A DNA stretch of 64,000 bases. Origin: an uncultured Candidatus Saccharibacteria bacterium (lineage in GTDB: Bacteria; Patescibacteriota; Doudnabacteria; UBA920). A program made the translations under genes and the position numbers. Of the stretch, positions 1 to 64,000 are shown one piece after another. The notes beneath the pieces are model-generated. The model was not told the DNA's origin and made no database searches. It saw nothing but the letters and a program-made list of their open reading frames with translations. The stretch covers positions 881-64,880 of the forward strand of contig CAYYQK010000001.1 in the NCBI GenBank assembly GCA_964473815.1. Direction: 5' to 3'. How positions within the stretch are numbered: the stretch's first letter is position 1; every line of letters begins with the position of its first letter.

Positions 1-1096
1 AATCCGGCGTGGAGAATGGCCTACGCTAGCTCCTTTTGGATATGTTAATAATTCAAAAACTAGGACTATTGAACCACATCCTTTTTTGGCAAAAGTCGTG
101 GTTAAGGCTTTCGAGCAATTTGCTACGGGAAATTATACTTACGAATCTTTAGCTTTGTATTTGCAGGAATTGGGAGTTGAAACAAAAAATCGCACACCTT
201 TGAGCAAACACTCTATTGGAAAGATGTTGATGAATAAAACTTATCTTGGGTTTACTAAGCATAAGGGGGAGTATTTTCAGGGGAATTTCCCAGCTATTAT
301 TTCGCCATTTTTATTTGAATCCGTACAAACAGTTTTAAAAAGAAAAACTAAGAAAAGAAAAAACAAACCACAAAATAACTTTCCTCTTACTGGTTTATTA
401 AATTGCGGTGAGTGCGGTTGTGCAATTACAGCTTGTTGGATAACTGGAAAATCCGGTGGTATCTACCGTTATTATCGTTGCACAAAAAAGAAAGGAAAAT
501 GTTCACAAGGAACATTGCAAGAAAAGTATTTAGTGGAACAGATCAAAGATAAATTATCTACAATTCTTATCCCAGATTACTGGACGGATAAAATGTTCGA
601 ACAAGTTGAAGTCTGGGAAAAAGAAGATGTTGAATCTACAAAGGTATATAAAACAAATTTGAAAACAAGAATGGAGGAGAATGAAAATACTCTAAATAAA
701 TTAGTTAGTGCATATCTTGATGGTGATATCCCCAAAGAAAATTATCTTCTCAAAAAAGAAGAATTATTAACTCGGAAACAGATTTTGAGTCAAAATCTTA
801 AAGATTCCCGAGGAGGAGGACAAAGTTGGATTAAACCCCTCAAGGAGTGGATTTCAGTAACAAAAAATGCCACTTTCGTGGCATCTTCTGGAAATTTAAG
901 TGAACTTAGAGAAATTGTTTTTCAAGTTGGATTAAACCCCCAACTTGTGGATAAGACTGTACAATTTCGTTTCCGCCCGCCCTGGAGTTCAATCCTAGAA
1001 ACATTGGGTGAAACTGCAATTCTCAATATTCAAAATGATAAAAAAGAATCTTCTGAAATTAAAAAAATTAAAGAAAGTTCCTTCTGGTGGAGATGA
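1..1096 (+). CDS. large serine recombinase, 5'-truncated by window edge (recombinase domain + Cys-rich zinc-ribbon C-terminus)
   Basis: Frame 2 is open from nt 2 upstream of the listed TTG at 86 (..IRRGEWPTLAPFGYVNNSKTRTIEPHPF..). CGECGC..YRYYRC zinc-ribbon motif. K/E-rich coiled-coil tail typical of large serine recombinases. Confidence 0.65.
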   Translation, partial: IRRGEWPTLAPFGYVNNSKTRTIEPHPFLAKVVVKAFEQFATGNYTYESLALYLQELGVETKNRTPLSKHSIGKMLMNKTYLGFTKHKGEYFQGNFPAIISPFLFESVQTVLKRKTKKRKNKPQNNFPLTGLLNCGECGCAITACWITGKSGGIYRYYRCTKKKGKCSQGTLQEKYLVEQIKDKLSTILIPDYWTDKMFEQVEVWEKEDVESTKVYKTNLKTRMEENENTLNKLVSAYLDGDIPKENYLLKKEELLTRKQILSQNLKDSRGGGQSWIKPLKEWISVTKNATFVASSGNLSELREIVFQVGLNPQLVDKTVQFRFRPPWSSILETLGETAILNIQNDKKESSEIKKIKESSFWWR

Positions 1097-1584
1097 TGGG
1101 AGTTAAACCCATGTCCAAAACCTTTCAATCACCACATTGTTCACAAGATTAGTCCGTTAAATTACCAACACGCTAACCAACGGACAACGAAGCGTATTGG
1201 GTGATATATTAAATTTCGGTTGCGCGATATATATCAGACCGTACAACTATATCTTCAAAATAAACCAGCAAATCTGATGTCGAAGCAACATCAGCACTGG
1301 GCATTTACGCTATATTAGGCAAATGCAGGCGCGAAGCTAGCATTAGAAAATGCAGCTACGACCTTGTTCCATGCGTTTTCACGTATGTTTGCCTTCAGGA
1401 TTTACGAGCTTGTAGGCTGGCTCGTCTTGCATATATCGTGATGTTAAAGTCCTGTCAAAATCCGGCATCCCCATAGAATGCTCATTTGAGCACTCATAGT
1501 TTGCCACAAAAATGACTGTTTGTCAAGGTATTTGCTTCTATCGTCCGTCTTTCTTATACTTAACAAAAAAGGAGCGACTGATAT

Positions 1585-1986
1585 ATGCAAAAGCCGTACT
1601 GGATCATACTTGCTTACGCCGCCGCCGCTATCGGGATCCTATGGATTACCAAACGAATTCCCAATAACAAGACTCCAAACCTGAACTCTAAAATAGTTCT
1701 TCATCTCGTTGCGATTTTGTTGATCGGAACTGTTTGGTATAACCTTCGCGGACTCGACATCTCATTGTATGGTTTTGACCATTCCGCAGCTTTGTTGCTG
1801 GTCACCATTTTTTCTTATGGACTGCTGTTGCCACTCGTCTCCATTGTAAAAGTGCGTTGGGATGGACGATGGGCGAATGTCATTCATGACTCACCAACAG
1901 ATGCTGACGATTCCGATAGAGATGAAACCGAAAGCACTGACACGGACCCCACTTTGCGCAAGTTACGGAAATTACTTAGGGATTAG
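1585..1986 (+). CDS. hypothetical membrane protein with acidic C-terminal tail
   Basis: AAGGAG RBS 8 nt upstream. Three hydrophobic helices followed by a D/E/T-rich tail. Rho-independent terminator follows. Confidence 0.5.
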   Translation: MQKPYWIILAYAAAAIGILWITKRIPNNKTPNLNSKIVLHLVAILLIGTVWYNLRGLDISLYGFDHSAALLLVTIFSYGLLLPLVSIVKVRWDGRWANVIHDSPTDADDSDRDETESTDTDPTLRKLRKLLRD

Positions 1987-2001
1987 ACCTCTGGTTTGTT
2001 T

Positions 2002-2039
2002 AAAAAAGCCGCTCGATGTTTGAGCGGCTTAGTTTTTTA
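2002..2039. terminator. bidirectional rho-independent terminator
   Basis: Hairpin aagccgctcg-atgttt-gagcggctt, flanked by an A-run upstream and a T-run downstream. Lies between convergent genes. Confidence 0.6.
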
Positions 2040-2040
2040 T

Positions 2041-2490
2041 CTAGCGACGTTTTGACGCAGTTTTCTTCGGAGCAGATTTTTTTGCGCCTACTTTAGGCTT
2101 CGCCGCTTTTGCAACTTTAGTAACTTTTTTTGCAGCTTTTGGTACAACTTTTTTAACTACTGCAGAGGTAGCAGCAAGTTCTTTAGAAATTACATCCCAG
2201 TGGCCTTTTAGTTCAGCAGCTACTGCTGCTAGTTCTGGTGCGCTGACATTTTTCAAACCTTTGTAATTTTTTGCTGCTGCATCCACCACTTTGTTATAAG
2301 AATCTTTGGTAGCTTTAGTAGTTTTTTCTAATCCTGCTAAAACATCATTCTGCATATCGCCAACCCATTTGGCCACTTTTTTGCGGTTCTTAGAATTTTT
2401 ACCAGTTAACATGTAAACTCCGGCTGCAGCCGCTGCTAAGGCAGCAACACCAGCACCAACTGCTATCGCTTGCTTTTGTGATTTTTTCAT
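2041..2490 (-). CDS. Lys/Ala-rich histone-H1-like protein with N-terminal membrane anchor
   Basis: N-terminal hydrophobic A/G/V segment. C-terminus is KKV/AKK/PKK repeats (low complexity, H1/AlgP-like). Confidence 0.5.
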   Translation of the reverse strand: MKKSQKQAIAVGAGVAALAAAAAGVYMLTGKNSKNRKKVAKWVGDMQNDVLAGLEKTTKATKDSYNKVVDAAAKNYKGLKNVSAPELAAVAAELKGHWDVISKELAATSAVVKKVVPKAAKKVTKVAKAAKPKVGAKKSAPKKTASKRR

Positions 2491-2504
2491 TGCTTTAAAA
2501 TTAA

Positions 2505-2783
2505 TTATTTTTTAGTTTTAGGTGAGATTTTGCGGCGGCGTAAACTGCTAATAAATGTTAGCACTGCCCCGAGGTTAAAGCCTCTCTTGCGAATATTTTC
2601 TCGTAAGTTCGCAAAATCTTCAGTAACAAATTCTGTGGCGCGCTGCGCAGTGCGAGCTACTTCTTTAACTGTTCGCACAAAAATAATCACATACACCAAA
2701 GCGACAGCCAGGAGCACAGAAATAATTATCACTGCAATGCCAGTGATAATAAAGAAAACATCAACTAAAGAAGAATCGTGCAT
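2505..2783 (-). CDS. small membrane protein, hypothetical
   Basis: One long TM helix followed by a basic tail. No homology recognised. Confidence 0.4.
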   Translation of the reverse strand: MHDSSLVDVFFIITGIAVIIISVLLAVALVYVIIFVRTVKEVARTAQRATEFVTEDFANLRENIRKRGFNLGAVLTFISSLRRRKISPKTKK

Positions 2784-2850
2784 AAATGTAGTATATTTTT
2801 AGTATATCACACCGTTTCTGAAATTATTGTGTTGATATGCTGTGTAAATG

Positions 2851-3414
2851 TCACCGTGCATATTTGCTGATAATTTCTTTCAGAGTCTGCTCATACTGGG
2901 TGCGAATGGTGTCGTCGCGTCCAGCTTCAATAATTTCATCATTGTTGTCGGTAGCAGCTGCCGTCCAGTTGTAAGAACCCGAAACATAACCTTTGTCCGT
3001 GACCACGGCCTTTAGGTGCATAATGTAGTTGTGATCGTTCATTGCCACGGGAATGCCGGCACTACGGAGTTCATTTACTAAACTGCGTTGCGTTTCAATT
3101 TCCGCAGATTGCTTTTTGTCGACAATTCCTTCTACAGTTAAGCCGCGGTGCTTGGCTGCTAGAAGCGCATCTTTAATATCATCACGAGTAAAAGTGTAAA
3201 CGGCAAAATAAACAAACTTTTCCGCATCCTGTATGGTGTTGATGACCTGGTCGTTCGCACGGGTGTCGTGGTTATAATAAACTTTAACCTGTCGCTCGCT
3301 TGCCGGCTTGTAATGATAGGTATAGTAAAACTGACCGCTTATTGCGATGAGTAAAATAATGATAACTAAATAAACCTCATCTCGCTTGAATCTCATGTCT
3401 TTATTGTACAACAA
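2851..3414 (-). CDS. phospholipase D / Nuc-like HKD-motif nuclease family protein (single HKD domain, N-terminal TM)
   Basis: HLKAVVTDKGYVSGSYNWT matches HxK(x4)D..GS.N of the PLD superfamily. N-terminal signal anchor. Confidence 0.65.
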   Translation of the reverse strand: MLYNKDMRFKRDEVYLVIIILLIAISGQFYYTYHYKPASERQVKVYYNHDTRANDQVINTIQDAEKFVYFAVYTFTRDDIKDALLAAKHRGLTVEGIVDKKQSAEIETQRSLVNELRSAGIPVAMNDHNYIMHLKAVVTDKGYVSGSYNWTAAATDNNDEIIEAGRDDTIRTQYEQTLKEIISKYAR

Positions 3415-3461
3415 GATTCATCGGATGCGGTTAATTTTTTTGATAAAGTTTTCCTGAATTT

Positions 3462-3899
3462 TTAACGATCAGTAACCCCGCGAGTCTCGCGTTTATCGTC
3501 ACGCTGTTTGATATATTCGCGCTTGTCAGCTTTTTTACGACCAAAGCCAATACCAATTTTTATTTTTATCAAACCGCGGTTGGCAACGTACATTTCCATC
3601 GGCACAATAATAGAACCTTTTTCTTTTCCAACCAGGGCGTTAAGTTCCGATTGCTTCAAAAGTAATTTACGAGTTTGGGTGGGCTCGTAATTATCTTGTT
3701 TAGCATATTTGTATGGACCGATGTGCGCACCAATTAAAGTTGCACTTTTGCCAGACACTTTTACATAACTTCCTGCAAGTGACACATTACCTTCTTTCGC
3801 AGCCTTCACTTCGGGGCCTGACAATATCAAACCAGCATCAATTGTGTCCCTGATGTCATAATCGAATTTAGCTCGTTTGTTAATTGCTAGCGCTTTCAT
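3462..3899 (-). CDS. smpB: SsrA-binding protein SmpB
   Basis: Conserved SmpB motifs (KRAKFDY, GLILSGPEVKA, basic C-terminal tail). Typical ~145 aa size. Confidence 0.9.
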   Translation of the reverse strand: MKALAINKRAKFDYDIRDTIDAGLILSGPEVKAAKEGNVSLAGSYVKVSGKSATLIGAHIGPYKYAKQDNYEPTQTRKLLLKQSELNALVGKEKGSIIVPMEMYVANRGLIKIKIGIGFGRKKADKREYIKQRDDKRETRGVTDR

Positions 3900-4017
3900 G
3901 ACTATATTTTAGCAAGATAAGATAAAGCCGCCCAGAGGGCGGCGTTGAGGGTCCTGGAGACCTTAAGACAGGCTTGTCATGCATATCGTACCATGCACAC
4001 GAACCCTTTTGCAAGGG

Positions 4018-4091
4018 TGGTGGACCGGACGGGAATCGAAGCCGTGAAGACTGGGTGACAAGCCTGTCTCGCCCTACCAGGGACCCGGCCC
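4018..4091 (-). ncRNA. tRNA-like structured element A (degenerate): 7-bp acceptor stem, TTCGATT T-loop, encoded A-CCA 3' end, no canonical anticodon arm. Followed by a hairpin + U-run terminator at 3927-3943.
   Basis: Seen on the minus strand: GGGCCGG..(T-loop TTCGATT)..CCGGTCC-A-CCA. The closing pair of the T-stem is C.C. The anticodon region is replaced by an extended bulged hairpin (GACAGG/CTTGTC). Shares an upstream motif with element B at 12473-12548. Confidence 0.3.
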
Positions 4092-4193
4092 ACGTAAAAT
4101 TATCATTACATAACCCTAATAAAGTCCTGATAAAGAAAAACCAAAATAAATATAAAATCTTAAGGTTTTCTTTATCTTTTCCGAGATTTTGCT

Positions 4194-4199
4194 ATAATT
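4194..4199 (+). promoter_or_regulatory. -10 box (TATAAT) 6 nt upstream of argS ATG; leaderless mRNA predicted
   Basis: gcTATAATtaagccaATG with no SD. The same arrangement recurs at several genes in this window. Confidence 0.4.
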
Positions 4200-4205
4200 A
4201 AGCCA

Positions 4206-5957
4206 ATGAAAGCATATATTTCCGAACTGGTTGCACAGGCAATACGCAATATAAGTCCTGATGAAGCCGAAGCCGTGTTAGGCTCCGGTGTTTTTGATGT
4301 GTCTTATCCAAAGCCTGGCTTTGGTGATTACGCCACAAATGCGGCCATGGTTTTGTTCAAAAAATTCAATGTTGCTCCCGCCAAAAACCCAATGGAGTTT
4401 GCTTCTACTCTGGCCGAAGAAATTACCAAACTGGATCACAAAAATTCTTTTGCCAAAGTCGAAGCTGTGGGCGGATTCATCAATTTTAATTTGTCTGCAA
4501 AAGAGTTACTTTCGAATCTAGAACAAATCTTAAATCTGCAAGATAAATACGGCCGTAGCGATGCCGGCGCAGGCCGCACAATGATTGTAGAATATTTCCA
4601 AAATAATATTGCTAAACCACCGCATGTTGGACACTTGCGCAGCGCAGTTATCGGCGATGCTTTAGTAAGAATTTTAAATTTTGCTGGCTACAAAACTATT
4701 TCGGATACACACATTGGTGATTGGGGAGTGCAGTTTGGAATTTTGCTTTACGCCTACAAAGAATTTATTAAAAATGGTGGCGACAAGAACCAATTAGAGA
4801 AGGATCCTATAGTTGAACTGAATAAATTGTATGTAGACATGTCCGCGCAAATCGATGCTAAGCCAGAACTGCGTGATCTTGGTAAGGAAGAATTCAAAAA
4901 ACTCGAAACTGGTGATGCAGAAAATCGTGAACTGTGGGAATGGTTTGTAAAAGTTTCATTAGAGGATTTTGAAAAGTATCGTCAGATTTTGGGCATGCTA
5001 AACTTTGACCACAATTTAGGCGAAAGTTTTTACGAAGACAAAATGCCAGCAGTGTTGAGCATGTTCGAAGATAAAGGCTTGGTTAAGACTGGAGAAACTG
5101 GTGAAAAATATGTTGACCTAGAAGACTTTGGTTTAGGTCGCTGTATATTAGTTAAGAGTGATGGCGCCACAACTTATCATTTACGAGACTTTGCTACATA
5201 TATTTATCGTAATCAGGAATTCGACTTTTACCGCAACCTATATATAGTAGACGTGCGTCAGTCGCATCACTTTAGACAATTGTTTAAAGTTTTGGCAATG
5301 GCTGGTTTTTCAGCAGAAACTGATAGCGTTCATGTTGACTTAGGCTTTATGAGTCTGCCAGAAGGTGCGATCTCTACACGCAAAGGCAATACCATTTCAC
5401 TGGAAAACTTAATTGATGAAGCAGAAAAACGTGCCCTTGCTATTATCAATGAGAAGAATCCCGAGCTCACTAACAAAGAAGAAGTTGCCAAGCAGGTTGC
5501 GCGCGCTGCGATTAAATATTTTGACTTGTCTCACAATCGCGAAACAGAAATTGTTTTTACTTGGGAGAATGCTTTGAGTTTTGAAGGGAATACTGGCCCA
5601 TATTTACAGTACACTCATGCGCGCATCAACGGTATTGCAAAAAAGTTTGATGGTGAAATTAATACGAGTGTAAACTCGGAATCTAATTTAAATGTGGATG
5701 AACAAAATGTGCTGCGCAAACTCCAATTCTTTGCAGAAATAGTGGAAGTAATATCAGAAAACTATTTTCCGAATTTGCTCTGCAACTATTTATTTGAACT
5801 TGCTCAGATTTATAATTCGTTTTACGAAAATAATTCTGTCATAGCCGCTGAAACAGAAGATTCAAAAACTTTACGTATGCAAATTTCTAAAGCTACTGCC
5901 CAAGTTTTGAAAAATGGCCTCGCTCTATTGGGTATCGACGCGCCAGAGGAAATGTAG
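4206..5957 (+). CDS. argS: arginyl-tRNA synthetase
   Basis: Class I HIGH-type motif PHVGHLRS. Length and conserved ArgRS regions including the C-terminal anticodon-binding domain. Confidence 0.9.
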   Translation: MKAYISELVAQAIRNISPDEAEAVLGSGVFDVSYPKPGFGDYATNAAMVLFKKFNVAPAKNPMEFASTLAEEITKLDHKNSFAKVEAVGGFINFNLSAKELLSNLEQILNLQDKYGRSDAGAGRTMIVEYFQNNIAKPPHVGHLRSAVIGDALVRILNFAGYKTISDTHIGDWGVQFGILLYAYKEFIKNGGDKNQLEKDPIVELNKLYVDMSAQIDAKPELRDLGKEEFKKLETGDAENRELWEWFVKVSLEDFEKYRQILGMLNFDHNLGESFYEDKMPAVLSMFEDKGLVKTGETGEKYVDLEDFGLGRCILVKSDGATTYHLRDFATYIYRNQEFDFYRNLYIVDVRQSHHFRQLFKVLAMAGFSAETDSVHVDLGFMSLPEGAISTRKGNTISLENLIDEAEKRALAIINEKNPELTNKEEVAKQVARAAIKYFDLSHNRETEIVFTWENALSFEGNTGPYLQYTHARINGIAKKFDGEINTSVNSESNLNVDEQNVLRKLQFFAEIVEVISENYFPNLLCNYLFELAQIYNSFYENNSVIAAETEDSKTLRMQISKATAQVLKNGLALLGIDAPEEM

Positions 5958-5997
5958 TACTATTAGTTAACTATCACACTTAAAATTTATTATTAAT

Positions 5998-8900
5998 ATG
6001 TCTGATATACATATGCAAGACAATCAAACACCGGCTGCTGATGCAGCAAAACCACAAAACACTGGCCCAAATTTCAATGAAATGGAATTGGGTGTTTTGG
6101 AATTTTGGAAGCAAAACCAAATTTTCGAAAAGTCCTTAGAGCAAACAAAAGACAAAGAGCCATTCGTGTTTTATGATGGCCCGCCGTTTGCAACCGGTAC
6201 GCCGCATTATGGCCACATCCTTGGCTCGACACTGAAAGATTTAGTGGGCCGTTATCAAACCATGCGTGGTCGTTATGTGCGCAGGGTTTGGGGATGGGAC
6301 TGTCATGGTTTGCCAATTGAAAATATTATAGAGGCCAAGCTGGGCATCTCCGGAAAGAAACAAATTGAAGAAGTTGGTGTTGCTAAGTTTAACGAAACTT
6401 GTCGCGAAAATGTACTCACTTACGTGAACGAATGGGGTAAGATGGTCGAGCGGATGGGACGCTGGGTAGATTTTGAAAATTCTTACAAAACAATGGACAC
6501 CACTTATCAGGAGAGTGTTTGGTGGGGTGTAAAACAAATTTGGGATAAAGGATTGATTTATCCAGACAACAAAGTTTTGATGTATTGCAGTCGCTGCGAA
6601 ACTCCAGTTTCGAATTTCGAGGTGGCGATGGACAATAGCTACAAAGACGTTACTGAAAATTCGGTATTTGTTAAATTTAAATTGCAGCCTCGCCAGAGAA
6701 TTGTAGATTTTCTAACTGATGAAAATACTTACGCGCTTGCCTGGACAACAACGCCTTGGACCTTACCTGGCAACACGGCTTTGAATATTGGCCCGGATAT
6801 CACTTATGTTTTGGTTGAGCAAGGTGGAAATCACTTTGTGTTGGCAAAAGATCGCATGGAGATTTTGGATCCAGAACAGGGTGAAGTAGAAGTGAAAATG
6901 GAAATTGCCGCACGTTCGCTCGAAGGGTTAAGCTATGAACCATTATACGAAGGGGTTATCGACAATCCGAACAACACTGCTTGGAAAATTTACATTGAAG
7001 ATTATGTAACCGTAGAAGACGGTACAGGCATCGTACACAACGCGGCGATGTACGGAGAAGTCGACTACGAAGCAGCCAAGCAACGAAATTTGCCACGGCA
7101 GCAAATGCTCAACATGCAAGGTGAGTTTATGGATAAAGTTCCAGTAAGCCTGCAAGGAAAGTTTTTCAAGGAAGCTGATCCAATTGTATTGCAGGAACTA
7201 AAAGAAAAAGGAAATGTATACAAAGTGCAGGCATTCACCCACAGTTATCCGCACTGTTGGCGCTGTGGCACCCCGCTATATTATTCTGCGCTGCCTGCGT
7301 GGTTCATCAATATTCAGAAGATAAAACCACAGCTCTTAGAAAACAATGAAAGCATTAATTGGTTCCCTGACCACTTAAAGCACGGCCGGTTCCAAAAGGG
7401 GATTGAAAGCGCGCCAGATTGGAATATTTCTCGCAATCGATACTGGGCAACGGCGTTGCCGTTTTGGAAGTGCTCATCAGGGGATTGTGGAAACGTGGTT
7501 TGTATCGAATCAATCGCAGATCTTAAAGAGAAATCTACAAATTTTGATGAAGTTTACCCTAACTTCGATCCATCTAATTTGAATGCGCTCGATTTGCATC
7601 GTCCTTATGTTGATCAGATTAAATTGAAGTGCGAAAAATGTGCAAACGAAATGTCGCGCGTGCCAGAAGTGATCGATTGTTGGGTGGAATCTGCAAGCAT
7701 GCCTTTTGCGGAATTACACGCGCCATTTGAAAACGAAGAATTATTTAAACAGCGCTACCCAGCTGATTTTGTAGCCGAGTATATTCCACAAACTCGCGCC
7801 TGGTTTTATGTCAGTCACATTGTCGGCTCTATTATAGAGGGTAAGGCACCGTTTAAGAATGTGGCCACAACCGGCACGATTTTGGCAGAAGATGGCAGCA
7901 AAATGTCTAAATCGAAAAATAATTTCCCTGATCCATACAAAGTTATTGAAAGTTTTGGCGTGGACGCAGTTCGTTACTATTTAATGTCTAGTCCTGTCAT
8001 AGGTGGAGAAGATTTAAATTTCTCTGAAAAAGGCGTGGGCGAAGTTAGCCGCAAGCTGTCGATAATTTTATGGAATGTACATAGCTTTTATAGAATGTAC
8101 AAAAAAGATTTGTTGAGCGATGAAGCCGCAAATGGCACTGCACCAACAGTTACTCATGTACTAGATCGATGGGTATTGTCCCGTTTAGCTGCAACACACG
8201 CCCAGGTGACAAAAGCACTCGACACTTACAATACCCCAGCAGCTGCCCGCGCAATCCAGGATTTCGTTACTGAACTTTCAACTTGGTATGTGCGCCGCAA
8301 TCGTGACCGTATTAAAGCCGGTGACGATAGCGCTCAAGAAGCATTAAATGTTTTAGGTTTTGCAATTTCCGAAACTACAAAAATGCTTGCACCATTTATG
8401 CCCTTCTTAGCAGAGCATTTTTACAAAGATTTAACCGGGAAAATTTCAGTGCACTTAGCAAGTTGGACCCCTGTTCGCAATAATGACGCAGAACTGGAAA
8501 CTGCAATGACTCAGCTGCAAACTATTGTAGAAGTCGCGCTACGCCTTCGCAAAGACAATAATCTAAAAGTGCGGCAACCATTGGCAGAACTACAATATAC
8601 TGCAGAAAATTTTGACCCAGGAATGGAACAAATTTTATCTGAAGAGCTAAACGTAAAAAAAGTCACTCATGTTAGCGAATTACTCGCGCGCTCTGGCTGG
8701 GTCAATGTAGAAAACAGTTTGGCATTAGATATAACTTTAACGCCTGAACTGCAAAAGGAAGGCCAAGCCCGCGAACTCGAGCGTCAGGTACAAGACCTGC
8801 GCAAAAAGAGCGGACTAAAAATAGGCGAATTAGTTGACCTCTATTACACAACTCAGGATGAACAACTGGCAGACATCGCCACTAACCTTTTGGACCGTAA

Positions 8901-9009
8901 AAAAACCTTTATAAATCAGGTTAAAACTAGCTTGGAAGTTGAAGCTGACTTTGAAACTCAAGCCACAATCGACGGGAAACCGATCTGGCTCGGATTGCTT
9001 AAAATTTGA
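5998..9009 (+). CDS. ileS: isoleucyl-tRNA synthetase
   Basis: HYGH motif, GWDCHGLPIE, KMSKS, CP1 editing region. 1003 aa. Confidence 0.88.
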   Translation: MSDIHMQDNQTPAADAAKPQNTGPNFNEMELGVLEFWKQNQIFEKSLEQTKDKEPFVFYDGPPFATGTPHYGHILGSTLKDLVGRYQTMRGRYVRRVWGWDCHGLPIENIIEAKLGISGKKQIEEVGVAKFNETCRENVLTYVNEWGKMVERMGRWVDFENSYKTMDTTYQESVWWGVKQIWDKGLIYPDNKVLMYCSRCETPVSNFEVAMDNSYKDVTENSVFVKFKLQPRQRIVDFLTDENTYALAWTTTPWTLPGNTALNIGPDITYVLVEQGGNHFVLAKDRMEILDPEQGEVEVKMEIAARSLEGLSYEPLYEGVIDNPNNTAWKIYIEDYVTVEDGTGIVHNAAMYGEVDYEAAKQRNLPRQQMLNMQGEFMDKVPVSLQGKFFKEADPIVLQELKEKGNVYKVQAFTHSYPHCWRCGTPLYYSALPAWFINIQKIKPQLLENNESINWFPDHLKHGRFQKGIESAPDWNISRNRYWATALPFWKCSSGDCGNVVCIESIADLKEKSTNFDEVYPNFDPSNLNALDLHRPYVDQIKLKCEKCANEMSRVPEVIDCWVESASMPFAELHAPFENEELFKQRYPADFVAEYIPQTRAWFYVSHIVGSIIEGKAPFKNVATTGTILAEDGSKMSKSKNNFPDPYKVIESFGVDAVRYYLMSSPVIGGEDLNFSEKGVGEVSRKLSIILWNVHSFYRMYKKDLLSDEAANGTAPTVTHVLDRWVLSRLAATHAQVTKALDTYNTPAAARAIQDFVTELSTWYVRRNRDRIKAGDDSAQEALNVLGFAISETTKMLAPFMPFLAEHFYKDLTGKISVHLASWTPVRNNDAELETAMTQLQTIVEVALRLRKDNNLKVRQPLAELQYTAENFDPGMEQILSEELNVKKVTHVSELLARSGWVNVENSLALDITLTPELQKEGQARELERQVQDLRKKSGLKIGELVDLYYTTQDEQLADIATNLLDRKKTFINQVKTSLEVEADFETQATIDGKPIWLGLLKI

Positions 9010-9021
9010 TATAATTAGCTT

Positions 9022-18461: not shown

Positions 18462-19199
18462 ATGAACAACGCTAAAACAAAATTACAATCTCTTGGTTTC
18501 ACTTCAGGACACGCGCAGTTACTAACCGTAGCTGTTGCGGTTTTCGTCGTGCTCTTTGTTGCGAAGAGTGGAATCAATTGGAAAACAGTTTTTGTACATG
18601 CTGATTCTCAAACACACATGCTAACTTATGATGAAGCTTTAGCACAAGCGCAAAATGAAATCGGCGCAGTTAACCCAAATCAAGATGACGGTTCAGCAGA
18701 ACAAATTGCTTTGCTTGATCGCAGCAACATTGATGGAAAAGTTTTGGGTGATGCAATTGGTGTTGGTGAAATTCCTGACGCTGATCAAATGTTGTTGCCA
18801 GATATTGTGAATCAATTGAAGATAAATAATTCTAACAATGATTCGCAAGCTGCGCGACAGCAATATGTTTCAGCTGTTCAAAAAATTGAAAACGATGCAC
18901 AGATCACAAGTTTGCTCGCAGACTTAAATACAGATGACAAAGACACATTGCGAAGTTCGGCTGACGGGTGGAATTGGACAATCAAACAAATTAGTAATGT
19001 CCCGGTACCACCAAGTTTGCAAAAATATAATCAGGACAAGTTAGTTTACTATTCGGTGATCATGAACATTGCCAAAATTTATGCCGGTGACCAATCCGAG
19101 GATGGCCTGCCATTAATGACAAAAGCAATGATAAGTTACAGCGACAAAATGGATGCATTGCAACAACAATTAAATTCTCAATACAATTTGGGTTTGTAG
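18462..19199 (+). CDS. membrane-anchored hypothetical protein (start set at ATG; the listed ORF begins at TTG 18423, overlapping the upstream gene)
   Basis: N-terminal TM (LLTVAVAVFVVLFVA), then an extracytoplasmic domain. Confidence 0.45.
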   Translation: MNNAKTKLQSLGFTSGHAQLLTVAVAVFVVLFVAKSGINWKTVFVHADSQTHMLTYDEALAQAQNEIGAVNPNQDDGSAEQIALLDRSNIDGKVLGDAIGVGEIPDADQMLLPDIVNQLKINNSNNDSQAARQQYVSAVQKIENDAQITSLLADLNTDDKDTLRSSADGWNWTIKQISNVPVPPSLQKYNQDKLVYYSVIMNIAKIYAGDQSEDGLPLMTKAMISYSDKMDALQQQLNSQYNLGL

Positions 19200-19212
19200 T
19201 TAATATAGAGCG

Positions 19213-21168
19213 ATGAAACTTTTTAATATTAAAAATTTAGCAATTTTGATTCTCACCATCGCAATTGGTGTGAATGTTTTTTTGCCAAACATGACTGTGG
19301 AAGCGCAAAGCATTCCTGGGACTGGTAAAGTTCCTGTTGCTGACAGCGGTGTGTTAAAGGCAATTAATGGATGTGACCAAGGAACTGGTATCGGAACTTT
19401 GGACAATGCAGCTTGTAAGGCGGCAAACGCTTTGATCACTTCTTTAAGAGAAGGTTTGGGTACTGTTTGTGTTCAAGCTTTAGATAAATTATCTACAGGC
19501 GGCGTAAATAGTTTCTTAAGTTCTCTAGGTTCTTCTAGTTTTTCTATAATTGGAGGCAGCGAAGCCGAAGCAACTTTAAATAGTGCCCAGTCAAAAGCAT
19601 TAACTACAGCATATGAATGCGCATCGGGTTATGTTTCGATTTTAAATTCACCTGCGACTGCTGCGAAAATTTCAAATTTAAAAGAGTCACAGGATGTAGC
19701 GCGTGACGAACAAAACTTTACCAGCATTCGCGATGCCTTAGGACAGCGTGTTGATGCAATGAACGCTCGTGCATCAGCAAGTTGGAAAGATGTGCTTAAA
19801 GCCATTATGGTGAAAACCATTTTGAAGCTCAATCAAAATCTCACCACCAGCGTTGTAAATAAATTAGTACAGAATTATAAAATCTCTGATTATTCAAAGT
19901 ATGGTGATGCTTTGGCTACCCAGGTTTACAGCATGAAGTATATCAACGATCATTTTAGTGGTGACGGCGAAACCCAAATGATGATCCGCTCGGTTTTGCA
20001 GTCTGACAAACTTCCAGATAAACTCAAAACAGTGCAGGCTATAGCGCAAACACAGGCTCAAACCTATTTAGGCAAGTCTTGTAATGTTACTTCGGATGCC
20101 GCAGGAGAGCAGGATTTGAACTCATATATCAAATGTTTGGCAGCATATGGTTCTTCTGGGGCAAATCCAGAGTTCCGCGTACAAACAGCGTTAGACAATG
20201 CCCAGGCAGCCAAACAAGCTGGACAAACTAATGCTGCAGCTGAAATCTCGCAGAGCAATGGATTTGTTCCGCCGCGTAATTGTAGCGGTTCAATTACTTT
20301 GCAAAAACAAATTGATGATCAGTTTGACAAAGCAACAAACGATAAATTAATCGCTGAGTCGGCCGCATCCAAGCTCGAACAGGCTTTGAAGCTGGGTAAA
20401 ACCACCCAAGATCAACTTGATAAAGCTAATCAAGCTAAGTCTCAGGCTGAAGCAAATTACGATGCTTTGAAGAAGCAAACAAATAATCCAATTATCGATA
20501 TTTGTGAAAGCATTGCTTCACCTGCCCAGTTTGTATCGTCTACGATTGGTGATTTCTTGAAACAGCATCTAGATCAATCATCAAATTTGAAGAGTGATAA
20601 CTTGCCATTCTATGCGAACTTCCTGTCTGACATGGCTACCAACTTCTTAACCAACATTTTAACCGGCGGCAAGAGCAATACTCAGTTATTAAAAGAAGAA
20701 GGTGCTTTGGGAATTAGTGCCGCCACTGCTGGTTTGCAAGAATCAGTGACTAAAGGCACCAATCCGCTTGGTTTGCCAGGCGGTGGTAGTACTTACCCTC
20801 AAGGACAGTTAAGCATTTACGGATACGATCCAGCGGACTCCAGCTCAGGACGCTTAACTAATTTAACACCAGGCAAAACTTATACAGTTGTAGTAGACTT
20901 CACTCAGTTAATTACTAACAAACCAATCTCAATTGCAATCTCTGCAGGTTCAACTAATATTGCTCGCGACTTAACAAGCAGTGAATTAGGCAACGAACGG
21001 GTTACATTTAATTACACAGCAACAAAAAGTCCGTTAGAAGTTAATGTCACTTTGTATGGCGCAAATAAAGTCTCGCTCGCTACTAGTTCGACAACATTAG
21101 GTGTCACAGGACAGGTAAATGGAGCCACTACAGTTTTACCTCGCGGACCAGCAATCGTGATTCGATAA
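19213..21168 (+). CDS. large secreted protein with coiled-coil segment, hypothetical
   Basis: Signal peptide. Central coiled coil (KLEQALKLGKTTQDQLDKANQAKSQAEANYDALKK). Beta-rich C-terminus. TAATAT 6 nt before ATG. Confidence 0.5.
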   Translation: MKLFNIKNLAILILTIAIGVNVFLPNMTVEAQSIPGTGKVPVADSGVLKAINGCDQGTGIGTLDNAACKAANALITSLREGLGTVCVQALDKLSTGGVNSFLSSLGSSSFSIIGGSEAEATLNSAQSKALTTAYECASGYVSILNSPATAAKISNLKESQDVARDEQNFTSIRDALGQRVDAMNARASASWKDVLKAIMVKTILKLNQNLTTSVVNKLVQNYKISDYSKYGDALATQVYSMKYINDHFSGDGETQMMIRSVLQSDKLPDKLKTVQAIAQTQAQTYLGKSCNVTSDAAGEQDLNSYIKCLAAYGSSGANPEFRVQTALDNAQAAKQAGQTNAAAEISQSNGFVPPRNCSGSITLQKQIDDQFDKATNDKLIAESAASKLEQALKLGKTTQDQLDKANQAKSQAEANYDALKKQTNNPIIDICESIASPAQFVSSTIGDFLKQHLDQSSNLKSDNLPFYANFLSDMATNFLTNILTGGKSNTQLLKEEGALGISAATAGLQESVTKGTNPLGLPGGGSTYPQGQLSIYGYDPADSSSGRLTNLTPGKTYTVVVDFTQLITNKPISIAISAGSTNIARDLTSSELGNERVTFNYTATKSPLEVNVTLYGANKVSLATSSTTLGVTGQVNGATTVLPRGPAIVIR

Positions 21169-21210
21169 GTCAGTTGAAAAACTGAAGATAAAATTTTTCT
21201 AAAGTTTTTT

Positions 21211-21240
21211 AAAAGCCACCCTCCTTAGGGTGGTTTTTGA
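21211..21240 (+). terminator. rho-independent terminator
   Basis: ccaccct-cctt-agggtgg hairpin followed by T5. Lies after the 19213 gene and before an extended -10 TGtggTATAAT at ~21293. Confidence 0.55.
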
Positions 21241-21350
21241 TTAATTTTTTATATCCCCAGACCAACTTGCAAGAGTTTGGGTTTTTGGGGGTCTATGTGG
21301 TATAATAATCATAAGGATTTCAGATTTTAGACCCTCTTTTAGACCTACTT

Positions 21351-24300
21351 TTGACCTCTAAACTTGTGTTCACGAAACAAAGACAAAATTTAAAATTTTA
21401 TAAGAAAATAAAGCAATTTTTCCTACTATTTTTGACCTTAATCCAGGCCAGTTTTTTGTTTTTGAGCATTTCGCCGCTTATTTCTAAAAACGCGATAGCC
21501 GATAGCTTGCTGTGTACTTACAGCGCGAATGATGGATCCCCAAGAGGTGCAAACTCTATTTCTATTTCTACATCTTCGATCAAAGATTCCGAAGGAAACC
21601 AGATTGGCATTCAGGGCAGTATCCAGGTTATTTATGAAGCTGGAAATGCTCAAGGCATAGATTACAATAATAGTTTGGTTGCTTGTAGTGCTGATAATCT
21701 AGCGCCATATATCACTTTAATTGAACAAAATACTATCCGTGATAATCAAACCGTTTCTTCGGAATTCAGATTACAAAATGTTGCGGTAAATTCTGCAAAA
21801 ACAAAAGAAGGTGCAAACACCCTTAGTGTAAAAGGTGACTTTAGTATTCCAAATTTAGCGAGTTCGGGTTTAAATATTAATAACTTACAGAGTTATACCA
21901 AAATTCCGGCCTCCAATGTTAGAACCGTATATTTGAACTATAGTACCAGAGAGGGTAGTGGTTCCACCGGCATTACCAAATCTCCTTTTTTAAGTACTGG
22001 CAGAGACACTTATGACGCTAATCGCACTGTAAACTTATATGTTTGTAAGAATGGTACTCTTATTTGCGCAGACGTGAACTCTGGTTCGGGTGGGCCTAGT
22101 GGCGACCCAACAACAACAAACGATTTACAAATTAAATTAGGATCTCTGAAGTTGGGAGTTCGTCCGTCGGTTTCTGGGGTATCAAAGAGTATGACACCAG
22201 ATCCTAAAAAAGCGTTTATTAGAACATACATTGATGAGAATGGTAAGATAGCTGGTTTTAGTTTGGACGCCTTTATCATTCCAGCAGCACCTCCTGATAA
22301 AACTTTATATATTAAAGATGGTTCCAATAACAGTTCAGTTATAATTGGCGATCCAACCAACCTTGCCTTTAGTCCAAAGAAGGTTTTAAACTTGGGGGCA
22401 CAAATATTTAATAAAGATATTTTATTTGATTCTGCGAACAAATACGGCTGTATTAAGAATGACTTCAGTACTAATTATGTAATTGGTAATGAAACCGTGG
22501 TATTTAATTTTTGCAACCCAGCAGTTAAAGATATAGTAAATAATCAGCTGCATGTAAAAACCGATGGTTCGGCCGGTCAAAACTTCACACTAGCTTTAAA
22601 TGACACATTACTTAAGGGTTTGTTAGCATCCAATCAAGTAAAATGTACGGACCCAAAAACAGGTGAGGGATGTGATGAGACCTTAAATAAAATTCAAATT
22701 GCTCCACTTTTGAGCATAGAGAAGGCGCCTACAGCAGACACTACTTGGACTTCATTTTTTTCCAAATTACCCCAAGTAGTTGGGCAATACTTGTTAGACT
22801 CAGGGTCGGTTCCTCTTACATATACCCCAGCTGATTTTTACATAGAAATATATCCATCTAAGGCAGCTTTTGATAAGCATATTAACGATCCACCTCCGGC
22901 CGCAGTACCAGATATTCAAGATGTCGTAAGTACGGCGCAAGCAGGAACACAATCGACCGCACAAACTCTTTATGCGTTCATTGTCCGGATAATTTCAAGT
23001 ATTGTTGTTTGGCTGCAATCAATAATTTATCGAATTTTTGCTTACATTGTAGTACCTATTTTGAAAGCATTATTGAGCGTCCGTCCATATCAAGATGTAT
23101 TTGTAAATATTATCTACCCTGGCTGGTTAATTTTACGTAACTTAGCTAACATTTTCTTCATCCTTTCTCTTCTAGTTGTAGGATTAAGGATTTTGTTTCA
23201 GCAATCAGCTTCTGGAGCGGCAAGAGGGTTTATTATTAGGCTCGTGCTAATGGCGTTGCTGGTTAATTTTAGTTTAGTCATTGCTCAAGGCATTGTTGCT
23301 GTTGCAGACACGGTACAGTCACAATTCTTGCCAGCTAATTCTCGTGTAATTGAAGCTCTGGGCGCCAAGCTTATGGTTGAACCTTTGAAGAATTTCAATG
23401 AGGAAGTAGATAATAAAACTAGTATCACAAACTTAAATGCGGACCAGTCGCAGCTTGCTTTAGCTGATACTGTTAAGCCGTTGGTGTTGTTGATCTTATC
23501 AGTAGCGTCTTTCTTCTCCTTCTTGGCCATTGCAGCATTTTTGCTAGTTCGATTGGTGGCTTTATGGGTGCTATACATGACATCACCAATAGCGTACGTC
23601 GGTTTAGTTATGGGCGAGACCAGTTCGTATGCCAAGCAATGGTGGAATGAGTTTATCCATTATGTAATCATGACTCCGGTTCTGGTGTTCTTCTTAAATA
23701 TTGCTGCTCTTATGGCGATCGCCTTTTCTGGTTCGAATGATACACTCTTTAAATTCAATCAGGATAATACTCTATCTGGTGACGTTGTGATTGGCACCTT
23801 AACGATCCTCACCCACTTTATTGTTTTGGCAGTCATTTATGCAGGTATGAAATATGCCAGCAAGATGGGTGGAGCAGCAGGTAAAACAATTGTTAAGTAT
23901 GCACAAAAAGGATTTCAAAATACTTTCAAAAAACCATACCAATGGGGCAAAGCAGCTGCGATGCCAACCAAAGATTTTGTTGGAGATAAGGCTTCTGTTG
24001 GAATGGGTAAATTATTTGGCAGCAGAGCAGAAAATGTTACTCAGGCATTATTCAAGCCAAAAGATGCTTTGAGTAGTTTGAAACGTGGCATGCTAGATCG
24101 TCCTGGTGAAGACCGAAAGAAGCGGGAAAAGAAGCGCTTGGGCACGATTGATGACCAGGCTTACAAGATTATGAACAACAAGTGGAAGGCAGCAAAATAC
24201 GCGGCTTCTACACTTGCCGGCAATGGTCCTAAATTTGCTTATGGGCAAGGCTCTGCCAAAGTTGACGAGTCCCAGATATTAACAGACAAAGAATGGCAGG

Positions 24301-25514
24301 CAGCCCAGAATGATCTCACTAAAAACAAAACTGCCTTTGACGCTGCTAATGGAAGAAAAGAAGATTTCTATAAAGGATTAGTTGATGAATCGGATATAGA
24401 TAAATCATTAGGTGCACTCCAAGAAACAAAGAGTAAATTAGAAGCTGAAAGAAATGATGCGATTGCAGCTAACGATAACGAACAGGTTCAAAAAATTACT
24501 AATCGCATTGATAAGATCGATCGACTTACAAATGAACTTAATGGCGCAAAAAATGGAGCTGTTAATGGTAAAATTGATTTTAGAAATTTTCAAGATTCTA
24601 TCCCTGATGATTTGCAGGTTGAAGCTTCGGCAGTATTCGACCCAAATCAAATAAATATGGAAATCAACAAGGCTGTTAAAGATGCAGAAGCTGAAAAGAG
24701 TCGCTTGGAAGGTTTGATTCAACAAAATGACGAACGTCGCAAGAAATTTGGATACGGCGATGCAGATCCGGCGGCAGTAGGACACCGGGCCATGATAATT
24801 GCTGAAAGAGTAAGTCTGTCAGATCAGGGAAATAAAGAAATGGCAGATGCCCAAAAGCGATTCCTTGCTCCAAGTTTGGCAGAAAGAGAAGCGCGGGTTT
24901 CCGGCGAAAGAGAGCAGGCTAAAAAAATAGACGAAATAGACGATCCTGAAGAATTGTCAGCGCAATTTGAAGGAGCAATGAAAAAGAATAATATGGCTTT
25001 GGCAACTGCGATTGCGAAAAAAATGGCTAAGGAAGGTAACTTTGATAAGTTGCTGAGTGCTAATGGTTATGAAAATAATTTAAAGTCTTTCCAGGCTTTC
25101 ATGGAAAAACACTTTAAAGATATGGCCCCACAAATCCGCATGCAGATTGCTTCCGAGATAGGTTCTATAGCTGCTCAAAATGGTAACACCACCTTCGTAA
25201 AACCTACCAAAGTTGACCAAGGGGTTATGCGATGGAGTACTGAACAGGAACACCTTGCTGCCAAGCAGAGCAAGATTCAAAGTGCCTCAAGTTATGATTT
25301 GGCGAAGAAAAAGCTTTACGAAATATCCTACCAACAAAATGGTAAAAGCTATCTGGAAAAAGGTGCTATTGATAACTTTAACAGTATGACTCCCGAAAAA
25401 CTTAGAAAATATATTGAACGGAAATCTCCAAAAGAATTAGAGGATTTGAAGAAATTCGAAAATTACAGTTTATTAATGCCTGGTGTGCAGCAATTATTAG
25501 AGTCAAAAAGGTAG
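21351..25514 (+). CDS. giant (1387 aa) polytopic membrane protein: secreted N-domain, ~7 TM helices, long K/E-rich coiled-coil cytoplasmic tail; VirB6/TrbL-like by architecture
   Basis: No ATG is available in the first ~280 codons, so a TTG (21351) or GTG (21366) start is required. TM cluster at aa ~530-830. C-terminal 550 aa charged coiled coil. Confidence 0.5.
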   Translation: MTSKLVFTKQRQNLKFYKKIKQFFLLFLTLIQASFLFLSISPLISKNAIADSLLCTYSANDGSPRGANSISISTSSIKDSEGNQIGIQGSIQVIYEAGNAQGIDYNNSLVACSADNLAPYITLIEQNTIRDNQTVSSEFRLQNVAVNSAKTKEGANTLSVKGDFSIPNLASSGLNINNLQSYTKIPASNVRTVYLNYSTREGSGSTGITKSPFLSTGRDTYDANRTVNLYVCKNGTLICADVNSGSGGPSGDPTTTNDLQIKLGSLKLGVRPSVSGVSKSMTPDPKKAFIRTYIDENGKIAGFSLDAFIIPAAPPDKTLYIKDGSNNSSVIIGDPTNLAFSPKKVLNLGAQIFNKDILFDSANKYGCIKNDFSTNYVIGNETVVFNFCNPAVKDIVNNQLHVKTDGSAGQNFTLALNDTLLKGLLASNQVKCTDPKTGEGCDETLNKIQIAPLLSIEKAPTADTTWTSFFSKLPQVVGQYLLDSGSVPLTYTPADFYIEIYPSKAAFDKHINDPPPAAVPDIQDVVSTAQAGTQSTAQTLYAFIVRIISSIVVWLQSIIYRIFAYIVVPILKALLSVRPYQDVFVNIIYPGWLILRNLANIFFILSLLVVGLRILFQQSASGAARGFIIRLVLMALLVNFSLVIAQGIVAVADTVQSQFLPANSRVIEALGAKLMVEPLKNFNEEVDNKTSITNLNADQSQLALADTVKPLVLLILSVASFFSFLAIAAFLLVRLVALWVLYMTSPIAYVGLVMGETSSYAKQWWNEFIHYVIMTPVLVFFLNIAALMAIAFSGSNDTLFKFNQDNTLSGDVVIGTLTILTHFIVLAVIYAGMKYASKMGGAAGKTIVKYAQKGFQNTFKKPYQWGKAAAMPTKDFVGDKASVGMGKLFGSRAENVTQALFKPKDALSSLKRGMLDRPGEDRKKREKKRLGTIDDQAYKIMNNKWKAAKYAASTLAGNGPKFAYGQGSAKVDESQILTDKEWQAAQNDLTKNKTAFDAANGRKEDFYKGLVDESDIDKSLGALQETKSKLEAERNDAIAANDNEQVQKITNRIDKIDRLTNELNGAKNGAVNGKIDFRNFQDSIPDDLQVEASAVFDPNQINMEINKAVKDAEAEKSRLEGLIQQNDERRKKFGYGDADPAAVGHRAMIIAERVSLSDQGNKEMADAQKRFLAPSLAEREARVSGEREQAKKIDEIDDPEELSAQFEGAMKKNNMALATAIAKKMAKEGNFDKLLSANGYENNLKSFQAFMEKHFKDMAPQIRMQIASEIGSIAAQNGNTTFVKPTKVDQGVMRWSTEQEHLAAKQSKIQSASSYDLAKKKLYEISYQQNGKSYLEKGAIDNFNSMTPEKLRKYIERKSPKELEDLKKFENYSLLMPGVQQLLESKR

Positions 25515-25520
25515 TAAAAT

Positions 25521-26720
25521 ATGGAACCGCAAGAATTCCAAAATTTAATATTCCAAGCTATAAATTCTGATGACTCGGCAGCAGCCATTCAGGTTTTAGT
25601 GGCGCATAAAAATGACCCGTCTTTAGAATTGCCTCAAAATGTTGAACTTCAAATGAAGTACATTCGCATGATGAGTTTAACTGGTGAACAGCTCGTCAGC
25701 TTGATGAAACAATCCGTTTTGGCAGCCTACTCGATCCCTGAATTTGATTTGGTTGAAAAAATCAAAACCTATCTTACTCAAATGGATGATACTTTCGGTG
25801 AGATTAATCTGATTAGAAGCATTATTACTATTTTGGAAAATAGTGAAGAGATTTTGGGTAAGGGCACAATTGAAATGAAGGAAGGACCTGCCAAACCAAC
25901 AATTAAAAATTGGATTGAAGATTACCTCTCACTTTCTACATTAGAAAACGAAAAAAATGCTTTCACTGAACTCCAATACATAAATACATCTCAAAACGCA
26001 AAAGCGCTAACTACCGTTCAGGAAAAGGAAATTCTGAAGAACATTCTTAAATTAATCGATTACTGCATCGATATTAATGATCTGTGGGAGTCTGAGCCAA
26101 CACCTAAAACAGAAGCTGACGCCTACCCTGACTTTGATCTGTATAAATTTATTCCTGGCGTACGGGAGTATCTGGAAGATGAAGATATTCCACAAACTGA
26201 AGCCCCTCAACAACCCCAAATGCCCCATTTTGCGGAAGATTTGCCAACGGGTCATTATGTTGACGGTTTAAAACCGGAGTATACTGCTCCAAAGTTTTCA
26301 CACATAGCCAAAGATTTGCCTAATAATCAATATATAGATGAAATCTCGAGACCTGAGCCTCAAGAACCAAAATTGGCTGGTCAGCTCTCAGGTCAGCAGC
26401 CACCGGTAAACAAGAGTTCGACATTGCAAGGCTTAGCGAAACCAGCCCCTGTGTTGAACCAAATCTCTGGTAACAGGTCTGCAATGCCTGCAAATGATCA
26501 GGCAAAAATTCGTGAGTTACTCAACAATAAAAGCGCCGCTGATATTTCCGAACTTATCAAAAAAGCCACTCCTGTTCAAAAGCCGGGCGTTGTTAAAGAT
26601 GACACAAATATAAGTTTAAAAGATGAAAAAGAAAGACTGGAAAAAGCTCGCACCGAGCAGATTGATAGCATTGCTCAAAAGTTAGAAGATTTGCGCAACC
26701 GCCAAAAACAAAAGCAATAA
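25521..26720 (+). CDS. hypothetical cytoplasmic protein with tandem DLPxxxY(V/I)D repeats and a Q/P-rich region
   Basis: FAEDLPTGHYVDGLKPEYTAPKFSHIAKDLPNNQYIDEI internal repeat. No TM. Confidence 0.5.
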   Translation: MEPQEFQNLIFQAINSDDSAAAIQVLVAHKNDPSLELPQNVELQMKYIRMMSLTGEQLVSLMKQSVLAAYSIPEFDLVEKIKTYLTQMDDTFGEINLIRSIITILENSEEILGKGTIEMKEGPAKPTIKNWIEDYLSLSTLENEKNAFTELQYINTSQNAKALTTVQEKEILKNILKLIDYCIDINDLWESEPTPKTEADAYPDFDLYKFIPGVREYLEDEDIPQTEAPQQPQMPHFAEDLPTGHYVDGLKPEYTAPKFSHIAKDLPNNQYIDEISRPEPQEPKLAGQLSGQQPPVNKSSTLQGLAKPAPVLNQISGNRSAMPANDQAKIRELLNNKSAADISELIKKATPVQKPGVVKDDTNISLKDEKERLEKARTEQIDSIAQKLEDLRNRQKQKQ

Positions 26721-26724
26721 TTAT

Positions 26725-27507
26725 ATGTTTAACGCAAAACGTATCGAAGATATTCGTAATCGAATACAAACGAGCACCTTGCTTACTGACCACGAGAAAG
26801 CAGATTGGTTAAACTTGCTCGAGTTGATGAACGATAAGCAACTCACAGAGTTAGAAGAAATTTTAGATAGCAAGATCCAGGCAAATGCTATAATTCCGCC
26901 TCAACCTTCAGCACCGCTCTCCCCGCAACCAATGCCTGTACCAGAACCTGTCTCTCCAGAAAATGTTAAAGAAGCAGTAAAAGATGGTGTACAAGAAATT
27001 CTTACTGAAGAAATCCCTGCACCAGAATCAGTTGCAAATATCACTGCGCCACAACCAGCGCCAGCACCGATCCCACATACTTCTGCAATGCCACCGCTAA
27101 GCCATCTGGCAAACATCCCTTCTGGATTAGAAAATTCTGGCACAGCAGGCTCTATAAATACATCCACACCTGAAGGTATCGAACCACCTCTAGCCCCAGC
27201 TCCCGTCTCGCATACTAAAGAACACGGCACGCAAGTATTTCTACTGGACCGCTACGAAAATCTGGCCAATTTAAATATTGGTTCACTTCGGGCGCACGAC
27301 TGGGAATCGATTACCCGCCAAGTTAAGCGAGTTACCCAAGAGCATGGTTATTTCAAAGTTTTACACTTAATTGAGGCTAGTCCTTTGTTCAGTACTTATA
27401 TTAAATCTGGCCTTATGCGCTTGAATGGACAAGAATCAGAAATGACACAGGAAGAATTCGAATTTATGGCTGATTTACTCAATCACATGCGAATCAATCG
27501 ATGGTAA
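26725..27507 (+). CDS. proline-rich hypothetical protein
   Basis: PAPAPIP/PQPSAP low-complexity centre. Structured C-terminus. Confidence 0.45.
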   Translation: MFNAKRIEDIRNRIQTSTLLTDHEKADWLNLLELMNDKQLTELEEILDSKIQANAIIPPQPSAPLSPQPMPVPEPVSPENVKEAVKDGVQEILTEEIPAPESVANITAPQPAPAPIPHTSAMPPLSHLANIPSGLENSGTAGSINTSTPEGIEPPLAPAPVSHTKEHGTQVFLLDRYENLANLNIGSLRAHDWESITRQVKRVTQEHGYFKVLHLIEASPLFSTYIKSGLMRLNGQESEMTQEEFEFMADLLNHMRINRW

Positions 27508-27529
27508 ATATGGTATAATATATTGAAAC

Positions 27530-27991
27530 ATGCAATTTCCAGTTCCACAATTTACTGATGTAGAGGACCGCATTATTGGCGGATTATCGTTTAAGCAGTT
27601 CGGCATTGTGTTTGCTGCTGCTGTTTTTACTTTTGTGATGTATATCATCAGTAACAAAAATATTCCCGTTGCGATCGTTACTGGAATTGTGACTGGTGTC
27701 CCGGCTTTAGCATTAACTTTTGGCAAATTAAATGGTCGACCGCTCTATGCCAGCGCTGGTAACTTCGTAAAATATTTATTTGGCGCCAAAATTTACGTTT
27801 TTCATAAACAAGGCCAGACAATTTCTGAAACAGATAAAACCGCTGTAATAGTAGAACAGCAACCTGAACCAAAAGATCCAAAAGCGACTACGATCAAAAT
27901 AAAGGAATTAAATTATTTACTGCAACAACAAGCATCGGAAGAAAATATGTTGCTGCAACGTATCCGTGAAAATAAGGCCGCTGCTAAATAA
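27530..27991 (+). CDS. small two-TM membrane protein in the VirB3/PrgI-like position upstream of VirB4
   Basis: Two hydrophobic helices. Extended -10 TGgTATAAT 10 nt before ATG. Confidence 0.45.
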   Translation: MQFPVPQFTDVEDRIIGGLSFKQFGIVFAAAVFTFVMYIISNKNIPVAIVTGIVTGVPALALTFGKLNGRPLYASAGNFVKYLFGAKIYVFHKQGQTISETDKTAVIVEQQPEPKDPKATTIKIKELNYLLQQQASEENMLLQRIRENKAAAK

Positions 27992-27996
27992 ACAAA

Positions 27997-28692
27997 ATGG
28001 CAAATACCAAAACAAAAAAAACTATTGGCAGTCCGACGCAGAGCTTTTTGAGGGTGGCCGAAATTCGCGATGACACCATAATTATGGACGACGGCACTTT
28101 GCGCGCGGTATTGACTGTGTCGAGTACAAATTTTGATTTAAAAAGTGAAGAAGAACAAAACGCTTTGATTTATAGCTATCAAAGATTTTTGAATTCTTTA
28201 GAGTTTCATATTCAGATTGTATTGCAAAGTCGCAAGATGGACATCAATGAATACACAGAAAAGTTGAAAGGCTTAATGGAACGCCAAACCAATGAACTAC
28301 TACGTATGCAAACCACAGAGTATATTGAGTTCATTAACCGTTTAGTTGAGTCAGCCAACGTGATGAGCAAAAATTTCTATGTGATCGTACCCTACGAAAG
28401 TAGTTTAAATTCAACTGTTTCGGTTGGTTTCTTTAGTCGGATATTAGGAACTGGCAAAGTTCAGCAACTTGAAGCAAAAAGTAAGGCGTTTGCTGACTAT
28501 CGAAAAGCATTAAGCGAACGCGTTGGTAGTGTAGCAGCAAACTTAGGCAGTGCTGGTTTGCGCGTAGTGCGTCTGAATACTGACCAACTCATCGAACTAG
28601 TTTATAATTCGTACAATTTTGGCGCTGGTCCAACTATCGATGCCAGTCAGTTACCGAAAGTAACCATTACCGAAGAGGAGATTAAAAAATGA
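27997..28692 (+). CDS. hypothetical protein translationally coupled to VirB4-like ATPase; possibly a detached VirB4 N-terminal domain
   Basis: Stop overlaps the next start (ATGA). Combined length 231+614 aa matches a typical VirB4 (~800 aa). Confidence 0.45.
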   Translation: MANTKTKKTIGSPTQSFLRVAEIRDDTIIMDDGTLRAVLTVSSTNFDLKSEEEQNALIYSYQRFLNSLEFHIQIVLQSRKMDINEYTEKLKGLMERQTNELLRMQTTEYIEFINRLVESANVMSKNFYVIVPYESSLNSTVSVGFFSRILGTGKVQQLEAKSKAFADYRKALSERVGSVAANLGSAGLRVVRLNTDQLIELVYNSYNFGAGPTIDASQLPKVTITEEEIKK

Positions 28693-30533
28693 GTTTATTC
28701 TCACTAAAGAAAGATGATTTAACTGCTAAGCGTCAGGAGCTTGAGCATTTAAAGGGGCAAATTTCCGCCGATGCAAAACTCGCCGAAGTCGAGCAAGATT
28801 TTCGCGAAGGTTTAACAACCTTAAAAGATTTACTCGCTCCATCAAGTTTAAAATTTACTGGTAATTATTTTGAAATTAACGGTAAATTTGCGCGGACGTT
28901 TTTTGCCTTGGCTTACCCAAGGTTTTTGTCATCGAACTGGCTTAGCTTTATCATCAACTCGGAAAGTGCCTTAGATGTGTCGATGTTTATTTATCCGGTC
29001 GATAGTGCTGTGGTCATGAAAAAATTGAAGTCCAAGGTAGGGGAAATCGGCTCGCAAATTATTGTTGAGCAGGAAAAAGGTTTAGTGCGTAATCCATTGC
29101 TGGAAACAGCGTATCACGATGTTGAAGAGCTTCGCGATTCTTTGCAACAGGGAACAGAACGATATTTCCGTTTCGCATTGTACTTTACTCTATATTCCGA
29201 CACACTTGAAGAACTCGACAAGAATTCAAATATTTTAGAAAGCGCACTGGGTGCAAAACTAGTTGTGACAAAGCGCGCCATGCTTTCCACTGAGCCTGGG
29301 TTTAACTCCACTCTTCCTCTTGGCCTTGATGAACTCGATATTGCCAATAACTTAAACACTTCGCCGCTGTCGAGCACTTTTCCTTTCGTGTCTTCGGATT
29401 TAACCGGTAATGATGGAATTTTATATGGGATTAATCGGCACAACAATAGTTTGATTTTATTTGATCGCTTCCAAATGGAAAACGCTAATTTTGTGGTATT
29501 CGCAAAATCTGGTGCTGGAAAATCTTACTCAGTTAAACTAGAAATTTTACGTTCGCTCATGGTTGGTACTGAAGTTATCGTCATTGACCCGGAAAACGAG
29601 TATCAACATTTGGCCGAAGCTGTTGGCGGAACGTTCCTAAACATTTCACTCAACTCAGATTTCCGCATCAACCCTTTCGATTTACCAGTTGGCGTAAAGG
29701 ACGAAGAGCCTGCCGATATTTTGCGCAGTGCAATTATTAACCTGCTCGGCTTGATGAATTTAGTGTTGGGCGATTTAGACCCAACCGAGGAAGCGTTGCT
29801 CGACAAAGCGATGTGGGCTACATACGCGAAAAAAGATATTACCGAAACAACTGACTTCAGAACTGCAGAAATGCCTGTGATGGCAGACTTAATTGAAGTT
29901 TTGTCTGGCACGGTGGGAGCGGAAAGCCTAGCACAAAGATTAGAAAAATTTACTAGCGGGACATTTGCTGGGTTGCTTAACCAACCAACTAATGTCCAGT
30001 TAAACAACCAACTATTAGTCTTTTCTATTCGCGATCTGGAAGATCAACTGCGCCCGATCGCAATGTATATTATTCTTGGCCATATCTGGAACTTAGTTCG
30101 TAGTGAACTAAAGAAGCGCATTTTGGTTTTGGATGAAGCCTGGATTATGATGCAGCATGAAGATTCAGCTAGATTTGTATTCAGTATTGCCAAACGTGCC
30201 CGCAAATATTACCTTGGGCTTACTACCATCACTCAGGACGTTGCCGACTTTATGGCTAGTCCGTATGGTAAACCAATCGTAACTAACTCATCAATTCAGT
30301 TACTGCTCAAGCAAAGCCCGGCTGCCATTGATATAGTCGCCGAAACTTTCTTCTTAACCGAAGGCGAAAAATATTTACTACTCGAGAGCGATGTTGGCGA
30401 AGGAATTTTCTTTGCTGGTTTAAAGCACGCTGCTATCAAGATTTACGCTTCGTATGTTGAGGACCAGATCATTACAACAGATCCGAAACAGTTGCTTGAA
30501 ATCGAAGAGAGTAAAGAACAATTAAAGAGTTAA
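28689..30533 (+). CDS. VirB4/TrbE/TraC-family type IV secretion ATPase (C-terminal ATPase domain)
   Basis: Walker A FAKSGAGKS, VirB4-signature Walker B ILVLDEAWIM, and conserved RKY/TQ motifs downstream. Confidence 0.8.
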   Translation: MSLFSLKKDDLTAKRQELEHLKGQISADAKLAEVEQDFREGLTTLKDLLAPSSLKFTGNYFEINGKFARTFFALAYPRFLSSNWLSFIINSESALDVSMFIYPVDSAVVMKKLKSKVGEIGSQIIVEQEKGLVRNPLLETAYHDVEELRDSLQQGTERYFRFALYFTLYSDTLEELDKNSNILESALGAKLVVTKRAMLSTEPGFNSTLPLGLDELDIANNLNTSPLSSTFPFVSSDLTGNDGILYGINRHNNSLILFDRFQMENANFVVFAKSGAGKSYSVKLEILRSLMVGTEVIVIDPENEYQHLAEAVGGTFLNISLNSDFRINPFDLPVGVKDEEPADILRSAIINLLGLMNLVLGDLDPTEEALLDKAMWATYAKKDITETTDFRTAEMPVMADLIEVLSGTVGAESLAQRLEKFTSGTFAGLLNQPTNVQLNNQLLVFSIRDLEDQLRPIAMYIILGHIWNLVRSELKKRILVLDEAWIMMQHEDSARFVFSIAKRARKYYLGLTTITQDVADFMASPYGKPIVTNSSIQLLLKQSPAAIDIVAETFFLTEGEKYLLLESDVGEGIFFAGLKHAAIKIYASYVEDQIITTDPKQLLEIEESKEQLKS

Positions 30534-30534
30534 T

Positions 30535-31635
30535 ATGTTTTTGGACGACGACCGCGATTTCTCTTCGTCCTCGGACGCAGTTCGTCGAGCGGACGATGAG
30601 CTTTTTAATGATGGTTCGACCGTTGCAGATTCTGAATATCAAAGCACTAACGAATACGGTCAGCAAGATCCAGATTATCAGGCTTATCGGCAGTCAGAGC
30701 AGCAACAGGAACGCAAACGTAGTTTATTAGAAGAAGCCAAACGACAAGCTCGACGAGGTCGGGCAACTGTACAAAACACAGTTCCTAAAAAACTTGGAGA
30801 AGCATTAGGTGATAAGCACATGTTCCGAGATGATACAGACGAAGCACGCGAAAGAGCCAAAGAAATAGCCAGAAAAAAGGCGCGCAAAGCCGCCTCTGAT
30901 TTTATTGGCGACAAAGTTGCTGACAAAGGCCTGAAGACAGGAATGCGTAAAGCGCTGTCTAAAGAAGCGGGCGCTACTGCTAAAGCAGGGGCGAAAAAAG
31001 CCGCGCAGTCGGTTGCTAAAGGCGCAGCAAAAACTGGTGCAGAAACCGCAGCTAAGGAAGGGGTAAAGGCGGGAGCGAAACTCGCAGCTGATAATATTGG
31101 AACAGCTGTTGGTGCAGCTACTGGTGTGGAAACATTTGGATTTGGGTTTTTACTTGGATTATTGATTAATATCGCGGTCAGCTTAGGAGTGAATGATGTT
31201 GTTGATGCAGCCTTTGAATTAAGTAGTGGAAATTTTAAGCGCGCCCGCTTTTTATACATTAGAGGTGGTACACGAGTCGGTATATTTGTTATTTTCTTAT
31301 TAGTCATAATCGGGATGTTAACCATTGGAGGGATGATCGCAGCAATACCAGCATTATTTGCCTTAAACATTTACATGATTTTAGGAAAAATTTATCCGAA
31401 TTTTGCGCCACTGCAAGGTATAGTCTGGTGGGAAGCAGCGATAATTATTATCATTGATATTTTTGCAATTTTAATAGCCTTTGCATTTATAATGAGCTTG
31501 GGTTGGTATTTGTGCAATGGTGTAGGTACTACGGCGGTCGCTGTGTATAACTGGTGGAGCCCAAGTGCTGCCGGAAGTGTGGCAGCTCAATTCTGTAAAT
31601 TTGTTAATACTGTTGCTGGAACCATTAAGCCGTAA
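30535..31635 (+). CDS. membrane protein: acidic disordered N-terminus, K/A-rich segment, ~5 TM helices (VirB6/TrbL-like or other T4SS membrane component, speculative)
   Basis: Composition and hydropathy only. Immediately follows the VirB4-like gene. Confidence 0.45.
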   Translation: MFLDDDRDFSSSSDAVRRADDELFNDGSTVADSEYQSTNEYGQQDPDYQAYRQSEQQQERKRSLLEEAKRQARRGRATVQNTVPKKLGEALGDKHMFRDDTDEARERAKEIARKKARKAASDFIGDKVADKGLKTGMRKALSKEAGATAKAGAKKAAQSVAKGAAKTGAETAAKEGVKAGAKLAADNIGTAVGAATGVETFGFGFLLGLLINIAVSLGVNDVVDAAFELSSGNFKRARFLYIRGGTRVGIFVIFLLVIIGMLTIGGMIAAIPALFALNIYMILGKIYPNFAPLQGIVWWEAAIIIIIDIFAILIAFAFIMSLGWYLCNGVGTTAVAVYNWWSPSAAGSVAAQFCKFVNTVAGTIKP

Positions 31636-31739
31636 CGAATGTTAAAATTTTGATTTTCATCATCAAAGATGGTATACTATAGAAAATTACAGATCAAGAA
31701 ACAAACAAGAAAAAGCGTTAGCAATAAAAGAAAAATTTT

Positions 31740-32885
31740 GTGAATAAAAGAGCGATTATTATTTTAGGAGCAGTTTTCATCCTGATTGTAGGGGTGTTAG
31801 GTTTTTTGATTTACAAACGCAGCACTTCCAATAGCAATTCCAATACGGTTGCCAATACTAATACTACAACTACACCCGTCCAAACCGAAACTCCGCCACC
31901 AGACAATACGCCTACTACTCCAGCCTCTGCCGCAGTTAGGTTAACTGATGCGGGCGATGCAATTATCACCCCGGCTTTGACTCTCCAGGGCAACGGTATT
32001 GATTATTTAAATACCAAGGGTCAGTTATTCCAAACTGATTATGATGTAACAGGCGGGACTGCCTTGCTAAAAAATAAGCGCGAACTTTCTATTCCTTTAA
32101 AATCCAGCATCTCGCAAATTATTTGGCCAACAGCTGGTAATAATTTTATTGCCCAGTTTAATACTGGCAGCAAGCCAACTTGGAGTGTATTCCAGGCCGA
32201 TAAAGCAGCCTACGCAGACATCCCGTCACAGGTTTATAGTATTGCCTGGATGCCAAGCGGAGACAAAGTGGCCTTTGTATGGGTCGATGGTTCGGGTAAA
32301 GCAACTTTGAACATTGGTAACCCAGACACAACCGGCTATCAATCTTTGTTTCAATTTTATGAATCTGATGACAACATAAGCGTTGCCCCAGATGGCCAAC
32401 ATTTCGCGTTTTGGCGAACACAGACTTCTGATTATTCTAGCAATCAAATTGTAATGGTAGACAAAACTGGGAAGATTTTCAACGTTATCGTAAAGGACGG
32501 ATATAATACTGGTGCAGTATGGAGTCCGGACAGCAAAAAGATTTTGTTTAATAAGCGGGATCCAAGTTCACAAAAGATGGCTCTTTGGGAAGCCGATGTA
32601 ACAACTGGTGAAACTAAAAATCTAAACGTAGATACAACCTTAGATAAAGTTCTTTGGTCCCGTGACGGCTTTACTGTTTTTGCGGGCGTGCCAAATACCG
32701 GAACTGCCGGACAAGGTTTAACGCAAGATACAATTTATAAAATCAATACTACTTCCGGTGATCAAAAGAAATTTGAACCTGGCTTAGCTGTAGACGCCCG
32801 TGCTTTGTTATTGAGCACAGATTTCTCTATTTTGTTCTTCCTCAACGCTCAAGACAATTCTCTGTACTATATTCCTGTAAACTAA
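31740..32885 (+). CDS. TolB-like beta-propeller protein with N-terminal TM anchor
   Basis: GTG start. Repeated PD40-like motifs (WMPSGDKVAF, WSPDSKKILF, APDGQHFAF). Confidence 0.55.
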   Translation: MNKRAIIILGAVFILIVGVLGFLIYKRSTSNSNSNTVANTNTTTTPVQTETPPPDNTPTTPASAAVRLTDAGDAIITPALTLQGNGIDYLNTKGQLFQTDYDVTGGTALLKNKRELSIPLKSSISQIIWPTAGNNFIAQFNTGSKPTWSVFQADKAAYADIPSQVYSIAWMPSGDKVAFVWVDGSGKATLNIGNPDTTGYQSLFQFYESDDNISVAPDGQHFAFWRTQTSDYSSNQIVMVDKTGKIFNVIVKDGYNTGAVWSPDSKKILFNKRDPSSQKMALWEADVTTGETKNLNVDTTLDKVLWSRDGFTVFAGVPNTGTAGQGLTQDTIYKINTTSGDQKKFEPGLAVDARALLLSTDFSILFFLNAQDNSLYYIPVN

Positions 32886-33054
32886 AAAGTCCCGCATAGA
32901 TATTCCCTAAGAGTACTATCTGCGCCCAAATGGGAGGCCTTTAGGCCGAACCATGTAGCGCATCTAGTACTCGTGGGAATGCTATGTGGGCTTTTAATTT
33001 CTTAAGGAAAATTTTAAGTAGAATCGGGGCTAGGCGTGTGGTAAGATTAGAATA

Positions 33055-34374
33055 ATGGCACAGTTGAAAAAACAATTTGTTTGCACTAACTGCGGTAATA
33101 CATCGCTAAAATGGCAGGGCAGATGCCCGCAATGTGGTGAATGGAATACTTTAGAGGAACAGCTTGTAAGGGGCTCTTCTAAGGGCAGTTTTGGCAGTTC
33201 AGGAAGTGCTGCGGTGGCAGGGCAGGTGCAGAAGCTTTCTGAAGTTTCTTCTGAACGACAACCGCGGTTTTCTTCAGGCCTCGCTGAATTTGATCAGGTG
33301 CTCGGGGGCGGAATTGTCCCTGGCAGTTTGATGTTGCTCGGTGGAGATCCAGGCATTGGAAAATCTACTTTAGCTTTGCAACTTGCCAGTAATATTGCTG
33401 ATCAAAAAGATAGCAAAGAAGTGTTGTATATTTCCGGAGAGGAATCTGCTCAACAAATTAAAATGAGAAGTGCTCGTTTGGTAGGCAGTAGCGACATTGA
33501 TGTCCTTACAGAAACAGATTTAGAAATCGTTCTTTCTACTATTGCAGCAGTAAAGCCGCAGGTAGCTATTATTGATTCAATTCAAACCTTAAATTCACAA
33601 TCAGTAAATGGTGTGGTCGGCGGCGTATCCCAACTTTCGTATGCTACAAATGCCTTAATGCGCCTGGCTAAAGAGCATCATGTAGCCATTGTACTTATTG
33701 GTCATGTAACAAAAGAGGGTATGTTGGCTGGTCCAAAGACCATTGAACACATGGTAGATGTGGTGTTGTATTTGGAAGGGGATCGATTTGGTAATTTGCG
33801 CTTGCTTCGTAGTAGTAAGAACCGCTTCGGCAGTGTTGGCGAAGTTGGTATTTTTGATATGACTGAAACCGGTTTAATTGAAGTCCCGAACCCGGCAGCG
33901 ATGTTTTTAGAGCATCGCGATAAACCTTTGCCAGGAAGCTGTGTTACGGCAGTCTTGGAAGGGAATAAGGTTCTGCTTGTCGAAGTTCAGGCTTTGACTA
34001 ACACTACGAACTTGAGTTATCCGCGGCGCGTGGCTTCTGGCTTTGATGTTAATCGCTTGCAACTTCTATTAGCAATTATGCAAAAAACTTTGGGGATTAA
34101 TTTGTCTAATCAGGATGTATTTGTAAATGTAGCGGGTGGTTTTAAAATAAATGAACGCGCGGCAGACTTGCCAGTCGTAATGGCAATATTGTCATCTTTC
34201 TACGGTAACGCAATTCCTGCCGGAACAATTGCTTTTGGAGAAGTTGGTCTACTTGGTGAAATTCGTGCCGTCTCGCATTTAGAAAAACGTACCAAGGAAG
34301 CAAAAAAACTGGGCTTTACCAAGTTGTTATCCTCGAAAGATACCAGGAATGTGAAAGATTTAAAAGTGAAATAA
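33055..34374 (+). CDS. radA: DNA repair protein RadA/Sms
   Basis: N-terminal C4 zinc finger, Walker A GGDPGIGKST, KNRFG motif, Lon-like C-terminal domain. Confidence 0.9.
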   Translation: MAQLKKQFVCTNCGNTSLKWQGRCPQCGEWNTLEEQLVRGSSKGSFGSSGSAAVAGQVQKLSEVSSERQPRFSSGLAEFDQVLGGGIVPGSLMLLGGDPGIGKSTLALQLASNIADQKDSKEVLYISGEESAQQIKMRSARLVGSSDIDVLTETDLEIVLSTIAAVKPQVAIIDSIQTLNSQSVNGVVGGVSQLSYATNALMRLAKEHHVAIVLIGHVTKEGMLAGPKTIEHMVDVVLYLEGDRFGNLRLLRSSKNRFGSVGEVGIFDMTETGLIEVPNPAAMFLEHRDKPLPGSCVTAVLEGNKVLLVEVQALTNTTNLSYPRRVASGFDVNRLQLLLAIMQKTLGINLSNQDVFVNVAGGFKINERAADLPVVMAILSSFYGNAIPAGTIAFGEVGLLGEIRAVSHLEKRTKEAKKLGFTKLLSSKDTRNVKDLKVK

Positions 34375-34381
34375 TTTTTAT

Positions 34382-34424
34382 AAAAAAAGTAAGACCCGGC
34401 CTGTGGCTGGGTCTTGTTTCAAAA
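34382..34424. terminator. bidirectional rho-independent terminator
   Basis: aagacccggcc-tgtg-gctgggtctt hairpin flanked by A7 and T-rich runs. Lies between convergent genes. Confidence 0.6.
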
Positions 34425-34441
34425 TCACCGAATGTGGGAAT

Positions 34442-34798
34442 TCACGACGCGTACTGTTGGGAAGACTGAAGCGTCTGAGGGTTGGGATTGCGGTTCGCCT
34501 GGGCAGCAATCGCTGCGTCTCGGGCCGCTCTTCTCATGACATCTTCGTGGCAACCTGTGTGGAAAGTTGTCTTTTTCTCCATTGCGTTACCGTCAGTATC
34601 CTTTACGAGCATGACAGTTTCAGTTCTGTCATTATCGACGAGGGTGAAGCACTTGGGGCATGTGTTGAAGGCCCAGGCACACTTTTGATCGCAGTAGGGT
34701 TTTTTTGCGATTCCGTATAGAAACGGCATCGCTGTAAGGTGTTTGTCGCAGTTTGGGTTCGAACATTTCGAACTCAGATCCAATTTTTTATTCGGCAC
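34442..34798 (-). CDS. Cys-rich hypothetical protein (possible zinc-ribbon domains)
   Basis: CSNPNCDKH..CDQKC..CPKC..C cysteine pattern. Confidence 0.45.
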   Translation of the reverse strand: MPNKKLDLSSKCSNPNCDKHLTAMPFLYGIAKKPYCDQKCAWAFNTCPKCFTLVDNDRTETVMLVKDTDGNAMEKKTTFHTGCHEDVMRRAARDAAIAAQANRNPNPQTLQSSQQYAS

Positions 34799-34915
34799 TA
34801 TTTAAGTCACACTCCTGTTTTTTTTGATTTTGCGCTAATCAACACTCGGGAAATGCTGGGAGTTAATTGGCACCTTATCTTTATACACCAAAATCGGGCC
34901 GCCGTCAATAGAGCC

Positions 34916-37021
34916 TTAATAGCTTATCGATTCTAAATATTCATTTGTCAGCTTAAATAGTTTAGTAGAAATATTTATTAACTTTTTATCTTTTTGGATA
35001 ATTTTTTCAGCAATGTCTCGCGCGGAGATTAAAGCTTTAATACTGATAAATTGTGGGAATCGAAATAGAAAACCACTTTGCTGTTTGCCAAATAAATCCC
35101 CAAATCCACGTTCTTCTAAATCTAATTGCGCCAACACAAATCCGTCGGTTGTTTTGCTTAAAGCTCGCAAGCGCTTTAGATCTTGATGATTTGGTTCTGT
35201 AGTAAACAAGAAACATTTGCAATCAAAACTGTTGCGACCAATTCTGCCTCGTAACTGATGCAATTGCGCCAAGCCAAACCTTTCACTACCCTCAATAATC
35301 ATGCTCGTGGCATTTGGTATGTCGATGCCAATTTCAATTACAGAAGTGCTTACTAGTACATTCAATTTTCCGGAAGCAAAATCAGCCATGACCTGATCTT
35401 TCTCCGCGGCTTTCATTTTGCCATAAAGCAATCCTAGTTTTAGATCGGGGAATATTTCTGTTTGCAATCGTGCAAACTCTTTCTTTACAGAACGGACTTC
35501 GCTCAAGCTTGTAGTTTTAGTTGATTCTTCCACGCGCGGCGTGACCACAAAAGCTTGTCTACCTTCTCCCGCTTCACGCCTCACAAAATCATAAGCTTTC
35601 TCACGTTCACTTTCTGGCACAACCTCTGTCTGAACGGGTTTGCGTCCCGTTGGAACTTGCTTCAAAACCGAGACATTTAAATCTGCATACAATGACTGTG
35701 CAAGCGTACGTGGAATCGGTGTGGCTGACATGCCCAGCATATGCGGCGTAATCCCAGCGCCATGTAATAATAAACTGCGTTGGTCTACGCCAAAACGATG
35801 CTGTTCATCAACAATTACTAAACCCAACTTTTTAAAATTGATATTTTCTTGAAGTAATGCGTGCGTCCCAATTGCAATTTTAATCTCGCCATCTGCCAGT
35901 TTGTTCAAAATTGCATCACGACCAAAACCATCGTTCGCGTCAGATGCATTACTGCTATCACCGCTTTCTGCAAAAGTGCGAGTCAAAAGTGCTACTCCTG
36001 ACTTTGTTCCTAAAATATCGCCAAAAGTATCATAATGTTGTTTGGCTAAAATTTCTGTTGGCGCTAGCACTACACATTGCAGTCCAGCCCCTGCTGTTTG
36101 TAAGGCTGCCAAAATTGCCACAATAGTTTTACCGCTTCCTACATCGCCCTGAAGTAACCGATTCATTGGGCGGCCAGTTTCCAAATCCTGAAAAACATCC
36201 CAGGCTGCGCGCTTTTGAGAAGCCGTCAGCTCAAAAGGCAAGGTCTTTAAAAAGCTTTTAACTTTTTCTATATCGACTACAACTTTGTGACCTTTGGTTT
36301 TCATCCACTCAGCCTTGCGCATTTGCGCAGCTAGCTGCTGTGGCAGTACGTCGTCCACTGCGATTCGAAACCGAGATTCGCTAATCTGTTCTTCGGTTTC
36401 GGGAAAATGCAATAATCTCACGGCTTCAGCAATTGGCATCAATCCTTCGCTTTGCGCCAATTCTACTCCTACAAAATCTTCTAACTCACTAGCTGTACTC
36501 AAAACCGATTTTATCAAACGCCGCATTGTCCTTAAGGGCACCAAATCTGCTCGCCTGTAAACAGGAACCAAGCGCCCAGTGTGCAAGTTAATCGGATTGC
36601 CATCCTCATCTTCCCGGAGTTTTTCGTAAACAGGATTTGTTAATTGCAATGCTTTGTATCGCCCAACTTTTCCTGAGACAATCAATTCATCACCAACATT
36701 AATTTGCTTCGCAATATATGATTGATTAAACCAAACTGCTTTAATAGTCCCCGTACCATCTTCTAGAGTTGCTTCTGCATACGACATGCGCCCGCGAAAA
36801 CCCATATTCGCTCGCACACTCTTCACCCGCGCAACGATTGTCACAATATCATTTTCTTCGGCTTGGGCAATATTAACTTTCTTGCGAAAGTCCATATATC
36901 GGGTAGGGAAGTTGTACAACAAGTCTGCGACAGTCTCAATTTCTAAAATAGAAAAAGCCTTGGTAAGCTGCGGGCCAACCAAAGGCAATTCAGTAATGTT
37001 TGTATCTAAAGTATATGTCAT
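34916..37021 (-). CDS. recG: ATP-dependent DNA helicase RecG (start re-set to Met22 of the listed ORF, which otherwise overlaps tRNA-Arg)
   Basis: Walker A GDVGSGKT, DEQH box, wedge-domain N-terminus, helicase motifs V-VI. Confidence 0.88.
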   Translation of the reverse strand: MTYTLDTNITELPLVGPQLTKAFSILEIETVADLLYNFPTRYMDFRKKVNIAQAEENDIVTIVARVKSVRANMGFRGRMSYAEATLEDGTGTIKAVWFNQSYIAKQINVGDELIVSGKVGRYKALQLTNPVYEKLREDEDGNPINLHTGRLVPVYRRADLVPLRTMRRLIKSVLSTASELEDFVGVELAQSEGLMPIAEAVRLLHFPETEEQISESRFRIAVDDVLPQQLAAQMRKAEWMKTKGHKVVVDIEKVKSFLKTLPFELTASQKRAAWDVFQDLETGRPMNRLLQGDVGSGKTIVAILAALQTAGAGLQCVVLAPTEILAKQHYDTFGDILGTKSGVALLTRTFAESGDSSNASDANDGFGRDAILNKLADGEIKIAIGTHALLQENINFKKLGLVIVDEQHRFGVDQRSLLLHGAGITPHMLGMSATPIPRTLAQSLYADLNVSVLKQVPTGRKPVQTEVVPESEREKAYDFVRREAGEGRQAFVVTPRVEESTKTTSLSEVRSVKKEFARLQTEIFPDLKLGLLYGKMKAAEKDQVMADFASGKLNVLVSTSVIEIGIDIPNATSMIIEGSERFGLAQLHQLRGRIGRNSFDCKCFLFTTEPNHQDLKRLRALSKTTDGFVLAQLDLEERGFGDLFGKQQSGFLFRFPQFISIKALISARDIAEKIIQKDKKLINISTKLFKLTNEYLESISY

Positions 37022-37022
37022 G

Positions 37023-37098
37023 TGGTGCTCCCGGCAGGGATCGAACCTGCGGCCTTTCCCTCCGGAGGGGAACGCTCTATCCACTGAGCTACGGAAGC
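37023..37098 (-). tRNA. tRNA-Arg (anticodon CCG)
   Basis: Hand-folded cloverleaf: acceptor GCTTCCG/CGGGAGC, U8, D-arm GCTC[AGTGGATA]GAGC, anticodon stem TTCCC/GGGAA with loop CTCCGGA, T-arm GCAGG-TTCGATC-CCTGC, discriminator A, CCA encoded. Confidence 0.85.
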
Positions 37099-37122
37099 GG
37101 GGGCCGCACGCGGCAGCGGAAT

Positions 37123-37596
37123 TTAGAATTTAAATCGATGGGCAATGCGCTGCGATGCAGTCTCGTCAGGATCTTCCTTTTCGGGCAACAGTTCTTCAAG
37201 TAGTTCCTGAATTTCATCTGCATCTTGCTCGTGCAATTCAATGGATAGCAGGTGATTTAAATAGGCGGTAGTTTCGATGTTTAAAGTTTTGTGGCGCTCG
37301 TTATCGACAATCCAAAATTGTTTGATGCGATTATAGGGAATGTGAGTGTCGTCAATATGCACGCCGTGCGTACTGATTTGCATCTTGATGATTTTTGGCC
37401 GATGCAGTGCAAACGCTACAAACAAAATTGCAATAATAACCAAACTAATAGCTCCGAACCAATCGTGCTGAAAGAGTTCGTAAGCCAATATCAAGGCTAC
37501 TATTATTCCTAAGGTTATGAACCACGCCGCATTCTTCGGATAGTGCCGAAACTCGGGTGCTTCCCACTCAATTATTGTTTCTGGTTGCTTTGCCAT
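37123..37596 (-). CDS. hypothetical membrane protein (2 TM, acidic C-terminus); start set at internal Met
   Basis: The listed ORF extends to 37623 and abuts tRNA-Ser. MAKQPETI is the likely start. Confidence 0.5.
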   Translation of the reverse strand: MAKQPETIIEWEAPEFRHYPKNAAWFITLGIIVALILAYELFQHDWFGAISLVIIAILFVAFALHRPKIIKMQISTHGVHIDDTHIPYNRIKQFWIVDNERHKTLNIETTAYLNHLLSIELHEQDADEIQELLEELLPEKEDPDETASQRIAHRFKF

Positions 37597-37625
37597 TTTA
37601 TTTTTATTGTGCTGTAAATGCACTC

Positions 37626-37714
<89 letters not shown>

Positions 37715-37769
37715 AGGTCGTAAATATTGAGGTTAACCGTTATATTATAACATCTTTGGACAGATAAAA

Positions 37770-37810
37770 CAAAAACAGGCCGCACTCTAGATTTGGCCTG
37801 TTTTTAGATA
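37770..37810. terminator. rho-independent terminator (bidirectional) downstream of the anti-sigma gene
   Basis: aacaggcc..ggcctgtt hairpin flanked by A-run and T5. Confidence 0.5.
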
Positions 37811-37906
37811 AATTCTGTTTCCCGAAGTACTTTCGTTCCGAGAAATTGGTCGGTAATTTTTACAAACCAGTCTCTCGGAGCGAACTCAGGTCAAAATTTA
37901 TTTATT

Positions 37907-39085
37907 TTATTCTGAATATTGAGGAGTGTTCGGTTCAGTGATGAACGTTCCGGTTGCTTGTGGTGGATTGCTGCTAACTGAGTCGGTTGGTGCTTGATCA
38001 ATATCAGGAACTACTGTTTTAACAATCGGTTTTGGTGTTGTAGTAGCAGCAGTATTAGTGTTCGAGTTAGTATTGGTGTCAGTAGCACCTTTGACAATAC
38101 CCGTATCAGCTGGTAACAACAAGATTTGCTTAGCAACTAAAGTACCTTGTTGGTTACGAACGCCTGTTATAGTAATGCGTCCGGACAGAGTCTTCGGCGC
38201 GGTAGTTAATTGGCCATTGATGTCTGTAATAACTGTCTTGTCATCAATGTTGAATAAATTCTTTTCTACAATAACCTGATTATTATAAGAGCTGGTTACG
38301 TTGCCTGTAACAGAAATTTTGTTAGGCATGTCAGCCATGGTTTGATCATTAACTGTGGCGATGATTTTCGCTAAAGCCTGATCACTTTTCTTGGTATCTT
38401 CGAGTGCAGCAGAGGCAACGGTTTTAGTAGTGTCGTCATCTTCCGTTTTTTGAACGCTTTCCAAAACATCTTTTTGTTGTTTGTTCACAGCTACCAGAGT
38501 GTCGAGAAGAGTTGAGTCTTGTTTGGAGATGGCGTTAGCAGTTGCTAAAGGACCTGCTTCAGCAAAAGTTTTTGCAGTTTGCGATTGTAATTCAGCAATA
38601 GCAGCAGTTTCGGCCGTGTCATTGCCACTTTCAGCAGCTTGCTTAACTTCGTTAATACGGTTTTGTAAAAGTTCAACGTGAATTACTGCTAATTTTTCCG
38701 GGTTGCGAGTCAGGGTTAGGCGAGCGTTTTCACCGGCGCGTTTTAAAGTATATAAAGTATCGCCTGGTAAACTTGCTTGGGTAGCGTTTACAATTTTATT
38801 GCCACCAAGCAAAACCAAAAGCATTGCCAAAGGGATTGCTGCTACTCGAGAGTAGCGGAACGCACTCCAGAACCAACTCTGCGCAACAATCTTTTCAGCG
38901 TACAAACGGCGTTTGTAAGGGCGGGGCACTTCGAGTTTTGGAATATTCAAACCCATTTCGGACACATTTAATAAACTAACCAGATCTTCTTTGTATTCTG
39001 GATAGTCACTCACGATTGCATTCACAGATTCGCCGTCCAAAAGGCGGGTGAGTGCGATGTCAAAAATGTGGTCAGGAGTTTTCAT
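37907..39085 (-). CDS. anti-sigma factor (cytoplasmic N-domain, single TM, extracytoplasmic domain), cognate to the upstream ECF sigma
   Basis: 14-nt overlap with the sigma gene. TM at aa ~75-95. Confidence 0.55.
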   Translation of the reverse strand: MKTPDHIFDIALTRLLDGESVNAIVSDYPEYKEDLVSLLNVSEMGLNIPKLEVPRPYKRRLYAEKIVAQSWFWSAFRYSRVAAIPLAMLLVLLGGNKIVNATQASLPGDTLYTLKRAGENARLTLTRNPEKLAVIHVELLQNRINEVKQAAESGNDTAETAAIAELQSQTAKTFAEAGPLATANAISKQDSTLLDTLVAVNKQQKDVLESVQKTEDDDTTKTVASAALEDTKKSDQALAKIIATVNDQTMADMPNKISVTGNVTSSYNNQVIVEKNLFNIDDKTVITDINGQLTTAPKTLSGRITITGVRNQQGTLVAKQILLLPADTGIVKGATDTNTNSNTNTAATTTPKPIVKTVVPDIDQAPTDSVSSNPPQATGTFITEPNTPQYSE

Positions 39086-39656
39086 TATTGTCTTCGATTG
39101 CGTCGATAAGTTCTTTAAGTTTAGCGATTGCTCGGTGCTGGATAACGCGAATTGATCCTTCGCTTTTATTTAGTAGCTGAGCAATGGCAGTGTTATCTAT
39201 ATCTTCTAAAAATTTTAATTTGATAACTTGCTGTTGTTCGGGTGACAGCTCTTTGAGTAATTTGATGAATACGGTTTGCTGAGTTTGCAGGTTTACGAGA
39301 TCAACTATGTTGGTTTCGTATTCCAAAGTGTTCTCAATTTCTTCGAGTGGGACCACAGCACGCTTGCTGCGGTAGTAGTCGATCACCTGATTGCGTGCGA
39401 TCTGGAACAGCCAACCTTCAAAAGCAGCGGATTGTTCAAGATTTCGCAAATTGCGAAACAGTTTTACAAACACATCCTCGGTTAAGTCTTCAGCGGTTTC
39501 TTTGTGACTGACGCGGTAATAGATGAATTTGTAAATTCTTTCGAAATAATGATTATACAAATCCGCTAAAGCCGCTTCAGAACCAGCCTGGGCCTTGGTC
39601 AGAGTTTCCTCAAACCCGGGGAACGGTATTCGGTTGGAATGAGCGGTATCAGTCAT
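39072..39656 (-). CDS. RNA polymerase sigma factor, ECF subfamily
   Basis: Region 2 (FVKLFRNL..WLFQIARNQVIDYYR) and region 4 (LSPEQQQVIKLKFLEDIDNTAIAQLLNKSEGSIRVIQHRAIAKL). Confidence 0.85.
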   Translation of the reverse strand: MTDTAHSNRIPFPGFEETLTKAQAGSEAALADLYNHYFERIYKFIYYRVSHKETAEDLTEDVFVKLFRNLRNLEQSAAFEGWLFQIARNQVIDYYRSKRAVVPLEEIENTLEYETNIVDLVNLQTQQTVFIKLLKELSPEQQQVIKLKFLEDIDNTAIAQLLNKSEGSIRVIQHRAIAKLKELIDAIEDNNENS

Positions 39657-39659
39657 ATA

Positions 39660-39685
39660 GACGGGGAATTTTTGGTTTTGTTACA
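39660..39685 (-). promoter_or_regulatory. ECF-type promoter (-35 GTAAC, 16-nt spacer, -10 CGTCT) ending 4 nt upstream of the sigma ATG; predicted autoregulated, leaderless
   Basis: Minus-strand read cactGTAAC-aaaaccaaaaattccc-CGTCTatATG matches the GAAC-N16-CGTC architecture. Confidence 0.45.
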
Positions 39686-39767
39686 GTGAATTTTAGAAAA
39701 AATTGCAAGAGAAAATTAAGACCAGAAAGCGCTAGCTTCCTTGATTTTCGACTATATTGTAGCACAC

Positions 39768-40502
39768 CTAATTAACGATTTGTGGTGCCTGAGTGATAAG
39801 GCGAACAACACACAGTGGAGTCTGTTCGGTTGACTGTCCAAGTGGATTGTCTCGAAAGAGGGCGCTGCAAAATTCATCTGTGAGTTTTGCATCAGACTTT
39901 CCCAAAATTGTGACGCCAAGGTCATTGGCATCGATTATCACGGTATCGTAACCAATAGCGGCTTTAATATTTTTTGCAACTTCATGCGGTTTAGCCGGGC
40001 CAAGTTTGGCATATTCATTGTAAGGTGGCAGAGTGTAATCGCAGGGCCCATCAATGGCATTAATATAATTGCCGACAACTTTATAGAACACACCGCGAAT
40101 GCCTAGTGGTTTTGTAACTGCTGAGGCGGCTGCAGCCAGTAACATGCGTGATGCACCGGCTTCTCTAATTGCTAATTCCATAGTCCAAGGGCTACCAAGG
40201 CCAATACCGTAAGGAGACTTGTGTACAAACTTTACTAAAATTTTTGCGAGCAGAGATGGCTTGATGTCTTTGATTGGAAACGCGCGACCCTGGCTAATAG
40301 CCACGACACGTTCACTAATGAAAAGCATGTCACCTTTTTGCATATGTGGTACAGCATATTTTTTGCAAACTTCAATAATGTCATCATCTTTGGTGACCAC
40401 GTGAGTTTTGATTGGGTAGCGGGCGTAAATCTGGTTATATACGCCAATGTTTATATTTTTACTGAGATTTGGCGGTAAGCCGTCTGGGATTTTTTCAATC
40501 AT
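39768..40502 (-). CDS. CofE-like (F420-0:gamma-glutamyl ligase family) protein; start re-set to avoid tRNA-Ser overlap
   Basis: Conserved blocks resemble CofE (GDMLFISERVVAISQGRAF; NAIDGPCDYTLPP; GYDTVIIDANDLG). Homology judged from memory of the family. Confidence 0.5.
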   Translation of the reverse strand: MIEKIPDGLPPNLSKNINIGVYNQIYARYPIKTHVVTKDDDIIEVCKKYAVPHMQKGDMLFISERVVAISQGRAFPIKDIKPSLLAKILVKFVHKSPYGIGLGSPWTMELAIREAGASRMLLAAAASAVTKPLGIRGVFYKVVGNYINAIDGPCDYTLPPYNEYAKLGPAKPHEVAKNIKAAIGYDTVIIDANDLGVTILGKSDAKLTDEFCSALFRDNPLGQSTEQTPLCVVRLITQAPQIVN

Positions 40503-40572
40503 ATTATCTATATTATAGCATTTTGACTGGTAACAAAAAAATCGGCTCGCGCCGAATCTGGTTGGGGTTCCC

Positions 40573-40666
<94 letters not shown>

Positions 40667-40711
40667 AAATGAGTGATATTTAGTTATAACTCATGTATTC
40701 TAGCGAATTTC

Positions 40712-41452
40712 TTAGTCTTTGGCAATGCTGATGCACCACACGGTTTGTACACCAACTTGTTTGAGTGCTCGTGATGCGGCTAAGAAGGTTTGGCCAGTGG
40801 TTGAGACATCGTCTATTAATAGAACTTTTTTTGGGATTTCGAAATGCCGCCCAAAGTTATTTACGACAAATGCATTGGTGAGGTTTGTTTGGCGTGTTTT
40901 GGCGTCGAGATCTTTTTGGGTTTTAGTGTTTTTGGTGCGTTTAAGCAGTGGAACGTACGAAAGTTGCAAACCTTGGGCTATTACTTTGGCTGCAACTTCC
41001 GATTGATTAAAGCCGCGCCATCTTTGTCGTCGTGCGTGGAGCGGAATTGCGCATACGGCAAAATCCCGCAGTTCGGCAAAATGTTGTGGTTGCGATTGCT
41101 GTCGGTAAAGAGCTTCAAAGAAGAGGTGATCGACTGTGAGTGCGCCTAAAACTGCGAAAACTTCTTGCACAAAAAAATATTTGCCGGTGATGATCATGTC
41201 TGCTACCACTCGGTTTTGATAGGGAAACGCGCTGAGTAGTCGCTCGGGGGTGTATGGGTTTGCGCAGGGTGGGTGAGTGTATCCGCCCGGGCTCGGCGCG
41301 TTGCATCCCACGCAGAAGTAGCGCGCGACACTACTAATTTGGGTCATGCAAAATTTACAAAGATAGCTGCCTGGCCTTTGGCAGCCAAAACAGTACTTCG
41401 GATAGAAGACGTCAGCTAAAATATTTAAACCAAATGATAGTAAGCCAGGCAT
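40712..41452 (-). CDS. comF: ComF-family phosphoribosyltransferase (competence protein ComFC-like)
   Basis: N-terminal Cys4 zinc finger (CFGC..CKFC..CVGC). PRTase motif LLIDDVSTTGQT. Confidence 0.75.
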   Translation of the reverse strand: MPGLLSFGLNILADVFYPKYCFGCQRPGSYLCKFCMTQISSVARYFCVGCNAPSPGGYTHPPCANPYTPERLLSAFPYQNRVVADMIITGKYFFVQEVFAVLGALTVDHLFFEALYRQQSQPQHFAELRDFAVCAIPLHARRQRWRGFNQSEVAAKVIAQGLQLSYVPLLKRTKNTKTQKDLDAKTRQTNLTNAFVVNNFGRHFEIPKKVLLIDDVSTTGQTFLAASRALKQVGVQTVWCISIAKD

Positions 41453-41619
41453 GTTTTAAGCGTAACAAAGTCATCCTCAATTCTACGTAAAGTTTTTCTA
41501 AAGTTTGGGTAAACTTTCTCTAAAGTTTTTCTGAATTTTTTATGATCAAGTCCTTGACATAACTACAACTTTACTGTATATTGCGGGGGATCATAAAGAT
41601 CAAAAAGGGGGATAAACAG

Positions 41620-42024
41620 ATGAACACGAACACTAATTCTCACGGGCTAACTACGTTCGAAATGGTTTCGCCCAAGGAATTGGTGGACCAGAGAGCGTAT
41701 TATGCCCAATTGCAAATATTGCGCAAATGGTGCCAATCCCACATTGGCACGCATGTGCATCTTGTAACTCAGCAAGTTGACGACCTTTGTATTCCCGATG
41801 GCAAAAGGATCCACGGGAAAATATCCGACGTCGATATTCTGGGAGACGGGAAAGAGCTCCTGGTTCTGGAGAATGTCATCATTTGCAATGAAGGAATAAG
41901 CCCGCGGAAACGAATGCGGTCAAAGCCCGATTTGCGGTGCATCCAACGGTTGGAGTTCAACCCCAATTGGTGCGAACCAGGAAAAGATCCGGTTCGCGGT
42001 CAAACCCGCTGCGGTTGCGACTAA
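41620..42024 (+). CDS. hypothetical protein
   Basis: GGGGG RBS 8 nt upstream of ATG 41620. The listed ORF begins earlier, at 41581. Confidence 0.4.
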   Translation: MNTNTNSHGLTTFEMVSPKELVDQRAYYAQLQILRKWCQSHIGTHVHLVTQQVDDLCIPDGKRIHGKISDVDILGDGKELLVLENVIICNEGISPRKRMRSKPDLRCIQRLEFNPNWCEPGKDPVRGQTRCGCD

Positions 42025-42098
42025 ATTAACACTTTCGAAAGAAGGCCAACGAATGAAAATTCGAAGGCCTCTTTATTTTGCTTATTTAATCTTTTCTT

Positions 42099-44666
42099 TT
42101 ACGCTGGTACAGGGACTGGCGCGTTATGCACTGAGAATGTGACAGTGTCATTTTTTACATCAGCCGTAATTGTACTTCCTGAAGAAATATTTTGGGAGAT
42201 TAATTTTTCTGCTAAAGGATCACTAACCAGATCCTGTATGTTTTTACGAATGTAACGTGCGCCTTGCAAGGGGTCAAAGCTTTTTTCGGAAATAAATTTC
42301 ACTAAGGCAGGGGTAACTTTTAGCGAAACATTTTGCATGCTTAAGCGTTTTTGAACATCACCAAACTGAATTGTGGTGATGCGGCGCAATTGCTGCATAC
42401 CAAGCGGGCGGAAAATTAACACTTTGTCGATACGGTTTAAAAACTCCGGACGCAAGTCGTGTTTTAACTTTTCCATCAAACCGGTTTTGATGCGATCGTA
42501 TTCTTTCTCTAATACTAGCTTTTGATCTTCTAACTCTTCACGATCAGCAAAACCAATTTTCTTAGCAGCAGCATTTAATTCTTGCATACCTAAGTTCGAA
42601 GTCATAATGATGACAGTGTTGGCAAAGTTAACGCGTTTACCTTGAGCATCAGTTAACTGACCATCTTCTAAAATTTGCAGCAAAATGTTAAACACATCTG
42701 GGTTAGCTTTTTCGATTTCGTCGAACAGAACCACAGAGTAGGGTTTACGGCGAACTGCTTCCGTTAAACGGCCGCCTTCTTCATAACCAACATACCCAGC
42801 TGGGGCGCCAACTAAACGCGAAACATTGTGGCGTTCCATAAATTCAGACATGTCGATGCGAATGAGGGCGTCGGCATCTTCGAAAACTTCTTGAGCAATC
42901 ATTTTTGCAGTTTCGGTTTTTCCAACCCCAGTTGGACCAAGGAACATAAATGAGCCAATTGGCCGTTGAGGATCAGCCAGACCAGCGCGAGAACGGCGAA
43001 TAGTTTTGGCAATTTCGTTTACAGCTTCGTCTTGGCCAACAATGCGAGTCTTCAAAGTTTTTTCTAAGTTAGAAAGTTTGCCGATTTCGGTTTGCGCCAA
43101 TTTCTTTAGAGGAATTTTGGTCATCAACGAAACTGTTGCAGCAATATCTTCTGCTCCAATGGAATAAACTGGTTCTGTTTCGCTCTTTTCCTGGCTTTCC
43201 AGTGCGCGTTTTTGAGCCATCAATTTTTCTTCCTGGGTGCGTAAATGCAAAGCAGTGGTAAAGTCTTGTGACAAAACTGCTTTTGTTTTTTCTTCTTCCA
43301 AAGCTTCGAGCTCGTTTTCTACTTTCTTACGATTCTTGGCAGTTTTGGAATTACTGTGAATGCTGCGTAATGTTGCGGCCGTTTCATCAATTAAGTCTAC
43401 GGCCTTATCTGGCAAGAAGTGATCCTGAATGTAGCGGTCGGAAAGTTCAACAGCGGCGTTAATGGCTTCATCTGTAATAGTTACGCGGTGATGCTTTTCG
43501 TAATTTGGGCGCAAGCCCTTTAGAATCGCAATCGATTCTTCTTTGCTTGGTTCCTCTACTAATATAGATTGGAAGCGACGTTCCAAAGCAGCATCGTGTT
43601 CGATATATTTTTTGTATTCGTTCAGAGTAGTTGCACCAATAGTGCGGAGCTCGCCGCGGGCGAGTGCTGGTTTCAAAATGTTGGCTGCGTCCAAACTACC
43701 AGTTGAAGCACCAGCACCAACCATAGTGTGAAGCTCATCTATAAATAGAATAACTTCTGGGTCAGCTTTTACTTCGTCGATAATTTGTTTTAAGCGATTT
43801 TCAAATTCACCACGGAACATTGAACCGGCCACAACAAGGGCTAAATCCAAAGACAGAATTTTTTTGTCGAGTAAAATGTCGGGCACTTCGCGATTGGCAA
43901 TTGCCAAGGCCAGGCCTTCAACGATAGCGGTTTTACCGACACCGGCTTCACCAATTAACACAGGATTATTTTTGGTGCGGCGACCAAGAATAGAAACCAA
44001 ACGATCGATTTCTTTTTTGCGCCCAATGACTGGATCGATTGAACCAGTCGCAGCTTTTTTAGTTAAGTCAGTTGTGTAATATTCGAGGATGCTGCCTTTG
44101 CGGTTGTCAGCGCCCATTGGCATGCCGCCATGCTGATGCGATTGTTCACCTGGTGTGCCGCCCTGCATTCCGGCCGGATCTTGTCCTGGCATTTCTGGAA
44201 ACTTAGAAATGTTTTCAAACACTGCGATAAGATTGTGTTCGAGCTCGCCGATGTCGATGCCAAGCTTAGATAAAATAACCTTAGCGCGATTAGCGTGCGT
44301 ACCCTGTGTTGTTAACAAACCATACAAAAAATGTTCAGTTCCAATAAACTGATAACCGTATTGACTTGCTACAATAGCGCTCCGTTCAATTGCTTGTTTT
44401 AAATTTTCGGAAAGCACTGGCTTCCAATTGGAAGTCTCGTGATTTTTGTTCACCAAAATTAATTCCGCCTTCACAATGTCAGGCGCAATTTTAGCTTTGA
44501 TTAAAATTTCAGCAGCGAAGGAGCTTTTTTCAGCCACAATTCCGTAGAGTAGGTGTTCAGTACCAATATGGTCGTGTTGAAGTTCTTCGGAAGCCATTTG
44601 TGCTGCAATCAACGCATTTTTAGCGCGGGATGACAGGCGTTCTAATATAAATGAGAAATTATCCAT
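42099..44666 (-). CDS. clpC: Clp/Hsp100 AAA+ chaperone, ClpC-like (two Clp_N repeats, two NBDs, short M-domain)
   Basis: Walker A GEAGVGKT (NBD1) and GPTGVGKT (NBD2). Sensor/arginine-finger regions. Gly/Gln-rich linker after the N-domain. Confidence 0.85.
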
Positions 44667-44714
44667 AAAAATTAAGGGTTTTTGTAAAAAATTTAGTAAG
44701 ATTTTAGATTTTCT

Positions 44715-44741
44715 TTAGCACTCTCTGTCCGAGACTGCTAA
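44715..44741. promoter_or_regulatory. CIRCE-like inverted repeat (candidate HrcA operator) ~75 nt upstream of clpC
   Basis: TTAGCACTC-N9-GACTGCTAA versus the CIRCE consensus TTAGCACTC-N9-GAGTGCTAA (2 mismatches in the right arm). Confidence 0.5.
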
Positions 44742-44886
44742 TTTATTTATACCTTGAACGTAGTGTTGTGTCAAGGCATGAATTCTGAAATTCAGGAAAA
44801 CTTTATCTATATTTTCACTATATAGTTAGCATATCACGGTATAATGAATTTAAGAGATTAAACAGTGCATAACTATCACAAAAATA

Positions 44887-45372
44887 ATGTTTAAGAAAGC
44901 CAAACCGCTTAAAAATCCTGAAGATGTTGATCATGGTTATAACTATGCGCTATTTTTGCTTAATTTAAGTATGCGAACTGAGGGTGAAATTCGTGAAAAA
45001 ATGAAAGCCCGCGGTTATATACCTAAAGTTATAGACGAAGTAATTGCTAAGTTGCATCAAGATAAATATGTGAATGATGAGTACTACGCAGAAATGTTTT
45101 TGGAAAATATGAAACGGTTTAAATATTATGGTCGATTTACCGTCCGGCGGAAGATGTCAGAAAATAAATTACCCAAAGAAATTATTGAGTCTTCATTGCA
45201 GGAATTTTTTACCGCTGAGGACGAGCGCGAAATTGCCAAGCATTACATTGAAAAACAATTTGGTGAATTAAAAACTGTGCGTAAGTTTGATTACGAGGAT
45301 AAACAGAAAGTTATGCGAAAAGTTTTGAGTCGGGGGTTTGGAATGGATGTAGCGCAGTCGCTTCTAAATTAA
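44887..45372 (+). CDS. recX: regulatory protein RecX (probable)
   Basis: Three-repeat helical pattern with conserved aromatic/basic positions typical of RecX. 161 aa. Confidence 0.55.
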   Translation: MFKKAKPLKNPEDVDHGYNYALFLLNLSMRTEGEIREKMKARGYIPKVIDEVIAKLHQDKYVNDEYYAEMFLENMKRFKYYGRFTVRRKMSENKLPKEIIESSLQEFFTAEDEREIAKHYIEKQFGELKTVRKFDYEDKQKVMRKVLSRGFGMDVAQSLLN

Positions 45373-45390
45373 TAACAAATTAACTTAAAA

Positions 45391-45417
45391 TTAAAACGCG
45401 GGTACCCGCGTTTTAAT
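45391..45417. terminator. bidirectional rho-independent terminator
   Basis: aaaacgcgggtacccgcgtttt perfect palindrome between convergent recX and lemA. Confidence 0.6.
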
Positions 45418-45433
45418 TATTTCATTTTCCGGT

Positions 45434-45982
45434 TTAGAATTTTACTTCTACGTTCTGACTTTCTGGGCCGTTGTCATCTATATCGAAGAATGCCCGCTTT
45501 GTAAATCCTAGCATCGATGCAAACAGATTTGTTGGAAAGACTTGAATTTTGGTGTTGAAGTCGCGAACATTGCCGTTGTAGAAACGACGAGCGGCTTGGA
45601 TTTTGTCTTCCGTGTCACGCAGATCATTTTGTAATTGCAAGAAGTTGGTGTTGCTCTTCAGGTCAGGATAATTTTCGGCAACAGCAAACAAAGTTTTCAA
45701 AGTGCCCGACAAAGCGTTTTCATCCTTACTGCGTTCAGCTGGGTTTGTTGCTCCCATTGCCTGAGTACGAGCTTCGGTAACTTTTTGTAAAACACCTGAT
45801 TCCTGAGCAGCGAAACCTTTCACAGTGTTAACTAGATTTGGAATTAAATCGTAACGACGCTTAAGTTGTACTTCAATATCTGCCCAAGATTCATCAACAT
45901 TATTACGAGAACGAATCAGTGAGTTATAGATAAACGCAATAATTGCGATGATCGCTACAATAATTATAAGAAAAATCCACAT
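45434..45982 (-). CDS. lemA: LemA family protein
   Basis: N-terminal TM plus conserved LemA core (SWADIEVQLKRRYDLIPNLV..NY). Confidence 0.8.
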   Translation of the reverse strand: MWIFLIIIVAIIAIIAFIYNSLIRSRNNVDESWADIEVQLKRRYDLIPNLVNTVKGFAAQESGVLQKVTEARTQAMGATNPAERSKDENALSGTLKTLFAVAENYPDLKSNTNFLQLQNDLRDTEDKIQAARRFYNGNVRDFNTKIQVFPTNLFASMLGFTKRAFFDIDDNGPESQNVEVKF

Positions 45983-46210
45983 GTTTTTGAGTTTAATTGT
46001 TAAATTAATGCTTACAAGTGCAGTATATCAAAAGATTGGGGCTGTGGATAGATTGATTGACAGGTAATATATAGAGGGATATAATTTCTCCATATGCAAA
46101 AAAGTTGGCATCAAATTTCCTGCACATACATTAAGGCGACCAAGATTGCCTTTTTGCCGTTGCGCGGGTTTGGCGGTGTCAGTAAGAGAGCATAAGTTCT
46201 AAAAAGAATT

Positions 46211-46250
46211 TAGCTCGCTACTAGGCACAAGCCAGTAGCGAGTTTTATTT
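46211..46250 (+). terminator. rho-independent terminator of an unannotated short plus-strand transcript (candidate sRNA/leader, ~46080-46250)
   Basis: gctcgctact-aggcacaagcc-agtagcgag hairpin followed by TTTTATTTT. No CDS ends here on either strand. Confidence 0.45.
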
Positions 46251-46275
46251 TGCATCAGAAATCGAGAGGAGGAAA

Positions 46276-46500
46276 ATGGATCCGAAGAATCATTCAGATA
46301 AAGCACGGGGAAGAGTCGGGCATGTCTGCGAAACAGACGAAACCCAAAATGTATTAAGGTTGATCGATCACATAGAAGGAGAAAAAACCAGCCATGAGCA
46401 GTTCAGTAGCAGCACCTCTAACAATTCCACCACAACTCATAACCACCCATGCCGCCGATCGAGATTATTGTACGAGATGCGGTCAGCAGGAAGTTTCTAA
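46276..46500 (+). CDS. small ORF (74 aa), S/T-rich C-terminus; candidate precursor peptide
   Basis: Strong RBS GAGGAGG 6 nt upstream of ATG. Overlaps the next small ORF in another frame. Confidence 0.3.
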   Translation: MDPKNHSDKARGRVGHVCETDETQNVLRLIDHIEGEKTSHEQFSSSTSNNSTTTHNHPCRRSRLLYEMRSAGSF

Positions 46501-46624
46501 GCTTACCGAATGCATCCCGTTCATTTGGAACATCGAACAAAAAGAAGCTTCAACAGACAACAGTGAGCCCGTAACTTTTGGAAAGATTCCCAATCCATTC
46601 GAGCAGGGTCCGGCAATTGCCTAA
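46394..46624 (+). CDS. small ORF (76 aa) with CxxC..C; candidate precursor peptide or frameshifted continuation of the previous ORF
   Basis: AAGGAG 12 nt upstream. More protein-like composition than the overlapping frame. Confidence 0.3.
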   Translation: MSSSVAAPLTIPPQLITTHAADRDYCTRCGQQEVSKLTECIPFIWNIEQKEASTDNSEPVTFGKIPNPFEQGPAIA

Positions 46625-46810
46625 CCGCTCAAACATTTTGAGTGAAAGCGTGTGCTTAAGAACCGCACGCTTTCCAACTTTATTAATTTTATAATTCATA
46701 TATGAACATACAAAGCAGCGCACTTACTTATTTTTGGTTTTACTGTCATACCTCCTTTTCGAAAGGGTAGGCATGTTTGCTATGAGTAAGTTTTTTTCGT
46801 AGCCGTCATC

Positions 46811-46838
46811 CCCACCTTTTCGAAGGTGGTTTTATTTT
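46811..46838 (+). terminator. rho-independent terminator/attenuator between small ORFs and the ATP-grasp-like gene
   Basis: ccacctt-ttcg-aaggtgg hairpin followed by TTTTATTTT. A similar weaker hairpin (cctccttttcgaaaggg) lies 60 nt upstream. Confidence 0.55.
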
Positions 46839-46863
46839 AAATTTCGAAGGAGGATCGGGGATA

Positions 46864-47874
46864 ATGTTAGAAGATAATATTCGTAGGCAGTTTGGACCAT
46901 GGTCAGTTCTGTGTAGTAATCACAGGTTGTCCATGACAGAGTTGGAAATAACAGACTTATTGGCGTTTGCAAAACGTTGGCAAGTGGACGGCCAGATGGC
47001 ATTCAGCGAACAGTGCCCGACCTATGTGCAAAATAATTTTGGTATGGCCTCAATTATTCTGCGCTTTGATTACATCATGCAAAACGATCGCGTTCGCGTG
47101 TATGAAATAGAAGAGCGGCCAGCTCTGGCTATTGGGATGTGGGCAAATCCAGATGTTAAATTTGGTTTGCTAAACACTTTTGCCGACCTGTCGGAATATT
47201 CCGGCCGGCCAGTGAAGGTGTTGGTGTCTACTGGTCGAAAAGACAACACTGATGATTGGATGTTGCAAGACATTAGCAAGCAGTCTTTGTTTGCAGAATT
47301 GCATCCCACAGTACCGTGTTCGTGCAATAACGCACTCTATTACGTTCGCTCTCATCGAACTGAAGACTATGTATGGCCAATTGCAGATCGATCGATTACG
47401 ACAATTCGTTCCGAAGGCTCGAAATCGTATGGTCAGGATCTGGGTTTGTGGTCGTATGTATCGAGCGTGGCAGAGTTAGATTTTGACAATCGGTTTGTTT
47501 TGAAGCCGTTGGCTGGATCACGTTCGGAAGAAGTTGTGTTTTGGTCACCGGAAAAAGACCTGCGGGGCCGTTCAACTCGGTCAAAAATAGAAGCCTTTTT
47601 TGAGAGAAATCCAATGGGCGGCTATTTGCAAGAAATGATCATGCCAGAGTCGCACGATTTTCTCGCCGAGAATTATCGGCTTCTGCGCCGCAGCTATGTA
47701 ACTTACTCACCGCTCAGGCTTGAGTGGCAGGTAATTGGAGGGCTTTGGTTGGCCACGAATAATATCAAAATTCACGGCACCCCTGAAGCAATAACTGGTG
47801 TAATTGTTAACTCCGATTACACGCAAGACGGGCAGGCAAAATCTGCCCCTCCCTTTTTAAAATTAATTTTATAA
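46864..47874 (+). CDS. ATP-grasp-like domain protein (uncertain), hypothetical
   Basis: AGGAGG RBS. C-terminal segment FVLKPLAGSRSEEVVFW..YLQEMIMPE resembles the ATP-grasp nucleotide-binding core. No firm family assignment. Confidence 0.4.
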   Translation: MLEDNIRRQFGPWSVLCSNHRLSMTELEITDLLAFAKRWQVDGQMAFSEQCPTYVQNNFGMASIILRFDYIMQNDRVRVYEIEERPALAIGMWANPDVKFGLLNTFADLSEYSGRPVKVLVSTGRKDNTDDWMLQDISKQSLFAELHPTVPCSCNNALYYVRSHRTEDYVWPIADRSITTIRSEGSKSYGQDLGLWSYVSSVAELDFDNRFVLKPLAGSRSEEVVFWSPEKDLRGRSTRSKIEAFFERNPMGGYLQEMIMPESHDFLAENYRLLRRSYVTYSPLRLEWQVIGGLWLATNNIKIHGTPEAITGVIVNSDYTQDGQAKSAPPFLKLIL

Positions 47875-47876
47875 AA

Positions 47877-48578
47877 ATGTGCAGATTAATAGGAATTAAA
47901 GGATACTCCAATCTTGAATTGGAGAATCGGTCAAAAATATTAACTGAGTTTTTTGATTTATCAAAAAATGGTTGTGTTCCAAAAACTATTTCTCAAGGAC
48001 ACAGCGACGGTTACGGTATTGTCGCTTATAAAAATGGTTCAATAATTTTTTATTATCGTAATTCACTGCCTCCGTATCAGGATAAAAATTTTCCCAGTAT
48101 TTTAAACTCTCTTTCAACTTTGAATGCAGATTTTGTTATGGGTCATTTACGTAAAGCAACAAAAGGTGAAAACCATGCAACGAATAATCAACCTTTTATT
48201 TTGAGTGATAATAGTTTCGGTACAAATGGAACTGTTCACTTTCCTTCTTTGAGAGATGGAGAAAATGATTCCAGATTGTTATTTGAAAAGTTGTTAAATG
48301 AAAACGATGTTGAGAAGACTTTGGCGTCACTATCAACAATCGATTATACCTCAGCGACTTTGTTACTGTTTGATGGCAAAGAATTTACGGCAGCACGTTG
48401 GTTTAACGAGGATAATTTGAATGCGCAAAAATTTGATTTTAATTGTTACTACACATTGTTCGTTACTGGTGGCGATAAAATCGAAATAATTTCATCTGAA
48501 ATTACCGAAAGTATCAAGAATTTGAATTTAGAATCACGACTATTAGAAAACTATTCTATATATAAAACAAGTTTTTAG
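47877..48578 (+). CDS. class-II glutamine amidotransferase / Ntn-hydrolase-like protein (YafJ/EgtC-like)
   Basis: N-terminal nucleophile MC(R) and GHLRKATKG..NNQPF match GATase-II signatures. Stand-alone 233-aa domain. Confidence 0.6.
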   Translation: MCRLIGIKGYSNLELENRSKILTEFFDLSKNGCVPKTISQGHSDGYGIVAYKNGSIIFYYRNSLPPYQDKNFPSILNSLSTLNADFVMGHLRKATKGENHATNNQPFILSDNSFGTNGTVHFPSLRDGENDSRLLFEKLLNENDVEKTLASLSTIDYTSATLLLFDGKEFTAARWFNEDNLNAQKFDFNCYYTLFVTGGDKIEIISSEITESIKNLNLESRLLENYSIYKTSF

Positions 48579-48616
48579 TGCTTTTCTTTTTGGCTGATTT
48601 TCTCTATAATAAGCCT

Positions 48617-48898
48617 ATGTTAAGCGAAGAAGAAGTAAAAAAAGTGGCCGGAATGGCACGAATTGCTCTGACAGACGAAGAGGTGAAAAAATTCCAAAAG
48701 GATCTTTCGTCAGTTTTGGATTACGTTGCTGAACTGCAACAAGTCGACACTGAAGGTTTGGAGATCGTCTCGAGTGTGACTGGTTTGGAAAATGTGGAGC
48801 GTTTAGATGAGCCACGTTTGATTGACTATCAGGAAGAGATTATGGCCAACGCACCAGACCGCAAAGATCGTTACTATAAAGTGAAATCAATTTTGTAA
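48617..48898 (+). CDS. gatC: Asp/Glu-tRNA amidotransferase subunit C
   Basis: GatC pattern (EEVKKVAGMARIALTDEE..LSSVLDYV..L..VDT). Start set at Met14 of the listed ORF. TATAAT 7 nt upstream. Confidence 0.82.
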   Translation: MLSEEEVKKVAGMARIALTDEEVKKFQKDLSSVLDYVAELQQVDTEGLEIVSSVTGLENVERLDEPRLIDYQEEIMANAPDRKDRYYKVKSIL

Positions 48899-48912
48899 TT
48901 TGAATTTGTAAG

Positions 48913-50409
48913 ATGAACTGGGAAGAATTAGAACTGCACGAGTTGCGCGAAAGATTAGATAAAAAAGAAATTTCGTCGGTTGAGCTGACGAAGTATTTTT
49001 TGGGGCGCATTAAAGAGATGTCGCCTGTAGGTGACCGCGACAAGTTGAATGCATTTATTACTATTGATGAAGAAGATGCTTTGCGCCAGGCACAAGAAGC
49101 AGATGAGTTTATGGCTAGCCCTGGAGAGAATTTTCCATTGTGCGGCATTCCGTTTGCAGCAAAGGATTTGTTTTTGACTAAAGGTATTCGTACAACAGCT
49201 GGATCAAAAATTTTGGATAATTATATTCCCCCATACGATGCAACTGTAATTGCTAAGCTGAAAGATCAAAAAGCAGTGATGATTGGAAAGGCGAACATGG
49301 ACCAGTTTGCGCACGGCTCGAGCGGCGAGACGAGTTTTTATGGTGCAGCAAGAAATCCGTGGGACATTTCGAGAATGCCAGGCGGTTCGAGTAGTGGAAG
49401 TGCGGTAGCTGTTGCGGCTGGATTAAGTCCGTGGGCTTTGGCAACAGAAACTGGCGGCAGTATTCGTCAGCCAGCTTCACTAACAGGTGTGTCCGGATGG
49501 AAACCAACTTATGGTCGTGTTAGTCGTTATGGGGTGGCAGCGATGGCATCAAGCTTAGATTCAATGGGCGCGATGGCGCGCAGTGTAAAAGATTTAGCAA
49601 TGATTGCCGAAGTAATTTCGGGACAGGATGCCAATGACTCTACTACCGGTCCTGTTGAAGTTCCAAATTATTCGGCGGATTTAAAAACAGATATTAAAGG
49701 CATGAAAATTGGTGTGCCGAAAGAATATTTTGTTGATGGTATGGAAGCGGGCGTGAGCGCGCGCGTTAAAGAAGCGATCGAAGTGTTGCGCGGGCTTGGT
49801 GCAGAAATTATTGAAGTAAGTTTGCCAAACACAAAATATGGCTCATTAGTTTACGCAATTGTTTGTCCAAGTGAAGTTAGCTCTAACTTGGCGCGTTACG
49901 ATGGCATTCGTTATGGTCATTCTGCTGCGGAAGCAGGCAGCCTGCTCGAAACATACGAAAAATCTCGCGCTGAAGGTTTTGGTGATGAAGCTAAGCGACG
50001 TATTATGACTGGTACATATGTTTTGTCCGCTGGTTATTACGATGCTTATTACAAAAAAGCGCAGGCAGTTCGTCGTTTAATTTTGAATGAGTTTGAAGAA
50101 ATTTTTAAACAAGTTGATGTGTTAGTTGCACCAAGCTCACCAAATGTTGCGTTACCTTTGGGTAAAGCCGCTGATGATCCATTGTTTGGCTACATTGCTG
50201 ACCAGTTGAATATTCCGGGAAGCTTGGCTGGCACGCCAGGACTTTCTATTCCCTGTGGTTTTGCACCTGCGGGCGGAGAAGCTGGCGGCAAAGAATTACC
50301 AGTTGGCCTGCAAATTATCGGTCCGCAATGGGGCGAACAAAAAGTATTTAATGTCGGCGCTGCTTTCCAAGCCGTGACTGATTGGCACAAGAAAGTGCCA
50401 GGAGCTTAG
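48913..50409 (+). CDS. gatA: Asp/Glu-tRNA amidotransferase subunit A
   Basis: Amidase signature GGSSGGSAVAVAAG with Ser-cisSer-Lys triad context. 498 aa. Confidence 0.9.
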   Translation: MNWEELELHELRERLDKKEISSVELTKYFLGRIKEMSPVGDRDKLNAFITIDEEDALRQAQEADEFMASPGENFPLCGIPFAAKDLFLTKGIRTTAGSKILDNYIPPYDATVIAKLKDQKAVMIGKANMDQFAHGSSGETSFYGAARNPWDISRMPGGSSSGSAVAVAAGLSPWALATETGGSIRQPASLTGVSGWKPTYGRVSRYGVAAMASSLDSMGAMARSVKDLAMIAEVISGQDANDSTTGPVEVPNYSADLKTDIKGMKIGVPKEYFVDGMEAGVSARVKEAIEVLRGLGAEIIEVSLPNTKYGSLVYAIVCPSEVSSNLARYDGIRYGHSAAEAGSLLETYEKSRAEGFGDEAKRRIMTGTYVLSAGYYDAYYKKAQAVRRLILNEFEEIFKQVDVLVAPSSPNVALPLGKAADDPLFGYIADQLNIPGSLAGTPGLSIPCGFAPAGGEAGGKELPVGLQIIGPQWGEQKVFNVGAAFQAVTDWHKKVPGA

Positions 50410-50410
50410 T

Positions 50411-50770
50411 ATGTTGGATATGGAAAAGTACGAACCAGGTTCATGGAGAAATGAAGAACCTTATTCGAATCCCGACAATAAATCTTTAAGTGATCTTAGA
50501 ACAGAACTTGATCAGGGTTTAAAAAATCTAGAAGATAATTTCCCCGGTTTAGATATATACAAAGATAATATGGATGAAAAAATCTCTGATTGGTCAGAAG
50601 ACCAACAGCAAACCTTTAAAGACATAAGTTATGAAATTATGAATAAAATTCATATTATCTTTTCTTCCAATCTAACTGATAATGAAAATGAGAATGAATA
50701 TTATTCCACACTAAAAGAATTGGATGATAAATTAAATGAGTGGATAACTAGAATATCAATTTTGAAATAA
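50411..50770 (+). CDS. hypothetical acidic protein inserted between gatA and gatB
   Basis: 119 aa, D/E/N-rich, no TM. Tightly packed (2-nt gap after gatA, 1-nt overlap with gatB). Confidence 0.5.
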   Translation: MLDMEKYEPGSWRNEEPYSNPDNKSLSDLRTELDQGLKNLEDNFPGLDIYKDNMDEKISDWSEDQQQTFKDISYEIMNKIHIIFSSNLTDNENENEYYSTLKELDDKLNEWITRISILK

Positions 50771-52293
50771 TGAAACTCAACGGATATAAACCAGTAATCG
50801 GATTAGAAATCCACGTGCAGCTTGCTACCAAAAGCAAGATGTTTGGTCGTGCGCCAAATAATCCTGATGAAAAAATTCCAAATACAAATATTGATGAAGT
50901 GGCAACTGGAGAGCCAGGAACTTTGCCAGTGATCAACAAAGAAGCTGTGCGCTTGGGTGTCATGGTTGGTATGGCTTTGAACTGTGAAATTCCAGAGTTT
51001 TCTAAGTTCGACCGTAAGCATTATTTTTATCCTGACTTACCGAAGGGTTATCAGATTTCTCAGCTGGATCATCCAGTTGCGCAAAATGGTTGGGTGGAAA
51101 TTTCTGTTCCTGCAGATGCGAATCGCGAAACAAACCCTGAAGCTTACACAAAACGCATTCGTATTACTCGCGCGCACTTGGAAGAAGACGCTGGCAAGAA
51201 TACTCACCCAGAAGGTTTGCCGTATTCTTTGGTAGATTATAATCGCGCAGGTTCGCCGCTGCTTGAAATTGTTACAGAACCTGATGTAGAAACAGCAGAA
51301 GAAGCACGTATCTTTTTGCAGGAATTACAGAGAATTGTTCGCTATGTTGGTGCAAGCAGTGCAGACATGGAAAAGGGAACCATGCGCTGCGAGCCAAATA
51401 TTTCTGTGCGTAAGCCAGGGGAAGAAACATTACCGAAGTATAAAGTTGAAGTGAAGAACATCAACAGTTTTAAATTTGCTGAAGCAGCGATTAATTACGA
51501 AATTCCGCGTCACATTGAAATGCTCGAAGAGGGAAATATGCCAAAGCAGGTGACAATGGGTTGGAATGAAAAGTTGAACCAGACAGTGGAGCAGCGCGAA
51601 AAAGGCGAGGCCAATGATTATCGTTACATGCCTGAACCGGACTTACCAGAATTGCACTTCACTGAAGAGTTTAAGCAAGAACTTAGCGCGCAACTTCCAG
51701 AAATGCCGGCGCAAAAGCGTATTCGTTTTGCAGAAGAATTTGGTTTAGCGCCAGCAACAATCGATGATCTTATAAACTGGAAAGAATTAAATGAATATTT
51801 TGAGGAAGTTGTCAGCGAACTGGACGCGTGGCTATTAACCGAAGGAAAATCAGAAGACAAAGAACTTCGACAAAAATTAGTTAAACTTGCAGCGAACTGG
51901 TGTTTGCAGGATTTCTCTGCCGCACTTAACGCACAACTTGCAAATCCGTTAGAATCGAAAGTTGCGGCAGAAAATTTTGCTGAACTAATTAAGTTAATAG
52001 ACAACGGCGAAATTTCCGGTAGCGCAGCAAAAACAGTTTTCAAAACAATGTACGAGCACGGCGGCGAGCCAAAACAAATTGTTGCCGACCTTGGTTTGGC
52101 GCAAGTTAGCGATACGGGCGAAATTAAATCAGCAATCAACGAAGTAATTGTCAACAACGAAAAAGCTGTTGCAGATTACAAAAATGGTGAGCAGAAATCT
52201 TTTGGCTTTTTAGTGGGTCAAGTTATGGCGCACATGAAGGGCAAAGCCAACCCACAAGTTGTTAACGAGTTACTAAAAAAGAAATTAGAATAA
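50770..52293 (+). CDS. gatB: Asp/Glu-tRNA amidotransferase subunit B
   Basis: GatB N-terminal motif (KPVIGLEIHVQL), cradle domain, and C-terminal YqeY-like tail. Confidence 0.9.
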   Translation: MKLNGYKPVIGLEIHVQLATKSKMFGRAPNNPDEKIPNTNIDEVATGEPGTLPVINKEAVRLGVMVGMALNCEIPEFSKFDRKHYFYPDLPKGYQISQLDHPVAQNGWVEISVPADANRETNPEAYTKRIRITRAHLEEDAGKNTHPEGLPYSLVDYNRAGSPLLEIVTEPDVETAEEARIFLQELQRIVRYVGASSADMEKGTMRCEPNISVRKPGEETLPKYKVEVKNINSFKFAEAAINYEIPRHIEMLEEGNMPKQVTMGWNEKLNQTVEQREKGEANDYRYMPEPDLPELHFTEEFKQELSAQLPEMPAQKRIRFAEEFGLAPATIDDLINWKELNEYFEEVVSELDAWLLTEGKSEDKELRQKLVKLAANWCLQDFSAALNAQLANPLESKVAAENFAELIKLIDNGEISGSAAKTVFKTMYEHGGEPKQIVADLGLAQVSDTGEIKSAINEVIVNNEKAVADYKNGEQKSFGFLVGQVMAHMKGKANPQVVNELLKKKLE

Positions 52294-52334
52294 TATTTCA
52301 GACGAAACAAATCTAAAATTAATAAAAAAAGAAA

Positions 52335-53018
52335 ATGAAAAAACTTTTCTTAGCTGGCGGCTTACTAGCCTTGCTAGCAGCAGGTTGTAATGTGCAACCG
52401 GCAAATATCATTCCGGCTCCGGCTCCCGCAACTTCATCCAGTTCGGTTAATGCGAATAGTTCGGTTACGACTCAAAGCACTGAGAATTCGAACAAACCGA
52501 GCACGTTAATTAACAGCGGCAAAATTAGAATCTATACTTCGTATAAACTGGGAGTATCATTTAAGCTTGGCGAACCAGATGTAAGTGTAAAAGAAGTTGA
52601 TAACAAAATTTATGTTTATTTTTCTACTATGAAACCTGAAGAAGGTCAGAGGGTAGAAATATGGTCTAAGCCTGCTGGACAAAGTTTAGTTCAAGCAGTT
52701 ACAACTAACTTTTTAGCCAGCTCTCCCGCAAAGTGTGTTGCAGTGATGGAAGATCACTCCGCTCGGAATATGGGTAGCTACCAAACAGCATCAATTACTA
52801 CAAAAGAATTACTCAGTAAAGGTGATAGTTATGGCGTGGAAGAAATGTTTGATTCTATCCAAGGTTGCCCACCAAATTACAGCGTGACGAATGGGTCGCG
52901 TTACTTTGCGATGGATCCTGCGCACCCAACCAAGTTTATGTTCTTCAGCATTGGTCAGTATCCAATCGCAGGGGATAAAGCAGATAATACCTGGCAAGAT
53001 ACTTTCACAATTCAGTAA
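52335..53018 (+). CDS. lipoprotein, hypothetical
   Basis: Signal peptide with lipobox LLAAGC. S/T-rich linker. Confidence 0.55.
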   Translation: MKKLFLAGGLLALLAAGCNVQPANIIPAPAPATSSSSVNANSSVTTQSTENSNKPSTLINSGKIRIYTSYKLGVSFKLGEPDVSVKEVDNKIYVYFSTMKPEEGQRVEIWSKPAGQSLVQAVTTNFLASSPAKCVAVMEDHSARNMGSYQTASITTKELLSKGDSYGVEEMFDSIQGCPPNYSVTNGSRYFAMDPAHPTKFMFFSIGQYPIAGDKADNTWQDTFTIQ

Positions 53019-53019
53019 A

Positions 53020-53916
53020 TTAAGATGTTCGCCATTTAATTTCGCCATTGCGCTTCCACCAAGTCATTTGGCGTTTGGAATATTGGCGAATGGCCCGAAA
53101 GAGTTGGTCTTCCAACTCTTCTTTGGTGATTTTGTTTTGTAGATAGAGGGTGCAAAATTTGTATTCCAGCCCGAATGACTCAAGTCGCTTCCATGAGAGG
53201 CCATGTTTACGAAGTTTTTTTACTTCAGTTAGCATGCCGGCTTTAAGCCGGGCGCTAAGGCGTTTTTTAATTTTTCCATCTAGAATTTCTTGCCCTGGAT
53301 TAATCCCAATCCAATCAACCTTAAATTTAGCCTTATTCTTGGCTGAATTCAGCTTTGGCACAGGTTTCCCCGTCGACATCACAATCTCCAAAGCCCGCAG
53401 CAAACGCCGCGGATTTTGGGCATCTATATTTTTTGCCCGAATCGGATCAATTTTTTGTAATAATTTATGAAGTTCAGGTGTAGTAAGTTTTGAGAGCTGT
53501 GCCCGGAGTTTTCGATCCGGTTTTACTTCGGGCAGAGCTTGATTAAACACAACTGCATCAACCCAGTGAGCTGTACCTCCACAGATGATTGGAGTTTTTC
53601 CGCGCGCGATAATATCAACAACGCGTTTTTTGGCCTCGCGCTGAAAACGCGCTACGCTATATTGTCGCAATGGCGAAGCCTCATCGATTAAATAGTGGGG
53701 GATATTTTTATACACAAAAACTTTACGGCCGGCCACAGTCTTCCATTTCCCGGGAACTTTCCCTGAACCAATGTCCAAACCTTTGTAAATCTGCCGGCTA
53801 TCAGCTGAAATGATCTCGCCATCAACCTTCTTTGCAAGCTTAACAGCTAGTTCGCTTTTACCAGAAGCGGTTGGACCCACGATTACTATCAGTTTCTTTT
53901 CATCTTTATTTGGCAT
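53020..53916 (-). CDS. miaA: tRNA dimethylallyltransferase
   Basis: P-loop GPTASGKS and SADSRQIYKGLDIGSGK motif. 298 aa. Confidence 0.9.
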   Translation of the reverse strand: MPNKDEKKLIVIVGPTASGKSELAVKLAKKVDGEIISADSRQIYKGLDIGSGKVPGKWKTVAGRKVFVYKNIPHYLIDEASPLRQYSVARFQREAKKRVVDIIARGKTPIICGGTAHWVDAVVFNQALPEVKPDRKLRAQLSKLTTPELHKLLQKIDPIRAKNIDAQNPRRLLRALEIVMSTGKPVPKLNSAKNKAKFKVDWIGINPGQEILDGKIKKRLSARLKAGMLTEVKKLRKHGLSWKRLESFGLEYKFCTLYLQNKITKEELEDQLFRAIRQYSKRQMTWWKRNGEIKWRTS

Positions 53917-53952
53917 ATGTTAATATTATAAAGTAATCATTAAATCTAAACC

Positions 53953-54489
53953 ATGAATACAAAATATCTATTTACGGCAATTGCAGTGGTAGTAGTGCTT
54001 GTAGTTGCGTTGTTCATTTACAACCAACACAACAAGCAAACACAGCCGGCGACAGAGTCCAACACAAATACTGTTGATTTGAACACGAATACTTCTGAGA
54101 ATACAAATGAAAGCAATACTAACACTACCAATGACAACGGTAATGGTAATGCGAATGCAAATGTTAACACCAATACCACCAACACCAACTCTAACTCTAA
54201 TACTTCGGGAAAGCCTTCAGTTTTTGAAGTTACATACAACGGCACCTCATTTAGCCCTTCGACAATTAACGCAAAAGTTGGAGATGTGGTGATTTTTAAA
54301 AACTCAAGTGATTCCAGTTTTTGGCCTGCATCTGATCCTCATCCTACCCACACTAATTATCCTGAATTTGATGCTAAGCGTCCCATTCCTTCTGGTCAGA
54401 CTTACGAATTCAAATTTACTAAAGCCGGAAGTTGGGGATACCACAATCACCTGAATCCATCAGCTCGCGGTACAATTATTGTAAAATAA
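53953..54489 (+). CDS. secreted protein with N/T-rich low-complexity linker and C-terminal cupredoxin-like beta domain (no Cu-site Cys)
   Basis: TM/signal anchor. NTNT repeats. C-terminal FEVTY..VGDVVIFKN..GTIIVK pattern. Confidence 0.45.
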   Translation: MNTKYLFTAIAVVVVLVVALFIYNQHNKQTQPATESNTNTVDLNTNTSENTNESNTNTTNDNGNGNANANVNTNTTNTNSNSNTSGKPSVFEVTYNGTSFSPSTINAKVGDVVIFKNSSDSSFWPASDPHPTHTNYPEFDAKRPIPSGQTYEFKFTKAGSWGYHNHLNPSARGTIIVK

Positions 54490-54569
54490 TATTCTAACTG
54501 GCCCTCTAGCAGGGTCGGTTTTTATTTCTGGCAAAAAATGGTATAATAAATTGAAAGTTTATTAGTTTT

Positions 54570-55259
54570 ATGGATCTAACCGCTGATATCTTAGAGGGAT
54601 TTTTGAGCAATGGCAATTTGCCTCATGCTTTTTTATTTCTCGGAACTGATGACACTGCAATAGTCGAAAACTTTGCACAAAAAATTACAGGAAAGAAGTT
54701 TCCTAACATCGATACGGTAGATTTTGATGCCGCCGATGGCAGTGGTGTTGAAGGGATTCGTCAGATATTGCAGTTAGCAGCGCTCCTCCCAGTGGCAAGC
54801 AATTACAAAATTGTGGTCATGAAAAATATGGACGAAGCCAATCCAGCCATGCAAAATGCATTGCTGAAAAATTTGGAAGAACCACCAACTCATACCATTT
54901 TTCTACTACAAAGCGCCCGACCATTGCTTCCTACTGTAATGTCACGCTGTCAGGTATTGCAACTCGGCAAATCTTCAATCGAAGATTCGCCAGAATTGGC
55001 TGAAGCAGTTCAGATATTAGAGCAGAATCGTAATGCGGGTCTGGCGGAAAAACTTTCGTTGGTAAATAAGCTTGCCGATTTAAAAGATGAGCAACTTCCG
55101 CAATTAATAGAATACTGGTTGCAAAAGCAAACTGCTGAGCTTCGGACAAAGCCAGAAAATTACAAAGCGGTTCGTACCACAATGGAAACTTTACAGGCAT
55201 TACGAGGAAACTTTAATAAAAAAATGGTGTTACAAAATTTTGTAATGTCAGGTCTGTAA
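54570..55259 (+). CDS. holB: DNA polymerase III delta-prime-like clamp-loader subunit (short form)
   Basis: LPHAFLFLG, LLKNLEEPP and SRCQ sensor motifs of the delta-prime/tau family. Extended -10 TGgTATAAT upstream. Confidence 0.6.
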   Translation: MDLTADILEGFLSNGNLPHAFLFLGTDDTAIVENFAQKITGKKFPNIDTVDFDAADGSGVEGIRQILQLAALLPVASNYKIVVMKNMDEANPAMQNALLKNLEEPPTHTIFLLQSARPLLPTVMSRCQVLQLGKSSIEDSPELAEAVQILEQNRNAGLAEKLSLVNKLADLKDEQLPQLIEYWLQKQTAELRTKPENYKAVRTTMETLQALRGNFNKKMVLQNFVMSGL

Positions 55260-55286
55260 ATTTTTAAACAAAAAATCAAAAGCAAA

Positions 55287-56333
55287 ATGAAAAAATATTT
55301 GTTACTCGCTGTATGCGCGCTATCTCTTACAGCGGCATCGTGTGATTTATTTCCATCCAAAACCGCGGGAGTTTTAAAAACTTCCAACGGCGGAATTGAT
55401 TGGCAGGCAACAAACACTTTAAAAGACAATAAAGGTGATATCGCCGGATTAAGTATTTCCAAACTCGCTTTCGATCCGCAAGCCACTGATATTATTTATG
55501 CCAGCAGCAACAATTCGGGAATTTATAAATCTAATGATGGCGGCTCAACCTGGGAACAAATCCTTGGCCAAATTCCTATTCTAGATTTTGTTGTTCATCC
55601 GACCGATAGCCAAACAATTTATGCAGCCGGACAATTCGACAATCGCGGCCGCGCTTTAATCACTAAAGATGGAGGAAAATCTTGGAATGCAATTTATACA
55701 GCAGCAAACTCAAGTACTTCTGTTCGTAGCATCGCGGTGAATCCCAACAGTCCGCAACAGGTGGCTATTGGAATGTCGCAAGGAGAATTAATCCTTAGTA
55801 ATGACGGTGGCGCTACTTGGCGATTGGCACAAAGTTACAATGACCGCATTAATAAGATTTTATGGTTAAATGATGCAATGTATGTGCTCGTAAAAGGAAC
55901 CGGAATCTTTAAATCAGTGGATAGCGGTAGCACTTTTCAGTTGATCACGGCCAGTTTGCAATCATCGGGCAATACCCTTAATCTGTCTATATTCGGCAAT
56001 TCGATTTCGCAGTTTAACCAGATGGCAGCGAGCTTACTTAATCCGAGCACTATATATGTTACTACCAACTTGGGGTTGTACCGGACAACGAATGGTGGCG
56101 GCTCGTGGAGCTTCGTGAGTATGCCGTTGCACAAGGAGTCAGCACCGCCGGTTGCTCTGGCAATTGCGCCTTCAAGTGACAATGTTTTATACGTTAGTTC
56201 CGGAACAAATGTATTCAAAACAACCGATGGTGGTAATTCCTGGTCATCAGTAGATACAAAAGTTACCGGGTCAGTGAACGCTTTGTTGATTGATCCAAAT
56301 TTACCGCAAGTTGCTTTCGCCGGAGTTTATTAA
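55287..56333 (+). CDS. BNR/Asp-box repeat beta-propeller lipoprotein (Ycf48/sialidase-like fold)
   Basis: Lipobox LTAASC. Six or more S-x-D-G-G-x-(S/T)-W repeats. Confidence 0.65.
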   Translation: MKKYLLLAVCALSLTAASCDLFPSKTAGVLKTSNGGIDWQATNTLKDNKGDIAGLSISKLAFDPQATDIIYASSNNSGIYKSNDGGSTWEQILGQIPILDFVVHPTDSQTIYAAGQFDNRGRALITKDGGKSWNAIYTAANSSTSVRSIAVNPNSPQQVAIGMSQGELILSNDGGATWRLAQSYNDRINKILWLNDAMYVLVKGTGIFKSVDSGSTFQLITASLQSSGNTLNLSIFGNSISQFNQMAASLLNPSTIYVTTNLGLYRTTNGGGSWSFVSMPLHKESAPPVALAIAPSSDNVLYVSSGTNVFKTTDGGNSWSSVDTKVTGSVNALLIDPNLPQVAFAGVY

Positions 56334-56347
56334 TTAAAAGTAAAGAT

Positions 56348-56905
56348 ATGATTGAACCGATTATTTCACAACACAAAGAAAATTTTGATAAAGTGATGGA
56401 TCATTTTCAGCATGAACTTTCCAGTGTACGCACTGGTCGTGCTAATCCAGCATTGTTGGCAACAGTGCAGGTAGAAAGCTATGGCGCCAAGGTGCCGTTG
56501 CAACAAGTTGCAAACATCACTGTGTCCGATGCAAAAACTTTAACAATTTCGCCGTGGGACAAGGGCCAGATTCAGGAAATTGAAAAAGGCATTATGGCAG
56601 CGAACTTAGGATTTACTCCAAGCAACGATGGGAATGTTGTGCGCATTAATCTGCCCCCAATGACTGAAGATCGCCGCAAAGAAATGGTAAAGTTGGTTGG
56701 ACAAGTAGCAGAACAAGCGCGTATTGGAATTCGTCAGGTTCGCGAGGAAATTTTGAAAGCAGTGAAGCGCGAAGAAGCCGATGGTAATGCCACTAAAGAT
56801 GATGTTGCAGGGGCACAAAAGAAACTTCAAGATACAATCGACAACTACAACAAACAAATTAAAGAAGTAGCTGAAGACAAAGAAAAAGAATTAATGACTG
56901 TGTAA
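56348..56905 (+). CDS. frr: ribosome recycling factor
   Basis: RRF conserved regions (SVRTGRANPALL; ISPWDK; NLPPMTEDRRKEMVK). 185 aa. Confidence 0.9.
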   Translation: MIEPIISQHKENFDKVMDHFQHELSSVRTGRANPALLATVQVESYGAKVPLQQVANITVSDAKTLTISPWDKGQIQEIEKGIMAANLGFTPSNDGNVVRINLPPMTEDRRKEMVKLVGQVAEQARIGIRQVREEILKAVKREEADGNATKDDVAGAQKKLQDTIDNYNKQIKEVAEDKEKELMTV

Positions 56906-57013
56906 AATTTACAATATATAACACCTCAACAAGCTTCGCTACATTTTGTACTTTGTACAAAATTGGTCAAACGAGCTTCGTTAGTTATATGTTATAAATT
57001 TTCCTAAATCAGA

Positions 57014-64000: not shown

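Follow-up and report, generated by a model that had tools for sequence, protein, structure and literature searches.

The left end of the window, by which we mean the whole 64,000-nucleotide stretch of DNA analysed here, is very probably attR, the end nearest the integrase, of a small integrative element that has entered at the 3′ end of ssrA, the gene for tmRNA. The observations behind this reading are the identities of the genes, the overlap of a recombinase gene with ssrA, the presence or absence of the recombinase at the same site in related genomes, the association of the whole recombinase family with tRNA and tmRNA genes, and the architecture of its repeats.

The recombinase gene and the tmRNA gene that it overlaps

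The window begins within a gene for a large serine recombinase (LSR), or serine integrase, whose C-terminal part occupies positions 1–1096 of the forward strand (364 codons and the stop codon). The ORF at 2–1096 (+) matches the Pfam domains Recombinase (PF07508, E = 1.5e-12) and then Zn_ribbon_recom (PF13408, E = 7.1e-10), and its residues 172–235 have a weak helical match to Mt_ATP-synt_D that is below the cut-off and gives the sole hint of a possible coiled-coil insertion in the zinc-ribbon domain, the feature that controls directionality in LSRs. An earlier note on this DNA, made from the sequence alone, had described a large serine recombinase cut by the window start, and both points hold: the complete gene was recovered at 516–2048 of a contig identical to the window (L001), where it encodes 510 amino acids with Resolvase (PF00239), Recombinase and Zn_ribbon domains in that order, the Resolvase domain being N-terminal and outside the window. 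When 25 homologues were aligned, R10 and S12 of the YARKSTEEDD motif at the N-terminus were conserved in at least 90% of them, and the nearest solved structure is that of the SPbeta LSR YokA/SprA (E = 6e-10). A prophage origin of the element was considered and rejected because there was no relative among the viral contigs of IMG/VR.

The 490 nt that follow the recombinase (1097–1584) had been taken for a non-coding spacer in which an attachment site could lie. Most of this spacer is a gene. ARAGORN, with a tag peptide, and Rfam both place a complete ssrA at 1085–1472 on the reverse strand, and RF00023 matches it over model positions 1–374 with 120.1 bits, above the gathering score of 47. The hairpin ctgatgt-cgaagca-acatcag that had been noticed in the spacer does exist at 1274–1294, but it is an internal helix of the tmRNA and not a spacer hairpin. 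The target gene is still intact, as seen from the full-length tmRNA with its score of 120 bits, the acceptor stem GGGGAUG/CAUCUCC with G3:U70, and the tag ORF.

The 3′ end of the tmRNA, CCACCA (1085–1090), overlaps the last codons of the LSR gene, which stops at the TGA at 1094–1096. This overlap puts the boundary of the element at about 1085–1090, with the element to the left and mostly outside the window, so that the junction is at the last six bases of ssrA and not within an intergenic spacer. From comparison of sites, the putative crossover core and right boundary (attR) is TGGTGG (1085–1090), which reads CCACCA on the tmRNA strand and is found alike at the occupied junction, at an internal site in inverted orientation and at the sites that are unoccupied in relatives. 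Corresponding cores of 3–11 nt are present in L049, L065 and L038. The annotation of the window has been corrected by placing the previously unannotated tmRNA gene, setting the boundary at the tmRNA 3′ end and assigning the neighbouring genes to the chromosome.

Occupied and unoccupied tmRNA sites

We surveyed 58 metagenome loci that have a tmRNA 3′ end of the window type. At 13 or more of these loci a terminator hairpin follows CCACCA directly and there is no recombinase, and five of the 58 carry the window's LSR family. Unoccupied sites include L101, L129, L111/L141 and L103; occupied ones are the window, L004 and L145. Between L129 and L145 the distance from the end of a Peptidase_C39 gene to the tmRNA gene changes from approximately 40 nt (unoccupied) to 2.79 kb. 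These two relatives, of the kind that the earlier note had suggested comparing, thus differ by an insertion of about 2.8 kb that contains the LSR. No core repeat was recognisable at the left junction in this pair, and the use of L129 to define attL of the simple element in L145 was dropped because their intergenic regions have diverged too far.

To the right of ssrA, a 133-aa membrane protein with an acidic tail is encoded at 1585–1986 (+; from the ORF list, no Pfam match). It is followed on the reverse strand by genes for a K/A-rich, membrane-anchored protein of 149 aa (2041–2490; 21% K, 21% A; no Pfam match), a DUF948-like protein of 92 aa with a weak Pfam match that the earlier note had missed (2505–2783), and a PLD-family protein with one H.K....D motif (2851–3414; PLDc_2, E = 1.9e-22). 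Next comes smpB (3462–3899; Pfam SmpB, E = 1.8e-41), which encodes the protein partner of tmRNA and lies 2 kb from ssrA; as a side observation, 4018–4091 holds a putative tRNA-like RNA. The membrane protein, the single-HKD nuclease-family gene and smpB had been read correctly from the sequence. The K/A-rich protein had been called H1-like; the ORF is there, but it has an N-terminal hydrophobic helix and the resemblance to histone H1 is one of composition only.

The K/A-rich gene, the PLD gene and smpB are found to the right of ssrA in L101 and L111/L141, which are unoccupied, as they are in the window; argS is also common to L101, L141 and the window, and the unoccupied L129 shares the PLD gene. 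The synteny of the genes at 2041–3414 is also seen in the occupied relatives L004 and L145. Because this order is kept where the tmRNA site is unoccupied, the three genes at 2041–3414, upstream of ssrA, are chromosomal genes rather than cargo. The 133-aa gene varies between relatives, with a NYN-domain gene in its place in L004, nothing there in L145 and no match in the relatives with unoccupied sites; it is on the chromosomal side and outside the element. The recombinase is absent from the unoccupied relatives that have this synteny to the right of ssrA, and in them the terminator directly follows the tmRNA. The earlier proposal that the recombinase marks a mobile-element edge near ssrA and smpB is supported by this presence/absence polymorphism.

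Inverted repeats, target genes and a proposed mechanism

The LSR segment of the window is flanked by inverted sites in the form of a perfect 123-nt repeat around the recombinase gene. The right arm (IRR, 968–1090), located by a repeat search of L001 and blastn of L001 against the window, corresponds to the poorly conserved C-terminal tail of the LSR and ends in the tmRNA CCACCA; the left arm is at L001 121–243, outside the window and 1676 nt upstream of the right arm. With a full ORF of 510 aa and arms that are 100% identical, the element looks intact. All contigs that encode the exact proteins break off 515 nt before the integrase gene starts, some 120 nt beyond the upstream arm on its left; the element's own left end is outside the window and every contig recovered, and both ends can be defined in relatives only. 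A predicted promoter at L001 82–110 points into the upstream arm, and another at L001 31–4 is predicted to point outward.

In a survey of 69 LSR loci from species-representative genomes, the LSR was bracketed by an inverted repeat of its own 3′ tail with arms of 107–149 nt and a median arm identity of 99.1% (range 82.6–100%). Mean identity was 97% between the arms of one element, 65% between arms of different elements and 77% for the recombinase core, and mismatches were distributed evenly along the arms. Complete chromosome records (CP060229.1 and OY970382.1) and contigs of 0.4–0.8 Mb show this layout too. At three loci (L004, L005 and L144), 0.8–3 kb of other genes lie between the upstream arm and the recombinase and the arms are 95–100% identical. 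Near-identity despite such intervening genes rules out an RNA panhandle as a general explanation, and the idea that the upstream arm is a mere 5′ UTR, paired with the 3′ end of the mRNA, was discarded for this reason. The perfect inverted repeats explain why short-read assemblies of Patescibacteria recurrently break at such loci.

No long direct repeat was found at the element ends, where the prominent repeats are inverted. The earlier note had suggested a search for direct repeats matching 1097–1584 as att sites; the sole direct match was one of 30 nt at 73% identity (L001 48–77 versus 2039–2068) that contains a T-loop-like motif, and since it is inverted in L004 it is no att duplication.

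Homologues of the LSR are numerous, with 7576 matches at E ≤ 1e-10. In 62 of the 69 loci the repeat, at its outer end and the LSR 3′ end, extends 3–6 nt into a tRNA or tmRNA gene that converges with the LSR gene, and Rfam found one further target gene. The targets are tRNA genes for Glu, Ser, Ala, Arg, Gly, Leu, Lys, Val and Pro as well as tmRNA. Recombinase clades follow the target in part, target switches occur, and some MAGs have two LSR copies at different tRNA genes. A second group of LSRs that uses the same tmRNA site is only 22–26% identical to the window family. The sequence that elements have in common stops at the tRNA or tmRNA end and extends left of the recombinase. All 62 tRNA- or tmRNA-adjacent loci, including those in complete chromosome records, have the integrase converging on the target gene, and within 400 nt on the left side no tRNA gene, as expected of the opposite orientation, was found at any of the 69 loci; the one clear case of that orientation, L148, was found later. 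Restriction-modification genes, other conflict-system genes, transporters and enzymes are carried as cargo in relatives, which suggests that the elements move accessory genes between Patescibacteria. Our literature search returned no description of this LSR family, which is very large in Patescibacteria and apparently undescribed.

Relatives with more than one site suggest how the att sites are arranged. We use I for the integrase-tail arm, LF for the flank left of the upstream arm, rcLF for its reverse complement and Y for the outer chromosomal flank. L049 and L065 (complete chromosome records) and L038 each have three sites with a common core of 7–11 nt, in the combinations Y-core-rcLF, I-core-rcLF and I-core-tRNA. 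These combinations are what one would expect of attL, a site of attP type and attR, respectively, and the left ends of elements in relatives are marked by the core and the rcLF arm. In addition, at 44 of 44 loci a GTTCG-like motif beside the upstream arm stands 5–6 nt farther out, as measured from the boundary, than the target's T-loop motif. The T-loop sequence, otherwise universally GGTTCGA, is GGGTTTAAC in the window tmRNA, and where the target T-loop has this form the motif of the upstream arm becomes GGTTTTAG. The displacement fits the geometry of attP versus attB in known serine integrases. From the arm combinations and the 5–6-nt shift we infer that the LSR recombines attP with attB at a central dinucleotide, and the T-loop sequence is probably one of its recognition motifs.

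For the window, these comparisons suggest that the LSR most likely joined attP, on the element, to attB, formed by the final bases of ssrA. With a crossover inside CCACCA, the insertion would leave the tmRNA whole and cost it no more than its native terminator. The LSR reading frame continues past the junction and there reads the antisense strand of the tmRNA acceptor end, and the body of the element to the left would comprise the promoter region, the inverted copy of the integrase tail upstream and any cargo. Members of the family target various tRNA genes and tmRNA genes at their 3′ ends in a like manner. The upstream arm may be an internal attP-like site that possibly serves in autoregulation, in inverting a segment or as one of the two inverted sites on a circle. 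As a counterpoint, an intact attP-like site within an integrated element is foreign to the standard serine-integrase cycle. Also, a circle with two identical inverted sites should commonly give both orientations, yet 62 loci are convergent and only L148 is clearly not. No recombination directionality factor was identified, and neither an excised circle nor an unoccupied site was seen in the population of the window itself.

A broader and more tentative idea, which we favour less than the simple insertion, is that the LSR loci form an undescribed class of mobile element in Patescibacteria built as chains of segments, with one LSR that both integrates and inverts or exchanges them. Each chain would consist of an integrase segment plus at least one cargo segment, every segment having its own near-perfect inverted repeat of 100–270 nt and being joined to its neighbour through a core of 3–11 nt identical to the last bases of the target tRNA or tmRNA. 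The T-loop would serve the LSR as a half-site, exchange of segments would resemble that of the 2-micron plasmid or a shufflon, and the internal attP-type site that overlaps the LSR promoter would be an operator.

Other explanations of the locus

The LSR could instead be a resident DNA invertase that flips the segment between the 123-nt repeats, in a layout next to ssrA that was inherited vertically without any insertion. Much about the repeats would suit this: the recombinase gene lies between them as in hin, the arms are near-identical within a locus, divergent between loci and evenly scattered with mismatches, neighbouring segments form chains with arms of their own and only the short core in common (L049, L065, L038 and L149), and L148 has the opposite orientation. 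In approximately 17% of homologues, moreover, the tail reads into rcLF instead of a tRNA gene. However, many of these tails come from contigs only some 2 kb long, in which a perfect repeat leaves more than one possible assembly path; for this reason, and because the downstream arm is not the element's own in L147 and L065, we also gave up the tails as proof of circles. An invertase by itself does not account for syntenic relatives that are entirely without the recombinase, for ten kinds of tRNA or tmRNA gene being hit with target switches inside clades, or for one orientation in 62 of 62 adjacent loci. We consider it unlikely, though it fails only as a complete explanation, since inversion and insertion are compatible.

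The insertion at ssrA has still less to fear from two other readings. That of the earlier note, with an att site in 1097–1584 and the genes at 1585–3414 as accessory cargo of an element beside smpB, could draw on the variable 133-aa gene, but it conflicts with the complete tmRNA gene in that interval, with the constant order of the K/A-rich gene, PLD, smpB and argS in unoccupied relatives, and with similarity between elements that ends at the tRNA or tmRNA end and continues left of the recombinase; we regard it as very improbable. Slightly less credible again is that the inverted repeat and contig breaks are assembly artefacts around an ordinary stand-alone recombinase gene. Coverage of L001 is indeed low (cov 2.07 in the contig name) and many contigs stop inside or just past the repeats. 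Against this, the architecture is present in 69 independent assemblies, complete chromosome records among them, and the arms are locus-specific in sequence and vary in identity.

Comparison with known systems

Patescibacteria have tiny genomes and are largely uncultured, and gene exchange among them is poorly known; the elements described here would be among their first well-defined mobile-element families. Serine integrases, which in nature mostly target protein-coding genes, are the main tools for insertion of large DNA. Every cell has tRNA and tmRNA gene ends and, if our reading is true, this family would offer new integrases whose landing sites are near-universal, apparently reached via T-loop recognition.

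The window LSR resembles the integrases of phiC31, Bxb1, A118/LI and SPbeta (SprA) in the order of its Resolvase, Recombinase and zinc-ribbon domains and in the Arg and Ser residues, and its family has a short crossover core like that of LSRs from phages and integrative elements. Known LSRs also have a half-site motif that is offset between element and host site, by 5–6 nt in the window family, and the attP/attB difference that Rutherford et al. (2013) reportedly described for the LI integrase matches this shift. The window family differs from known LSRs in that it targets tRNA and tmRNA 3′ ends, its ORF overlaps the target gene, and an intact inverted attP-like copy lies upstream with near-perfect arms of 107–149 nt. 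According to Mageeney et al. (2020; PMC7192596; 14 of 297 candidates), no serine integrase had until then been reported to target tRNA or tmRNA 3′ ends.

As a comparison, Islander-type islands and tycheposons insert at tRNA or tmRNA 3′ ends, leave the target functional and have the integrase at the island edge, and 27 of 937 Prochlorococcus elements (tycheposons and cryptic elements) have an LSR and no tyrosine recombinase (PMC4383910; 10.1101/2020.12.28.424599). The window element shares with tyrosine-integrase islands the class of target, the side of the gene and the integrase at the edge, but the enzyme family differs. The window family is also without the identity block of tens of bases seen in such islands, and inverted rather than direct repeats dominate; a crossover in the last 3–11 nt would make restoration of the gene unnecessary.

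The location of the recombinase gene or segments between inverted sites, and the chains of alternating sites, are as in Hin/Gin/Cin, the R64 shufflon and Min. Hin, Gin and Cin are small serine recombinases and Rci is a tyrosine recombinase, and their sites are approximately 26–31 bp. By contrast, the enzyme here is an LSR, the arms are segment-specific and 107–270 nt long, a tRNA gene is at the end of the chain and the orientation is nearly fixed. The yeast 2-micron plasmid, with FLP and two large inverted repeats, is like the circles that L049 and L065 would hypothetically form upon excision, in which two inverted recombination regions of about 350 nt would separate the integrase and cargo segments; in L149 the two flanking copies differ, so identity between them is not required. 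The 2-micron circle is real where ours is hypothetical, and it belongs to an unrelated tyrosine enzyme and an unrelated host.

The recombinase gene, its inverted repeat and the convergent tmRNA gene

Gene content at the left end of the window was taken from the ORF list, Pfam, ARAGORN and Rfam, which were all in agreement. The window opens with the C-terminal 364 residues of a recombinase (2–1096, + strand; Recombinase and Zn_ribbon_recom domains in Pfam). The earlier note placed a 490-nt non-coding spacer, a possible attachment region, after it. Most of this stretch is instead taken up by a complete tmRNA gene (ssrA; 1085–1472, – strand), the missing partner of smpB, which was found by ARAGORN, with a tag peptide, and by Rfam (RF00023, 120.1 bits versus a gathering score of 47, model positions 1–374). 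The hairpin quoted for the spacer is present at 1274–1294, but it is located within the tmRNA. The 3' terminus of the tmRNA is CAUCUCC-A-CCA, and its CCACCA at 1085–1090 overlaps the final codons of the recombinase, which ends TGG TGG AGA TGA with the stop at 1094–1096. The two genes are convergent with a 12 nt overlap.

A look-up of the exact 133-aa membrane protein encoded beyond the tmRNA gene (+ strand, ORF list) recovered a contig, L001, that is identical to the window across 11,986 nt, with window position 1 at L001 position 953. The full-length protein on L001 has 510 aa with Resolvase, Recombinase and Zn ribbon domains; it is a large serine recombinase (LSR), and SPbeta SprA/YokA is a distant relative (E 6e-10). 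L001 stops 515 nt upstream of the LSR gene. A perfect (100%) inverted repeat pairs L001 121–243, the upstream arm, with L001 1920–2042 (window 968–1090), the right arm, which is the final 123 nt of the recombinase frame with CCACCA included. In the homologue alignment the repeat matches the non-conserved C-terminal tail of the ORF. The repeat sequence is free to change, yet both copies change together. Just inside the upstream arm is a GC-rich motif, GCTTGCCCCACCC.C.C..TGCGCG (L001 259–283, L004 312–336, L005 ~275–300), common to the three tmRNA-type elements with extra DNA between this arm and the recombinase.

To the right, all on the – strand, are genes for a 149-aa K/A-rich protein (2041–2490), a 92-aa DUF948-like protein, a single-HKD PLDc_2 protein (Pfam) and SmpB (Pfam). 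The first had been called histone-H1-like. This label fits only its composition (21% Lys, 21% Ala), as the protein begins with a hydrophobic helix (AIAVGAGVAALAAAAAGVYML). It had no Pfam match, and its gene is paired with that of the DUF948-like membrane protein, a pairing kept in the related loci L004, L101 and L111/L141. It is more likely to be a membrane-anchored than a nucleoid protein.

Immediately upstream of smpB, and sharing its strand, is an unannotated tRNA-like gene of 71–74 nt (window 4018–4091 (–); L004 6440–6511 (–); L141 2375–2445 (–); L111 12–82 (+)). Its acceptor stem carries G3:U70, the alanine/tmRNA identity pair, its T-arm is standard, and a hairpin and U-run follow it. ACCA is encoded in the window and L141, and the L004 version ends CCAUAA. 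Acceptor positions 4–6 covary among the three versions and the anticodon-like arm is not conserved. ARAGORN did not call the gene at 4018–4091, and the Rfam tmRNA model matches just both of its ends (18–39 bits). Judging from its sequence, it could encode an SmpB-binding mimic of the tmRNA tRNA-like domain or an Ala-accepting tRNA-like RNA.

Occupied and unoccupied ssrA sites

A metagenome scan with a degenerate pattern for the window-type tmRNA 3' end returned 58 loci. In at least 13 of these, a terminator hairpin comes right after CCACCA and there is no recombinase. The LSR family of the window is present in five, and about 10 have a different LSR (22–26% identity), directly at this site or at most a few hundred nt from it. 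In this second group (L097, L098, L108, L112, L113, L119, L124, L126, L137 and L139) the recombinase match ends ~0.3–1 kb upstream of the tmRNA 3' end; in most loci, conserved sequence lies between that match and CCACCA.

Right of ssrA, the unoccupied loci L101 and L111/L141 match the window in having the K/A-rich protein gene, PLD and smpB; argS is also common to the window, L101 and L141, and unoccupied L129 has PLD in common with it. L145 and L146, with recombinases 66% identical to that of the window, are syntenic with it from PLD to smpB, argS, ileS and recO. The comparison with relatives lacking the insertion that the earlier note had called for could be made between L129 and L145, which differ by recombinase-bearing DNA left of ssrA. 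A Peptidase_C39 gene has its 3' end ~40 nt from the tmRNA gene in L129, and the orthologous gene ends 2.79 kb away in L145, where the extra DNA holds a 149-aa ORF, a 475-nt non-coding region, the upstream arm and the recombinase. This places the insertion on the recombinase side of ssrA, with chromosome on the smpB side. The hunch of a mobile element was correct, but its anatomy was wrong, with ssrA taken for a spacer and chromosomal genes for cargo.

The inverted repeat across the family

LSR homologues numbered 7576 at E≤1e-10, and those with names are Patescibacteria, Parcubacteria or Paceibacteria proteins. Scanning species-representative genomes gave 594 relatives; 80 loci were returned and analysed by scripts. 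Their labels are nearly all Patescibacteria lineages or unclassified bacteria, with other names on a few MAGs. An inverted repeat that pairs the 3' tail of the recombinase with a copy preceding the gene was detectable in 69 loci. In 62 of them, ARAGORN called a tRNA or tmRNA gene, convergent with the recombinase, where the right arm ends on its outer side; Rfam added one further target. The overlap with the arm is 3–9 nt in 58 loci (3–6 nt in 57), and in four where the repeat is cut short the gene lies 11–36 nt beyond it. No tRNA was found within 400 nt of the left arm in the 69 loci. The 62 targets are Glu (17), Ser (17), Ala (7), tmRNA (7), Arg (5), Gly, Leu and Lys (2 each), and Val, Pro and 'Stop(tta)' (1 each). 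ARAGORN called 'tRNA-Stop' genes (anticodon tta) at L077 1832–1905 (–), where the gene is the element's target, and at L148 9543–9617 (+); these may be mis-registered tRNA-Lys genes or suppressor tRNAs.

Arms are 107–146 nt long (median 128). Identity between the two arms of one element has a median of 99.1% (n=60) and is at least 98% in 37, with mismatches evenly distributed along the length. Across related elements, nucleotide identity averages 65% for the arms and is 77% for the recombinase core. G+C is 55% in arms versus 45% in the gene core.

Probable attachment sites, cargo and comparison with known systems

The flank immediately left of the upstream arm (LF) is conserved throughout the family, with the consensus TTC(G/A)AAA..GTTCG.GCAAAGG.TA..A.T. 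From its sequence (TTGACG-17-TAAAGT in L001) it looks like a promoter directed into the arm, and a small XRE-type HTH gene is often divergent beside it. LF is itself one repeat arm in many loci, so short-read assemblers stop there: L001, L004 and L005 all end 120–175 nt left of the upstream arm, and many further contigs end within an arm. Because of these breaks the left part of the window's element was not recovered. At the very end of L001 (4–31 (–), outside the window and ~920 nt left of its position 1) is a predicted near-consensus outward promoter, TTGACA-16-TATGAT (11/12 matches), kept in L004 and L005, and relatives have a small XRE-type HTH gene on the side towards which it points. Left-flank regions of tmRNA-type elements also contain ~100 nt of AT-rich sequence with many TAGTA/TTAGT repeats (L007 ~245–350, L145 9350–9460), a possible protein-binding array or replication origin.

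An unusual T-loop, GGGTTTAAC, in the target tmRNA is matched by a change of the GTTCG-like motif within LF to GGTTTTAG. Measured from the repeat boundary, this motif is 5–6 nt more distant than the target's T-loop motif in 44 of 44 scorable loci (by 6 nt in 37 and by 5 nt in 7). For LI integrase, the zinc-ribbon motif reportedly lies ~5 bp further from the crossover in attP than in attB half-sites, and the shift seen here fits such spacing. L049 (CP060229.1) and L065 (OY970382.1), both complete chromosome records, and L038 have a second perfect inverted repeat of 226–266 nt, whose right arm is LF and which overlaps by 7–11 nt with the recombinase repeat. There are thus three sites with a common core: Y-core-rcLF, I-core-rcLF (inverted) and I-core-tRNA, where Y is the outer chromosomal flank, I the LSR 3' tail and rcLF the reverse complement of LF. 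Such arm combinations are those expected of attL, an attP-type site and attR. Comparison of unoccupied, occupied and internal sites narrowed the core to TGGTGG in the tmRNA group. The second repeat is at least 100 nt in 15 loci and encloses 1.4–8.9 kb of varied cargo.

A role of the upstream arm as mere 5' UTR pairing with the mRNA tail was ruled out, because in L004, L005 and L144 the arms are 95–100% identical although 0.8–3 kb of other genes set the recombinase apart from the upstream arm. The integrated structure seen here would arise in a single step from a circle bearing two inverted site copies. Such a circle also predicts both orientations, and a single clear opposite case was found, L148 (9240–11770). 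There a same-strand tRNA-Ala is directly upstream of the upstream arm and recombinase, the arms are only 73% alike, and the tail of the recombinase continues into a left-flank sequence in reverse complement. Immediately upstream, two tRNA genes recur as several partial copies in tandem. Tails reading into rcLF occur in ~17% of the top 120 homologues, many on ~2-kb contigs where the path is ambiguous. Possible roles, all of them in keeping with the data, are autoregulation via the promoter-overlapping site, inversion of segments, and an exchange of cargo through homologous recombination at the arms. L050 and L065 have arms in common and different cargo, and L149 (1–7309) is a three-segment chain, cargo-recombinase-cargo, with its own inverted repeat around each (119 nt at 99%, 132 nt at 88%, 149 nt at 99%).

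Cargo in L149 includes MutH, a DNA methyltransferase, an AAA_15/AAA_21 ATPase and XRE regulators. That of L144 (2569–6349) has a reverse transcriptase with a bAvd-like gene (DGR-like) and TrwB/TraG-like and FtsK-like ATPases, and that of L147 (241–3432) a type IIG restriction-modification enzyme and an XRE regulator. CTD10/MC6-MC7/DUF2326 conflict-system genes lie between the upstream arm and recombinase in L005 (348–3053).

Our literature search found no description of this LSR family or its repeat architecture, and no relative was found in IMG/VR viral contigs. According to Mageeney et al. 2020 (PMC7192596), who found only 14 candidates among 297, no serine integrase had previously been reported to use a t(m)RNA gene, and an LSR occurs in 27/937 of the Prochlorococcus elements described with tycheposons (10.1101/2020.12.28.424599). 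Because of the literature comparison and the IMG/VR result, we class the element as integrative and of the serine-integrase type, unusual in both its target class and its repeat structure. The usual serine-integrase cycle proceeds without an intact inverted attP-type site inside the integrated element, whereas here one exists.

Follow-up and report, generated by a model that had tools for sequence, protein, structure and literature searches.

The spacer between argS and smpB in the stretch of DNA analyzed here (64 kb; herein the window) holds a tRNA-like sequence on its minus strand, and the question is what kind of RNA this is and what the inverted repeat beyond its CCA end does to it. The flanking genes, smpB (3462-3899, minus strand) and argS (4206-5957, plus strand), were both confirmed by Pfam. 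An earlier note on this DNA read the spacer as a 300-bp GC-rich island holding a tRNA-like structured RNA, next to smpB, with its own terminator and not a tmRNA. The minus-strand acceptor stem, TTCGATT T-loop, discriminator A, and encoded CCA that it described are read directly at 4091-4018. The island is smaller than stated: GC content is 0.55 to 0.61 across about 3950-4099 vs. about 0.40 in the flanks, and because the remaining spacer (4100-4199) has a GC content of just 0.23, the GC-rich part spans about 175 bp rather than the full 300 bp. The element is present as a single copy within the window, and its region folds more stably than shuffled sequences (z = -4.2). Its parts, and the start of smpB, are as follows.

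4102-4125, minus strand: P1, a promoter-like motif, ACTTTATTAGGGTTATGTAATGAT, 10 nt upstream of G1 of RNA A
4092-4093, minus strand: GU at positions -2/-1, able to pair with A73-C74; invariant in 8/8 copies
4018-4091, minus strand: RNA A, a predicted 74-nt tRNA(Ala)-like RNA (cloverleaf as the MFE fold of A alone, covariation, 70 bits with our own covariance model)
4091-4085/4028-4022, minus strand: acceptor stem of RNA A, GGGCCGG/CCGGTCC, 7 bp with G3.U70
4082-4072, minus strand: D-arm of RNA A, short, with GG
4070-4046, minus strand: anticodon-arm region of RNA A
4057-4070, minus strand: H5', the 5' strand and loop of the anticodon-like arm; its partner is H3' (3978-3965)
4045-4029, minus strand: T-arm of RNA A, loop TTCGATT, stem ACGG(C)/(C)CCGT with innermost pair C.C
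4021-4018, minus strand: ACCA, discriminator A73 and encoded CCA
4004-4017, minus strand: hairpin hp1, CCCUUGCAAAAGGG, directly after CCA, holding the -35-like TTGCAA (4014-4009)
3998-3993/3984-3979, minus strand: inverted repeat hp2, enclosing the -10 of P2
3985-3993, minus strand: P2 extended -10-like element, TGGTACGAT, hexamer 3990-3985, in the loop of hp2
3919-3978, minus strand: predicted RNA B, ~60 nt, comprising H3' (3978-3965), hp3 (3962-3950), terminator (3943-3927), and U-tract (3926-3919)
3906-3911, minus strand: smpB's own -10, TAAAAT, followed by 6 nt and then the ATG at 3899; outside the element

The element is a structured RNA that current families and annotation tools (tRNA finders, Rfam) miss. 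ARAGORN makes no call for it in the window, nor in loci L001-L004 and L007-L011. An Rfam scan, proposed at the outset as a check, gave no tRNA, tmRNA, or 6S match: RF00005 and the tmRNA models, including the permuted ones, return nothing at E<=10 in 3850-4250, where the sole Rfam match is to tRNA-Sec (18.9 bits against a threshold of 47); for 6S RNA (RF00013) there is no Rfam match, and the rod branches in its apical part and lacks a central bubble. In the literature we found no account of such an element. The claim that it is not a tmRNA holds. The genuine tmRNA of the window lies at 1085-1472 (ARAGORN; Rfam, 120 bits), 2.5 kb from the element, and is complete and standard with a 21-residue tag; L009-L011 also have a complete tmRNA. 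A second or permuted tmRNA was rejected, given the real one and the lack of a tag frame, pseudoknots, or a model match in the element. Two further candidates were set aside: a repeat family or MITE (the inverted repeats are internal and the element is single copy), and a protein-coding region, since the ORF at 3974-4201 (plus strand) has no Pfam match and is antisense to freely varying helix sequence. The trailer ORFs are not conserved either; the length of hp1 differs by 2 nt between copies, and stops and peptides differ.

Eight intact copies, from a narrow clade of Patescibacteria, form the basis of the comparison (the window, L008, L009, L047, L060, L061, L065, and L067). A search of genome contigs with SmpB yielded 4 loci, and a metagenome scan yielded one new member (L047) together with eleven other matches, nearly all of them ordinary tRNA(Ala) genes. 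L005 and L006, matches of an early D-arm pattern, are unrelated tRNA-like sequences. A phage origin was rejected on the basis of 0 matches in viral contigs for two family-specific junction patterns. The position next to smpB recurs in 7/8 copies, in a block that also holds the tmRNA, but is not obligatory, as L047 lies between zwf and csoR/trxB.

Examining relatives for compensatory changes had been suggested as a check of the tRNA-like reading, and the 8 copies bear that reading out: they keep the acceptor, D, and T stems by such changes. In a 7-sequence alignment, hand fitted to the proposed structure, 97.6% of cells are paired and 27/43 pairs have changed on both sides; 0/500 shuffles reach this level, and slid controls give 40 to 51%. 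Pairs 4:69, 5:68, 6:67, and 7:66 vary compensatorily beside the invariant G3.U70, and wobble pairs are G.U on the minus strand only. With the alignment left unedited, RNAalifold also predicts the acceptor, D, T, hp1, and terminator stems. The copy left out of model building, L067, scores 61.8 bits; in L061 the acceptor 5' strand is short of one G.

Across the copies RNA A is 72 to 74 nt long, and the cloverleaf is the predicted fold of A alone in 6/7 copies. G3.U70, A73, and CCA are invariant in the 8 intact copies, and so are the T-loop UUCGAYU and the D-loop GG, a combination from which an L-shape of RNA A is predicted; the D-arm has 3 to 4 bp with a 3- to 4-nt loop, and the variable region is 1 nt. 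In the RNAalifold structure the acceptor stem is lengthened to 9 bp through the GU at -2/-1. The C.C pair that the earlier note gave for T53-61 is correctly read and particular to this genome; the innermost T-stem pair is G-C or A-U in the 7 other copies. There is likewise no standard anticodon arm, as claimed, but the extended GACAGG/CTTGTC hairpin (GACA/TGTC) offered in its place is not conserved. The arm is irregular (5 to 9 bp; loops of 6 to 9 nt), and the comparison favors for this region either an irregular GAGAC/GUCUU plus GG/CC arm or the long-range helix described below. The "anticodon" positions differ by species (UGU, CGU, CAC, and others), position 37 is C in the copies with 7-nt loops, and none of the triplets is an alanine anticodon; a decoding or mistranslating tRNA was rejected because neither loop sizes nor triplets are conserved. 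As read from the aligned copies, RNA A carries the full alanine identity set (G1-C72, G2-C71, G3.U70, A73, and CCA) without a conserved anticodon. CCA is encoded by all tRNAs and the tmRNA of this genome.

The trailer repeats parts of the body in inverted orientation. The first repeat, AGACAGGCTTGTCA/TGACAAGCCTGTCT, has no mismatch in its 14 nt (3966-3979 and 4056-4069), as had been reported; the second, GGGTCCCTGG/CCAGGACCC, was quoted slightly wrongly and contains a 1-nt bulge. The segment that pairs with the anticodon-arm strand of A begins about 40 nt past CCA, and the resulting helix, H, begins directly after the D-arm and extends over 13 to 16 bp in all copies. Its sequence is different in every species and its complementarity is kept (in L067, H is a perfect 14-bp helix with a sequence of its own): 12/15 pairs show compensatory changes and 99% of cells are paired in a 7-sequence alignment fitted by hand to the proposed structure. 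Duplex energies are -24.1 kcal/mol for cognate vs. -5.4 kcal/mol for noncognate partners, and the cognate partner is the best in every row and column of the comparison. Judged by this covariation, the trailer inverted repeat is a selected RNA-RNA helix.

The complementarity probably reaches further. The loop and 3' half of hp3 (3957-3949) can also pair with 4086-4077, that is, with the D-arm and the base of the acceptor stem; we call this helix H0. On alignments that were again hand fitted to the structure, H0 is 92% paired with 6/11 compensatory pairs and hp3 has compensatory changes in 4/5 pairs. The energy of H0 is not species specific (cognate, -18.0; noncognate, -14.2 kcal/mol). Binding of A and B is favored by 15 to 24 kcal/mol. 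In the full read-through RNA the cloverleaf with local hairpins (-62.1 kcal/mol) falls short of the extended duplex (-79.1 kcal/mol) by about 17 kcal/mol.

The stability of the extended duplex in the read-through RNA may restrict when the tRNA-like form exists in cis.

Promoter-like elements precede both segments. The 24-nt P1 motif (22 specified bases identical) has one other match in the window, where 0 are expected by chance; this match (12558-12581) lies 9 nt upstream of tRNA-Asp, and TGTAATGMT/TGYMAAACT is kept at the P1 position in the homologs. Beyond CCA, hp1 (2 compensatory pairs in the RNAalifold structure) carries a -35-like TTGAAA/TTGACT/TTGCAA in 7/8 intact copies, with a weaker TTGGAG in L009; TTGAAA is also present in L007, a remnant. 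The P2 -10-like GTAnnAT is invariant in the 7 aligned copies, and the 8th, L067, has GATATTAT. The -35/-10 spacer is 17 to 18 nt in 7/8 copies and about 19 nt in L009. A scan tool called the homologous site a promoter in L060 (11/12) and in L065 and L008 (10/12 with TG), and the composite P2 motif has just 4 occurrences in the window, one of them before tRNA-Ser. The first complementary base follows the -10-like hexamer by 7 nt in 7/8 copies (11 nt in L067), so that in those 7 the start predicted for P2 is also the first base in B to be paired. The terminator claimed in the earlier note was called by the scan tool at 3943-3927 (GCCGCCC-TCT-GGGCGGC followed by TTTATCTT). Because a conserved σ70-like promoter lies between CCA and the complementary segment, a separate ~60-nt RNA B is likely. 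An antiterminator pairing of the acceptor 5' strand of A with the terminator, present in some copies and absent in others, was dropped.

The selected long-range helix, the promoter-like element after CCA, and the nonobligatory proximity to smpB all go beyond what the earlier note had described.

The reading that we consider best, with about even confidence, is an alanine-identity, nondecoding mimic of a tRNA or tmRNA tRNA-like domain (TLD) whose fold is gated by a complementary partner. The sequence comparison shows the structure, its conservation, the joint evolution of the two segments, and the strand. The element would be an independent small-RNA locus outside smpB and tmRNA, inherited vertically in one clade of Patescibacteria. 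RNA A would be transcribed from the tRNA-type promoter P1; its maturation would rely on RNase P and 3' nucleases, and AlaRS would charge it as it does tRNA(Ala) or a tmRNA TLD. The complementary segment would be available in cis in read-through transcripts and probably also as RNA B made from P2. Pairing in H would compete with the anticodon-like arm of A, and H0, if formed, with the D-arm; because the pairing competes with the local arms, A is expected to alternate between the tRNA shape and the extended duplex. The function that we think most likely is that of a decoy for, or donor to, a partner that binds tRNA(Ala) or tmRNA (e.g., AlaRS, EF-Tu, or SmpB), and B or the trailer would act as the gate or antidote. 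A bolder version, which we put forward tentatively and regard as unlikely, is a two-RNA module in which an alanine-chargeable, anticodon-less mimic perturbs processes that depend on SmpB, EF-Tu, or AlaRS (e.g., ribosome rescue) and a co-evolving antisense RNA unfolds and thereby neutralizes it.

A doubtful alternative takes the same helix as architecture rather than as a switch. A and B (or a cleaved trailer) would be the subunits of a two-piece, ORF-less, tmRNA-like particle. H, a long regular helix and the counterpart of tmRNA H2, would take the place of the weak anticodon-like arm and leave the acceptor, D, and T arms intact; the alanine-charged complex, with SmpB, would act on stalled ribosomes without tagging. 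Indeed, H begins after the D-arm, where tmRNA H2 begins, and keeps its 13 to 16 bp in all copies; the T-arm and acceptor 3' strand, with G3.U70, A73, and CCA, match tmRNA 3' ends, and the T-arm and acceptor 3' strand match tRNA(Ala) ends as well; 7/8 copies sit beside smpB in the tmRNA-holding block; and both two-piece and CDS-less tmRNAs offer precedents (PMC11915505). However, the D-stem of A is a real one that resembles tRNA rather than a TLD, and our covariance model scores tRNA(Ala) genes, the best nonmembers, at 41 to 44 bits vs. about 22 to 24 for tmRNA ends, although the model cannot span tmRNA inserts. The Rfam tmRNA models do not detect RNA A. The topology is unlike that of any known tmRNA, the 3' strand of the helix coming after CCA and not before the T-arm; the apparent extension of the complementarity to the D-arm and acceptor (H0) would open up the TLD; these genomes also have a full tmRNA; and L047 lies away from smpB.

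Quite unlikely, in our estimate, is that the helix serves processing or turnover only, as an RNase III-type site that matures or destroys the read-through transcript, with no separate RNA B and with P2 either nonfunctional or merely the next promoter. The rod is the MFE structure of the full transcript and, at 25 to 30 bp, is sufficient for RNase III; moreover, a promoter after CCA is an ordinary layout here, because tRNA-Asp in the window is also directly followed by a promoter (TTGACA-17-TAAAAT). Yet cleavage inside H would destroy A, whose tRNA features are under clear selection, and P2 would drive just ~60 nt up to a strong terminator, smpB having its own promoter. The coincidence of the predicted P2 start with the first paired base in 7/8 copies also speaks against it, as do hp3 and the local anticodon-like arm, which covary as alternatives to the duplex, something that a switch needs and a cleavage site does not.

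That the element is a cis-regulatory smpB leader, in which a TLD mimic binds SmpB and controls read-through of the terminator (autoregulation), is highly improbable and is largely refuted by synteny, even though a tRNA/TLD-like element lies on the same strand directly upstream with a terminator in between. It is not such a leader because smpB has its own promoter, because L047 occupies an unrelated locus (its downstream genes are csoR-like and trxB), and because the element has been lost in several relatives. TAAAAT, TACAAT, or TAGAAT followed by 6 nt and the ATG precedes smpB at all compared loci, including element-less ones, except L009, where TAAAAT stands just 1 nt before the ATG. In L008 and L009, 280 bp with an opposite-strand ORF intervene between the terminator and smpB. 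No alternative pairing overlaps the terminator stem, and close relatives whose SmpB is 73 to 95% identical have no element or mere remnants.

Decay is seen in the family: L007 keeps the 3' half only, L063 and L064 hold scraps only, and because the element is lost or decayed in at least seven related loci, it is dispensable. These remnants, the acceptor G missing from L061, the patchy distribution, and a serine recombinase abutting the tmRNA of the window would suit a functionless element, either a tRNA(Ala) duplicate in decay or the 3' end of a tRNA or tmRNA that a mobile element left behind, with a chance inverted repeat, but we hold this for very improbable, as the 27 compensatory pairs and the species-specific complementarity of H cannot come from neutral decay, the 3' end differs from that of the window's tmRNA, the window has just one copy and viral contigs have none, and the divergence of the homologs excludes recent horizontal copies of one sequence.

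Patescibacteria have minimal genomes and are mostly uncultured. The known cases of tRNA mimicry among bacterial chromosomal RNAs are mainly tmRNA and Y-RNA-like RNAs. The element would be a second tRNA mimic of alanine identity in the neighborhood of a complete tmRNA, accompanied by a co-evolving partner segment: a new structured-RNA family with a ready covariance model, in the form of a pseudoknot or switch with unusually clean covariation. It would offer a compact natural system in which to study the cellular effects of an anticodon-less tRNA(Ala), charged or uncharged, the restraints on such a mimic, and the tuning of ribosome rescue or alanine use in Patescibacteria. If the two-RNA version were true, ultra-small bacteria would have an RNA-RNA "effector and antidote" switch that acts on their translation-rescue machinery, and no system of that type has been described to date.

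Among known systems, tRNA(Ala) is the closest to RNA A in outline. The two share the 7-bp acceptor stem with G1-C72, G2-C71, and G3.U70, the A73 and CCA end, the D-loop GG, and a T-arm (GCGGG-UUCGAYU-CCCGU) that is identical in real tRNA(Ala) genes, e.g., in L015; the tRNA-type promoter is common to tRNA-Asp. Unlike tRNA(Ala), RNA A is without a decoding anticodon arm (5-bp stem, 7-nt loop, U33, purine 37); it also co-evolves with a complementary partner. With the tmRNA TLD and CDS-less tmRNAs it shares an alanine-identity acceptor and T-arm, a length of about 65 to 80 nt, the lack of an anticodon or tag frame, and a gene usually near smpB. CDS-less, TLD-only tmRNAs exist in mycobacteriophage DS6A, jakobid mitochondria, and Mallomonadaceae plastids, and one TLD-only RNA is reported to inhibit tmRNA when expressed in E. 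coli, possibly via SmpB titration (PMC4131195; PMC11915505). Unlike these, the element coexists with a complete tmRNA and so is not the organism's tmRNA gene, and RNA A has a base-paired D-stem, no UUCGAC/GGAC signature, a dedicated partner, and a second promoter.

Two-piece tmRNAs joined by base pairing (PMC11915505) resemble A:B in that a core-adjacent helix would be built from two segments that are encoded at one locus and separated by the CCA end. In permuted tmRNA genes, however, the piece with the acceptor comes before the coding one and the TLD itself is divided; the element has an unbroken TLD and no coding piece, and its arm helix alone would be bimolecular. Antisense pairs (RNAI/RNAII, CopA/CopT, and type I toxin-antitoxin systems) differ in that B lies on the same strand as its target and downstream of it, that the target is a tRNA-like noncoding RNA and not an mRNA or primer, and that A and B are predicted RNAs. 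The hallmark of an antisense/target pair, extended and co-evolving complementarity between two segments, is nevertheless found here. Like those antisense RNAs, the predicted B would have a single-stranded 5' seed at +1, a hairpin, and a terminator; its seed is complementary to the loop of the target, so that pairing could spread by strand exchange, and the whole is a self-contained module that is gained or lost as a unit.

Between smpB (3462-3899, minus strand) and argS (4206-5957, plus strand), both of which were confirmed, the window carries a small-RNA locus on the minus strand; as the two genes are divergent, the locus is upstream of smpB and shares its strand. It comprises a 74-nt tRNA(Ala)-like RNA (RNA A; 4091-4018), a trailer with three hairpins (hp1, hp2 and hp3) and a terminator:

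4093-4018, minus strand: RNA A with the preceding GU, GU-GGGCCGG-GU-CCCUGGUAGGG-C-GAGACAGGCUUGUCACCCAGUCUUC-ACGGC-UUCGAUU-CCCGU-CCGGUCC-ACCA
After the CCA, minus strand: first part of the trailer, CCCUUGCAAAAGGG-UUCGU-GUGCAU-GGUACGAU-AUGCAU-GACAAGCCUGUCUU-AA
Following this, minus strand: rest of the trailer, GGUCU-CCA-GGACC-CUCAAC-GCCGCCC-UCU-GGGCGGC-UUUAUCUU

The earlier note had read several of these features from the DNA. The 7-bp acceptor stem is present on the minus strand, with a G.U at 3:70, and the TTCGATT loop, the inner T-stem C.C, A73 and CCA were all found in the window sequence; the hairpin terminator was called at 3943-3927 by the scan tool, and the trailer inverted repeat is an exact 14-nt repeat (3966-3979 and 4056-4069). 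The proposed GC-rich island is smaller than the whole ~300-bp spacer, its GC-rich part spanning ~175 bp. The element is indeed not a tmRNA: over the window, ARAGORN returns four tRNAs and the genuine tmRNA (1085-1472; tag ENAWNKVVAAFSNASFAPAFA), with no call at the element, and Rfam gave the same picture at gathering thresholds. When 3850-4250 was scanned permissively against Rfam, no tRNA or tmRNA matched at E<=10; the sole match was a sub-threshold tRNA-Sec (18.9 bits, E 0.33).

Relatives were gathered by SmpB similarity, with contigs fetched, and by one metagenome pattern scan; among named relatives of the SmpB protein, those closest are MAGs of Saccharibacteria, "Patescibacteria group" and Doudnabacteria. 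Intact copies number eight: the window (= L059) and loci L008, L009 (= L010, L011), L047, L060, L061, L065 and L067 (= L068). Seven of the eight are housed in the block ileS-argS-element-smpB-PLD-like-two small ORFs-(tmRNA); the L047 copy lies elsewhere, with a divergent glucose-6-phosphate dehydrogenase upstream and a CsoR-like gene and thioredoxin reductase downstream. Remnants occur at three loci: L007, whose SmpB is 95% identical to that of the window, has only the T-arm-to-terminator half left, and L063 and L064 hold leftover pieces of P1 (a promoter-like motif before A), the -35 region and the terminator tail. The element is absent from L062, L066, L001 and L002. The intact, remnant and empty loci, together with the L047 context, indicate an autonomous element that is ancestral to the clade and has been lost repeatedly. 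The PLD-like (PLDc_2) gene and two small ORFs without Pfam match (2041-3414, minus strand), between smpB and the tmRNA gene, are conserved in related loci, in a stable block ileS-argS-smpB-PLD-x-x-ssrA. A large serine recombinase ORF (Recombinase + Zn_ribbon_recom; 86-1096, plus strand) ends within the tmRNA gene 3' end (1085-1472, minus strand), an overlap suggestive of a genomic island with ssrA as its integration site; in L060, too, a serine recombinase lies just past the smpB block.

G1-C72, G2-C71, G3.U70, A73 and CCA are kept in the eight copies, except that L061 lacks the first acceptor-strand G. The comparison of this spacer in relatives, which the earlier note had proposed, reveals compensatory changes in the acceptor and D stems, and the reading of a conserved, structured tRNA-like element holds as a real finding. 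Acceptor changes occur at 4:69 (C-G/G-C), 5:68 (C-G/U.G/U-A), 6:67 and 7:66 (G-C/A-U), and the 3-4 bp D-stem covaries at every pair (CCCU/AGGG, CCA/UGG, UCAU/AUGG, CCAG/CUGG, GGCA/UGCC and others); GG is kept in the D-loop and the T-loop UUCGAYU is invariant. RNAalifold on an unedited MAFFT alignment independently recovered the acceptor, D, T, hp1 and terminator stems, and a four-arm cloverleaf is the unconstrained MFE of A alone in 6/7 copies and likewise in L067. The arm in the place of the anticodon arm is irregular (e.g., GAGAC.GG/CC..GUCUU); its loop varies from 6 to 9 nt and the "anticodon" triplet changes by species, which rules out A as a decoding tRNA. With a covariance model of A, the seven copies used for training reach 59-79 bits and L067, which was held out, 61.8 bits; real tRNA(Ala) genes reach 41-44 bits and tmRNA ends ~22-24 bits, and the model finds no second copy of A in the window. 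Over its T-arm and acceptor 3' strand, A is almost identical in sequence to the 3' ends of tRNA(Ala) and of many tmRNAs. As G3.U70 is the established AlaRS identity rule, the invariance of the AlaRS identity set inside an otherwise covarying stem argues for selection for a predicted alanylation. A GU precedes G1 in 8/8 copies (4092-4093, minus strand) and can pair with A73-C74; the resulting 9-bp stem probably explains the weak tRNA-Sec match. Candidate roles for this GU are an RNase P context, the start of transcription or the masking of the 3' end.

In the anticodon-like arm, the strand that makes up the loop and the 5' side (H5'; 4070-4057) has an exact complement in a trailer segment (H3'; 3978-3965). 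The sequence of this long-range helix, H, differs in every species and its complementarity is kept:

The two strands of helix H in the eight intact copies (locus: H5'; H3')
Window: GAGACAGGCUUGUC; GACAAGCCUGUCUU
L008: CAAUCGGUUCGUC; GACGAACCGAUUG
L009: AGCAAAGGGUCACC; GGUGACCCUUUGCU
L047: GGAUUCGGAUCACC; GGUGAUCCGAAUCU
L060: GGUAGUGCACUUGAC; GUCAAGUGCGCUACC
L061: GAGUACAAAGUCGAC; GUCGACGUUGUACUC
L065: AGAAUAACAUUGAC; GUCAAUGUUGUUCU
L067: GAAGCACAGUUGAC; GUCAACUGUGCUUC

The structural alignment was N-padded, hand-fitted to the structure and unchanged by MAFFT; the structure scored comprised acceptor, D, T, H as a pseudoknot, hp3 and terminator. On this hand-fitted alignment 97.6% of cells are paired and 27/43 pairs are changed on both sides (0/500 shuffles as good; slid controls, 40-51%), and H alone has 12/15 compensatory pairs, 99% pairing and no indels. 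An alignment-free energy control agrees with this covariation: H5' pairs with its own-species H3' at a mean of -24.1 vs -5.4 kcal/mol for other-species H3', the cognate being the best partner in all rows and columns of the matrix, and for the entire 5' half paired with the trailer the energies are -42.5 (cognate) and -21.9 (non-cognate). Wobbles are G.U on the minus strand, and H has no A.C cell, its single unpaired cell being A.G; this indicates selection on the minus-strand RNA rather than on DNA.

H5' also has a local partner, the 10-11-nt linker before the T-arm, with which it forms the anticodon-like arm. In each species this linker is similar to the 3' part of H3' (in the window, GUCUU occurs in both); H5' thus has two competing partners. 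Hairpin hp3 (GGUCU-CCA-GGACC) covaries at 4/5 pairs on the hand-fitted alignment, and its loop and 3' half have a further complement in A positions 6-15 (acceptor base and 5' side of the D-arm). This second pairing, H0, is probable: it is 92% paired with 6/11 compensatory pairs, but on an alignment with hand-placed bulges, and by energy (cognate, -18.0; non-cognate, -14.2) it is not species-specific. For the full transcript, an extended duplex is computed at -79.1 kcal/mol vs -62.1 for the cloverleaf plus local hairpins. The acceptor/T-arm together with H is a pseudoknot topology; pseudoknots are beyond what MFE programs can show.

The 24-nt P1 motif (ACTTTATNAGNGTTATGTAATGAT) has only two occurrences in the 64 kb, one lying 10 nt before G1 of A and one 9 nt before tRNA-Asp; homologues keep TGTAATGCT or TGYMAAACT at this position, and the tmRNA promoter has TGGCAAACT. 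A second promoter-like element, P2, directly follows CCA in 7/8 copies (TTGAAA/TTGCAA/TTGACT, 17-18-nt spacer, (TGg)TAnnAT) and is weaker in L009 (TTGGAG, 19-nt spacer). Its distance to the first G of H3' is exactly 6 nt in 7/8 copies and 10 nt in L067, after a 7-nt duplication. The scan tool called P2 a promoter in L060 (11/12) and in L065 and L008 (10/12 with TG); the window P2 (8/12) was not called. The composite motif has four occurrences in the window, one before tRNA-Ser. The -35 and -10 of P2 sit in hp1, which has RNAalifold support and two compensatory pairs, and hp2, which has one compensatory A-U/G-C change and is missing in three copies. P2 would yield a predicted ~60-nt RNA, B, consisting of a single-stranded seed, hp3 and the terminator; the computed gain when a separate B binds A is 15-24 kcal/mol. 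The tRNA-Asp gene (P1-motif copy 12558-12581, minus strand) shares the promoter-right-after-CCA layout, with TTGACA-17-TAAAAT directly after its CCA (12430-12472, minus strand).

A role as smpB leader is largely ruled out: the smpB -10 motif is independent of the element, no alternative pairing reaches the terminator, 280 bp and an opposite-strand ORF separate terminator and smpB in L008 and L009, and the L047 copy is at another locus. TAAAAT/TACAAT/TAGAAT plus 6 nt plus ATG precedes smpB in all compared loci but L009 (window 3906-3911, minus strand), with or without the element, which suggests a leaderless smpB mRNA in this clade. The ~280-bp insertion (L008, 2730-3000; L009, 2720-2990; also L010 and L011) carries a small ORF, of 62 aa and with no Pfam match on record in L009.

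Very short alanine-identity RNAs resembling tRNAs or the tRNA-like domain (TLD) of tmRNA occur in viral/metagenome contigs (L024, 6755-6798; L038, 5693-5737; L056, 96-175; L028, 10225-10295), with no ARAGORN call where ARAGORN was run; they reach 32-44 bits with the covariance model of A. Among them are a 44-nt acceptor and T-arm minihelix inside a phage tRNA array and an 80-nt RNA with a tmRNA-like 5' end (GGGGCAGAAAUGGCUUCGAC). A tRNA-like sequence common to two viral contigs (CCCTGGTAGGG ... GGTTCGATTCCCGTCCCATCCA; L005, 89-147; L006, 1076-1134), also without an ARAGORN call, is unrelated to the element.

The element is a gene for a tRNA(Ala)-like RNA that has no anticodon; it is conserved and strand-specific, and is combined with a co-evolving complementary segment and a terminator. 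We propose that transcription of A would start at a tRNA-type promoter, that A would then mature in the manner of a tRNA and be alanylated, and that the complementary segment, in cis and probably also as RNA B, may switch A from a tRNA shape to an unfolded or extended form and back. The chief alternative is structural: H would be a helix like tmRNA H2 within a TLD particle that consists of two pieces and lacks a tag. We favour B as a putative gate or antidote of A because A already forms a full cloverleaf without B, the 5' single strand of B targets a loop, the pairing seems to extend into the tRNA core and the hairpin of B mimics the 5' strand of A.

A literature search found no description of such an element, which is a new structured-RNA family of narrow distribution, best placed among tRNA/TLD mimics with a putative function. 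CDS-less tmRNAs are known precedents: mycobacteriophage DS6A has a TLD-only RNA that is reported to inhibit tmRNA in E. coli, and the CDS-less forms known from jakobid mitochondria and Mallomonadaceae plastids occur together with SmpB (PMC4131195, PMC11915505). In none of these precedents does a complete tmRNA accompany the RNA in a bacterial chromosome, and none has a complementary partner.

What the first reader, a model, noticed from the sequence alone, without database searches (positions are those of the whole stretch)
21351..25514. 1387-aa tripartite membrane protein with no ATG start available
The reading frame is open from a TTG at 21351 (GTG at 21366). The first in-frame ATG is ~280 codons in. 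A near-consensus extended -10 (TGtggTATAAT, ~21293) and three tandem copies of a ~10-nt motif (ttttagacc/ttttgacctc) lie immediately 5'. The protein has a secreted beta-rich domain, seven TM helices and a 550-aa K/E-rich coiled coil. This is VirB6/TrbL-like in layout but far larger.
Basis: seen in the sequence. Interest (0 to 1): 0.55.

Follow-up and report, generated by a model that had tools for sequence, protein, structure and literature searches.

The report
Giant VirB6-like secretion-channel protein, non-ATG start
This gene encodes the oversized "VirB6-like" membrane subunit of the type IV secretion machine that ultrasmall Saccharibacteria-type (Patescibacteria) bacteria carry on their chromosome. 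It is an ordinary member of a very large, mostly unannotated family, and the one mildly new point is that its closest relatives almost all avoid an ATG start codon.

Summary
The ORF at 21351-25514 is real, and its first in-frame ATG is codon 281. A perfect TGTGGTATAAT box sits at 21296-21306, and a 12-nt tandem repeat of 2.8 copies sits at 21325-21356.

Its size is normal for the family: 10,544 cluster representatives match, and most of the top 150 are 1000-1550 aa. The membrane core is conserved (69% identity). The beta-sandwich ectodomain is hypervariable (16%). The C-terminal part is a confidently folded helical-repeat domain, not a plain coiled coil.

The likely start is GTG 21366. In the close clade, 14 of 17 independent loci have no ATG before the signal anchor, against 6 of 116 neighbouring ORFs. 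The tandem motif is specific to this lineage and is probably not an operator.

The Patescibacteria type IV secretion system and its essential virB6 gene are already published. Verdict: a new member of a known kind, of low to moderate interest.

The parts
18423..19199 (+). g258: small single-pass membrane protein, a conserved upstream partner gene. The ENA annotation starts 13 codons later, giving 245 aa.
   Evidence: ORF list. Homologues lie upstream of the VirB6-like gene in 7 close-clade loci. No Pfam hit.
19213..21168 (+). g651: secreted 651-aa protein with a signal peptide, a conserved upstream partner gene of unknown function.
   Evidence: ORF list. Homologues lie directly upstream of the VirB6-like gene in 11 loci. 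No Pfam or NCBIfam hit.
21209..21240 (+). Intrinsic-terminator-like hairpin with a T run. It ends the g258-g651 unit and separates it from the VirB6-like promoter.
   Evidence: It has the longest stem, 14 pairs, among the terminator-like sites found in 18000-34500. Inverted repeat I1. By eye, analogous G+C hairpins followed by T runs sit just upstream of the promoter in L009, L010, L012 and L019.
21276..21286 (+). TTTGGGTTTTT, a -35-like element. The TTGGGT hexamer lies 18 nt before TATAAT.
   Evidence: Read from the sequence. Similar TTTGnGTTTTT blocks occur at the same distance in L001, L006, L009, L019, L021 and L023.
21296..21306 (+). TGTGGTATAAT: -16 'TRTG' plus a consensus -10. This is the promoter of the VirB6-like operon.
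   Evidence: One of 2 matches in the window against 0.3 expected. The same 11-mer class (T[AG]TG[GT]TATAAT) lies 22-87 nt before the start in 15 of 18 close-clade loci. It is found upstream of the VirB6-like ORF in 18 of 70 loci, against a background of 0.023.
21313..21365 (+). Inferred 5' leader of about 50 nt. It has no Shine-Dalgarno sequence near the start and is weakly structured. The transcription start is inferred, not mapped.
   Evidence: Its RNA fold is weaker than that of 198 of 200 shuffles (z = +1.8). No Rfam family reaches its threshold. The block TAAGGATTTCAGAT is shared with L001, L006 and L007 but is read in different frames, so it is non-coding.
21325..21360 (+). Tandem 12-nt repeat (TTTTAGACCCTC, TTTTAGACCTAC, TTTT-GACCTCTA). 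It is a lineage-specific 36-nt block inside the leader, and the TTG at 21351 lies inside copy 3.
   Evidence: Tandem Repeats Finder and repeat family D3. Absent from all 17 other close-clade loci. Identical in the same-strain contig L002.
21366..25514 (+). CDS of the extended VirB6-like protein (1382 aa from GTG 21366; the alternative start TTG 21351 gives 1387 aa).
   Evidence: The GTG is favoured because the homologous GTG is the only possible start in L010 and L012. Family N-termini read M/V-[FLIV]-KKQIQK.
21366..21497 (+). N-terminal signal peptide or anchor (aa 1-44): a K-rich n-region, a hydrophobic core, and AIA|DS.
   Evidence: Hydropathy. Aligns with the P0002 signal region and its AKA|AD site.
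21498..22940 (+). Extracellular beta-sandwich ectodomain (aa 45-525) with 8 Cys. It is hypervariable across the family.
22941..23870 (+). Polytopic VirB6/TrbL-fold membrane core (aa 526-835) with 6-7 long hydrophobic helices.
23871..25511 (+). Cytoplasmic C-terminal region (aa 836-1382): a basic linker of low model confidence (aa 836-940), then a folded alpha-helical repeat domain (aa ~941-1382).
25521..27507 (+). g399 and g260: two soluble proteins of unknown function. They are tightly packed behind the VirB6-like gene (gaps of 6 and 4 nt) and are conserved partners in the close clade.
   Evidence: Homologues occupy the same position in 14 and 18 loci.
27509..27519 (+). TATGGTATAAT: a second consensus promoter, 10 nt before the prgI ATG, which makes that mRNA near-leaderless.
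   Evidence: The second of the 2 matches in the window. The same motif lies upstream of PrgI in 16 of 52 loci.
27530..30533 (+). PrgI (VirB3-like, 27530-27991), TraC-N/TrsD-like (27997-28692) and VirB4 ATPase (28689-30533): the signature genes of the type IV secretion system.
   Evidence: Pfam PrgI scores 36.3 bits against a cutoff of 27. NCBIfam CD1110-family VirB4 scores 365.9 bits against a cutoff of 325. PF26593 TraC-like is precomputed. The order VirB6L-PrgI-TraCN-VirB4 holds in 43-52 loci.
30535..32885 (+). g366 (unknown function) and g381 (PD40/TolB-like beta-propeller): distal genes of the locus. Their membership in the system is inferred.
   Evidence: Both are conserved behind VirB4 in L001 and L006, and g381 also in L013.

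Best explanation
The ORF encodes the 'extended VirB6' subunit of the chromosomal, monoderm-type (MPF-FATA-like) type IV secretion system (T4SS) of a Saccharibacteria-like member of the Patescibacteria.

Shown here:
- The membrane core has the VirB6 fold.
- The gene heads a tightly packed unit (VirB6-like, g399, g260). That unit is followed by prgI(virB3), a trsD-like gene and virB4.
- A terminator, a consensus TRTG-TATAAT promoter and a leader without a Shine-Dalgarno sequence precede the gene.
- Translation must start at a non-ATG codon, most likely GTG 21366.

Inferred:
- By analogy with TrwI/VirB6 of plasmid R388, the core oligomerises in the cytoplasmic membrane. There it would form the platform or channel on top of the VirB3-VirB4 ATPase complex.
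- After signal-peptide cleavage, the N-terminal disulfide-bonded beta-sandwich domain projects outward through the wall. It would be the surface-exposed, fast-evolving part of the machine, in contact with the host cell or with pilus or adhesin parts.
- The conserved cytoplasmic helical-repeat domain docks ATPase, substrates or partner proteins such as g399 and g260.
- The conserved weak start codon, set behind a strong promoter, keeps output of this large polytopic protein low relative to the downstream ATG-initiated genes.

For: Sequence: Pfam TrbL is weak in this protein but reaches E <= 0.01 in 13 of 32 relatives, best 5.4e-6. Precomputed TrbL and TrbL_3 hits exist on this protein and on its homologues.

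Context: PrgI, a TraC-like protein and a CD1110-family VirB4 lie downstream. The same gene order holds in every metagenomic locus that extends far enough, 43-52 loci.

Family size and architecture: 10,544 representatives match at E <= 1e-3, and most of the best 150 are 1000-1550 aa. Median identity is 69% for the core, 16% for the ectodomain and 25% for the C-domain.

Start codon and promoter.

Literature: the Patescibacteria T4SS is described as MPF-FATA-like, chromosomal and usually without a relaxase, and virB6 is essential in S. epibionticum (PMC12102498). Table S2 of PMC10633639 lists SEML1_0013 as TrbL/VirB6-like with an ARM-repeat-like C-terminal part. Extended VirB6 proteins are a recognised class of unknown mechanism (PMC12857230).
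Against: This protein's own Pfam TrbL score (14.6-17.3 bits) is below the gathering cutoff of 25.9.

The Foldseek E-values to TrwI are weak (0.05-0.2; TM-score 0.40-0.48 normalised to the target).

No sequence-level match exists to any PDB chain or to plasmid T4SS genes.

The helix count from AF2 (six long membrane helices) does not by itself give the N-out/C-in topology. That topology needs an odd number of helices.

Oligomeric state, partners, substrate and the role of the weak start codon are all inference. No VirB2-like pilin genes, coupling protein or relaxase were identified in this window. Only the larger ORFs were scanned.
Confidence: 0.85

Rival explanations
1. The locus is part of an integrative conjugative element. 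The protein would then be a TcpH/PrgH-type VirB6 of a DNA-conjugation machine, not a host-interaction system.
For: VirB4 meets the NCBIfam 'conjugal transfer ATPase, CD1110 family' cutoff. PrgI and TrsD-like genes are typical of Gram-positive conjugative elements (PMC12102498).
Against: The flanks are housekeeping genes (ArgRS, a class I tRNA synthetase, RecO, PcrA, RsmA, RadA, RecG, ClpB). No relaxase, coupling protein or integrase was found among the ORFs scanned. The same PcrA-RsmA-DUF192...VirB4 synteny recurs in an orthologue of only 44% identity. The literature reports that most Patescibacteria T4SS lack a relaxase (PMC12102498).
Confidence: 0.07
2. The membrane domain is an unrelated permease, for example ABC-2 type as KEGG K01992 labels the S. 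epibionticum homologues. In that case it would merely be fused to surface and cytoplasmic domains, and the resemblance to VirB6 would be convergent.
For: KEGG assigns K01992 to SEML1_0011 and SEML1_0013. The Pfam TrbL score here is sub-threshold.
Confidence: 0.03
3. The lack of an ATG is an annotation or assembly artefact. The real product would start at the internal ATG (codon 281), or an upstream ATG was lost through an error.
For: ATG is the start of most genes in this genome. The orthologue P0002 is annotated with an ATG.
Against: The 280 codons before the first ATG are conserved at the protein level, at about 48% identity to P0002 overall and 48% across the ectodomain, including 8 invariant Cys and a signal peptide. 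An independent assembly gives the same DNA. Fourteen of 17 independent close-clade loci also lack an ATG, against 6 of 116 control ORFs (p = 7e-12). The ATG of P0002 lies inside the conserved -10 box and is read in a different frame relative to the conserved DNA, so it is probably a miscall.
Confidence: 0.02
4. The tandem TTTTAGACC repeats are an operator for a transcription factor, or a binding site for a translational regulator that controls T4SS expression.
For: Three head-to-tail copies lie between the promoter and the start codon. A fourth near-copy, CTATTTTTGACCT, lies 81 nt downstream.
Against: The repeat is not conserved in any of the 17 other close-clade loci, although the promoter and parts of the leader are. 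The motif is not enriched elsewhere in the window. No regulator gene is adjacent. The period is 12 nt and one copy carries an indel, as expected of a recent slippage duplication.
Confidence: 0.08

Closest known systems
TrwI/VirB6 of plasmid R388 (PDB 7o3v, 8rt9, 8rtd) and classical VirB6/TrbL (Pfam PF04610)
   Different: This protein is about five times longer. It adds a ~480-aa extracellular beta-sandwich domain at the N-terminus and a ~550-aa cytoplasmic helical region at the C-terminus. The host is a monoderm, with no VirB7/9/10 outer-membrane complex and no recognisable VirB5. Sequence identity is only 12-15%, and the Pfam score is below the family cutoff.
'Extended VirB6' proteins: Rickettsiales RvhB6/VirB6 paralogues, F-plasmid TraG, and Gram-positive TcpH and PrgH
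   Same: The concept is the same: a VirB6-type hydrophobic core with large extra hydrophilic domains whose role is unknown (PMC12857230; PMC2653234 and PMC7648143). TcpH and TraG are cited from my own knowledge.
   Different: The extensions share no detectable sequence or fold relation. Here the N-terminal extension is a secreted Ig-like module array. The C-terminal extension is an alpha-solenoid conserved across thousands of Patescibacteria proteins.
SEML1_0013 (and SEML1_0011) of the essential T4SS of Southlakia epibionticum ML1 (Wang et al. 2023, PMC10633639)
   Same: The locus type is the same, with PrgI, a TrsD-like gene and VirB4 of nearly identical sizes. SEML1_0013 is a 1088-aa 'hypothetical protein' whose structure-based annotation is TrbL/VirB6 plus an ARM-repeat-like C-terminal part. 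It is essential in Tn-seq at T1 and T2. PMC12102498 calls the virB6 of this strain essential.
   Different: The membrane domain of SEML1_0013 starts at about aa 156, so its ectodomain is much shorter. That strain has a VirB2-like pilin array next to the gene, which was not seen in this window.
DotA of the Legionella Dot/Icm type IVB system (PDB 9ngy)
   Different: It belongs to a different T4SS class in a diderm. Identity is 8%. Its extra domains are unrelated.

Membership tests
VirB6/TrbL (Pfam PF04610 and related TrbL_3 PF19590) | Sequence match to the family profile at or above the curated cutoff | tested here: inconclusive
   This protein scores 14.6 bits (whole protein) and 17.3 bits (core only) against a cutoff of 25.9. 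A precomputed TrbL_3 hit is marked 'weak'. Thirteen of 32 relatives hit TrbL at E <= 0.01, best 5.4e-6. Several shorter homologues carry PF04610 or PF19590.
VirB6/TrbL | Polytopic membrane core of five or more hydrophobic helices | tested here: met
   Hydropathy gives 6-7 segments between aa 531 and 834. AF2 predicts long membrane helices with pLDDT mostly 80-90.
VirB6/TrbL | Three-dimensional fold like solved VirB6 (TrwI) | tested here: met
VirB6/TrbL | Encoded within a T4SS gene cluster next to virB3/virB4 | tested here: met
   PrgI, a TraC-like gene and VirB4 lie 2-3 kb downstream on the same strand. The same order holds in 43-52 independent loci.
VirB6/TrbL | Required for substrate transfer or pilus assembly; oligomer at the base of the channel | not testable with these tools
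   The only support is by analogy with R388 (PDB 7o3v) and the Tn-seq essentiality of the S. epibionticum virB6 (PMC10633639, PMC12102498).
Extended VirB6 | VirB6 core plus one or more large hydrophilic domains | tested here: met
   The ectodomain is about 480 aa and the cytoplasmic region about 550 aa. The definition is from PMC12857230.
Patescibacteria MPF-FATA-like chromosomal T4SS | VirB4 of the monoderm type, with a separate TrsD/TraC-N-like protein and PrgI-type VirB3 | tested here: met
   NCBIfam CD1110-family VirB4 scores 365.9 bits against a cutoff of 325. Pfam PrgI scores 36.3 against 27. PF26593 TraC-like is recorded on the 231-aa protein. A VirB4 phylogeny was not run.
Patescibacteria MPF-FATA-like chromosomal T4SS | Chromosomal housekeeping context, with no relaxase or coupling protein in the cluster | tested here: met
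   The flanks are PcrA, RsmA, RadA, RecG, tRNA synthetases and ClpB. No relaxase or T4CP family appeared among the scanned ORFs. Small ORFs and the rest of the genome were not scanned.
Patescibacteria MPF-FATA-like chromosomal T4SS | Host organism belongs to Patescibacteria | tested here: inconclusive
   The closest orthologue's contig is titled 'uncultured Candidatus Saccharibacteria bacterium'. Other relatives are labelled Patescibacteria group, Doudnabacteria or Moraniibacteriota. The window's own taxonomy was not determined, as it contains no rRNA.
ABC-2 type permease (KEGG K01992, as assigned to the S. epibionticum homologues) | Match to ABC-2 permease profiles and partnership with an ABC ATPase | tested here: not met
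   No such family appears in the Pfam or NCBIfam scans. No ABC ATPase gene is adjacent.

The most novel reading that the evidence does not exclude
In the Saccharibacteria-type clade, avoidance of AUG at the first gene of the T4SS operon may be a selected regulatory device. GUG and UUG interchange there, but AUG is nearly absent. A strong TRTG-TATAAT promoter would be combined with an initiation site that lacks a Shine-Dalgarno sequence and is sensitive to IF3. Together they would set, or conditionally gate, the amount of channel subunit made. The hypervariable, disulfide-rich ectodomain of this VirB6 would be the part of the machine that touches the host cell. It would functionally replace VirB5 or adhesins and help determine host range.
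Probability: 0.2. Interest if true: 0.55.

Novelty: new member of a known kind. Interest (0 to 1): 0.3.

Why it matters
The Patescibacteria type IV secretion system (T4SS) is the first T4SS shown to be essential for its bearer's growth. What it transports is unknown, and so is the way extended VirB6 proteins work.

This analysis places the gene firmly in that system. It also adds four usable details:
- The VirB6-position gene is far more widespread than profile searches have reported. Here 10,544 cluster representatives match, whereas one survey of Patescibacteria detected 480 VirB6 homologues against 2,474 virB4 genes (PMC12102498).
- The protein has a fixed membrane core, a fixed cytoplasmic solenoid and a hypervariable outer domain. 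That pattern marks the outer domain as a candidate host-contact surface.
- Gene callers may mis-set its start. One orthologue's annotated ATG lies inside the promoter.
- The close clade consistently uses GTG or TTG behind a consensus promoter. This is a simple hypothesis that can be tested genetically in S. epibionticum.

None of this changes the picture of what the system is.

Tried and rejected
**Word-indexed homologue searches.** The searches with the full protein and with a 32-sequence alignment returned only the protein itself and one orthologue. The likely cause is that K/E-rich low-complexity words filled the candidate list. The core-only query gave 25 mostly short hits. The exhaustive representative search was the informative one.

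**Genome-collection scan.** It found only 2 loci.

**Sequence comparisons outside the family.** The profile search against PDB sequences gave only spurious apolipoprotein and coiled-coil hits. tblastn of the core against plasmids found nothing.

**Leader RNA.** Rfam found nothing above threshold on the leader; the sub-threshold hits only pick up the terminator hairpin. The leader folds less well than shuffled sequence, so a riboswitch or attenuator is unlikely.

**Other starts considered.** ATT 21324 is in frame, 6 nt after AAGGA at 21313-21317. I reject it as unlikely for three reasons:
- The AAGGA would sit at the very 5' end of the transcript.
- The block is read in different frames in the orthologues.
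- ATT starts are very rare.

A code-25 (UGA = Gly) artefact was also considered. It is rejected because all 14 upstream in-frame stops are TAA.

**Other checks.** No paralogue exists in the window.

Full report
**1. The observation**

It runs 21351-25514 on the + strand and is 1387 aa from the TTG, with an in-frame GTG at 21366. The frame opens at 21315, after a TAA. The first in-frame ATG is codon 281, at window position 22191. The public annotation of the identical protein (P0001, 1382 aa) starts at the GTG.

An independent ENA assembly of the same strain has exactly the same upstream DNA. A sequencing error is therefore not the cause.

The -10 element is TGTGGTATAAT at 21296-21306. This is the 'TRTG' -16 motif plus a consensus -10, as in monoderm sigma-A promoters (that comparison rests on my own knowledge). 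Only two TRTGNTATAAT matches occur in the 64-kb window, against 0.3 expected. The other sits at 27509, directly before prgI.

A strong terminator-like hairpin at 21209-21240 precedes the promoter.

The tandem motif is a 12-nt unit in 2.8 copies at 21325-21356.

**2. What the protein is**

Pfam gives only a sub-threshold TrbL/VirB6 match for aa 604-827 (E 0.029; 0.004 for the core alone).

Three further lines of evidence settle the assignment:
- Among 32 family members scanned, 13 hit TrbL at E <= 0.01, best 5.4e-6. Shorter homologues carry precomputed TrbL or TrbL_3 domains.
- The gene is followed on the same strand, with gaps of a few bases, by two unknown genes (399 and 260 aa). Next come PrgI (VirB3-like, above the Pfam cutoff), a TraC-N/TrsD-like protein and a VirB4 ATPase. 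The VirB4 meets the NCBIfam cutoff for the CD1110 conjugal-ATPase family.

I searched the window's neighbour proteins against the six-frame ORFs of 82 related loci. The order VirB6-like, PrgI, TraC-N, VirB4 recurs in all 43-52 loci that extend far enough.

The rest of the window is housekeeping: ArgRS, a class I tRNA synthetase, RecO, PcrA, RsmA, RadA, RecG, ClpB and tmRNA. No relaxase, coupling protein or integrase was found among the ORFs scanned.

The nearest orthologue (44% identity; 48% over the first 1200 aa) shows identical synteny. It lies on a contig titled 'uncultured Candidatus Saccharibacteria bacterium'.

**3. The size is the family norm**

An exhaustive HMMER search of 1.84 billion representatives with aa 1-1200 found many relatives. 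There were 10,544 at E <= 1e-3, 4,086 at E <= 1e-10 and 249 at E <= 1e-30. Nearly all of the best 150 are 1000-1550 aa long.

Across 32 relatives the regions differ sharply in conservation:

| Region | Median identity to the window protein |
|---|---|
| Membrane core | 69% |
| Ectodomain | 16% |
| C-terminal domain | 25% |

The length before the invariant YPGW motif ranges from 193 to 660 aa. The part after it stays at about 800 aa.

The C-terminal ~440 aa are predicted with pLDDT ~90 as a compact helical-repeat domain. It resembles only designed helical repeats. This is therefore not a plain coiled coil.

**4. Start codon and promoter**

Homologue N-termini share the motif M/V/L-[FLIV]-KKQIQK just before the signal anchor. 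The window's V-FTKQRQN aligns with that motif.

In L010 and L012 the homologous GTG is the only possible start, because the upstream stop lies 0-2 codons before it. The TTG at 21351 lies inside copy 3 of the lineage-specific repeat, so it is not at a conserved position. I therefore favour GTG 21366 (about 0.7) over TTG 21351 (about 0.25).

Either way the start is not ATG, and that is a trait of the clade. Of 18 close-clade loci with a complete N-terminus, 14 have no ATG between the upstream stop and the signal anchor. These 14 use GTG or TTG interchangeably.

The four exceptions are:
- a near-identical pair, L006 and L007;
- L027;
- L001, whose ATG lies inside the conserved ATGTGGTATAAT box and is read in a different frame relative to the conserved DNA, so it is probably a gene-caller artefact.

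By a comparable criterion, only 6 of 116 other long ORFs in the same loci lack an early ATG. Only 2 of 27 distant relatives (<950 aa) lack one. The Fisher p-values are 7e-12 and 6e-7. All the upstream stops are TAA, which excludes a UGA-recoding artefact.

The promoter motif T[AG]TG[GT]TATAAT lies 22-87 nt before the start in 15 of 18 close loci.

Across all loci, TRTGNTATAAT lies upstream of the VirB6-like ORF in 18 of 70 and upstream of PrgI in 16 of 52. It never precedes g399, g260 or VirB4. The background is 0.023 per equivalent stretch.

Many genes of this genome have TATAAT 7-12 nt before an ATG and no Shine-Dalgarno sequence. The VirB6-like gene instead has a leader of about 50 nt. The leader has no Shine-Dalgarno sequence near the start and folds less well than 198 of 200 shuffles.

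**5. The tandem motif**

The three 12-mers are absent from all orthologous loci, although the promoter and the first part of the leader (TAAGGATTTCAGAT) are conserved. They sit exactly where L006 has its ATG. The 9-mer is not enriched elsewhere in the window. No Rfam family matches.

The simplest reading is a recent 36-nt slippage insertion in the leader. A regulatory role is not excluded, but nothing supports it.

**6. Mechanism**

Shown here:
- a VirB6-fold membrane core;
- a secreted N-terminal domain and a basic C-terminal side;
- an operon position ahead of virB3/virB4;
- the gene's own promoter and a non-ATG start.

Inferred from R388 (PDB 7o3v) and general T4SS knowledge: the core oligomerises in the membrane above the VirB3-VirB4 complex, forming the channel or assembly platform.

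Inferred from conservation patterns: the hypervariable ectodomain is the exposed, fast-evolving face, and the conserved solenoid docks cytoplasmic partners.

Inferred from the general lower efficiency of GUG and UUG starts: the weak start holds down synthesis of a large polytopic protein that is transcribed from a strong promoter.

One point is unresolved. AF2 shows six long membrane helices, whereas an N-out/C-in topology needs an odd number. The 55-residue helix at aa 692-746 may be two spans.

**7. Comparison with what is known**

The Patescibacteria T4SS is published:
- It is MPF-FATA-like, chromosomal and usually lacks a relaxase. It has TrsD-, PrgI- and VirB6-like components, and its virB6 is essential in S. 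epibionticum (PMC12102498; PMC10633639).
- Table S2 of the latter paper annotates SEML1_0013 (1088 aa) as TrbL/VirB6-like with an ARM-repeat-like C-terminal part.
- 'Extended VirB6' is a recognised class with unknown mechanism (PMC12857230).

The finding is therefore a new member of a known kind. Three points go modestly beyond the literature I could read:
- the scale of the family;
- the contrast between fixed and variable domains;
- the clade-wide non-ATG start behind a consensus promoter.

**8. Verdict**

Interest is 0.3.

Noticed in passing
L001 10001-10051 (orthologue P0002, GCA_964642585.1): The annotated ATG start of the orthologue lies inside the conserved ATGTGGTATAAT promoter box. 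The conserved DNA after it is read in a different frame than in the window. The real start is probably the TTG about 18 codons downstream (M-LKKLKNIL), so the database protein likely carries a false 18-aa N-terminal extension.
   Followed up: partly
window 27509-27519: The only other TRTGNTATAAT match in the 64-kb window lies 10 nt before the prgI ATG, which implies a near-leaderless mRNA. The T4SS locus therefore seems to have two consensus promoters, one before the VirB6-like gene and one before prgI. The pattern recurs in related loci (16 of 52 upstream of PrgI).
   Followed up: partly
window, e.g. upstream of 4206, 9022, 14342, 27530, 53916 (- strand), 54570: Many genes have a TATAAT box only 7-12 nt before the ATG and no Shine-Dalgarno sequence. 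That suggests widespread leaderless or very short-leader mRNAs in this genome. A few genes (1585, 46864) do have a clear AGGAG.
   Followed up: no
window 12692-13843 (-) and 10524-12335 (+): A LysM + CHAP peptidoglycan hydrolase and a DUF11 surface protein lie a few kb upstream of the T4SS locus. The same pair is present at the same place in the orthologous contig L001. The CHAP enzyme could be the VirB1-like wall hydrolase of the system.
   Followed up: no
window 27997-28692 and 28689-30533: VirB4 is split into a 231-aa TraC-N/TrsD-like protein and a 614-aa ATPase whose genes overlap by 4 nt (ATGA). The same arrangement is seen in all related loci and is reported in the literature for Patescibacteria.
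   Followed up: partly
window 21345-21357 and 21426-21438: A 13-mer in leader repeat copy 3 (CTACTTTTGACCT) recurs 81 nt downstream with one mismatch (CTATTTTTGACCT). The second copy lies inside the signal-anchor coding sequence. This may be chance in T-rich sequence or a trace of how the repeat arose.
   Followed up: no
window 18423-21168 and 25521-27507: Four genes of unknown function are conserved partners of the VirB6-like gene only in the close clade. g258 and g651 are secreted or membrane proteins, and g399 and g260 are soluble with Pro/Gln-rich stretches. They have no Pfam family and may be clade-specific T4SS components.
   Followed up: partly
window 31740-32885: A 381-aa protein with PD40/TolB-like beta-propeller repeats closes the locus, and its ORF also has no early ATG (GTG start). 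It is conserved behind VirB4 in L001, L006 and L013.
   Followed up: no
window 1085-1472 (-): A tmRNA gene with tag peptide ENAWNKVVAAFSNASFAPAFA. Four tRNA genes are also present (Asp, Arg-CCG, Ser-TGA, Ser-GCT). Two ORFs in the mechanical list (34916-37084 and 39768-40634) run over tRNA genes, so their listed GTG and TTG starts are too far upstream.
   Followed up: no

Follow-up and report, generated by a model that had tools for sequence, protein, structure and literature searches.

The VirB4 protein of a type IV secretion-like operon on a Patescibacteria chromosome is very probably a genuine, evolutionarily stable two-gene product, its first part encoded by a 231-aa ORF and the remainder by a 614-aa ATPase ORF that follows directly. 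The two genes lie in a stretch of 64,000 nucleotides that was analysed as a whole and is referred to below as the window. Support for the two-gene reading comes from homology, from colinear matches of the pair to HMMs and to fused relatives, from the similarity of fold to TrwK/VirB4, from conservation of the split at 79 of 79 loci, and from the independence of the two reading frames. The pairing of TrsD with a short VirB4 is the norm in this lineage; it has already been published (Quiñonero-Coronel et al. 2025, Microb Genom; PMC12102498), and families in both Pfam (PF26593) and NCBIfam (TrsD/TraD) cover it.

A preliminary description of the same DNA had drawn attention to the overlap, by ATGA, of the stop of the 231-aa ORF with the start of the 614-aa ORF in a different frame, and both the ORF list and the sequence bear this out. 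Two explanations were offered there. The first, a two-gene VirB4 with coupled translation, has held up as an arrangement, with the coupling itself a plausible extension of it. The second, a frameshift or recoding site, has not survived the comparison of junction geometry and reading frame among relatives, the evidence for a start codon belonging to the ATPase gene, and the recovery of an identical 231-aa protein from NCBI, ENA and Logan.

Genomic setting of the split virB4

The two genes belong to a tightly packed, single-strand operon (21351-31635) in which spacers run from -4 to 22 nt (Table 1). A terminator-like hairpin (21209-21240) precedes the operon, a PD40 propeller gene, radA and recG lie 3' of it, and the setting is chromosomal. 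No gene for a relaxase or a coupling protein was found among the operon genes examined. A scan for promoters and terminators returned 23 promoter-like sites, against 29.6 expected in shuffled sequence, and gave no convincing signal at the junction of the two ORFs.

Table 1. Features of the operon that contains the split virB4 (positions in the window)
Feature	Position	Strand	Remarks
Polytopic membrane protein, possibly VirB6/TrbL-like; first operon gene	21351..25514	+	1387 aa; weak assignment
Two conserved operon genes between the VirB6-like gene and prgI	25521..27507	+	399 aa and 260 aa
PrgI/VirB3-like small membrane protein	27530..27991	+	153 aa; Pfam PF12666 PrgI, 8.5e-09, 36.3 bits (cutoff 27)
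Small ORF, TrsD-like (Pfam 'TraC-like')	27997..28692	+	231 aa; ATG start, TGA stop; probable detached VirB4 N-terminal module
Shine-Dalgarno-like motif AAGAGGAG	28673..28680	+	within 3' end of the 231-aa gene, 8 nt ahead of the ATPase ATG; read from sequence, putative function
Start/stop overlap ATGA	28689..28692	+	4 nt; joins the 231-aa and 614-aa genes
Large ORF, short VirB4 ATPase	28689..30533	+	614 aa; ATG start; second half of the N-terminal region plus P-loop ATPase domain
Downstream operon gene	30535..31635	+	366 aa; C-terminal half hydrophobic; starts 1 nt past the ATPase stop

The assignment of the first gene is tentative. Its 1387-aa product matches Pfam TrbL below the cutoff (0.029), the identical gene at locus L001 carries a precomputed, weak PF19590 TrbL_3 match, and a large gene is syntenic with it at L002, L004 and L090. 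The next two genes, flanked by spacers of 4-22 nt, correspond in position to genes of similar size in L002 and L004, and family searches in Pfam and NCBIfam gave no match for either product. PrgI, which is the VirB3 homologue of Gram-positive bacteria, is encoded directly 5' of the split VirB4, and the gene holds the directly upstream position at L002, L004, L005, L006, L089 and L090 as well. The 366-aa protein encoded downstream also had no match in Pfam or NCBIfam; the gene at its position varies in length, specifying 649 aa in L002 and 593 aa (with a weak SLT match) in L004.

The ATPase and its detached N-terminal region

An ATPase of the VirB4 type is encoded by the 614-aa ORF, which matches the Pfam families P-loop_TraG (2.4e-25), AAA_10 (2e-11) and DUF87 (3e-9), with a CagE_TrbE_VirB region at residues 43-210 and the P-loop ATPase domain at 262-566, and a Walker A motif (GAGKS) and a Walker B-like motif (LVLDEAW) can be read in the translation. 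The best full-length model, NCBIfam NF045971 (CD1110-type VirB4), is matched above its cutoff of 325 (4.3e-109, 365.9 bits), though only model positions 157-728 of 752 are covered; scores for TIGR00929 (118.7 vs 643) and NF045975 (260.7 vs 590) lie under the respective cutoffs. In keeping with a VirB4, the gene stands beside a VirB3/PrgI gene in a type IV secretion cluster, with PrgI upstream and a weak VirB6/TrbL-like gene present as well. It does not encode a single chain of some 750-900 aa with a complete VirB4 N-terminal region.

The 231-aa ORF matches the same three full-length VirB4 models: NF045971 at positions 3-124 (E 9e-6), NF045975 at positions 98-234 (E 3.7e-11) and TIGR00929 at positions 19-176 (E 7e-4), each match taken individually being under its curated cutoff. 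The pair therefore covers each of the three models colinearly and without overlap. The expectation of the preliminary description that the two products, 845 aa together, would amount to a full VirB4 thus agrees with the complementary positions they occupy in the same VirB4 models. A further match is to NF041427, the TrsD/TraD model (E 1.9e-6, 27.8 bits, not reaching the cutoff of 200; positions 24-150 of 201), and, as expected of a TrsD/TraD protein, the 231-aa protein is remotely homologous to the N-terminal part of VirB4. Precomputed matches to PF26593 (TraC-like) are recorded for an identical protein (P0001) and for every one of the best 120 of its 659 homologues. A local hmmscan of the ORF against Pfam-A listed only PF11130 TraC_F_IV, at E 0.0093, and not PF26593. 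Some homologues carry the public annotation 'TraC family protein' or 'type IV secretory pathway VirB4 component'.

Similarity to the proteobacterial proteins is seen in the predicted fold. A sequence search of the PDB with a 12-sequence profile of the 231-aa protein found nothing relevant, and hhalign of a deep profile against the TrwK sequence gave a non-significant alignment (E 0.056 over 29 columns). An AlphaFold model based at first on 12 sequences was of low quality (pLDDT 59), and its Foldseek matches, all of them to TrwK, were not significant. The model that replaced it, built from a 107-sequence alignment, predicts a fold that resembles TrwK/VirB4, with Foldseek E-values of 2e-3 to 9e-2. 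Because the hhalign comparison with the TrwK sequence was not significant, the probable link to proteobacterial VirB4 is made through structure and intermediate HMMs, not through direct sequence similarity. The order PrgI, 231 aa, 614 aa would thus correspond to VirB3, VirB4 N-terminus and VirB4 C-terminus.

Relatives in which the two parts are fused

Direct evidence for colinearity with intact VirB4 emerged from a profile search with the 231-aa family against 1.84 billion cluster representatives (E<=1e-3), in which 2,821 clusters were found. The best 150 of these comprise 148 stand-alone proteins, 157-443 aa in length, and two others, P0236 (898 aa) and P0253 (797 aa), which have the length of VirB4 and are complete VirB4 proteins by NCBIfam. 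In BLASTP comparisons with P0253, residues 14-207 of the 231-aa ORF align to 8-208 (37% identity, 3e-43) and residues 41-610 of the 614-aa ORF to 226-796 (56% identity); with P0236, residues 1-207 of the former align to 1-208 (38% identity, 8e-47) and residues 33-603 of the latter to 317-890 (55% identity). These alignments are colinear, which places the split point within a linker that varies in length and is poorly conserved. Both fused genes are real: the five contigs with P0236 include some that come from two separate sequencing runs, and P0253 adjoins dnaA in the MAG contig CAZTUR010000004.

One might instead suppose that a naturally short VirB4 happens to have the gene of an accessory protein of other origin beside it, and that the 231-aa protein resembles the VirB4 N-terminus by chance. 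The sub-cutoff HMM matches, the non-significant hhalign result against TrwK and the modest Foldseek E-values all lean that way, and we nonetheless consider such a coincidence highly improbable. The preliminary description had named, as grounds for abandoning a split VirB4, a small protein clearly assigned to an unrelated family, together with orthologues that consistently keep two genes and show no similarity to the VirB4 N-domain. Two genes are indeed retained in the orthologues, yet the small protein does resemble the VirB4 N-domain.

Conservation of the two-gene arrangement

If the division of virB4 were peculiar to this sequence, an error or a recent mutation might account for it. Eighty loci were taken from GTDB species representatives and other loci were added; junctions were measured in 79 Patescibacteria loci, the nearest of which come from Saccharibacteria, Doudnabacteria and Patescibacteria MAGs. 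The pair is encoded by two separate genes at every one of the 79 and is fused at none, with identities of 51 to 84%. Each product is strongly conserved in its own right: mean column identity in the shallow alignment (A1) is 76%, all of the best 120 of 659 homologues of the 231-aa protein (62-100% identity) are 225-240 aa long, and 65 of the 73 complete ATPase ORFs have a length of 613-617 aa. The ATPase begins with ATG at 75 of the 79 loci and with GTG or TTG at 4, and its N-terminus is conserved as M-[SAG]-L-F, the version here being MSLFS.

What is not conserved is the junction. The -4 overlap is confined to two of the 79 loci, the window and L007, and a -1 overlap (TAATG) occurs at nine. 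Elsewhere the genes are separated by 1-25 nt (n=32), 26-130 nt (n=17), 131-300 nt (n=4) or more than 300 nt (n=15), the longest gaps exceeding 400 nt. The frame of the ATPase gene relative to its neighbor is 0, 1 or 2 at 21, 24 and 34 loci, respectively. An extra small gene sits between the pair at about 12 of the roughly 15 loci with gaps above 300 nt, and there the ATPase gene must therefore be expressed from its own start.

The ATGA junction

The 231-aa gene ends in GAG GAG ATT AAA AAA TGA, and the ATPase ATG occupies 28689-28691, so that the 614-aa gene is read in the -1 (+2) frame relative to its neighbor. Four-nucleotide ATGA overlaps are very common between the genes of bacterial operons, and for that reason the geometry of the overlap is by itself nothing unusual. 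Motifs comparable to the Shine-Dalgarno-like sequence ahead of the ATPase start, of the AGGAG type, are seen in the closest relatives, L007 and L008.

The feature that invites other explanations is the run of six A residues immediately 5' of the TGA stop. Homopolymers are prone to indels, and an insertion or deletion in sequencing or assembly, or else a recent frameshift or pseudogenisation, could in principle have broken a single virB4 of about 845 aa; the sum of 231 and 614 aa matches a full-length VirB4, and fused relatives exist. Against this, the identical 231-aa protein is recorded in NCBI, in ENA and in Logan, whose assemblies are made independently from public runs, and was read on four contigs. 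Nor is the break private to this sequence, given the want of a single fused gene among the 79 related loci and the conservation of both products as separate units. L007 has the same ATGA overlap with no A-run (ACC AAA TGA), and the MSLFS terminus of the ATPase is conserved as a start. An indel or pseudogene is so improbable, on these observations, that it can be regarded as effectively refuted already.

Programmed -1 ribosomal frameshifting is a second explanation, in which slippage on A AAA AAA before the TGA would yield a fused VirB4 alongside the separate proteins. An A-run followed by a stop is a known shifty context, and the ATPase gene does lie in the -1 frame. With TGA in the A site, tRNA-Lys could slip from AAA (28687-28689) to AAA (28686-28688), from where translation would read into ATG AGT and produce a seamless fusion. 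The zero-frame context, however, is ATT AAA AAA TGA, that is T AAA AAA, and holds no canonical X XXY YYZ heptamer. Neither the slippery motif nor the frame relation is conserved among the 79 loci, where all three frames and gaps of hundreds of nucleotides occur; the nearest relative with an equal overlap lacks the run, and others have TAATG (as at L002) or stop-containing spacers (the spacer at L004 is 13 nt). The ATPase gene has, moreover, an ATG and a Shine-Dalgarno-like motif of its own. Programmed frameshifting is accordingly given a very small probability, because the site is non-canonical and nothing about it is conserved. A restricted version, in which the junction of this strain only also gives a little fused VirB4 by -1 slippage, is much less likely than the functional fission considered below. 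All told, frameshift, recoding and pseudogene were rejected on comparative grounds, namely the 79 junctions and the ATPase's own start.

A model for the two-gene VirB4

In the two-gene reading, the first ~210 residues of the VirB4 N-terminal region would be made as the 231-aa protein, and the rest of that region, with the ATPase domain, as the 614-aa protein. The gene order prgI(VirB3)-trsD-virB4 would then mirror the order VirB3-VirB4 from N- to C-terminus. The three products may assemble non-covalently at the cytoplasmic membrane and so rebuild the VirB3-VirB4 inner-membrane complex, in which the TrsD-like piece, by homology, would be the part that lies close to the membrane, contacts VirB3 and dimerises. 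The ATPase hexamer, together with what remains of the N-terminal region, would come from the 614-aa piece. In this genome the ATGA overlap and the internal Shine-Dalgarno-like motif could couple translation of the two genes from one mRNA. Such coupling would be a convenience of this genome, not something on which the system generally depends, since gaps occur at the junction in most relatives and an inserted gene in about 12.

It is possible, if rather unlikely, that the fission is functional and not neutral, the free TrsD-like module serving as an adaptor that can be dosed independently and exchanged, and by which the VirB4 ring is docked onto PrgI/VirB3. An adaptor of this kind would allow a stoichiometry or a regulated attachment beyond those of a single-chain VirB4, and might account for the persistence of separate genes in thousands of systems from Patescibacteria and Firmicutes, where fusion is rare.

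For annotation, the small ORF is best named as a TrsD-like module of the VirB4 N-terminus, and the name VirB4 belongs to the large ORF, neither being a pseudogene or part of a recoding site. Beyond that correction the significance is small, published knowledge being refined and no discovery made. The comparison does point to a testable role for TrsD as the detached, VirB3-contacting part of VirB4, a role suggested by the colinearity with the fused forms, the TrwK fold match and the split point shared with pSK41.

Comparison with known systems

Single-chain VirB4 proteins are represented by TrwK of R388 (PDB 7O42/7O43/8RTB), VirB4 of A. tumefaciens and PrgJ of pCF10. Their ATPase domain, CagE_TrbE_VirB region and N-terminal fold all have counterparts here, and a VirB3 homologue is encoded directly 5' in both cases; the difference is that the first ~210 residues here form a separate polypeptide. 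[quoted passage not shown] The reverse rearrangement, a fusion of VirB3 to VirB4, is found in some other systems (PMC12624023). Closer at hand, the fused Patescibacteria TraC-like/VirB4 proteins P0253 and P0236 share with this pair both their colinear layout and a PrgI gene directly upstream, but are single chains with a linker of 17 (P0253) or ~108 residues (P0236) where the window has a stop/start junction.

Separate genes are also found on plasmids. A tblastn search of plasmids detected stand-alone homologues of the 231-aa protein, at 23-33% identity, on Firmicutes and haloarchaeal plasmids, among them Geobacillus pGspE55-1 and a C. difficile plasmid, which encode PrgI, a hypothetical protein (318/322 aa) and a DUF87 ATPase (636/640 aa). 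The prototype, the staphylococcal conjugative plasmid pSK41, has the same order, with the small two-TM protein TraC (135 aa), TrsD (227 aa) and the DUF87 ATPase TraE (672 aa), as the 153-, 231- and 614-aa products here. The TrsD/TraD-TrsE/TraE proteins of pGO1 and pSK41 fall in the pGO1 subclass of MPF_FATA (NCBIfam NF041427; CONJScan TrsD). Residues 47-585 of the 614-aa ORF align to 36-617 of TraE (3e-33), so both ATPases begin at an equivalent point. By hhalign, the deep profile (A2) matches pSK41 TrsD over 167 columns, nearly the whole protein (E 2e-5, probability 77%), and the shallow profile (A1) matches it weakly (E 0.008). The two systems differ in that sequence identity is very low (~19%), and in that pSK41 is a conjugative plasmid with a relaxase and a coupling protein, whereas the genes here form a chromosomal operon beside radA and recG.

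The nearest precedent is the Patescibacteria type IV secretion system itself. Quiñonero-Coronel et al. (PMC12102498) detected these proteins with a TrsD HMM and found that TrsD adjoins virB4 in Patescibacteria and is the most abundant component of their systems, counting 2,272 homologues across 2,221 assemblies, with 1,664 located near virB4. They describe TrsD as a remote homologue of the N-terminal portion of VirB4 with no assigned function, citing Guglielmini et al. 2014 (PMC4027160) for the homology; the word TrsD is absent from the main text of that paper, and the statement is citable only through PMC12102498. The Patescibacteria system matters biologically in that, in Ca. Southlakia epibionticum, it is reported as essential for epibiotic growth, and the TrsD homologue of strain ML1 is listed as essential (PMC12102498). 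The operon described here comes from the same phylum-level group and is likewise chromosomal, with VirB6-like, PrgI/VirB3, TrsD-like and VirB4 genes, the TrsD-like gene directly 5' of virB4, and neither relaxase nor coupling protein among the operon genes examined. There is no substantive difference, and the window is a further instance of the published system; the colinear alignment to fused proteins, the resemblance to the TrwK fold and the junction statistics fill in detail and leave the overall picture as it was.

Small genes at the trsD-like/virB4 junction

In about 12 related Patescibacteria loci, an extra small gene lies on the same strand between the trsD-like gene and virB4. These inserts fall into two families that are unrelated to each other. 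One is TIGR02436 "four helix bundle protein", a 23S rRNA intervening-sequence protein family (matches of 2e-34 and 1e-21); the other is TIGR04256 "GxxExxY protein" (1.5e-9 to 4e-13). Evidently, different small genes have repeatedly inserted at this one intergenic site.

In two loci with a GxxExxY insertion, L054 and L064, the ATPase reading frame is interrupted, leaving ORFs of only 62 aa and 331 aa, respectively; these are possibly pseudogenes or assembly errors. At another related locus, L022, the ATPase ORF reaches 872 aa, some 260 aa above the usual VirB4 length, and is possibly a fusion with the downstream gene.

Coordinates of junction inserts and associated features
Feature	Location	Remarks
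Junction insert gene	L036:4682-5077	same strand as trsD-like/virB4
Junction insert gene	L050:4728-5099	same strand as trsD-like/virB4
Junction insert gene	L045:4722-5138	same strand as trsD-like/virB4
Junction insert gene	L051:1777-2175	same strand as trsD-like/virB4
Junction insert gene	L054:4682-5092	same strand as trsD-like/virB4
Junction insert gene	L049, L058, L064, L066, L067, L078, L082	
virB4-downstream gene	window 30535-31635	366 aa
virB4-downstream gene	L002:8533-10482	649 aa
virB4-downstream gene	L004:8562-10343	593 aa; weak SLT (lytic transglycosylase) match
Terminator-like hairpin	window 21209-21240	
PrgI, TrsD-like, VirB4 module with preceding genes	L005:3306-7734	Geobacillus plasmid
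PrgI, TrsD-like, VirB4 module with preceding genes	L006:3220-7776	C. difficile plasmid
Fused gene, P0253	L089:544-2937	797 aa
Fused gene, P0236	L090:4001-6697; L091:1431-4127	898 aa

Probable 5' limit of the operon and the gene after virB4

Immediately 5' of the 1387-aa first gene is a strong terminator-like hairpin, with a 14-bp stem and a T-run after it, which probably marks the 5' limit of the T4SS operon. On the other side of virB4, the gene directly 3' differs widely in length across the syntenic loci (the window, L002 and L004); this gene could encode a VirB1-like or surface component that evolves quickly.

Arrangements in other lineages

In rare Patescibacteria lineages, the TraC-like module and VirB4 are joined in a single protein (P0253 and P0236). 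A PrgI gene is found directly 5' of both fused genes, and rnpA, yidC and dnaA are neighbours of that for P0253.

The Geobacillus and C. difficile plasmids, both typed "non-mobilizable", share an arrangement in which genes for a sigma-70 family factor and a thioredoxin-fold protein stand 5' of the module. Their TrsD-like proteins (318 and 322 aa, respectively) carry an extension of about 90 aa.

A further arrangement is suggested by the actinobacterial NCBIfam family SCO6880 (477 positions), to which three window ORFs (27530-30533) gave weak colinear matches: PrgI at positions 12-79, the 231-aa ORF at 233-297, and the beginning of the ATPase ORF at 363-477. This colinearity suggests that in Actinobacteria a single protein would combine VirB3 with the entire VirB4 N-terminal region, the cut point being different.

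Follow-up and report, generated by a model that had tools for sequence, protein, structure and literature searches.

A candidate amide ligase-hydrolase gene pair preceded by a predicted leader-peptide attenuator in an uncultured Saccharibacteria bacterium

Locus layout and the upstream cassette

The region described here is part of a 64,000-nt stretch of DNA (the window) from Saccharibacteria, an ultra-small bacterium. The original prediction for this region was a peptide-modification operon composed of an sRNA or leader, two overlapping small open reading frames (ORFs), twin hairpins, an ATP-grasp-like protein, and an Ntn hydrolase. All these elements were recovered when the sequence was re-read and scanned for terminators and promoters. 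The features are as follows:

46057-46085, + strand: sigma-70 promoter TTGACA-17-TATAAT, matching the consensus at 12/12 positions and kept in L003, L010, and L034
46094-46195, + strand: uORF-A, MQKSWHQISCTYIKATKIAFLPLRGFGGVSKRA, a leaderless 33-codon ORF inside the predicted "sRNA"
~46212-46251, + strand: intrinsic terminator after uORF-A, its stem conserved with compensatory changes in 4 genomes
46266-46624, + strand: small, lineage-specific ORFs led by Shine-Dalgarno (SD) motifs, outside the enzyme module
46276-46500, + strand: 74-aa ORF, with GAGGAGG at 46266-46272 and a 3-nt spacer to the ATG
46394-46624, + strand: 76-aa ORF in a different frame; its SD motif is AAGGAG (46376-46381), 12 nt from the start codon
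46646-46672, + strand: 9-bp hairpin after the 76-aa ORF, read from the sequence, with a poor T-run and unflagged by the terminator scan
46690-46695, + strand: TATAAT box of uORF-B, at a leaderless spacing of 6 nt from the start codon; the accompanying -35 element is weak in this genome
46702-46770, + strand: uORF-B, leader peptide MNIQSSALTYFWFYCHTSFSKG, 22 codons, conserved in relatives
46751-46775, + strand: attenuator regions 1 (46751-46759) and 2 (46760-46775), forming hairpin 1
46807-46838, + strand: attenuator regions 3 (46807-46822) and 4 (46823-46829) with a T-run, a terminator by scan
46847-46853, + strand: SD motif AAGGAGG of the ligase gene, kept in all relatives
46864-47874, + strand: ligase gene, a 336-aa ORF (circularly permuted ATP-grasp protein of an undescribed family)
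47877-48578, + strand: hydrolase gene, a 233-aa ORF (EgtC-like Ntn amidohydrolase of the class-II GATase fold)
48617, + strand: start of gatC, whose ATG lies 6 nt past a TATAAT box of its own

The segment from 46057 to 48578 is best read as two tandem units. In each, a short leaderless ORF is followed by an intrinsic terminator and then by a gene with an SD motif. The second unit (46690-48578) is best read as a two-gene operon that encodes a minimal, circularly permuted ATP-grasp ligase followed by a stand-alone EgtC-like Ntn amidohydrolase; the hydrolase ORF begins with Met-Cys, 2 nt past the stop codon of the ligase ORF. Consensus SD motifs are indeed rare in the window: among the 47 ORFs of at least 150 aa, 44 lack an SD-like motif within the 22 nt surveyed upstream of each, and the sole AGGAGG found ahead of any of them is that of the ligase gene.

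In the upstream unit, the ATG of uORF-A lies 8 nt past the TATAAT box. This ORF is intact in the window and in L003, L010, and L034, whereas in L037 a contig end truncates the sequence and leaves the C-terminal part; the copies are 30 to 33 codons long, differ in length by multiples of 3, and all end in R-A-stop. The 5' arm of the terminator resembles the region of uORF-A codons 4 to 6, that is, region 1 resembles region 3. The notion of an sRNA or leader is borne out by the perfect promoter, the strong terminator, and a fold z-score of -5.3, but the element contains the conserved leaderless uORF-A. Comparison of 46092-46251 with the Rfam covariance models yielded nothing at the gathering score and noise alone at E≤10, and no Rfam family was found for either this element or the downstream leader (gathering score across the whole window; E≤10 for 45900-46950). 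A riboswitch of the ligase operon was considered for this element and rejected because it is located downstream of the enzymes in L010, occurs without them in L034, and carries a conserved ORF.

No homologue of the small ORFs that follow was found. A fused 116-aa query, combining the 74- and 76-aa ORFs through a frameshift guessed in an A-run, was searched against 5.8 billion proteins and retrieved the cluster of the 76-aa ORF itself and nothing else. The small ORFs have no Pfam match, and BLASTP and tblastn comparisons between small ORFs of different genomes detected nothing; a codon-usage score is weakly positive in the 76-aa frame alone. The closest relatives (L003, L010, L011, L029, and L030) lack both ORFs, and the analogous ORFs of L010, L034, and L037 are unrelated in sequence to those of the window. 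Furthermore, in L034 the promoter/small-ORF cassette stands without the enzyme genes, and in L010 it follows them. Given the lack of homologues, the absence from relatives, and the occurrence of the cassette without the enzymes, the small ORFs are independent of the enzyme module. The promoter, uORF-A, its terminator, and the 74- and 76-aa ORFs thus constitute a cassette in the lemA-gatCAB locus that is separate and evolves fast; its end may be marked by the hairpin at 46646-46672. An inserted mobile element was ruled out because neither repeats nor further copies were detected in the window or the loci.

The location "directly upstream of gatCAB" holds for the window, but adjacency of gatCAB to the enzyme pair is confined to one clade, with a 577-nt gap in L010, and gatC has a promoter element of its own. 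Therefore, gatCAB is an independent neighbour and not a part of the enzyme operon.

The ligase, the hydrolase, and their pairing

The AlphaFold2 (AF2) model of the 336-aa protein (pLDDT 84.4, pTM 0.86) has an ATP-grasp fold, as anticipated, but the protein matches no ATP-grasp family of Pfam or NCBIfam. Neither the window protein nor any of 45 diverse family members matched a Pfam ATP-grasp model at E≤1, the GspS-synthetase and circularly permuted models included, and none of the 45 matched Pfam at all; the window protein had no NCBIfam match of any kind, and sequence and profile searches of the PDB gave no sequence match. No sequence-level link between the family and any characterised ligase was found. 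Apart from the fold, the protein possesses the ATP-binding Lys and the acidic Mg-binding motif of the ATP-grasp superfamily. The R-x-D...E-x-(N/E) segment is N-terminal to the K-containing ATP-binding segment, as in the circularly permuted group (GspS, eukaryotic GS, and 3n6x), and consistent with such a permutation, the two ATP-grasp segments align to the DcsG profile, in a weak match, with their order swapped. Invariant or nearly invariant residues of the family include R67-x-D69, E81-x-E83-x-R85-P86, K187, K214-P215, and Q256, and 421 representative clusters were retrieved at E≤1e-3. Judged by the structural model, the 336-aa protein is a member of an undescribed ATP-grasp family that is recognisable by fold alone. 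The top structural neighbour is 3n6x, an ATP-grasp protein of the glutathione-synthetase-like type, which is the type found in Anbu operons, and the close structural relatives are all small-molecule ligases. By analogy with these relatives, the enzyme would make an amide through an acyl-phosphate intermediate at the cost of ATP, with ADP and Pi as by-products, and a small molecule is its most likely substrate.

The 233-aa protein was correctly predicted to be an Ntn amidohydrolase with Cys2 as the nucleophile. It matches the GATase_4 family of Pfam (26.5 bits, compared to a cut-off of 23) and adopts the class-II (Ntn) GATase fold, with EgtC as the best structural match. The nucleophilic Cys that follows Met1 (MCR...) is invariant in 7 orthologues, as are R92, N103, N117-G118, and D131-S132; by motif position, R92, N103, N117-G118, and D131 would correspond to R73, N101, and D127 of PurF.

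The predicted co-occurrence of the ligase and hydrolase genes was confirmed in 16 species-representative genomes, where an amidohydrolase gene is adjacent to the ligase gene at 16/16 loci, but it does not extend to the small ORFs, which are absent from the relatives. The type of hydrolase varies: 4 partners are GATase_4 proteins (EgtC-like), 9 are DapE/ArgE-like M20 metallopeptidases encoded downstream, 2 are PepT-like M20 proteins encoded upstream, and 1 is a class-I GATase, so that M20 proteins (ArgE/DapE/PepT-like) account for 11 of the 16. Two other members of the ligase family, the L004 type and L012 (70% GC), have no adjacent hydrolase. The replacement of the Ntn partner by an M20 metallohydrolase or a class-I GATase in other Patescibacteria suggests that the conserved logic is best read as "make an amide / cleave an amide". 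The gene adjacency is compatible with action on the same bond, with successive steps, or with a ligase-hydrolase complex. All three partner families are known to cleave bonds of the γ-glutamyl or N-acyl-amino-acid type, and such a bond is our best guess for the target of the module. The use of three unrelated amidohydrolase folds as interchangeable partners provides a clean comparative-genomic handle on its function.

The leader of the enzyme operon

The two hairpins were previously interpreted as an attenuator that sets the stoichiometry of precursor and enzymes. Their relatedness is not due to chance, being retained in relatives and recurring in leader groups with unrelated sequences, but they are better explained as the 1:2 and 3:4 helices of a leader-peptide attenuator in which 2:3 pairing would act as the antiterminator. 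Hairpin 1 is cctccttttcgaaaggg (46751-46767); hairpin 2 is ccaccttttcgaaggtgg (46812-46829), followed by a T-run at 46830-46838, and was scored as a terminator by the scan. Region 3 can alternatively pair with region 2, forming the antiterminator. In the window, the duplex energies are -8.0 (1:2), -14.8 (2:3), and -9.7 (3:4) kcal/mol, and the minimum free energy structure of the full leader is the 2:3 antiterminator. Duplex energies were calculated for each leader sequence separately, and column covariation counts were dropped because the MAFFT alignment set the helices out of register. Across the leaders, the 2:3 duplexes range from -12.7 to -29.6 kcal/mol, with z-scores down to -9.7 relative to shuffled region 2, and those of group 1 are modest (-1.7 to -2.6).

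The layout of a uORF with 1:2, 2:3, and 3:4 pairings recurs in four leader groups of unrelated sequence (group 1, group 2, L027, and L028). In all four, a predicted short ORF that overlaps regions 1 and 2 is present and conserved, and the SD and ATG of the ligase gene lie within 25 nt of the T-run; the SD motif AAGGAGG itself has its complement in region 1 (CCTCCTT). L010, L011, and L029 have TTGACA-17-TATTAT/TATGAT where the window has the uORF-B promoter. The uORF-B of relatives is 30 to 36 codons long, and the window copy is frame-shifted relative to them by the absence of one T from a T-run, the same sequence being found in two independent assemblies. Variable sites in uORF-B are distributed 4/2/7 over the three codon positions, a third-position bias. 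With 1:2, 2:3, and 3:4 helices that exclude one another and a U-tract, the leader has the sequence hallmarks of trp-type leader-peptide attenuation, including a 2:3 antiterminator that is conserved. The geometry suggests that uORF-B is translated from a leaderless start and that transcription terminates at the 3:4 hairpin.

Under this scheme, in the absence of translation, hairpin 1:2 would form and terminator 3:4 would halt transcription. A ribosome that reaches the uORF-B stop codon would mask region 2, so that 3:4 would again form and transcription would halt. Conversely, a ribosome responding to the effector amino acid(s) by stalling on hydrophobic or aromatic codons immediately ahead of or within region 1 (F-W-F-Y-C-H here) would leave region 2 free to pair with region 3, and the resulting antiterminator would allow RNA polymerase to proceed into the SD-led ligase gene. 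Tandem codons for one regulatory amino acid were not found in the stall window of any of the four leader groups. The leader peptides contain mixed F/W/Y/H/M residues in Saccharibacteria and are Leu-rich in L028; Trp and His occur often, though not in every peptide. With gatCAB and aminoacyl-tRNA synthetase genes nearby, a T-box leader was considered and rejected, as there is no match to the Rfam T-box. A literature search found nothing on trp-type attenuation with leaderless uORFs in Patescibacteria, and to our knowledge, this is the first clear case at the sequence level.

Interpretation and known systems

Overall, we favour the reading, at a probability of roughly 0.55, that the operon encodes an attenuator-controlled small-molecule amide ligase/hydrolase pair, probably of the γ-glutamyl type, which is distinct from both the small-ORF cassette and gatCAB. 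The RiPP-like or peptide-tagging operon originally proposed, in which the 74- and 76-aa ORFs would encode precursors, the hairpins would set stoichiometry, and the enzymes would modify or process the peptide, is largely refuted and very improbable. The ATP-grasp and Ntn hydrolase assignments hold, the small ORFs carry otherwise rare SD motifs, and 3n6x is of the ATP-grasp type found in Anbu operons, but the putative precursors are conserved neither among the 5.8 billion proteins nor in relatives, their cassette is separable, and the hairpins belong to a leader-peptide attenuator. The present findings thus correct an attractive yet wrong RiPP annotation. Anbu operons themselves have been proposed, so far without confirmation, to tag proteins (PMC6376114). 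It is also unlikely, albeit worth serious consideration, that the two proteins form a glutamine-dependent amidotransferase, in which the GATase subunit would hydrolyse glutamine and pass ammonia to the ATP-grasp subunit for amidation of an acyl-phosphate (for example Asp to Asn, or a cell-wall precursor, as in MurT/GatD). The predominance of M20 metallopeptidases, which are not glutaminases, among the partners argues against this possibility, as do the clade-specific adjacency to gatCAB and the structural match to EgtC, a stand-alone hydrolase that is not known to donate ammonia.

Two further alternatives concern the leader. The hairpins could be unrelated, one being a chance stem and the other a plain terminator of the small-ORF cassette, with the enzymes expressed constitutively from a downstream promoter; a weak promoter-like match does overlap 46836-46865, and the group-1 shuffle z-scores are modest. 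However, L010, L011, and L029 have the same leader with a consensus promoter directly upstream and the cassette absent upstream, and the layout recurs in four groups, always with the SD and ATG just past the T-run, which makes this explanation improbable. Equally doubtful, or slightly more so, is the idea that the uORF-B peptide or another protein is the ligase substrate, in a RiPP-like system or one that tags protein C-termini or side chains, with a removing hydrolase, where the terminator would simply lower enzyme expression. In its favour, the amino acid sequence of uORF-B is conserved within groups, the ORF sits immediately 5' of the ligase gene with a terminator between them, and the ATP-grasp enzymes RimK and LysX modify proteins. 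Yet the peptides of the four groups share no motif, the M20-linked loci L018, L020, and L026 leave no room for a uORF, the close structural relatives are small-molecule ligases, and the 2:3 complementarity is predicted by regulation, not by a substrate role.

Patescibacteria (CPR) have tiny genomes and very few biosynthetic enzymes, which makes a conserved ATP-consuming ligase noteworthy. Its spread over ~420 clusters, the pairing with a hydrolase (16/16 loci, with the L004 type and L012 as exceptions), and the dedicated attenuation control suggest that the favoured ligase/hydrolase module likely marks a metabolic or salvage step important to the host-dependent lifestyle. A bolder and rather unlikely proposal is that the permuted mini-ligase and its interchangeable amidohydrolase form an undescribed conjugation/deconjugation cycle, mostly in Patescibacteria, which could place γ-glutamyl-type tags on an amino acid, on a cell-wall precursor, or even on a protein, and would be induced by stalling on hydrophobic/aromatic codons. 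If true, this would be a new starvation response of ultra-small epibiotic bacteria, operating via leaderless-uORF attenuators in a genome nearly free of SD motifs.

Among known systems, GspS and the E. coli peptide-spermidine ligases YgiC/YjfC show no detectable sequence similarity to the 336-aa ligase. At ~300 to 336 aa, the family proteins are also much smaller than the chains of YgiC (368 aa) and GspS (587 aa); the amidase domain of GspS is a CHAP domain, whereas here the hydrolase is a separate gene product of another fold (Ntn, M20, or class-I GATase). Compared to the eukaryotic-type glutathione/homoglutathione synthetases and the fungal E-64 ligase Cp1B, the ligase is ~150 residues shorter, comes from a Patescibacteria lineage, and has a different operon context. 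The hydrolase is 20% identical to EgtC, the ergothioneine γ-glutamyl amidohydrolase, and to YafJ-type class-II GATases; it scores far below the cut-off of the EgtC equivalog TIGR03442 (44.7 versus 218.65 bits), and no egtA, egtB, or egtD genes are present at the locus. As in graspetide (microviridin-type) RiPP systems, an ATP-grasp enzyme adjoins small ORFs, but a conserved precursor is lacking, the 74- and 76-aa ORFs being without homologues and absent in relatives, and the 336-aa protein does not qualify as an MdnB/C-PsnB-CdnC-type ligase. Nor is this an Anbu-type operon, which comprises genes for ATP-grasp (including 3n6x-type), alpha-E, transglutaminase-like, and Anbu proteins: the last three are not found beside the ligase gene. 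A parallel in gene pairing is the LysX/ArgX-LysK amino-group carrier protein system of ATP-grasp ligase and M20 hydrolase, where LysX builds a γ-glutamyl amide that LysK cleaves. Likewise, most CPR relatives of the ligase are paired with an M20 hydrolase of the ArgE/DapE/LysK family, some with weak "[LysW]-lysine hydrolase" matches, but neither a LysW-like carrier with a C-terminal Glu nor a RimK-type ligase completes the LysW/LysX/LysK system. Finally, the leader differs from the trp, leu, pheA, and his attenuators of Proteobacteria in its apparently leaderless ORF (TATAAT 6 to 11 nt before the ATG), the lack of a tandem single regulatory codon, the Patescibacterium host, and the control of genes outside an amino acid biosynthetic operon, but shares with them a short ORF over regions 1 and 2, mutually exclusive helices (1:2, 2:3, and 3:4), and a terminator with a U-tract immediately ahead of the first structural gene.

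The locus and its translation signals

The window belongs to a metagenome-assembled genome of Candidatus Saccharibacteria (Patescibacteria/CPR), and ENA and Logan contigs carry identical sequence. All of the sequence features on which the original prediction was built are present in the window at the positions given for them, and the locus is arranged as follows.

Genes and intervals of the locus, in order
minus strand, clpC-like gene
plus strand, recX
45434-45982, minus strand, lemA
881 nt, intergenic stretch between lemA and the 336-aa ORF
46864-47874, 336-aa ORF (the predicted ligase)
47877-48578, 233-aa ORF (the predicted partner hydrolase)
48617-48898, gatC, followed by gatA, a 119-aa ORF and gatB

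Consensus Shine-Dalgarno (SD) sequences are indeed rare in the window: of the 47 ORFs with 150 aa or more, 44 lack an SD-like motif within 22 nt upstream of the start, and the sole AGGAGG in this set precedes the 336-aa gene. TATAAT-like boxes lie within 18 nt of the ATG in 8 of the 47, which suggests widespread leaderless or non-SD initiation in this genome. The few strong SDs in the window directly follow leaders composed of an upstream ORF (uORF) and a terminator.

The gatCAB genes follow the ligase-hydrolase pair only in the window's own clade, and in the related locus L010, a 577-nt gap separates the two. A conserved TTCTCTATAAT box stands 6 nt before the gatC ATG in the window and recurs ahead of gatC in the related loci L010 and L034. 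The AT-rich ORF between gatA and gatB (50411-50770, 119 aa, 29% GC) varies in size, with 163 aa in L003 (9534-10025) and 157 aa in L034, and is absent from L010, where gatA and gatB abut; no Pfam match is recorded for it, and tblastn showed no counterpart in other loci.

A probable permuted ATP-grasp ligase and its partner

The 336-aa protein has no Pfam or NCBIfam match at E ≤ 1, none of 45 diverse members of its family matches Pfam, and sequence and profile searches of the PDB found nothing. A word-seeded search of 5.8 billion proteins yielded 12 relatives, and a profile run against 1.84 billion cluster representatives yielded 421 family matches at E ≤ 1e-3 (362 at E ≤ 1e-10), most of them single-domain proteins of about 300 aa. 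Judged by these searches, the protein lies outside every described sequence family. Its AF2 model is confident (pLDDT 84.4, pTM 0.86), and the conserved residues, R67-x-D69 and E81-x-E83-x-R85-P86 near the N-terminus and K187, K214-P215 (FVLKP) and Q256 further along, fit placement in a circularly permuted ATP-grasp fold. In a non-significant match to the DcsG profile, the two ATP-grasp segments align in swapped order, as circular permutation predicts. Every close structural relative that has been characterised is a ligase of small molecules that works via an acyl-phosphate (PMC12568646). The model, the conserved residues and the structural relatives bear out the predicted ATP-grasp-like assignment at the level of the fold, but the enzyme is outside the described families and is not of the RiPP ligase type.

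Some homologues carry an N-terminal extension of ~120-180 aa (L016 4570-5016, L022 5500-6000, L023 5569-6000; P0017, P0027, P0038, P0048), of two conserved types without a Pfam match, one of which bears the motif ...PRN...FTW...PTLFDLL.MP.

The 233-aa protein passes the Pfam GATase_4 cut-off (26.5 bits against 23), and its best NCBIfam match is EgtC, at 44.7 bits, far under the equivalog cut-off of 218.65. Invariant in seven orthologues are C2, R92, N103, N117-G118 and D131-S132; we take C2 to be the nucleophile and the other positions to hold the glutamine or gamma-glutamyl moiety, as in class-II amidotransferases. Although only 2 nt apart, the two genes differ sharply in GC content, with ~46% for the ligase gene (46860-47850) and ~32% for the hydrolase gene (47850-48600). 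A terminator-like hairpin at 47830-47857 (GGGCAGGCAAAATCTGCCC, then CTCCCTTTTT) falls within the ligase ORF's low-confidence C-terminal tail, shortly before the hydrolase gene begins; it could tune the ligase:hydrolase ratio or be due to chance.

The ligase leader and the upstream cassette

The spacer before the ligase, 881 nt in the window, measures ~430 nt in L003 and only 250 nt in L010 and L011. Every close relative keeps the final ~165 nt, with the conserved order of promoter, ATG, short ORF (uORF-B, 46702-46770), hairpin 1, terminator, AAGGAGG and ligase ATG. The promoter reads TTGACA-17-TATTAT/TATGAT in L010, L011 and L029 and only TATAAT (46690-46695) in the window, and the uORF-B ATG lies 6-10 nt past the -10 box.

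uORF-B peptides
L010/L011: MNKVNLLSVSFWHYFTSFFEKVGMFAMSQK
L029: MNKINLLTVSFWHYFTSFFERVGMFAMSKK
L003: MIFKITATIHHFWFYSCAFIVERVGMFAVRDDVISS
window: MNIQSSALTYFWFYCHTSFSKG

The window's copy lacks one T (a T4 run at 46757-46760, T5 in L029/L030; two independent assemblies agree on the sequence), and the resulting frameshift cuts the peptide to 22 aa and takes the conserved ...ERVGMFAMS... codons out of the reading frame; the nucleotides downstream are still conserved. Among versions of equal length only, variable sites number 4/2/7 at codon positions 1/2/3.

The two hairpins resemble each other because region 2 (46760-46775) is complementary to both region 1 (46751-46759) and region 3 (46807-46822), and region 4 (46823-46829) also pairs with region 3. 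In the window, the duplex energies are -8.0 kcal/mol for hairpin 1 (1:2), -14.8 for the antiterminator (2:3) and -9.7 for the terminator (3:4), and the unconstrained MFE structure of the whole leader is the antiterminator. Three further groups show this architecture ahead of the ligase, in sequences that are unrelated. In another group of Saccharibacteria (L014, L015, L017), the uORFs read MN.FST.., and the L015 2:3 duplex reaches -29.6 kcal/mol (z -9.7) and looks complementary, by eye, at ~20 of 22 positions; L027, with a class-I GATase partner, has the uORF MKKIKVNHNVSFLYWMALKGRLAFFA and a 2:3 duplex of -17.9; L028, with an M20 partner, has the uORF MKSINQKQSLGLLLGLLSKPQAGKVFGVIK and a 2:3 duplex of -18.5, then AGGAG and the ligase ATG. 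As read from these pairings, the leader has the layout of a trp-type leader-peptide attenuator, rather than that of the predicted stoichiometry device, a fixed partial terminator between precursor and enzymes. A ribosome paused on uORF-B would mask region 1 via hydrophobic or aromatic codons. The codons so placed are F-W-F-Y-C-H in the window and W-H-Y-F, M-H-M-F-W or L-Y-W-M in other Saccharibacteria, and L028 is Leu-rich; no single codon is repeated.

A promoter-to-terminator element at 46057-46251, originally labelled an sRNA, is conserved in L003, L010/L013, L034 and L037. It contains uORF-A (46094-46195), a leaderless ORF that starts at a conserved CATATG 8 nt past TATAAT and is intact in the window, L003, L010 and L034; in L037, where the contig end cuts the sequence, its C-terminal part is present. 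This ORF has 30-33 codons, with length differences in multiples of three, and always ends R-A-stop, 17-20 nt before the terminator.

Copies of the element and their uORF-A peptides
46057-46251, window: MQKSWHQISCTYIKATKIAFLPLRGFGGVSKRA
5644-5832, L003: MKSIWHHITYFCTKAVTFAFLRLEWARARA
5655-5850, L010: MKSIWNNISCTITKAIRIAFLLLENSRLRA
~7945-8150, minus strand, L034: MNLYLHTTCANITKAIRFAFLPFAFSGVRYRA
L037, a further copy of the element

The codon 4-6 region of uORF-A is similar to the terminator's 5' arm (CTATCTGGAA vs GCTATCTGGAA in L010; AGTTGGCA vs ACTAGGCA in the window), and the strand between them can pair with either. The element is more than a simple non-coding RNA; it may represent either another attenuator, built like the ligase leader, or a gene for a small protein that has a terminator of its own and a hypervariable cassette downstream.

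The element precedes the ligase leader in the window and in L003, separates the hydrolase gene from gatC in L010, and in L034, a locus without ligase or hydrolase, sits directly between lemA and gatCAB. All copies are found at the lemA/gatCAB locus. One to three SD-led ORFs follow the terminator in four of five genomes, with sequences unrelated between genomes; complete ones are 67-79 aa, and that of L037 is cut by the contig end. The 74- and 76-aa ORFs have no Pfam match, and tblastn matched neither of them in any related locus. Among 5.8 billion proteins, the 76-aa ORF matched only its own cluster, and no cluster with the 74-aa ORF was recovered; only the 76-aa frame has a codon usage that is weakly gene-like. 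The proposal that these ORFs are precursors in a RiPP or peptide-tagging operon, which took their conservation as its own test, fails on it, as they are without homologues and not conserved. The cassette is a separate module that supplies no precursor to the enzymes.

Interchangeable amidohydrolases beside one ligase

A gene-neighbourhood scan that took a single genome for each GTDB species gave 16 loci, most of them labelled as Patescibacteria (Saccharibacteria, Paceibacterota, Wildermuth-, Uhr- and Spechtbacterales) or as "bacterium" without further classification. An amidohydrolase gene directly adjoins the ligase in all 16.

Partners of the ligase
downstream, EgtC-like GATase_4: L013, L014, L015, L017
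downstream, ArgE/DapE-like M20: L016, L018-L023, L026, L028
upstream, PepT-like M20: L024, L025
downstream, class-I GATase: L027

No hydrolase gene adjoins the ligase in two further members of the family, the L004 type and L012 (70% GC). In two distant loci, the gene directly upstream of the ligase homologue encodes an aminoacyl-tRNA synthetase: L004 (4283-5722; class-II tRNA-synt_2 enzyme) and L023 (3789-5219; MetRS). Taken with the window's gatCAB adjacency, this may point to a weak, recurring connection with tRNA charging or be a coincidence.

The interchange of three unrelated hydrolase folds beside one ligase argues that the conserved function of the pair would be to form an amide and to cleave an amide. 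The main rival reading, that ligase and hydrolase together form a glutamine-dependent amidotransferase, accounts for the two GATase-type partners but not for the M20 majority. The description with the best support is a two-gene module under attenuator control, mostly of Patescibacteria, that combines an undescribed, circularly permuted mini ATP-grasp ligase with an interchangeable amidohydrolase and probably acts on a small gamma-glutamyl- or N-acyl-type amide. Our guess at the substrate, a gamma-glutamyl or N-acyl-amino-acid amide, comes from comparison with known enzymes, since this is the bond class common to those of the EgtC, class-I GATase/C26 and ArgE/DapE/LysK types.
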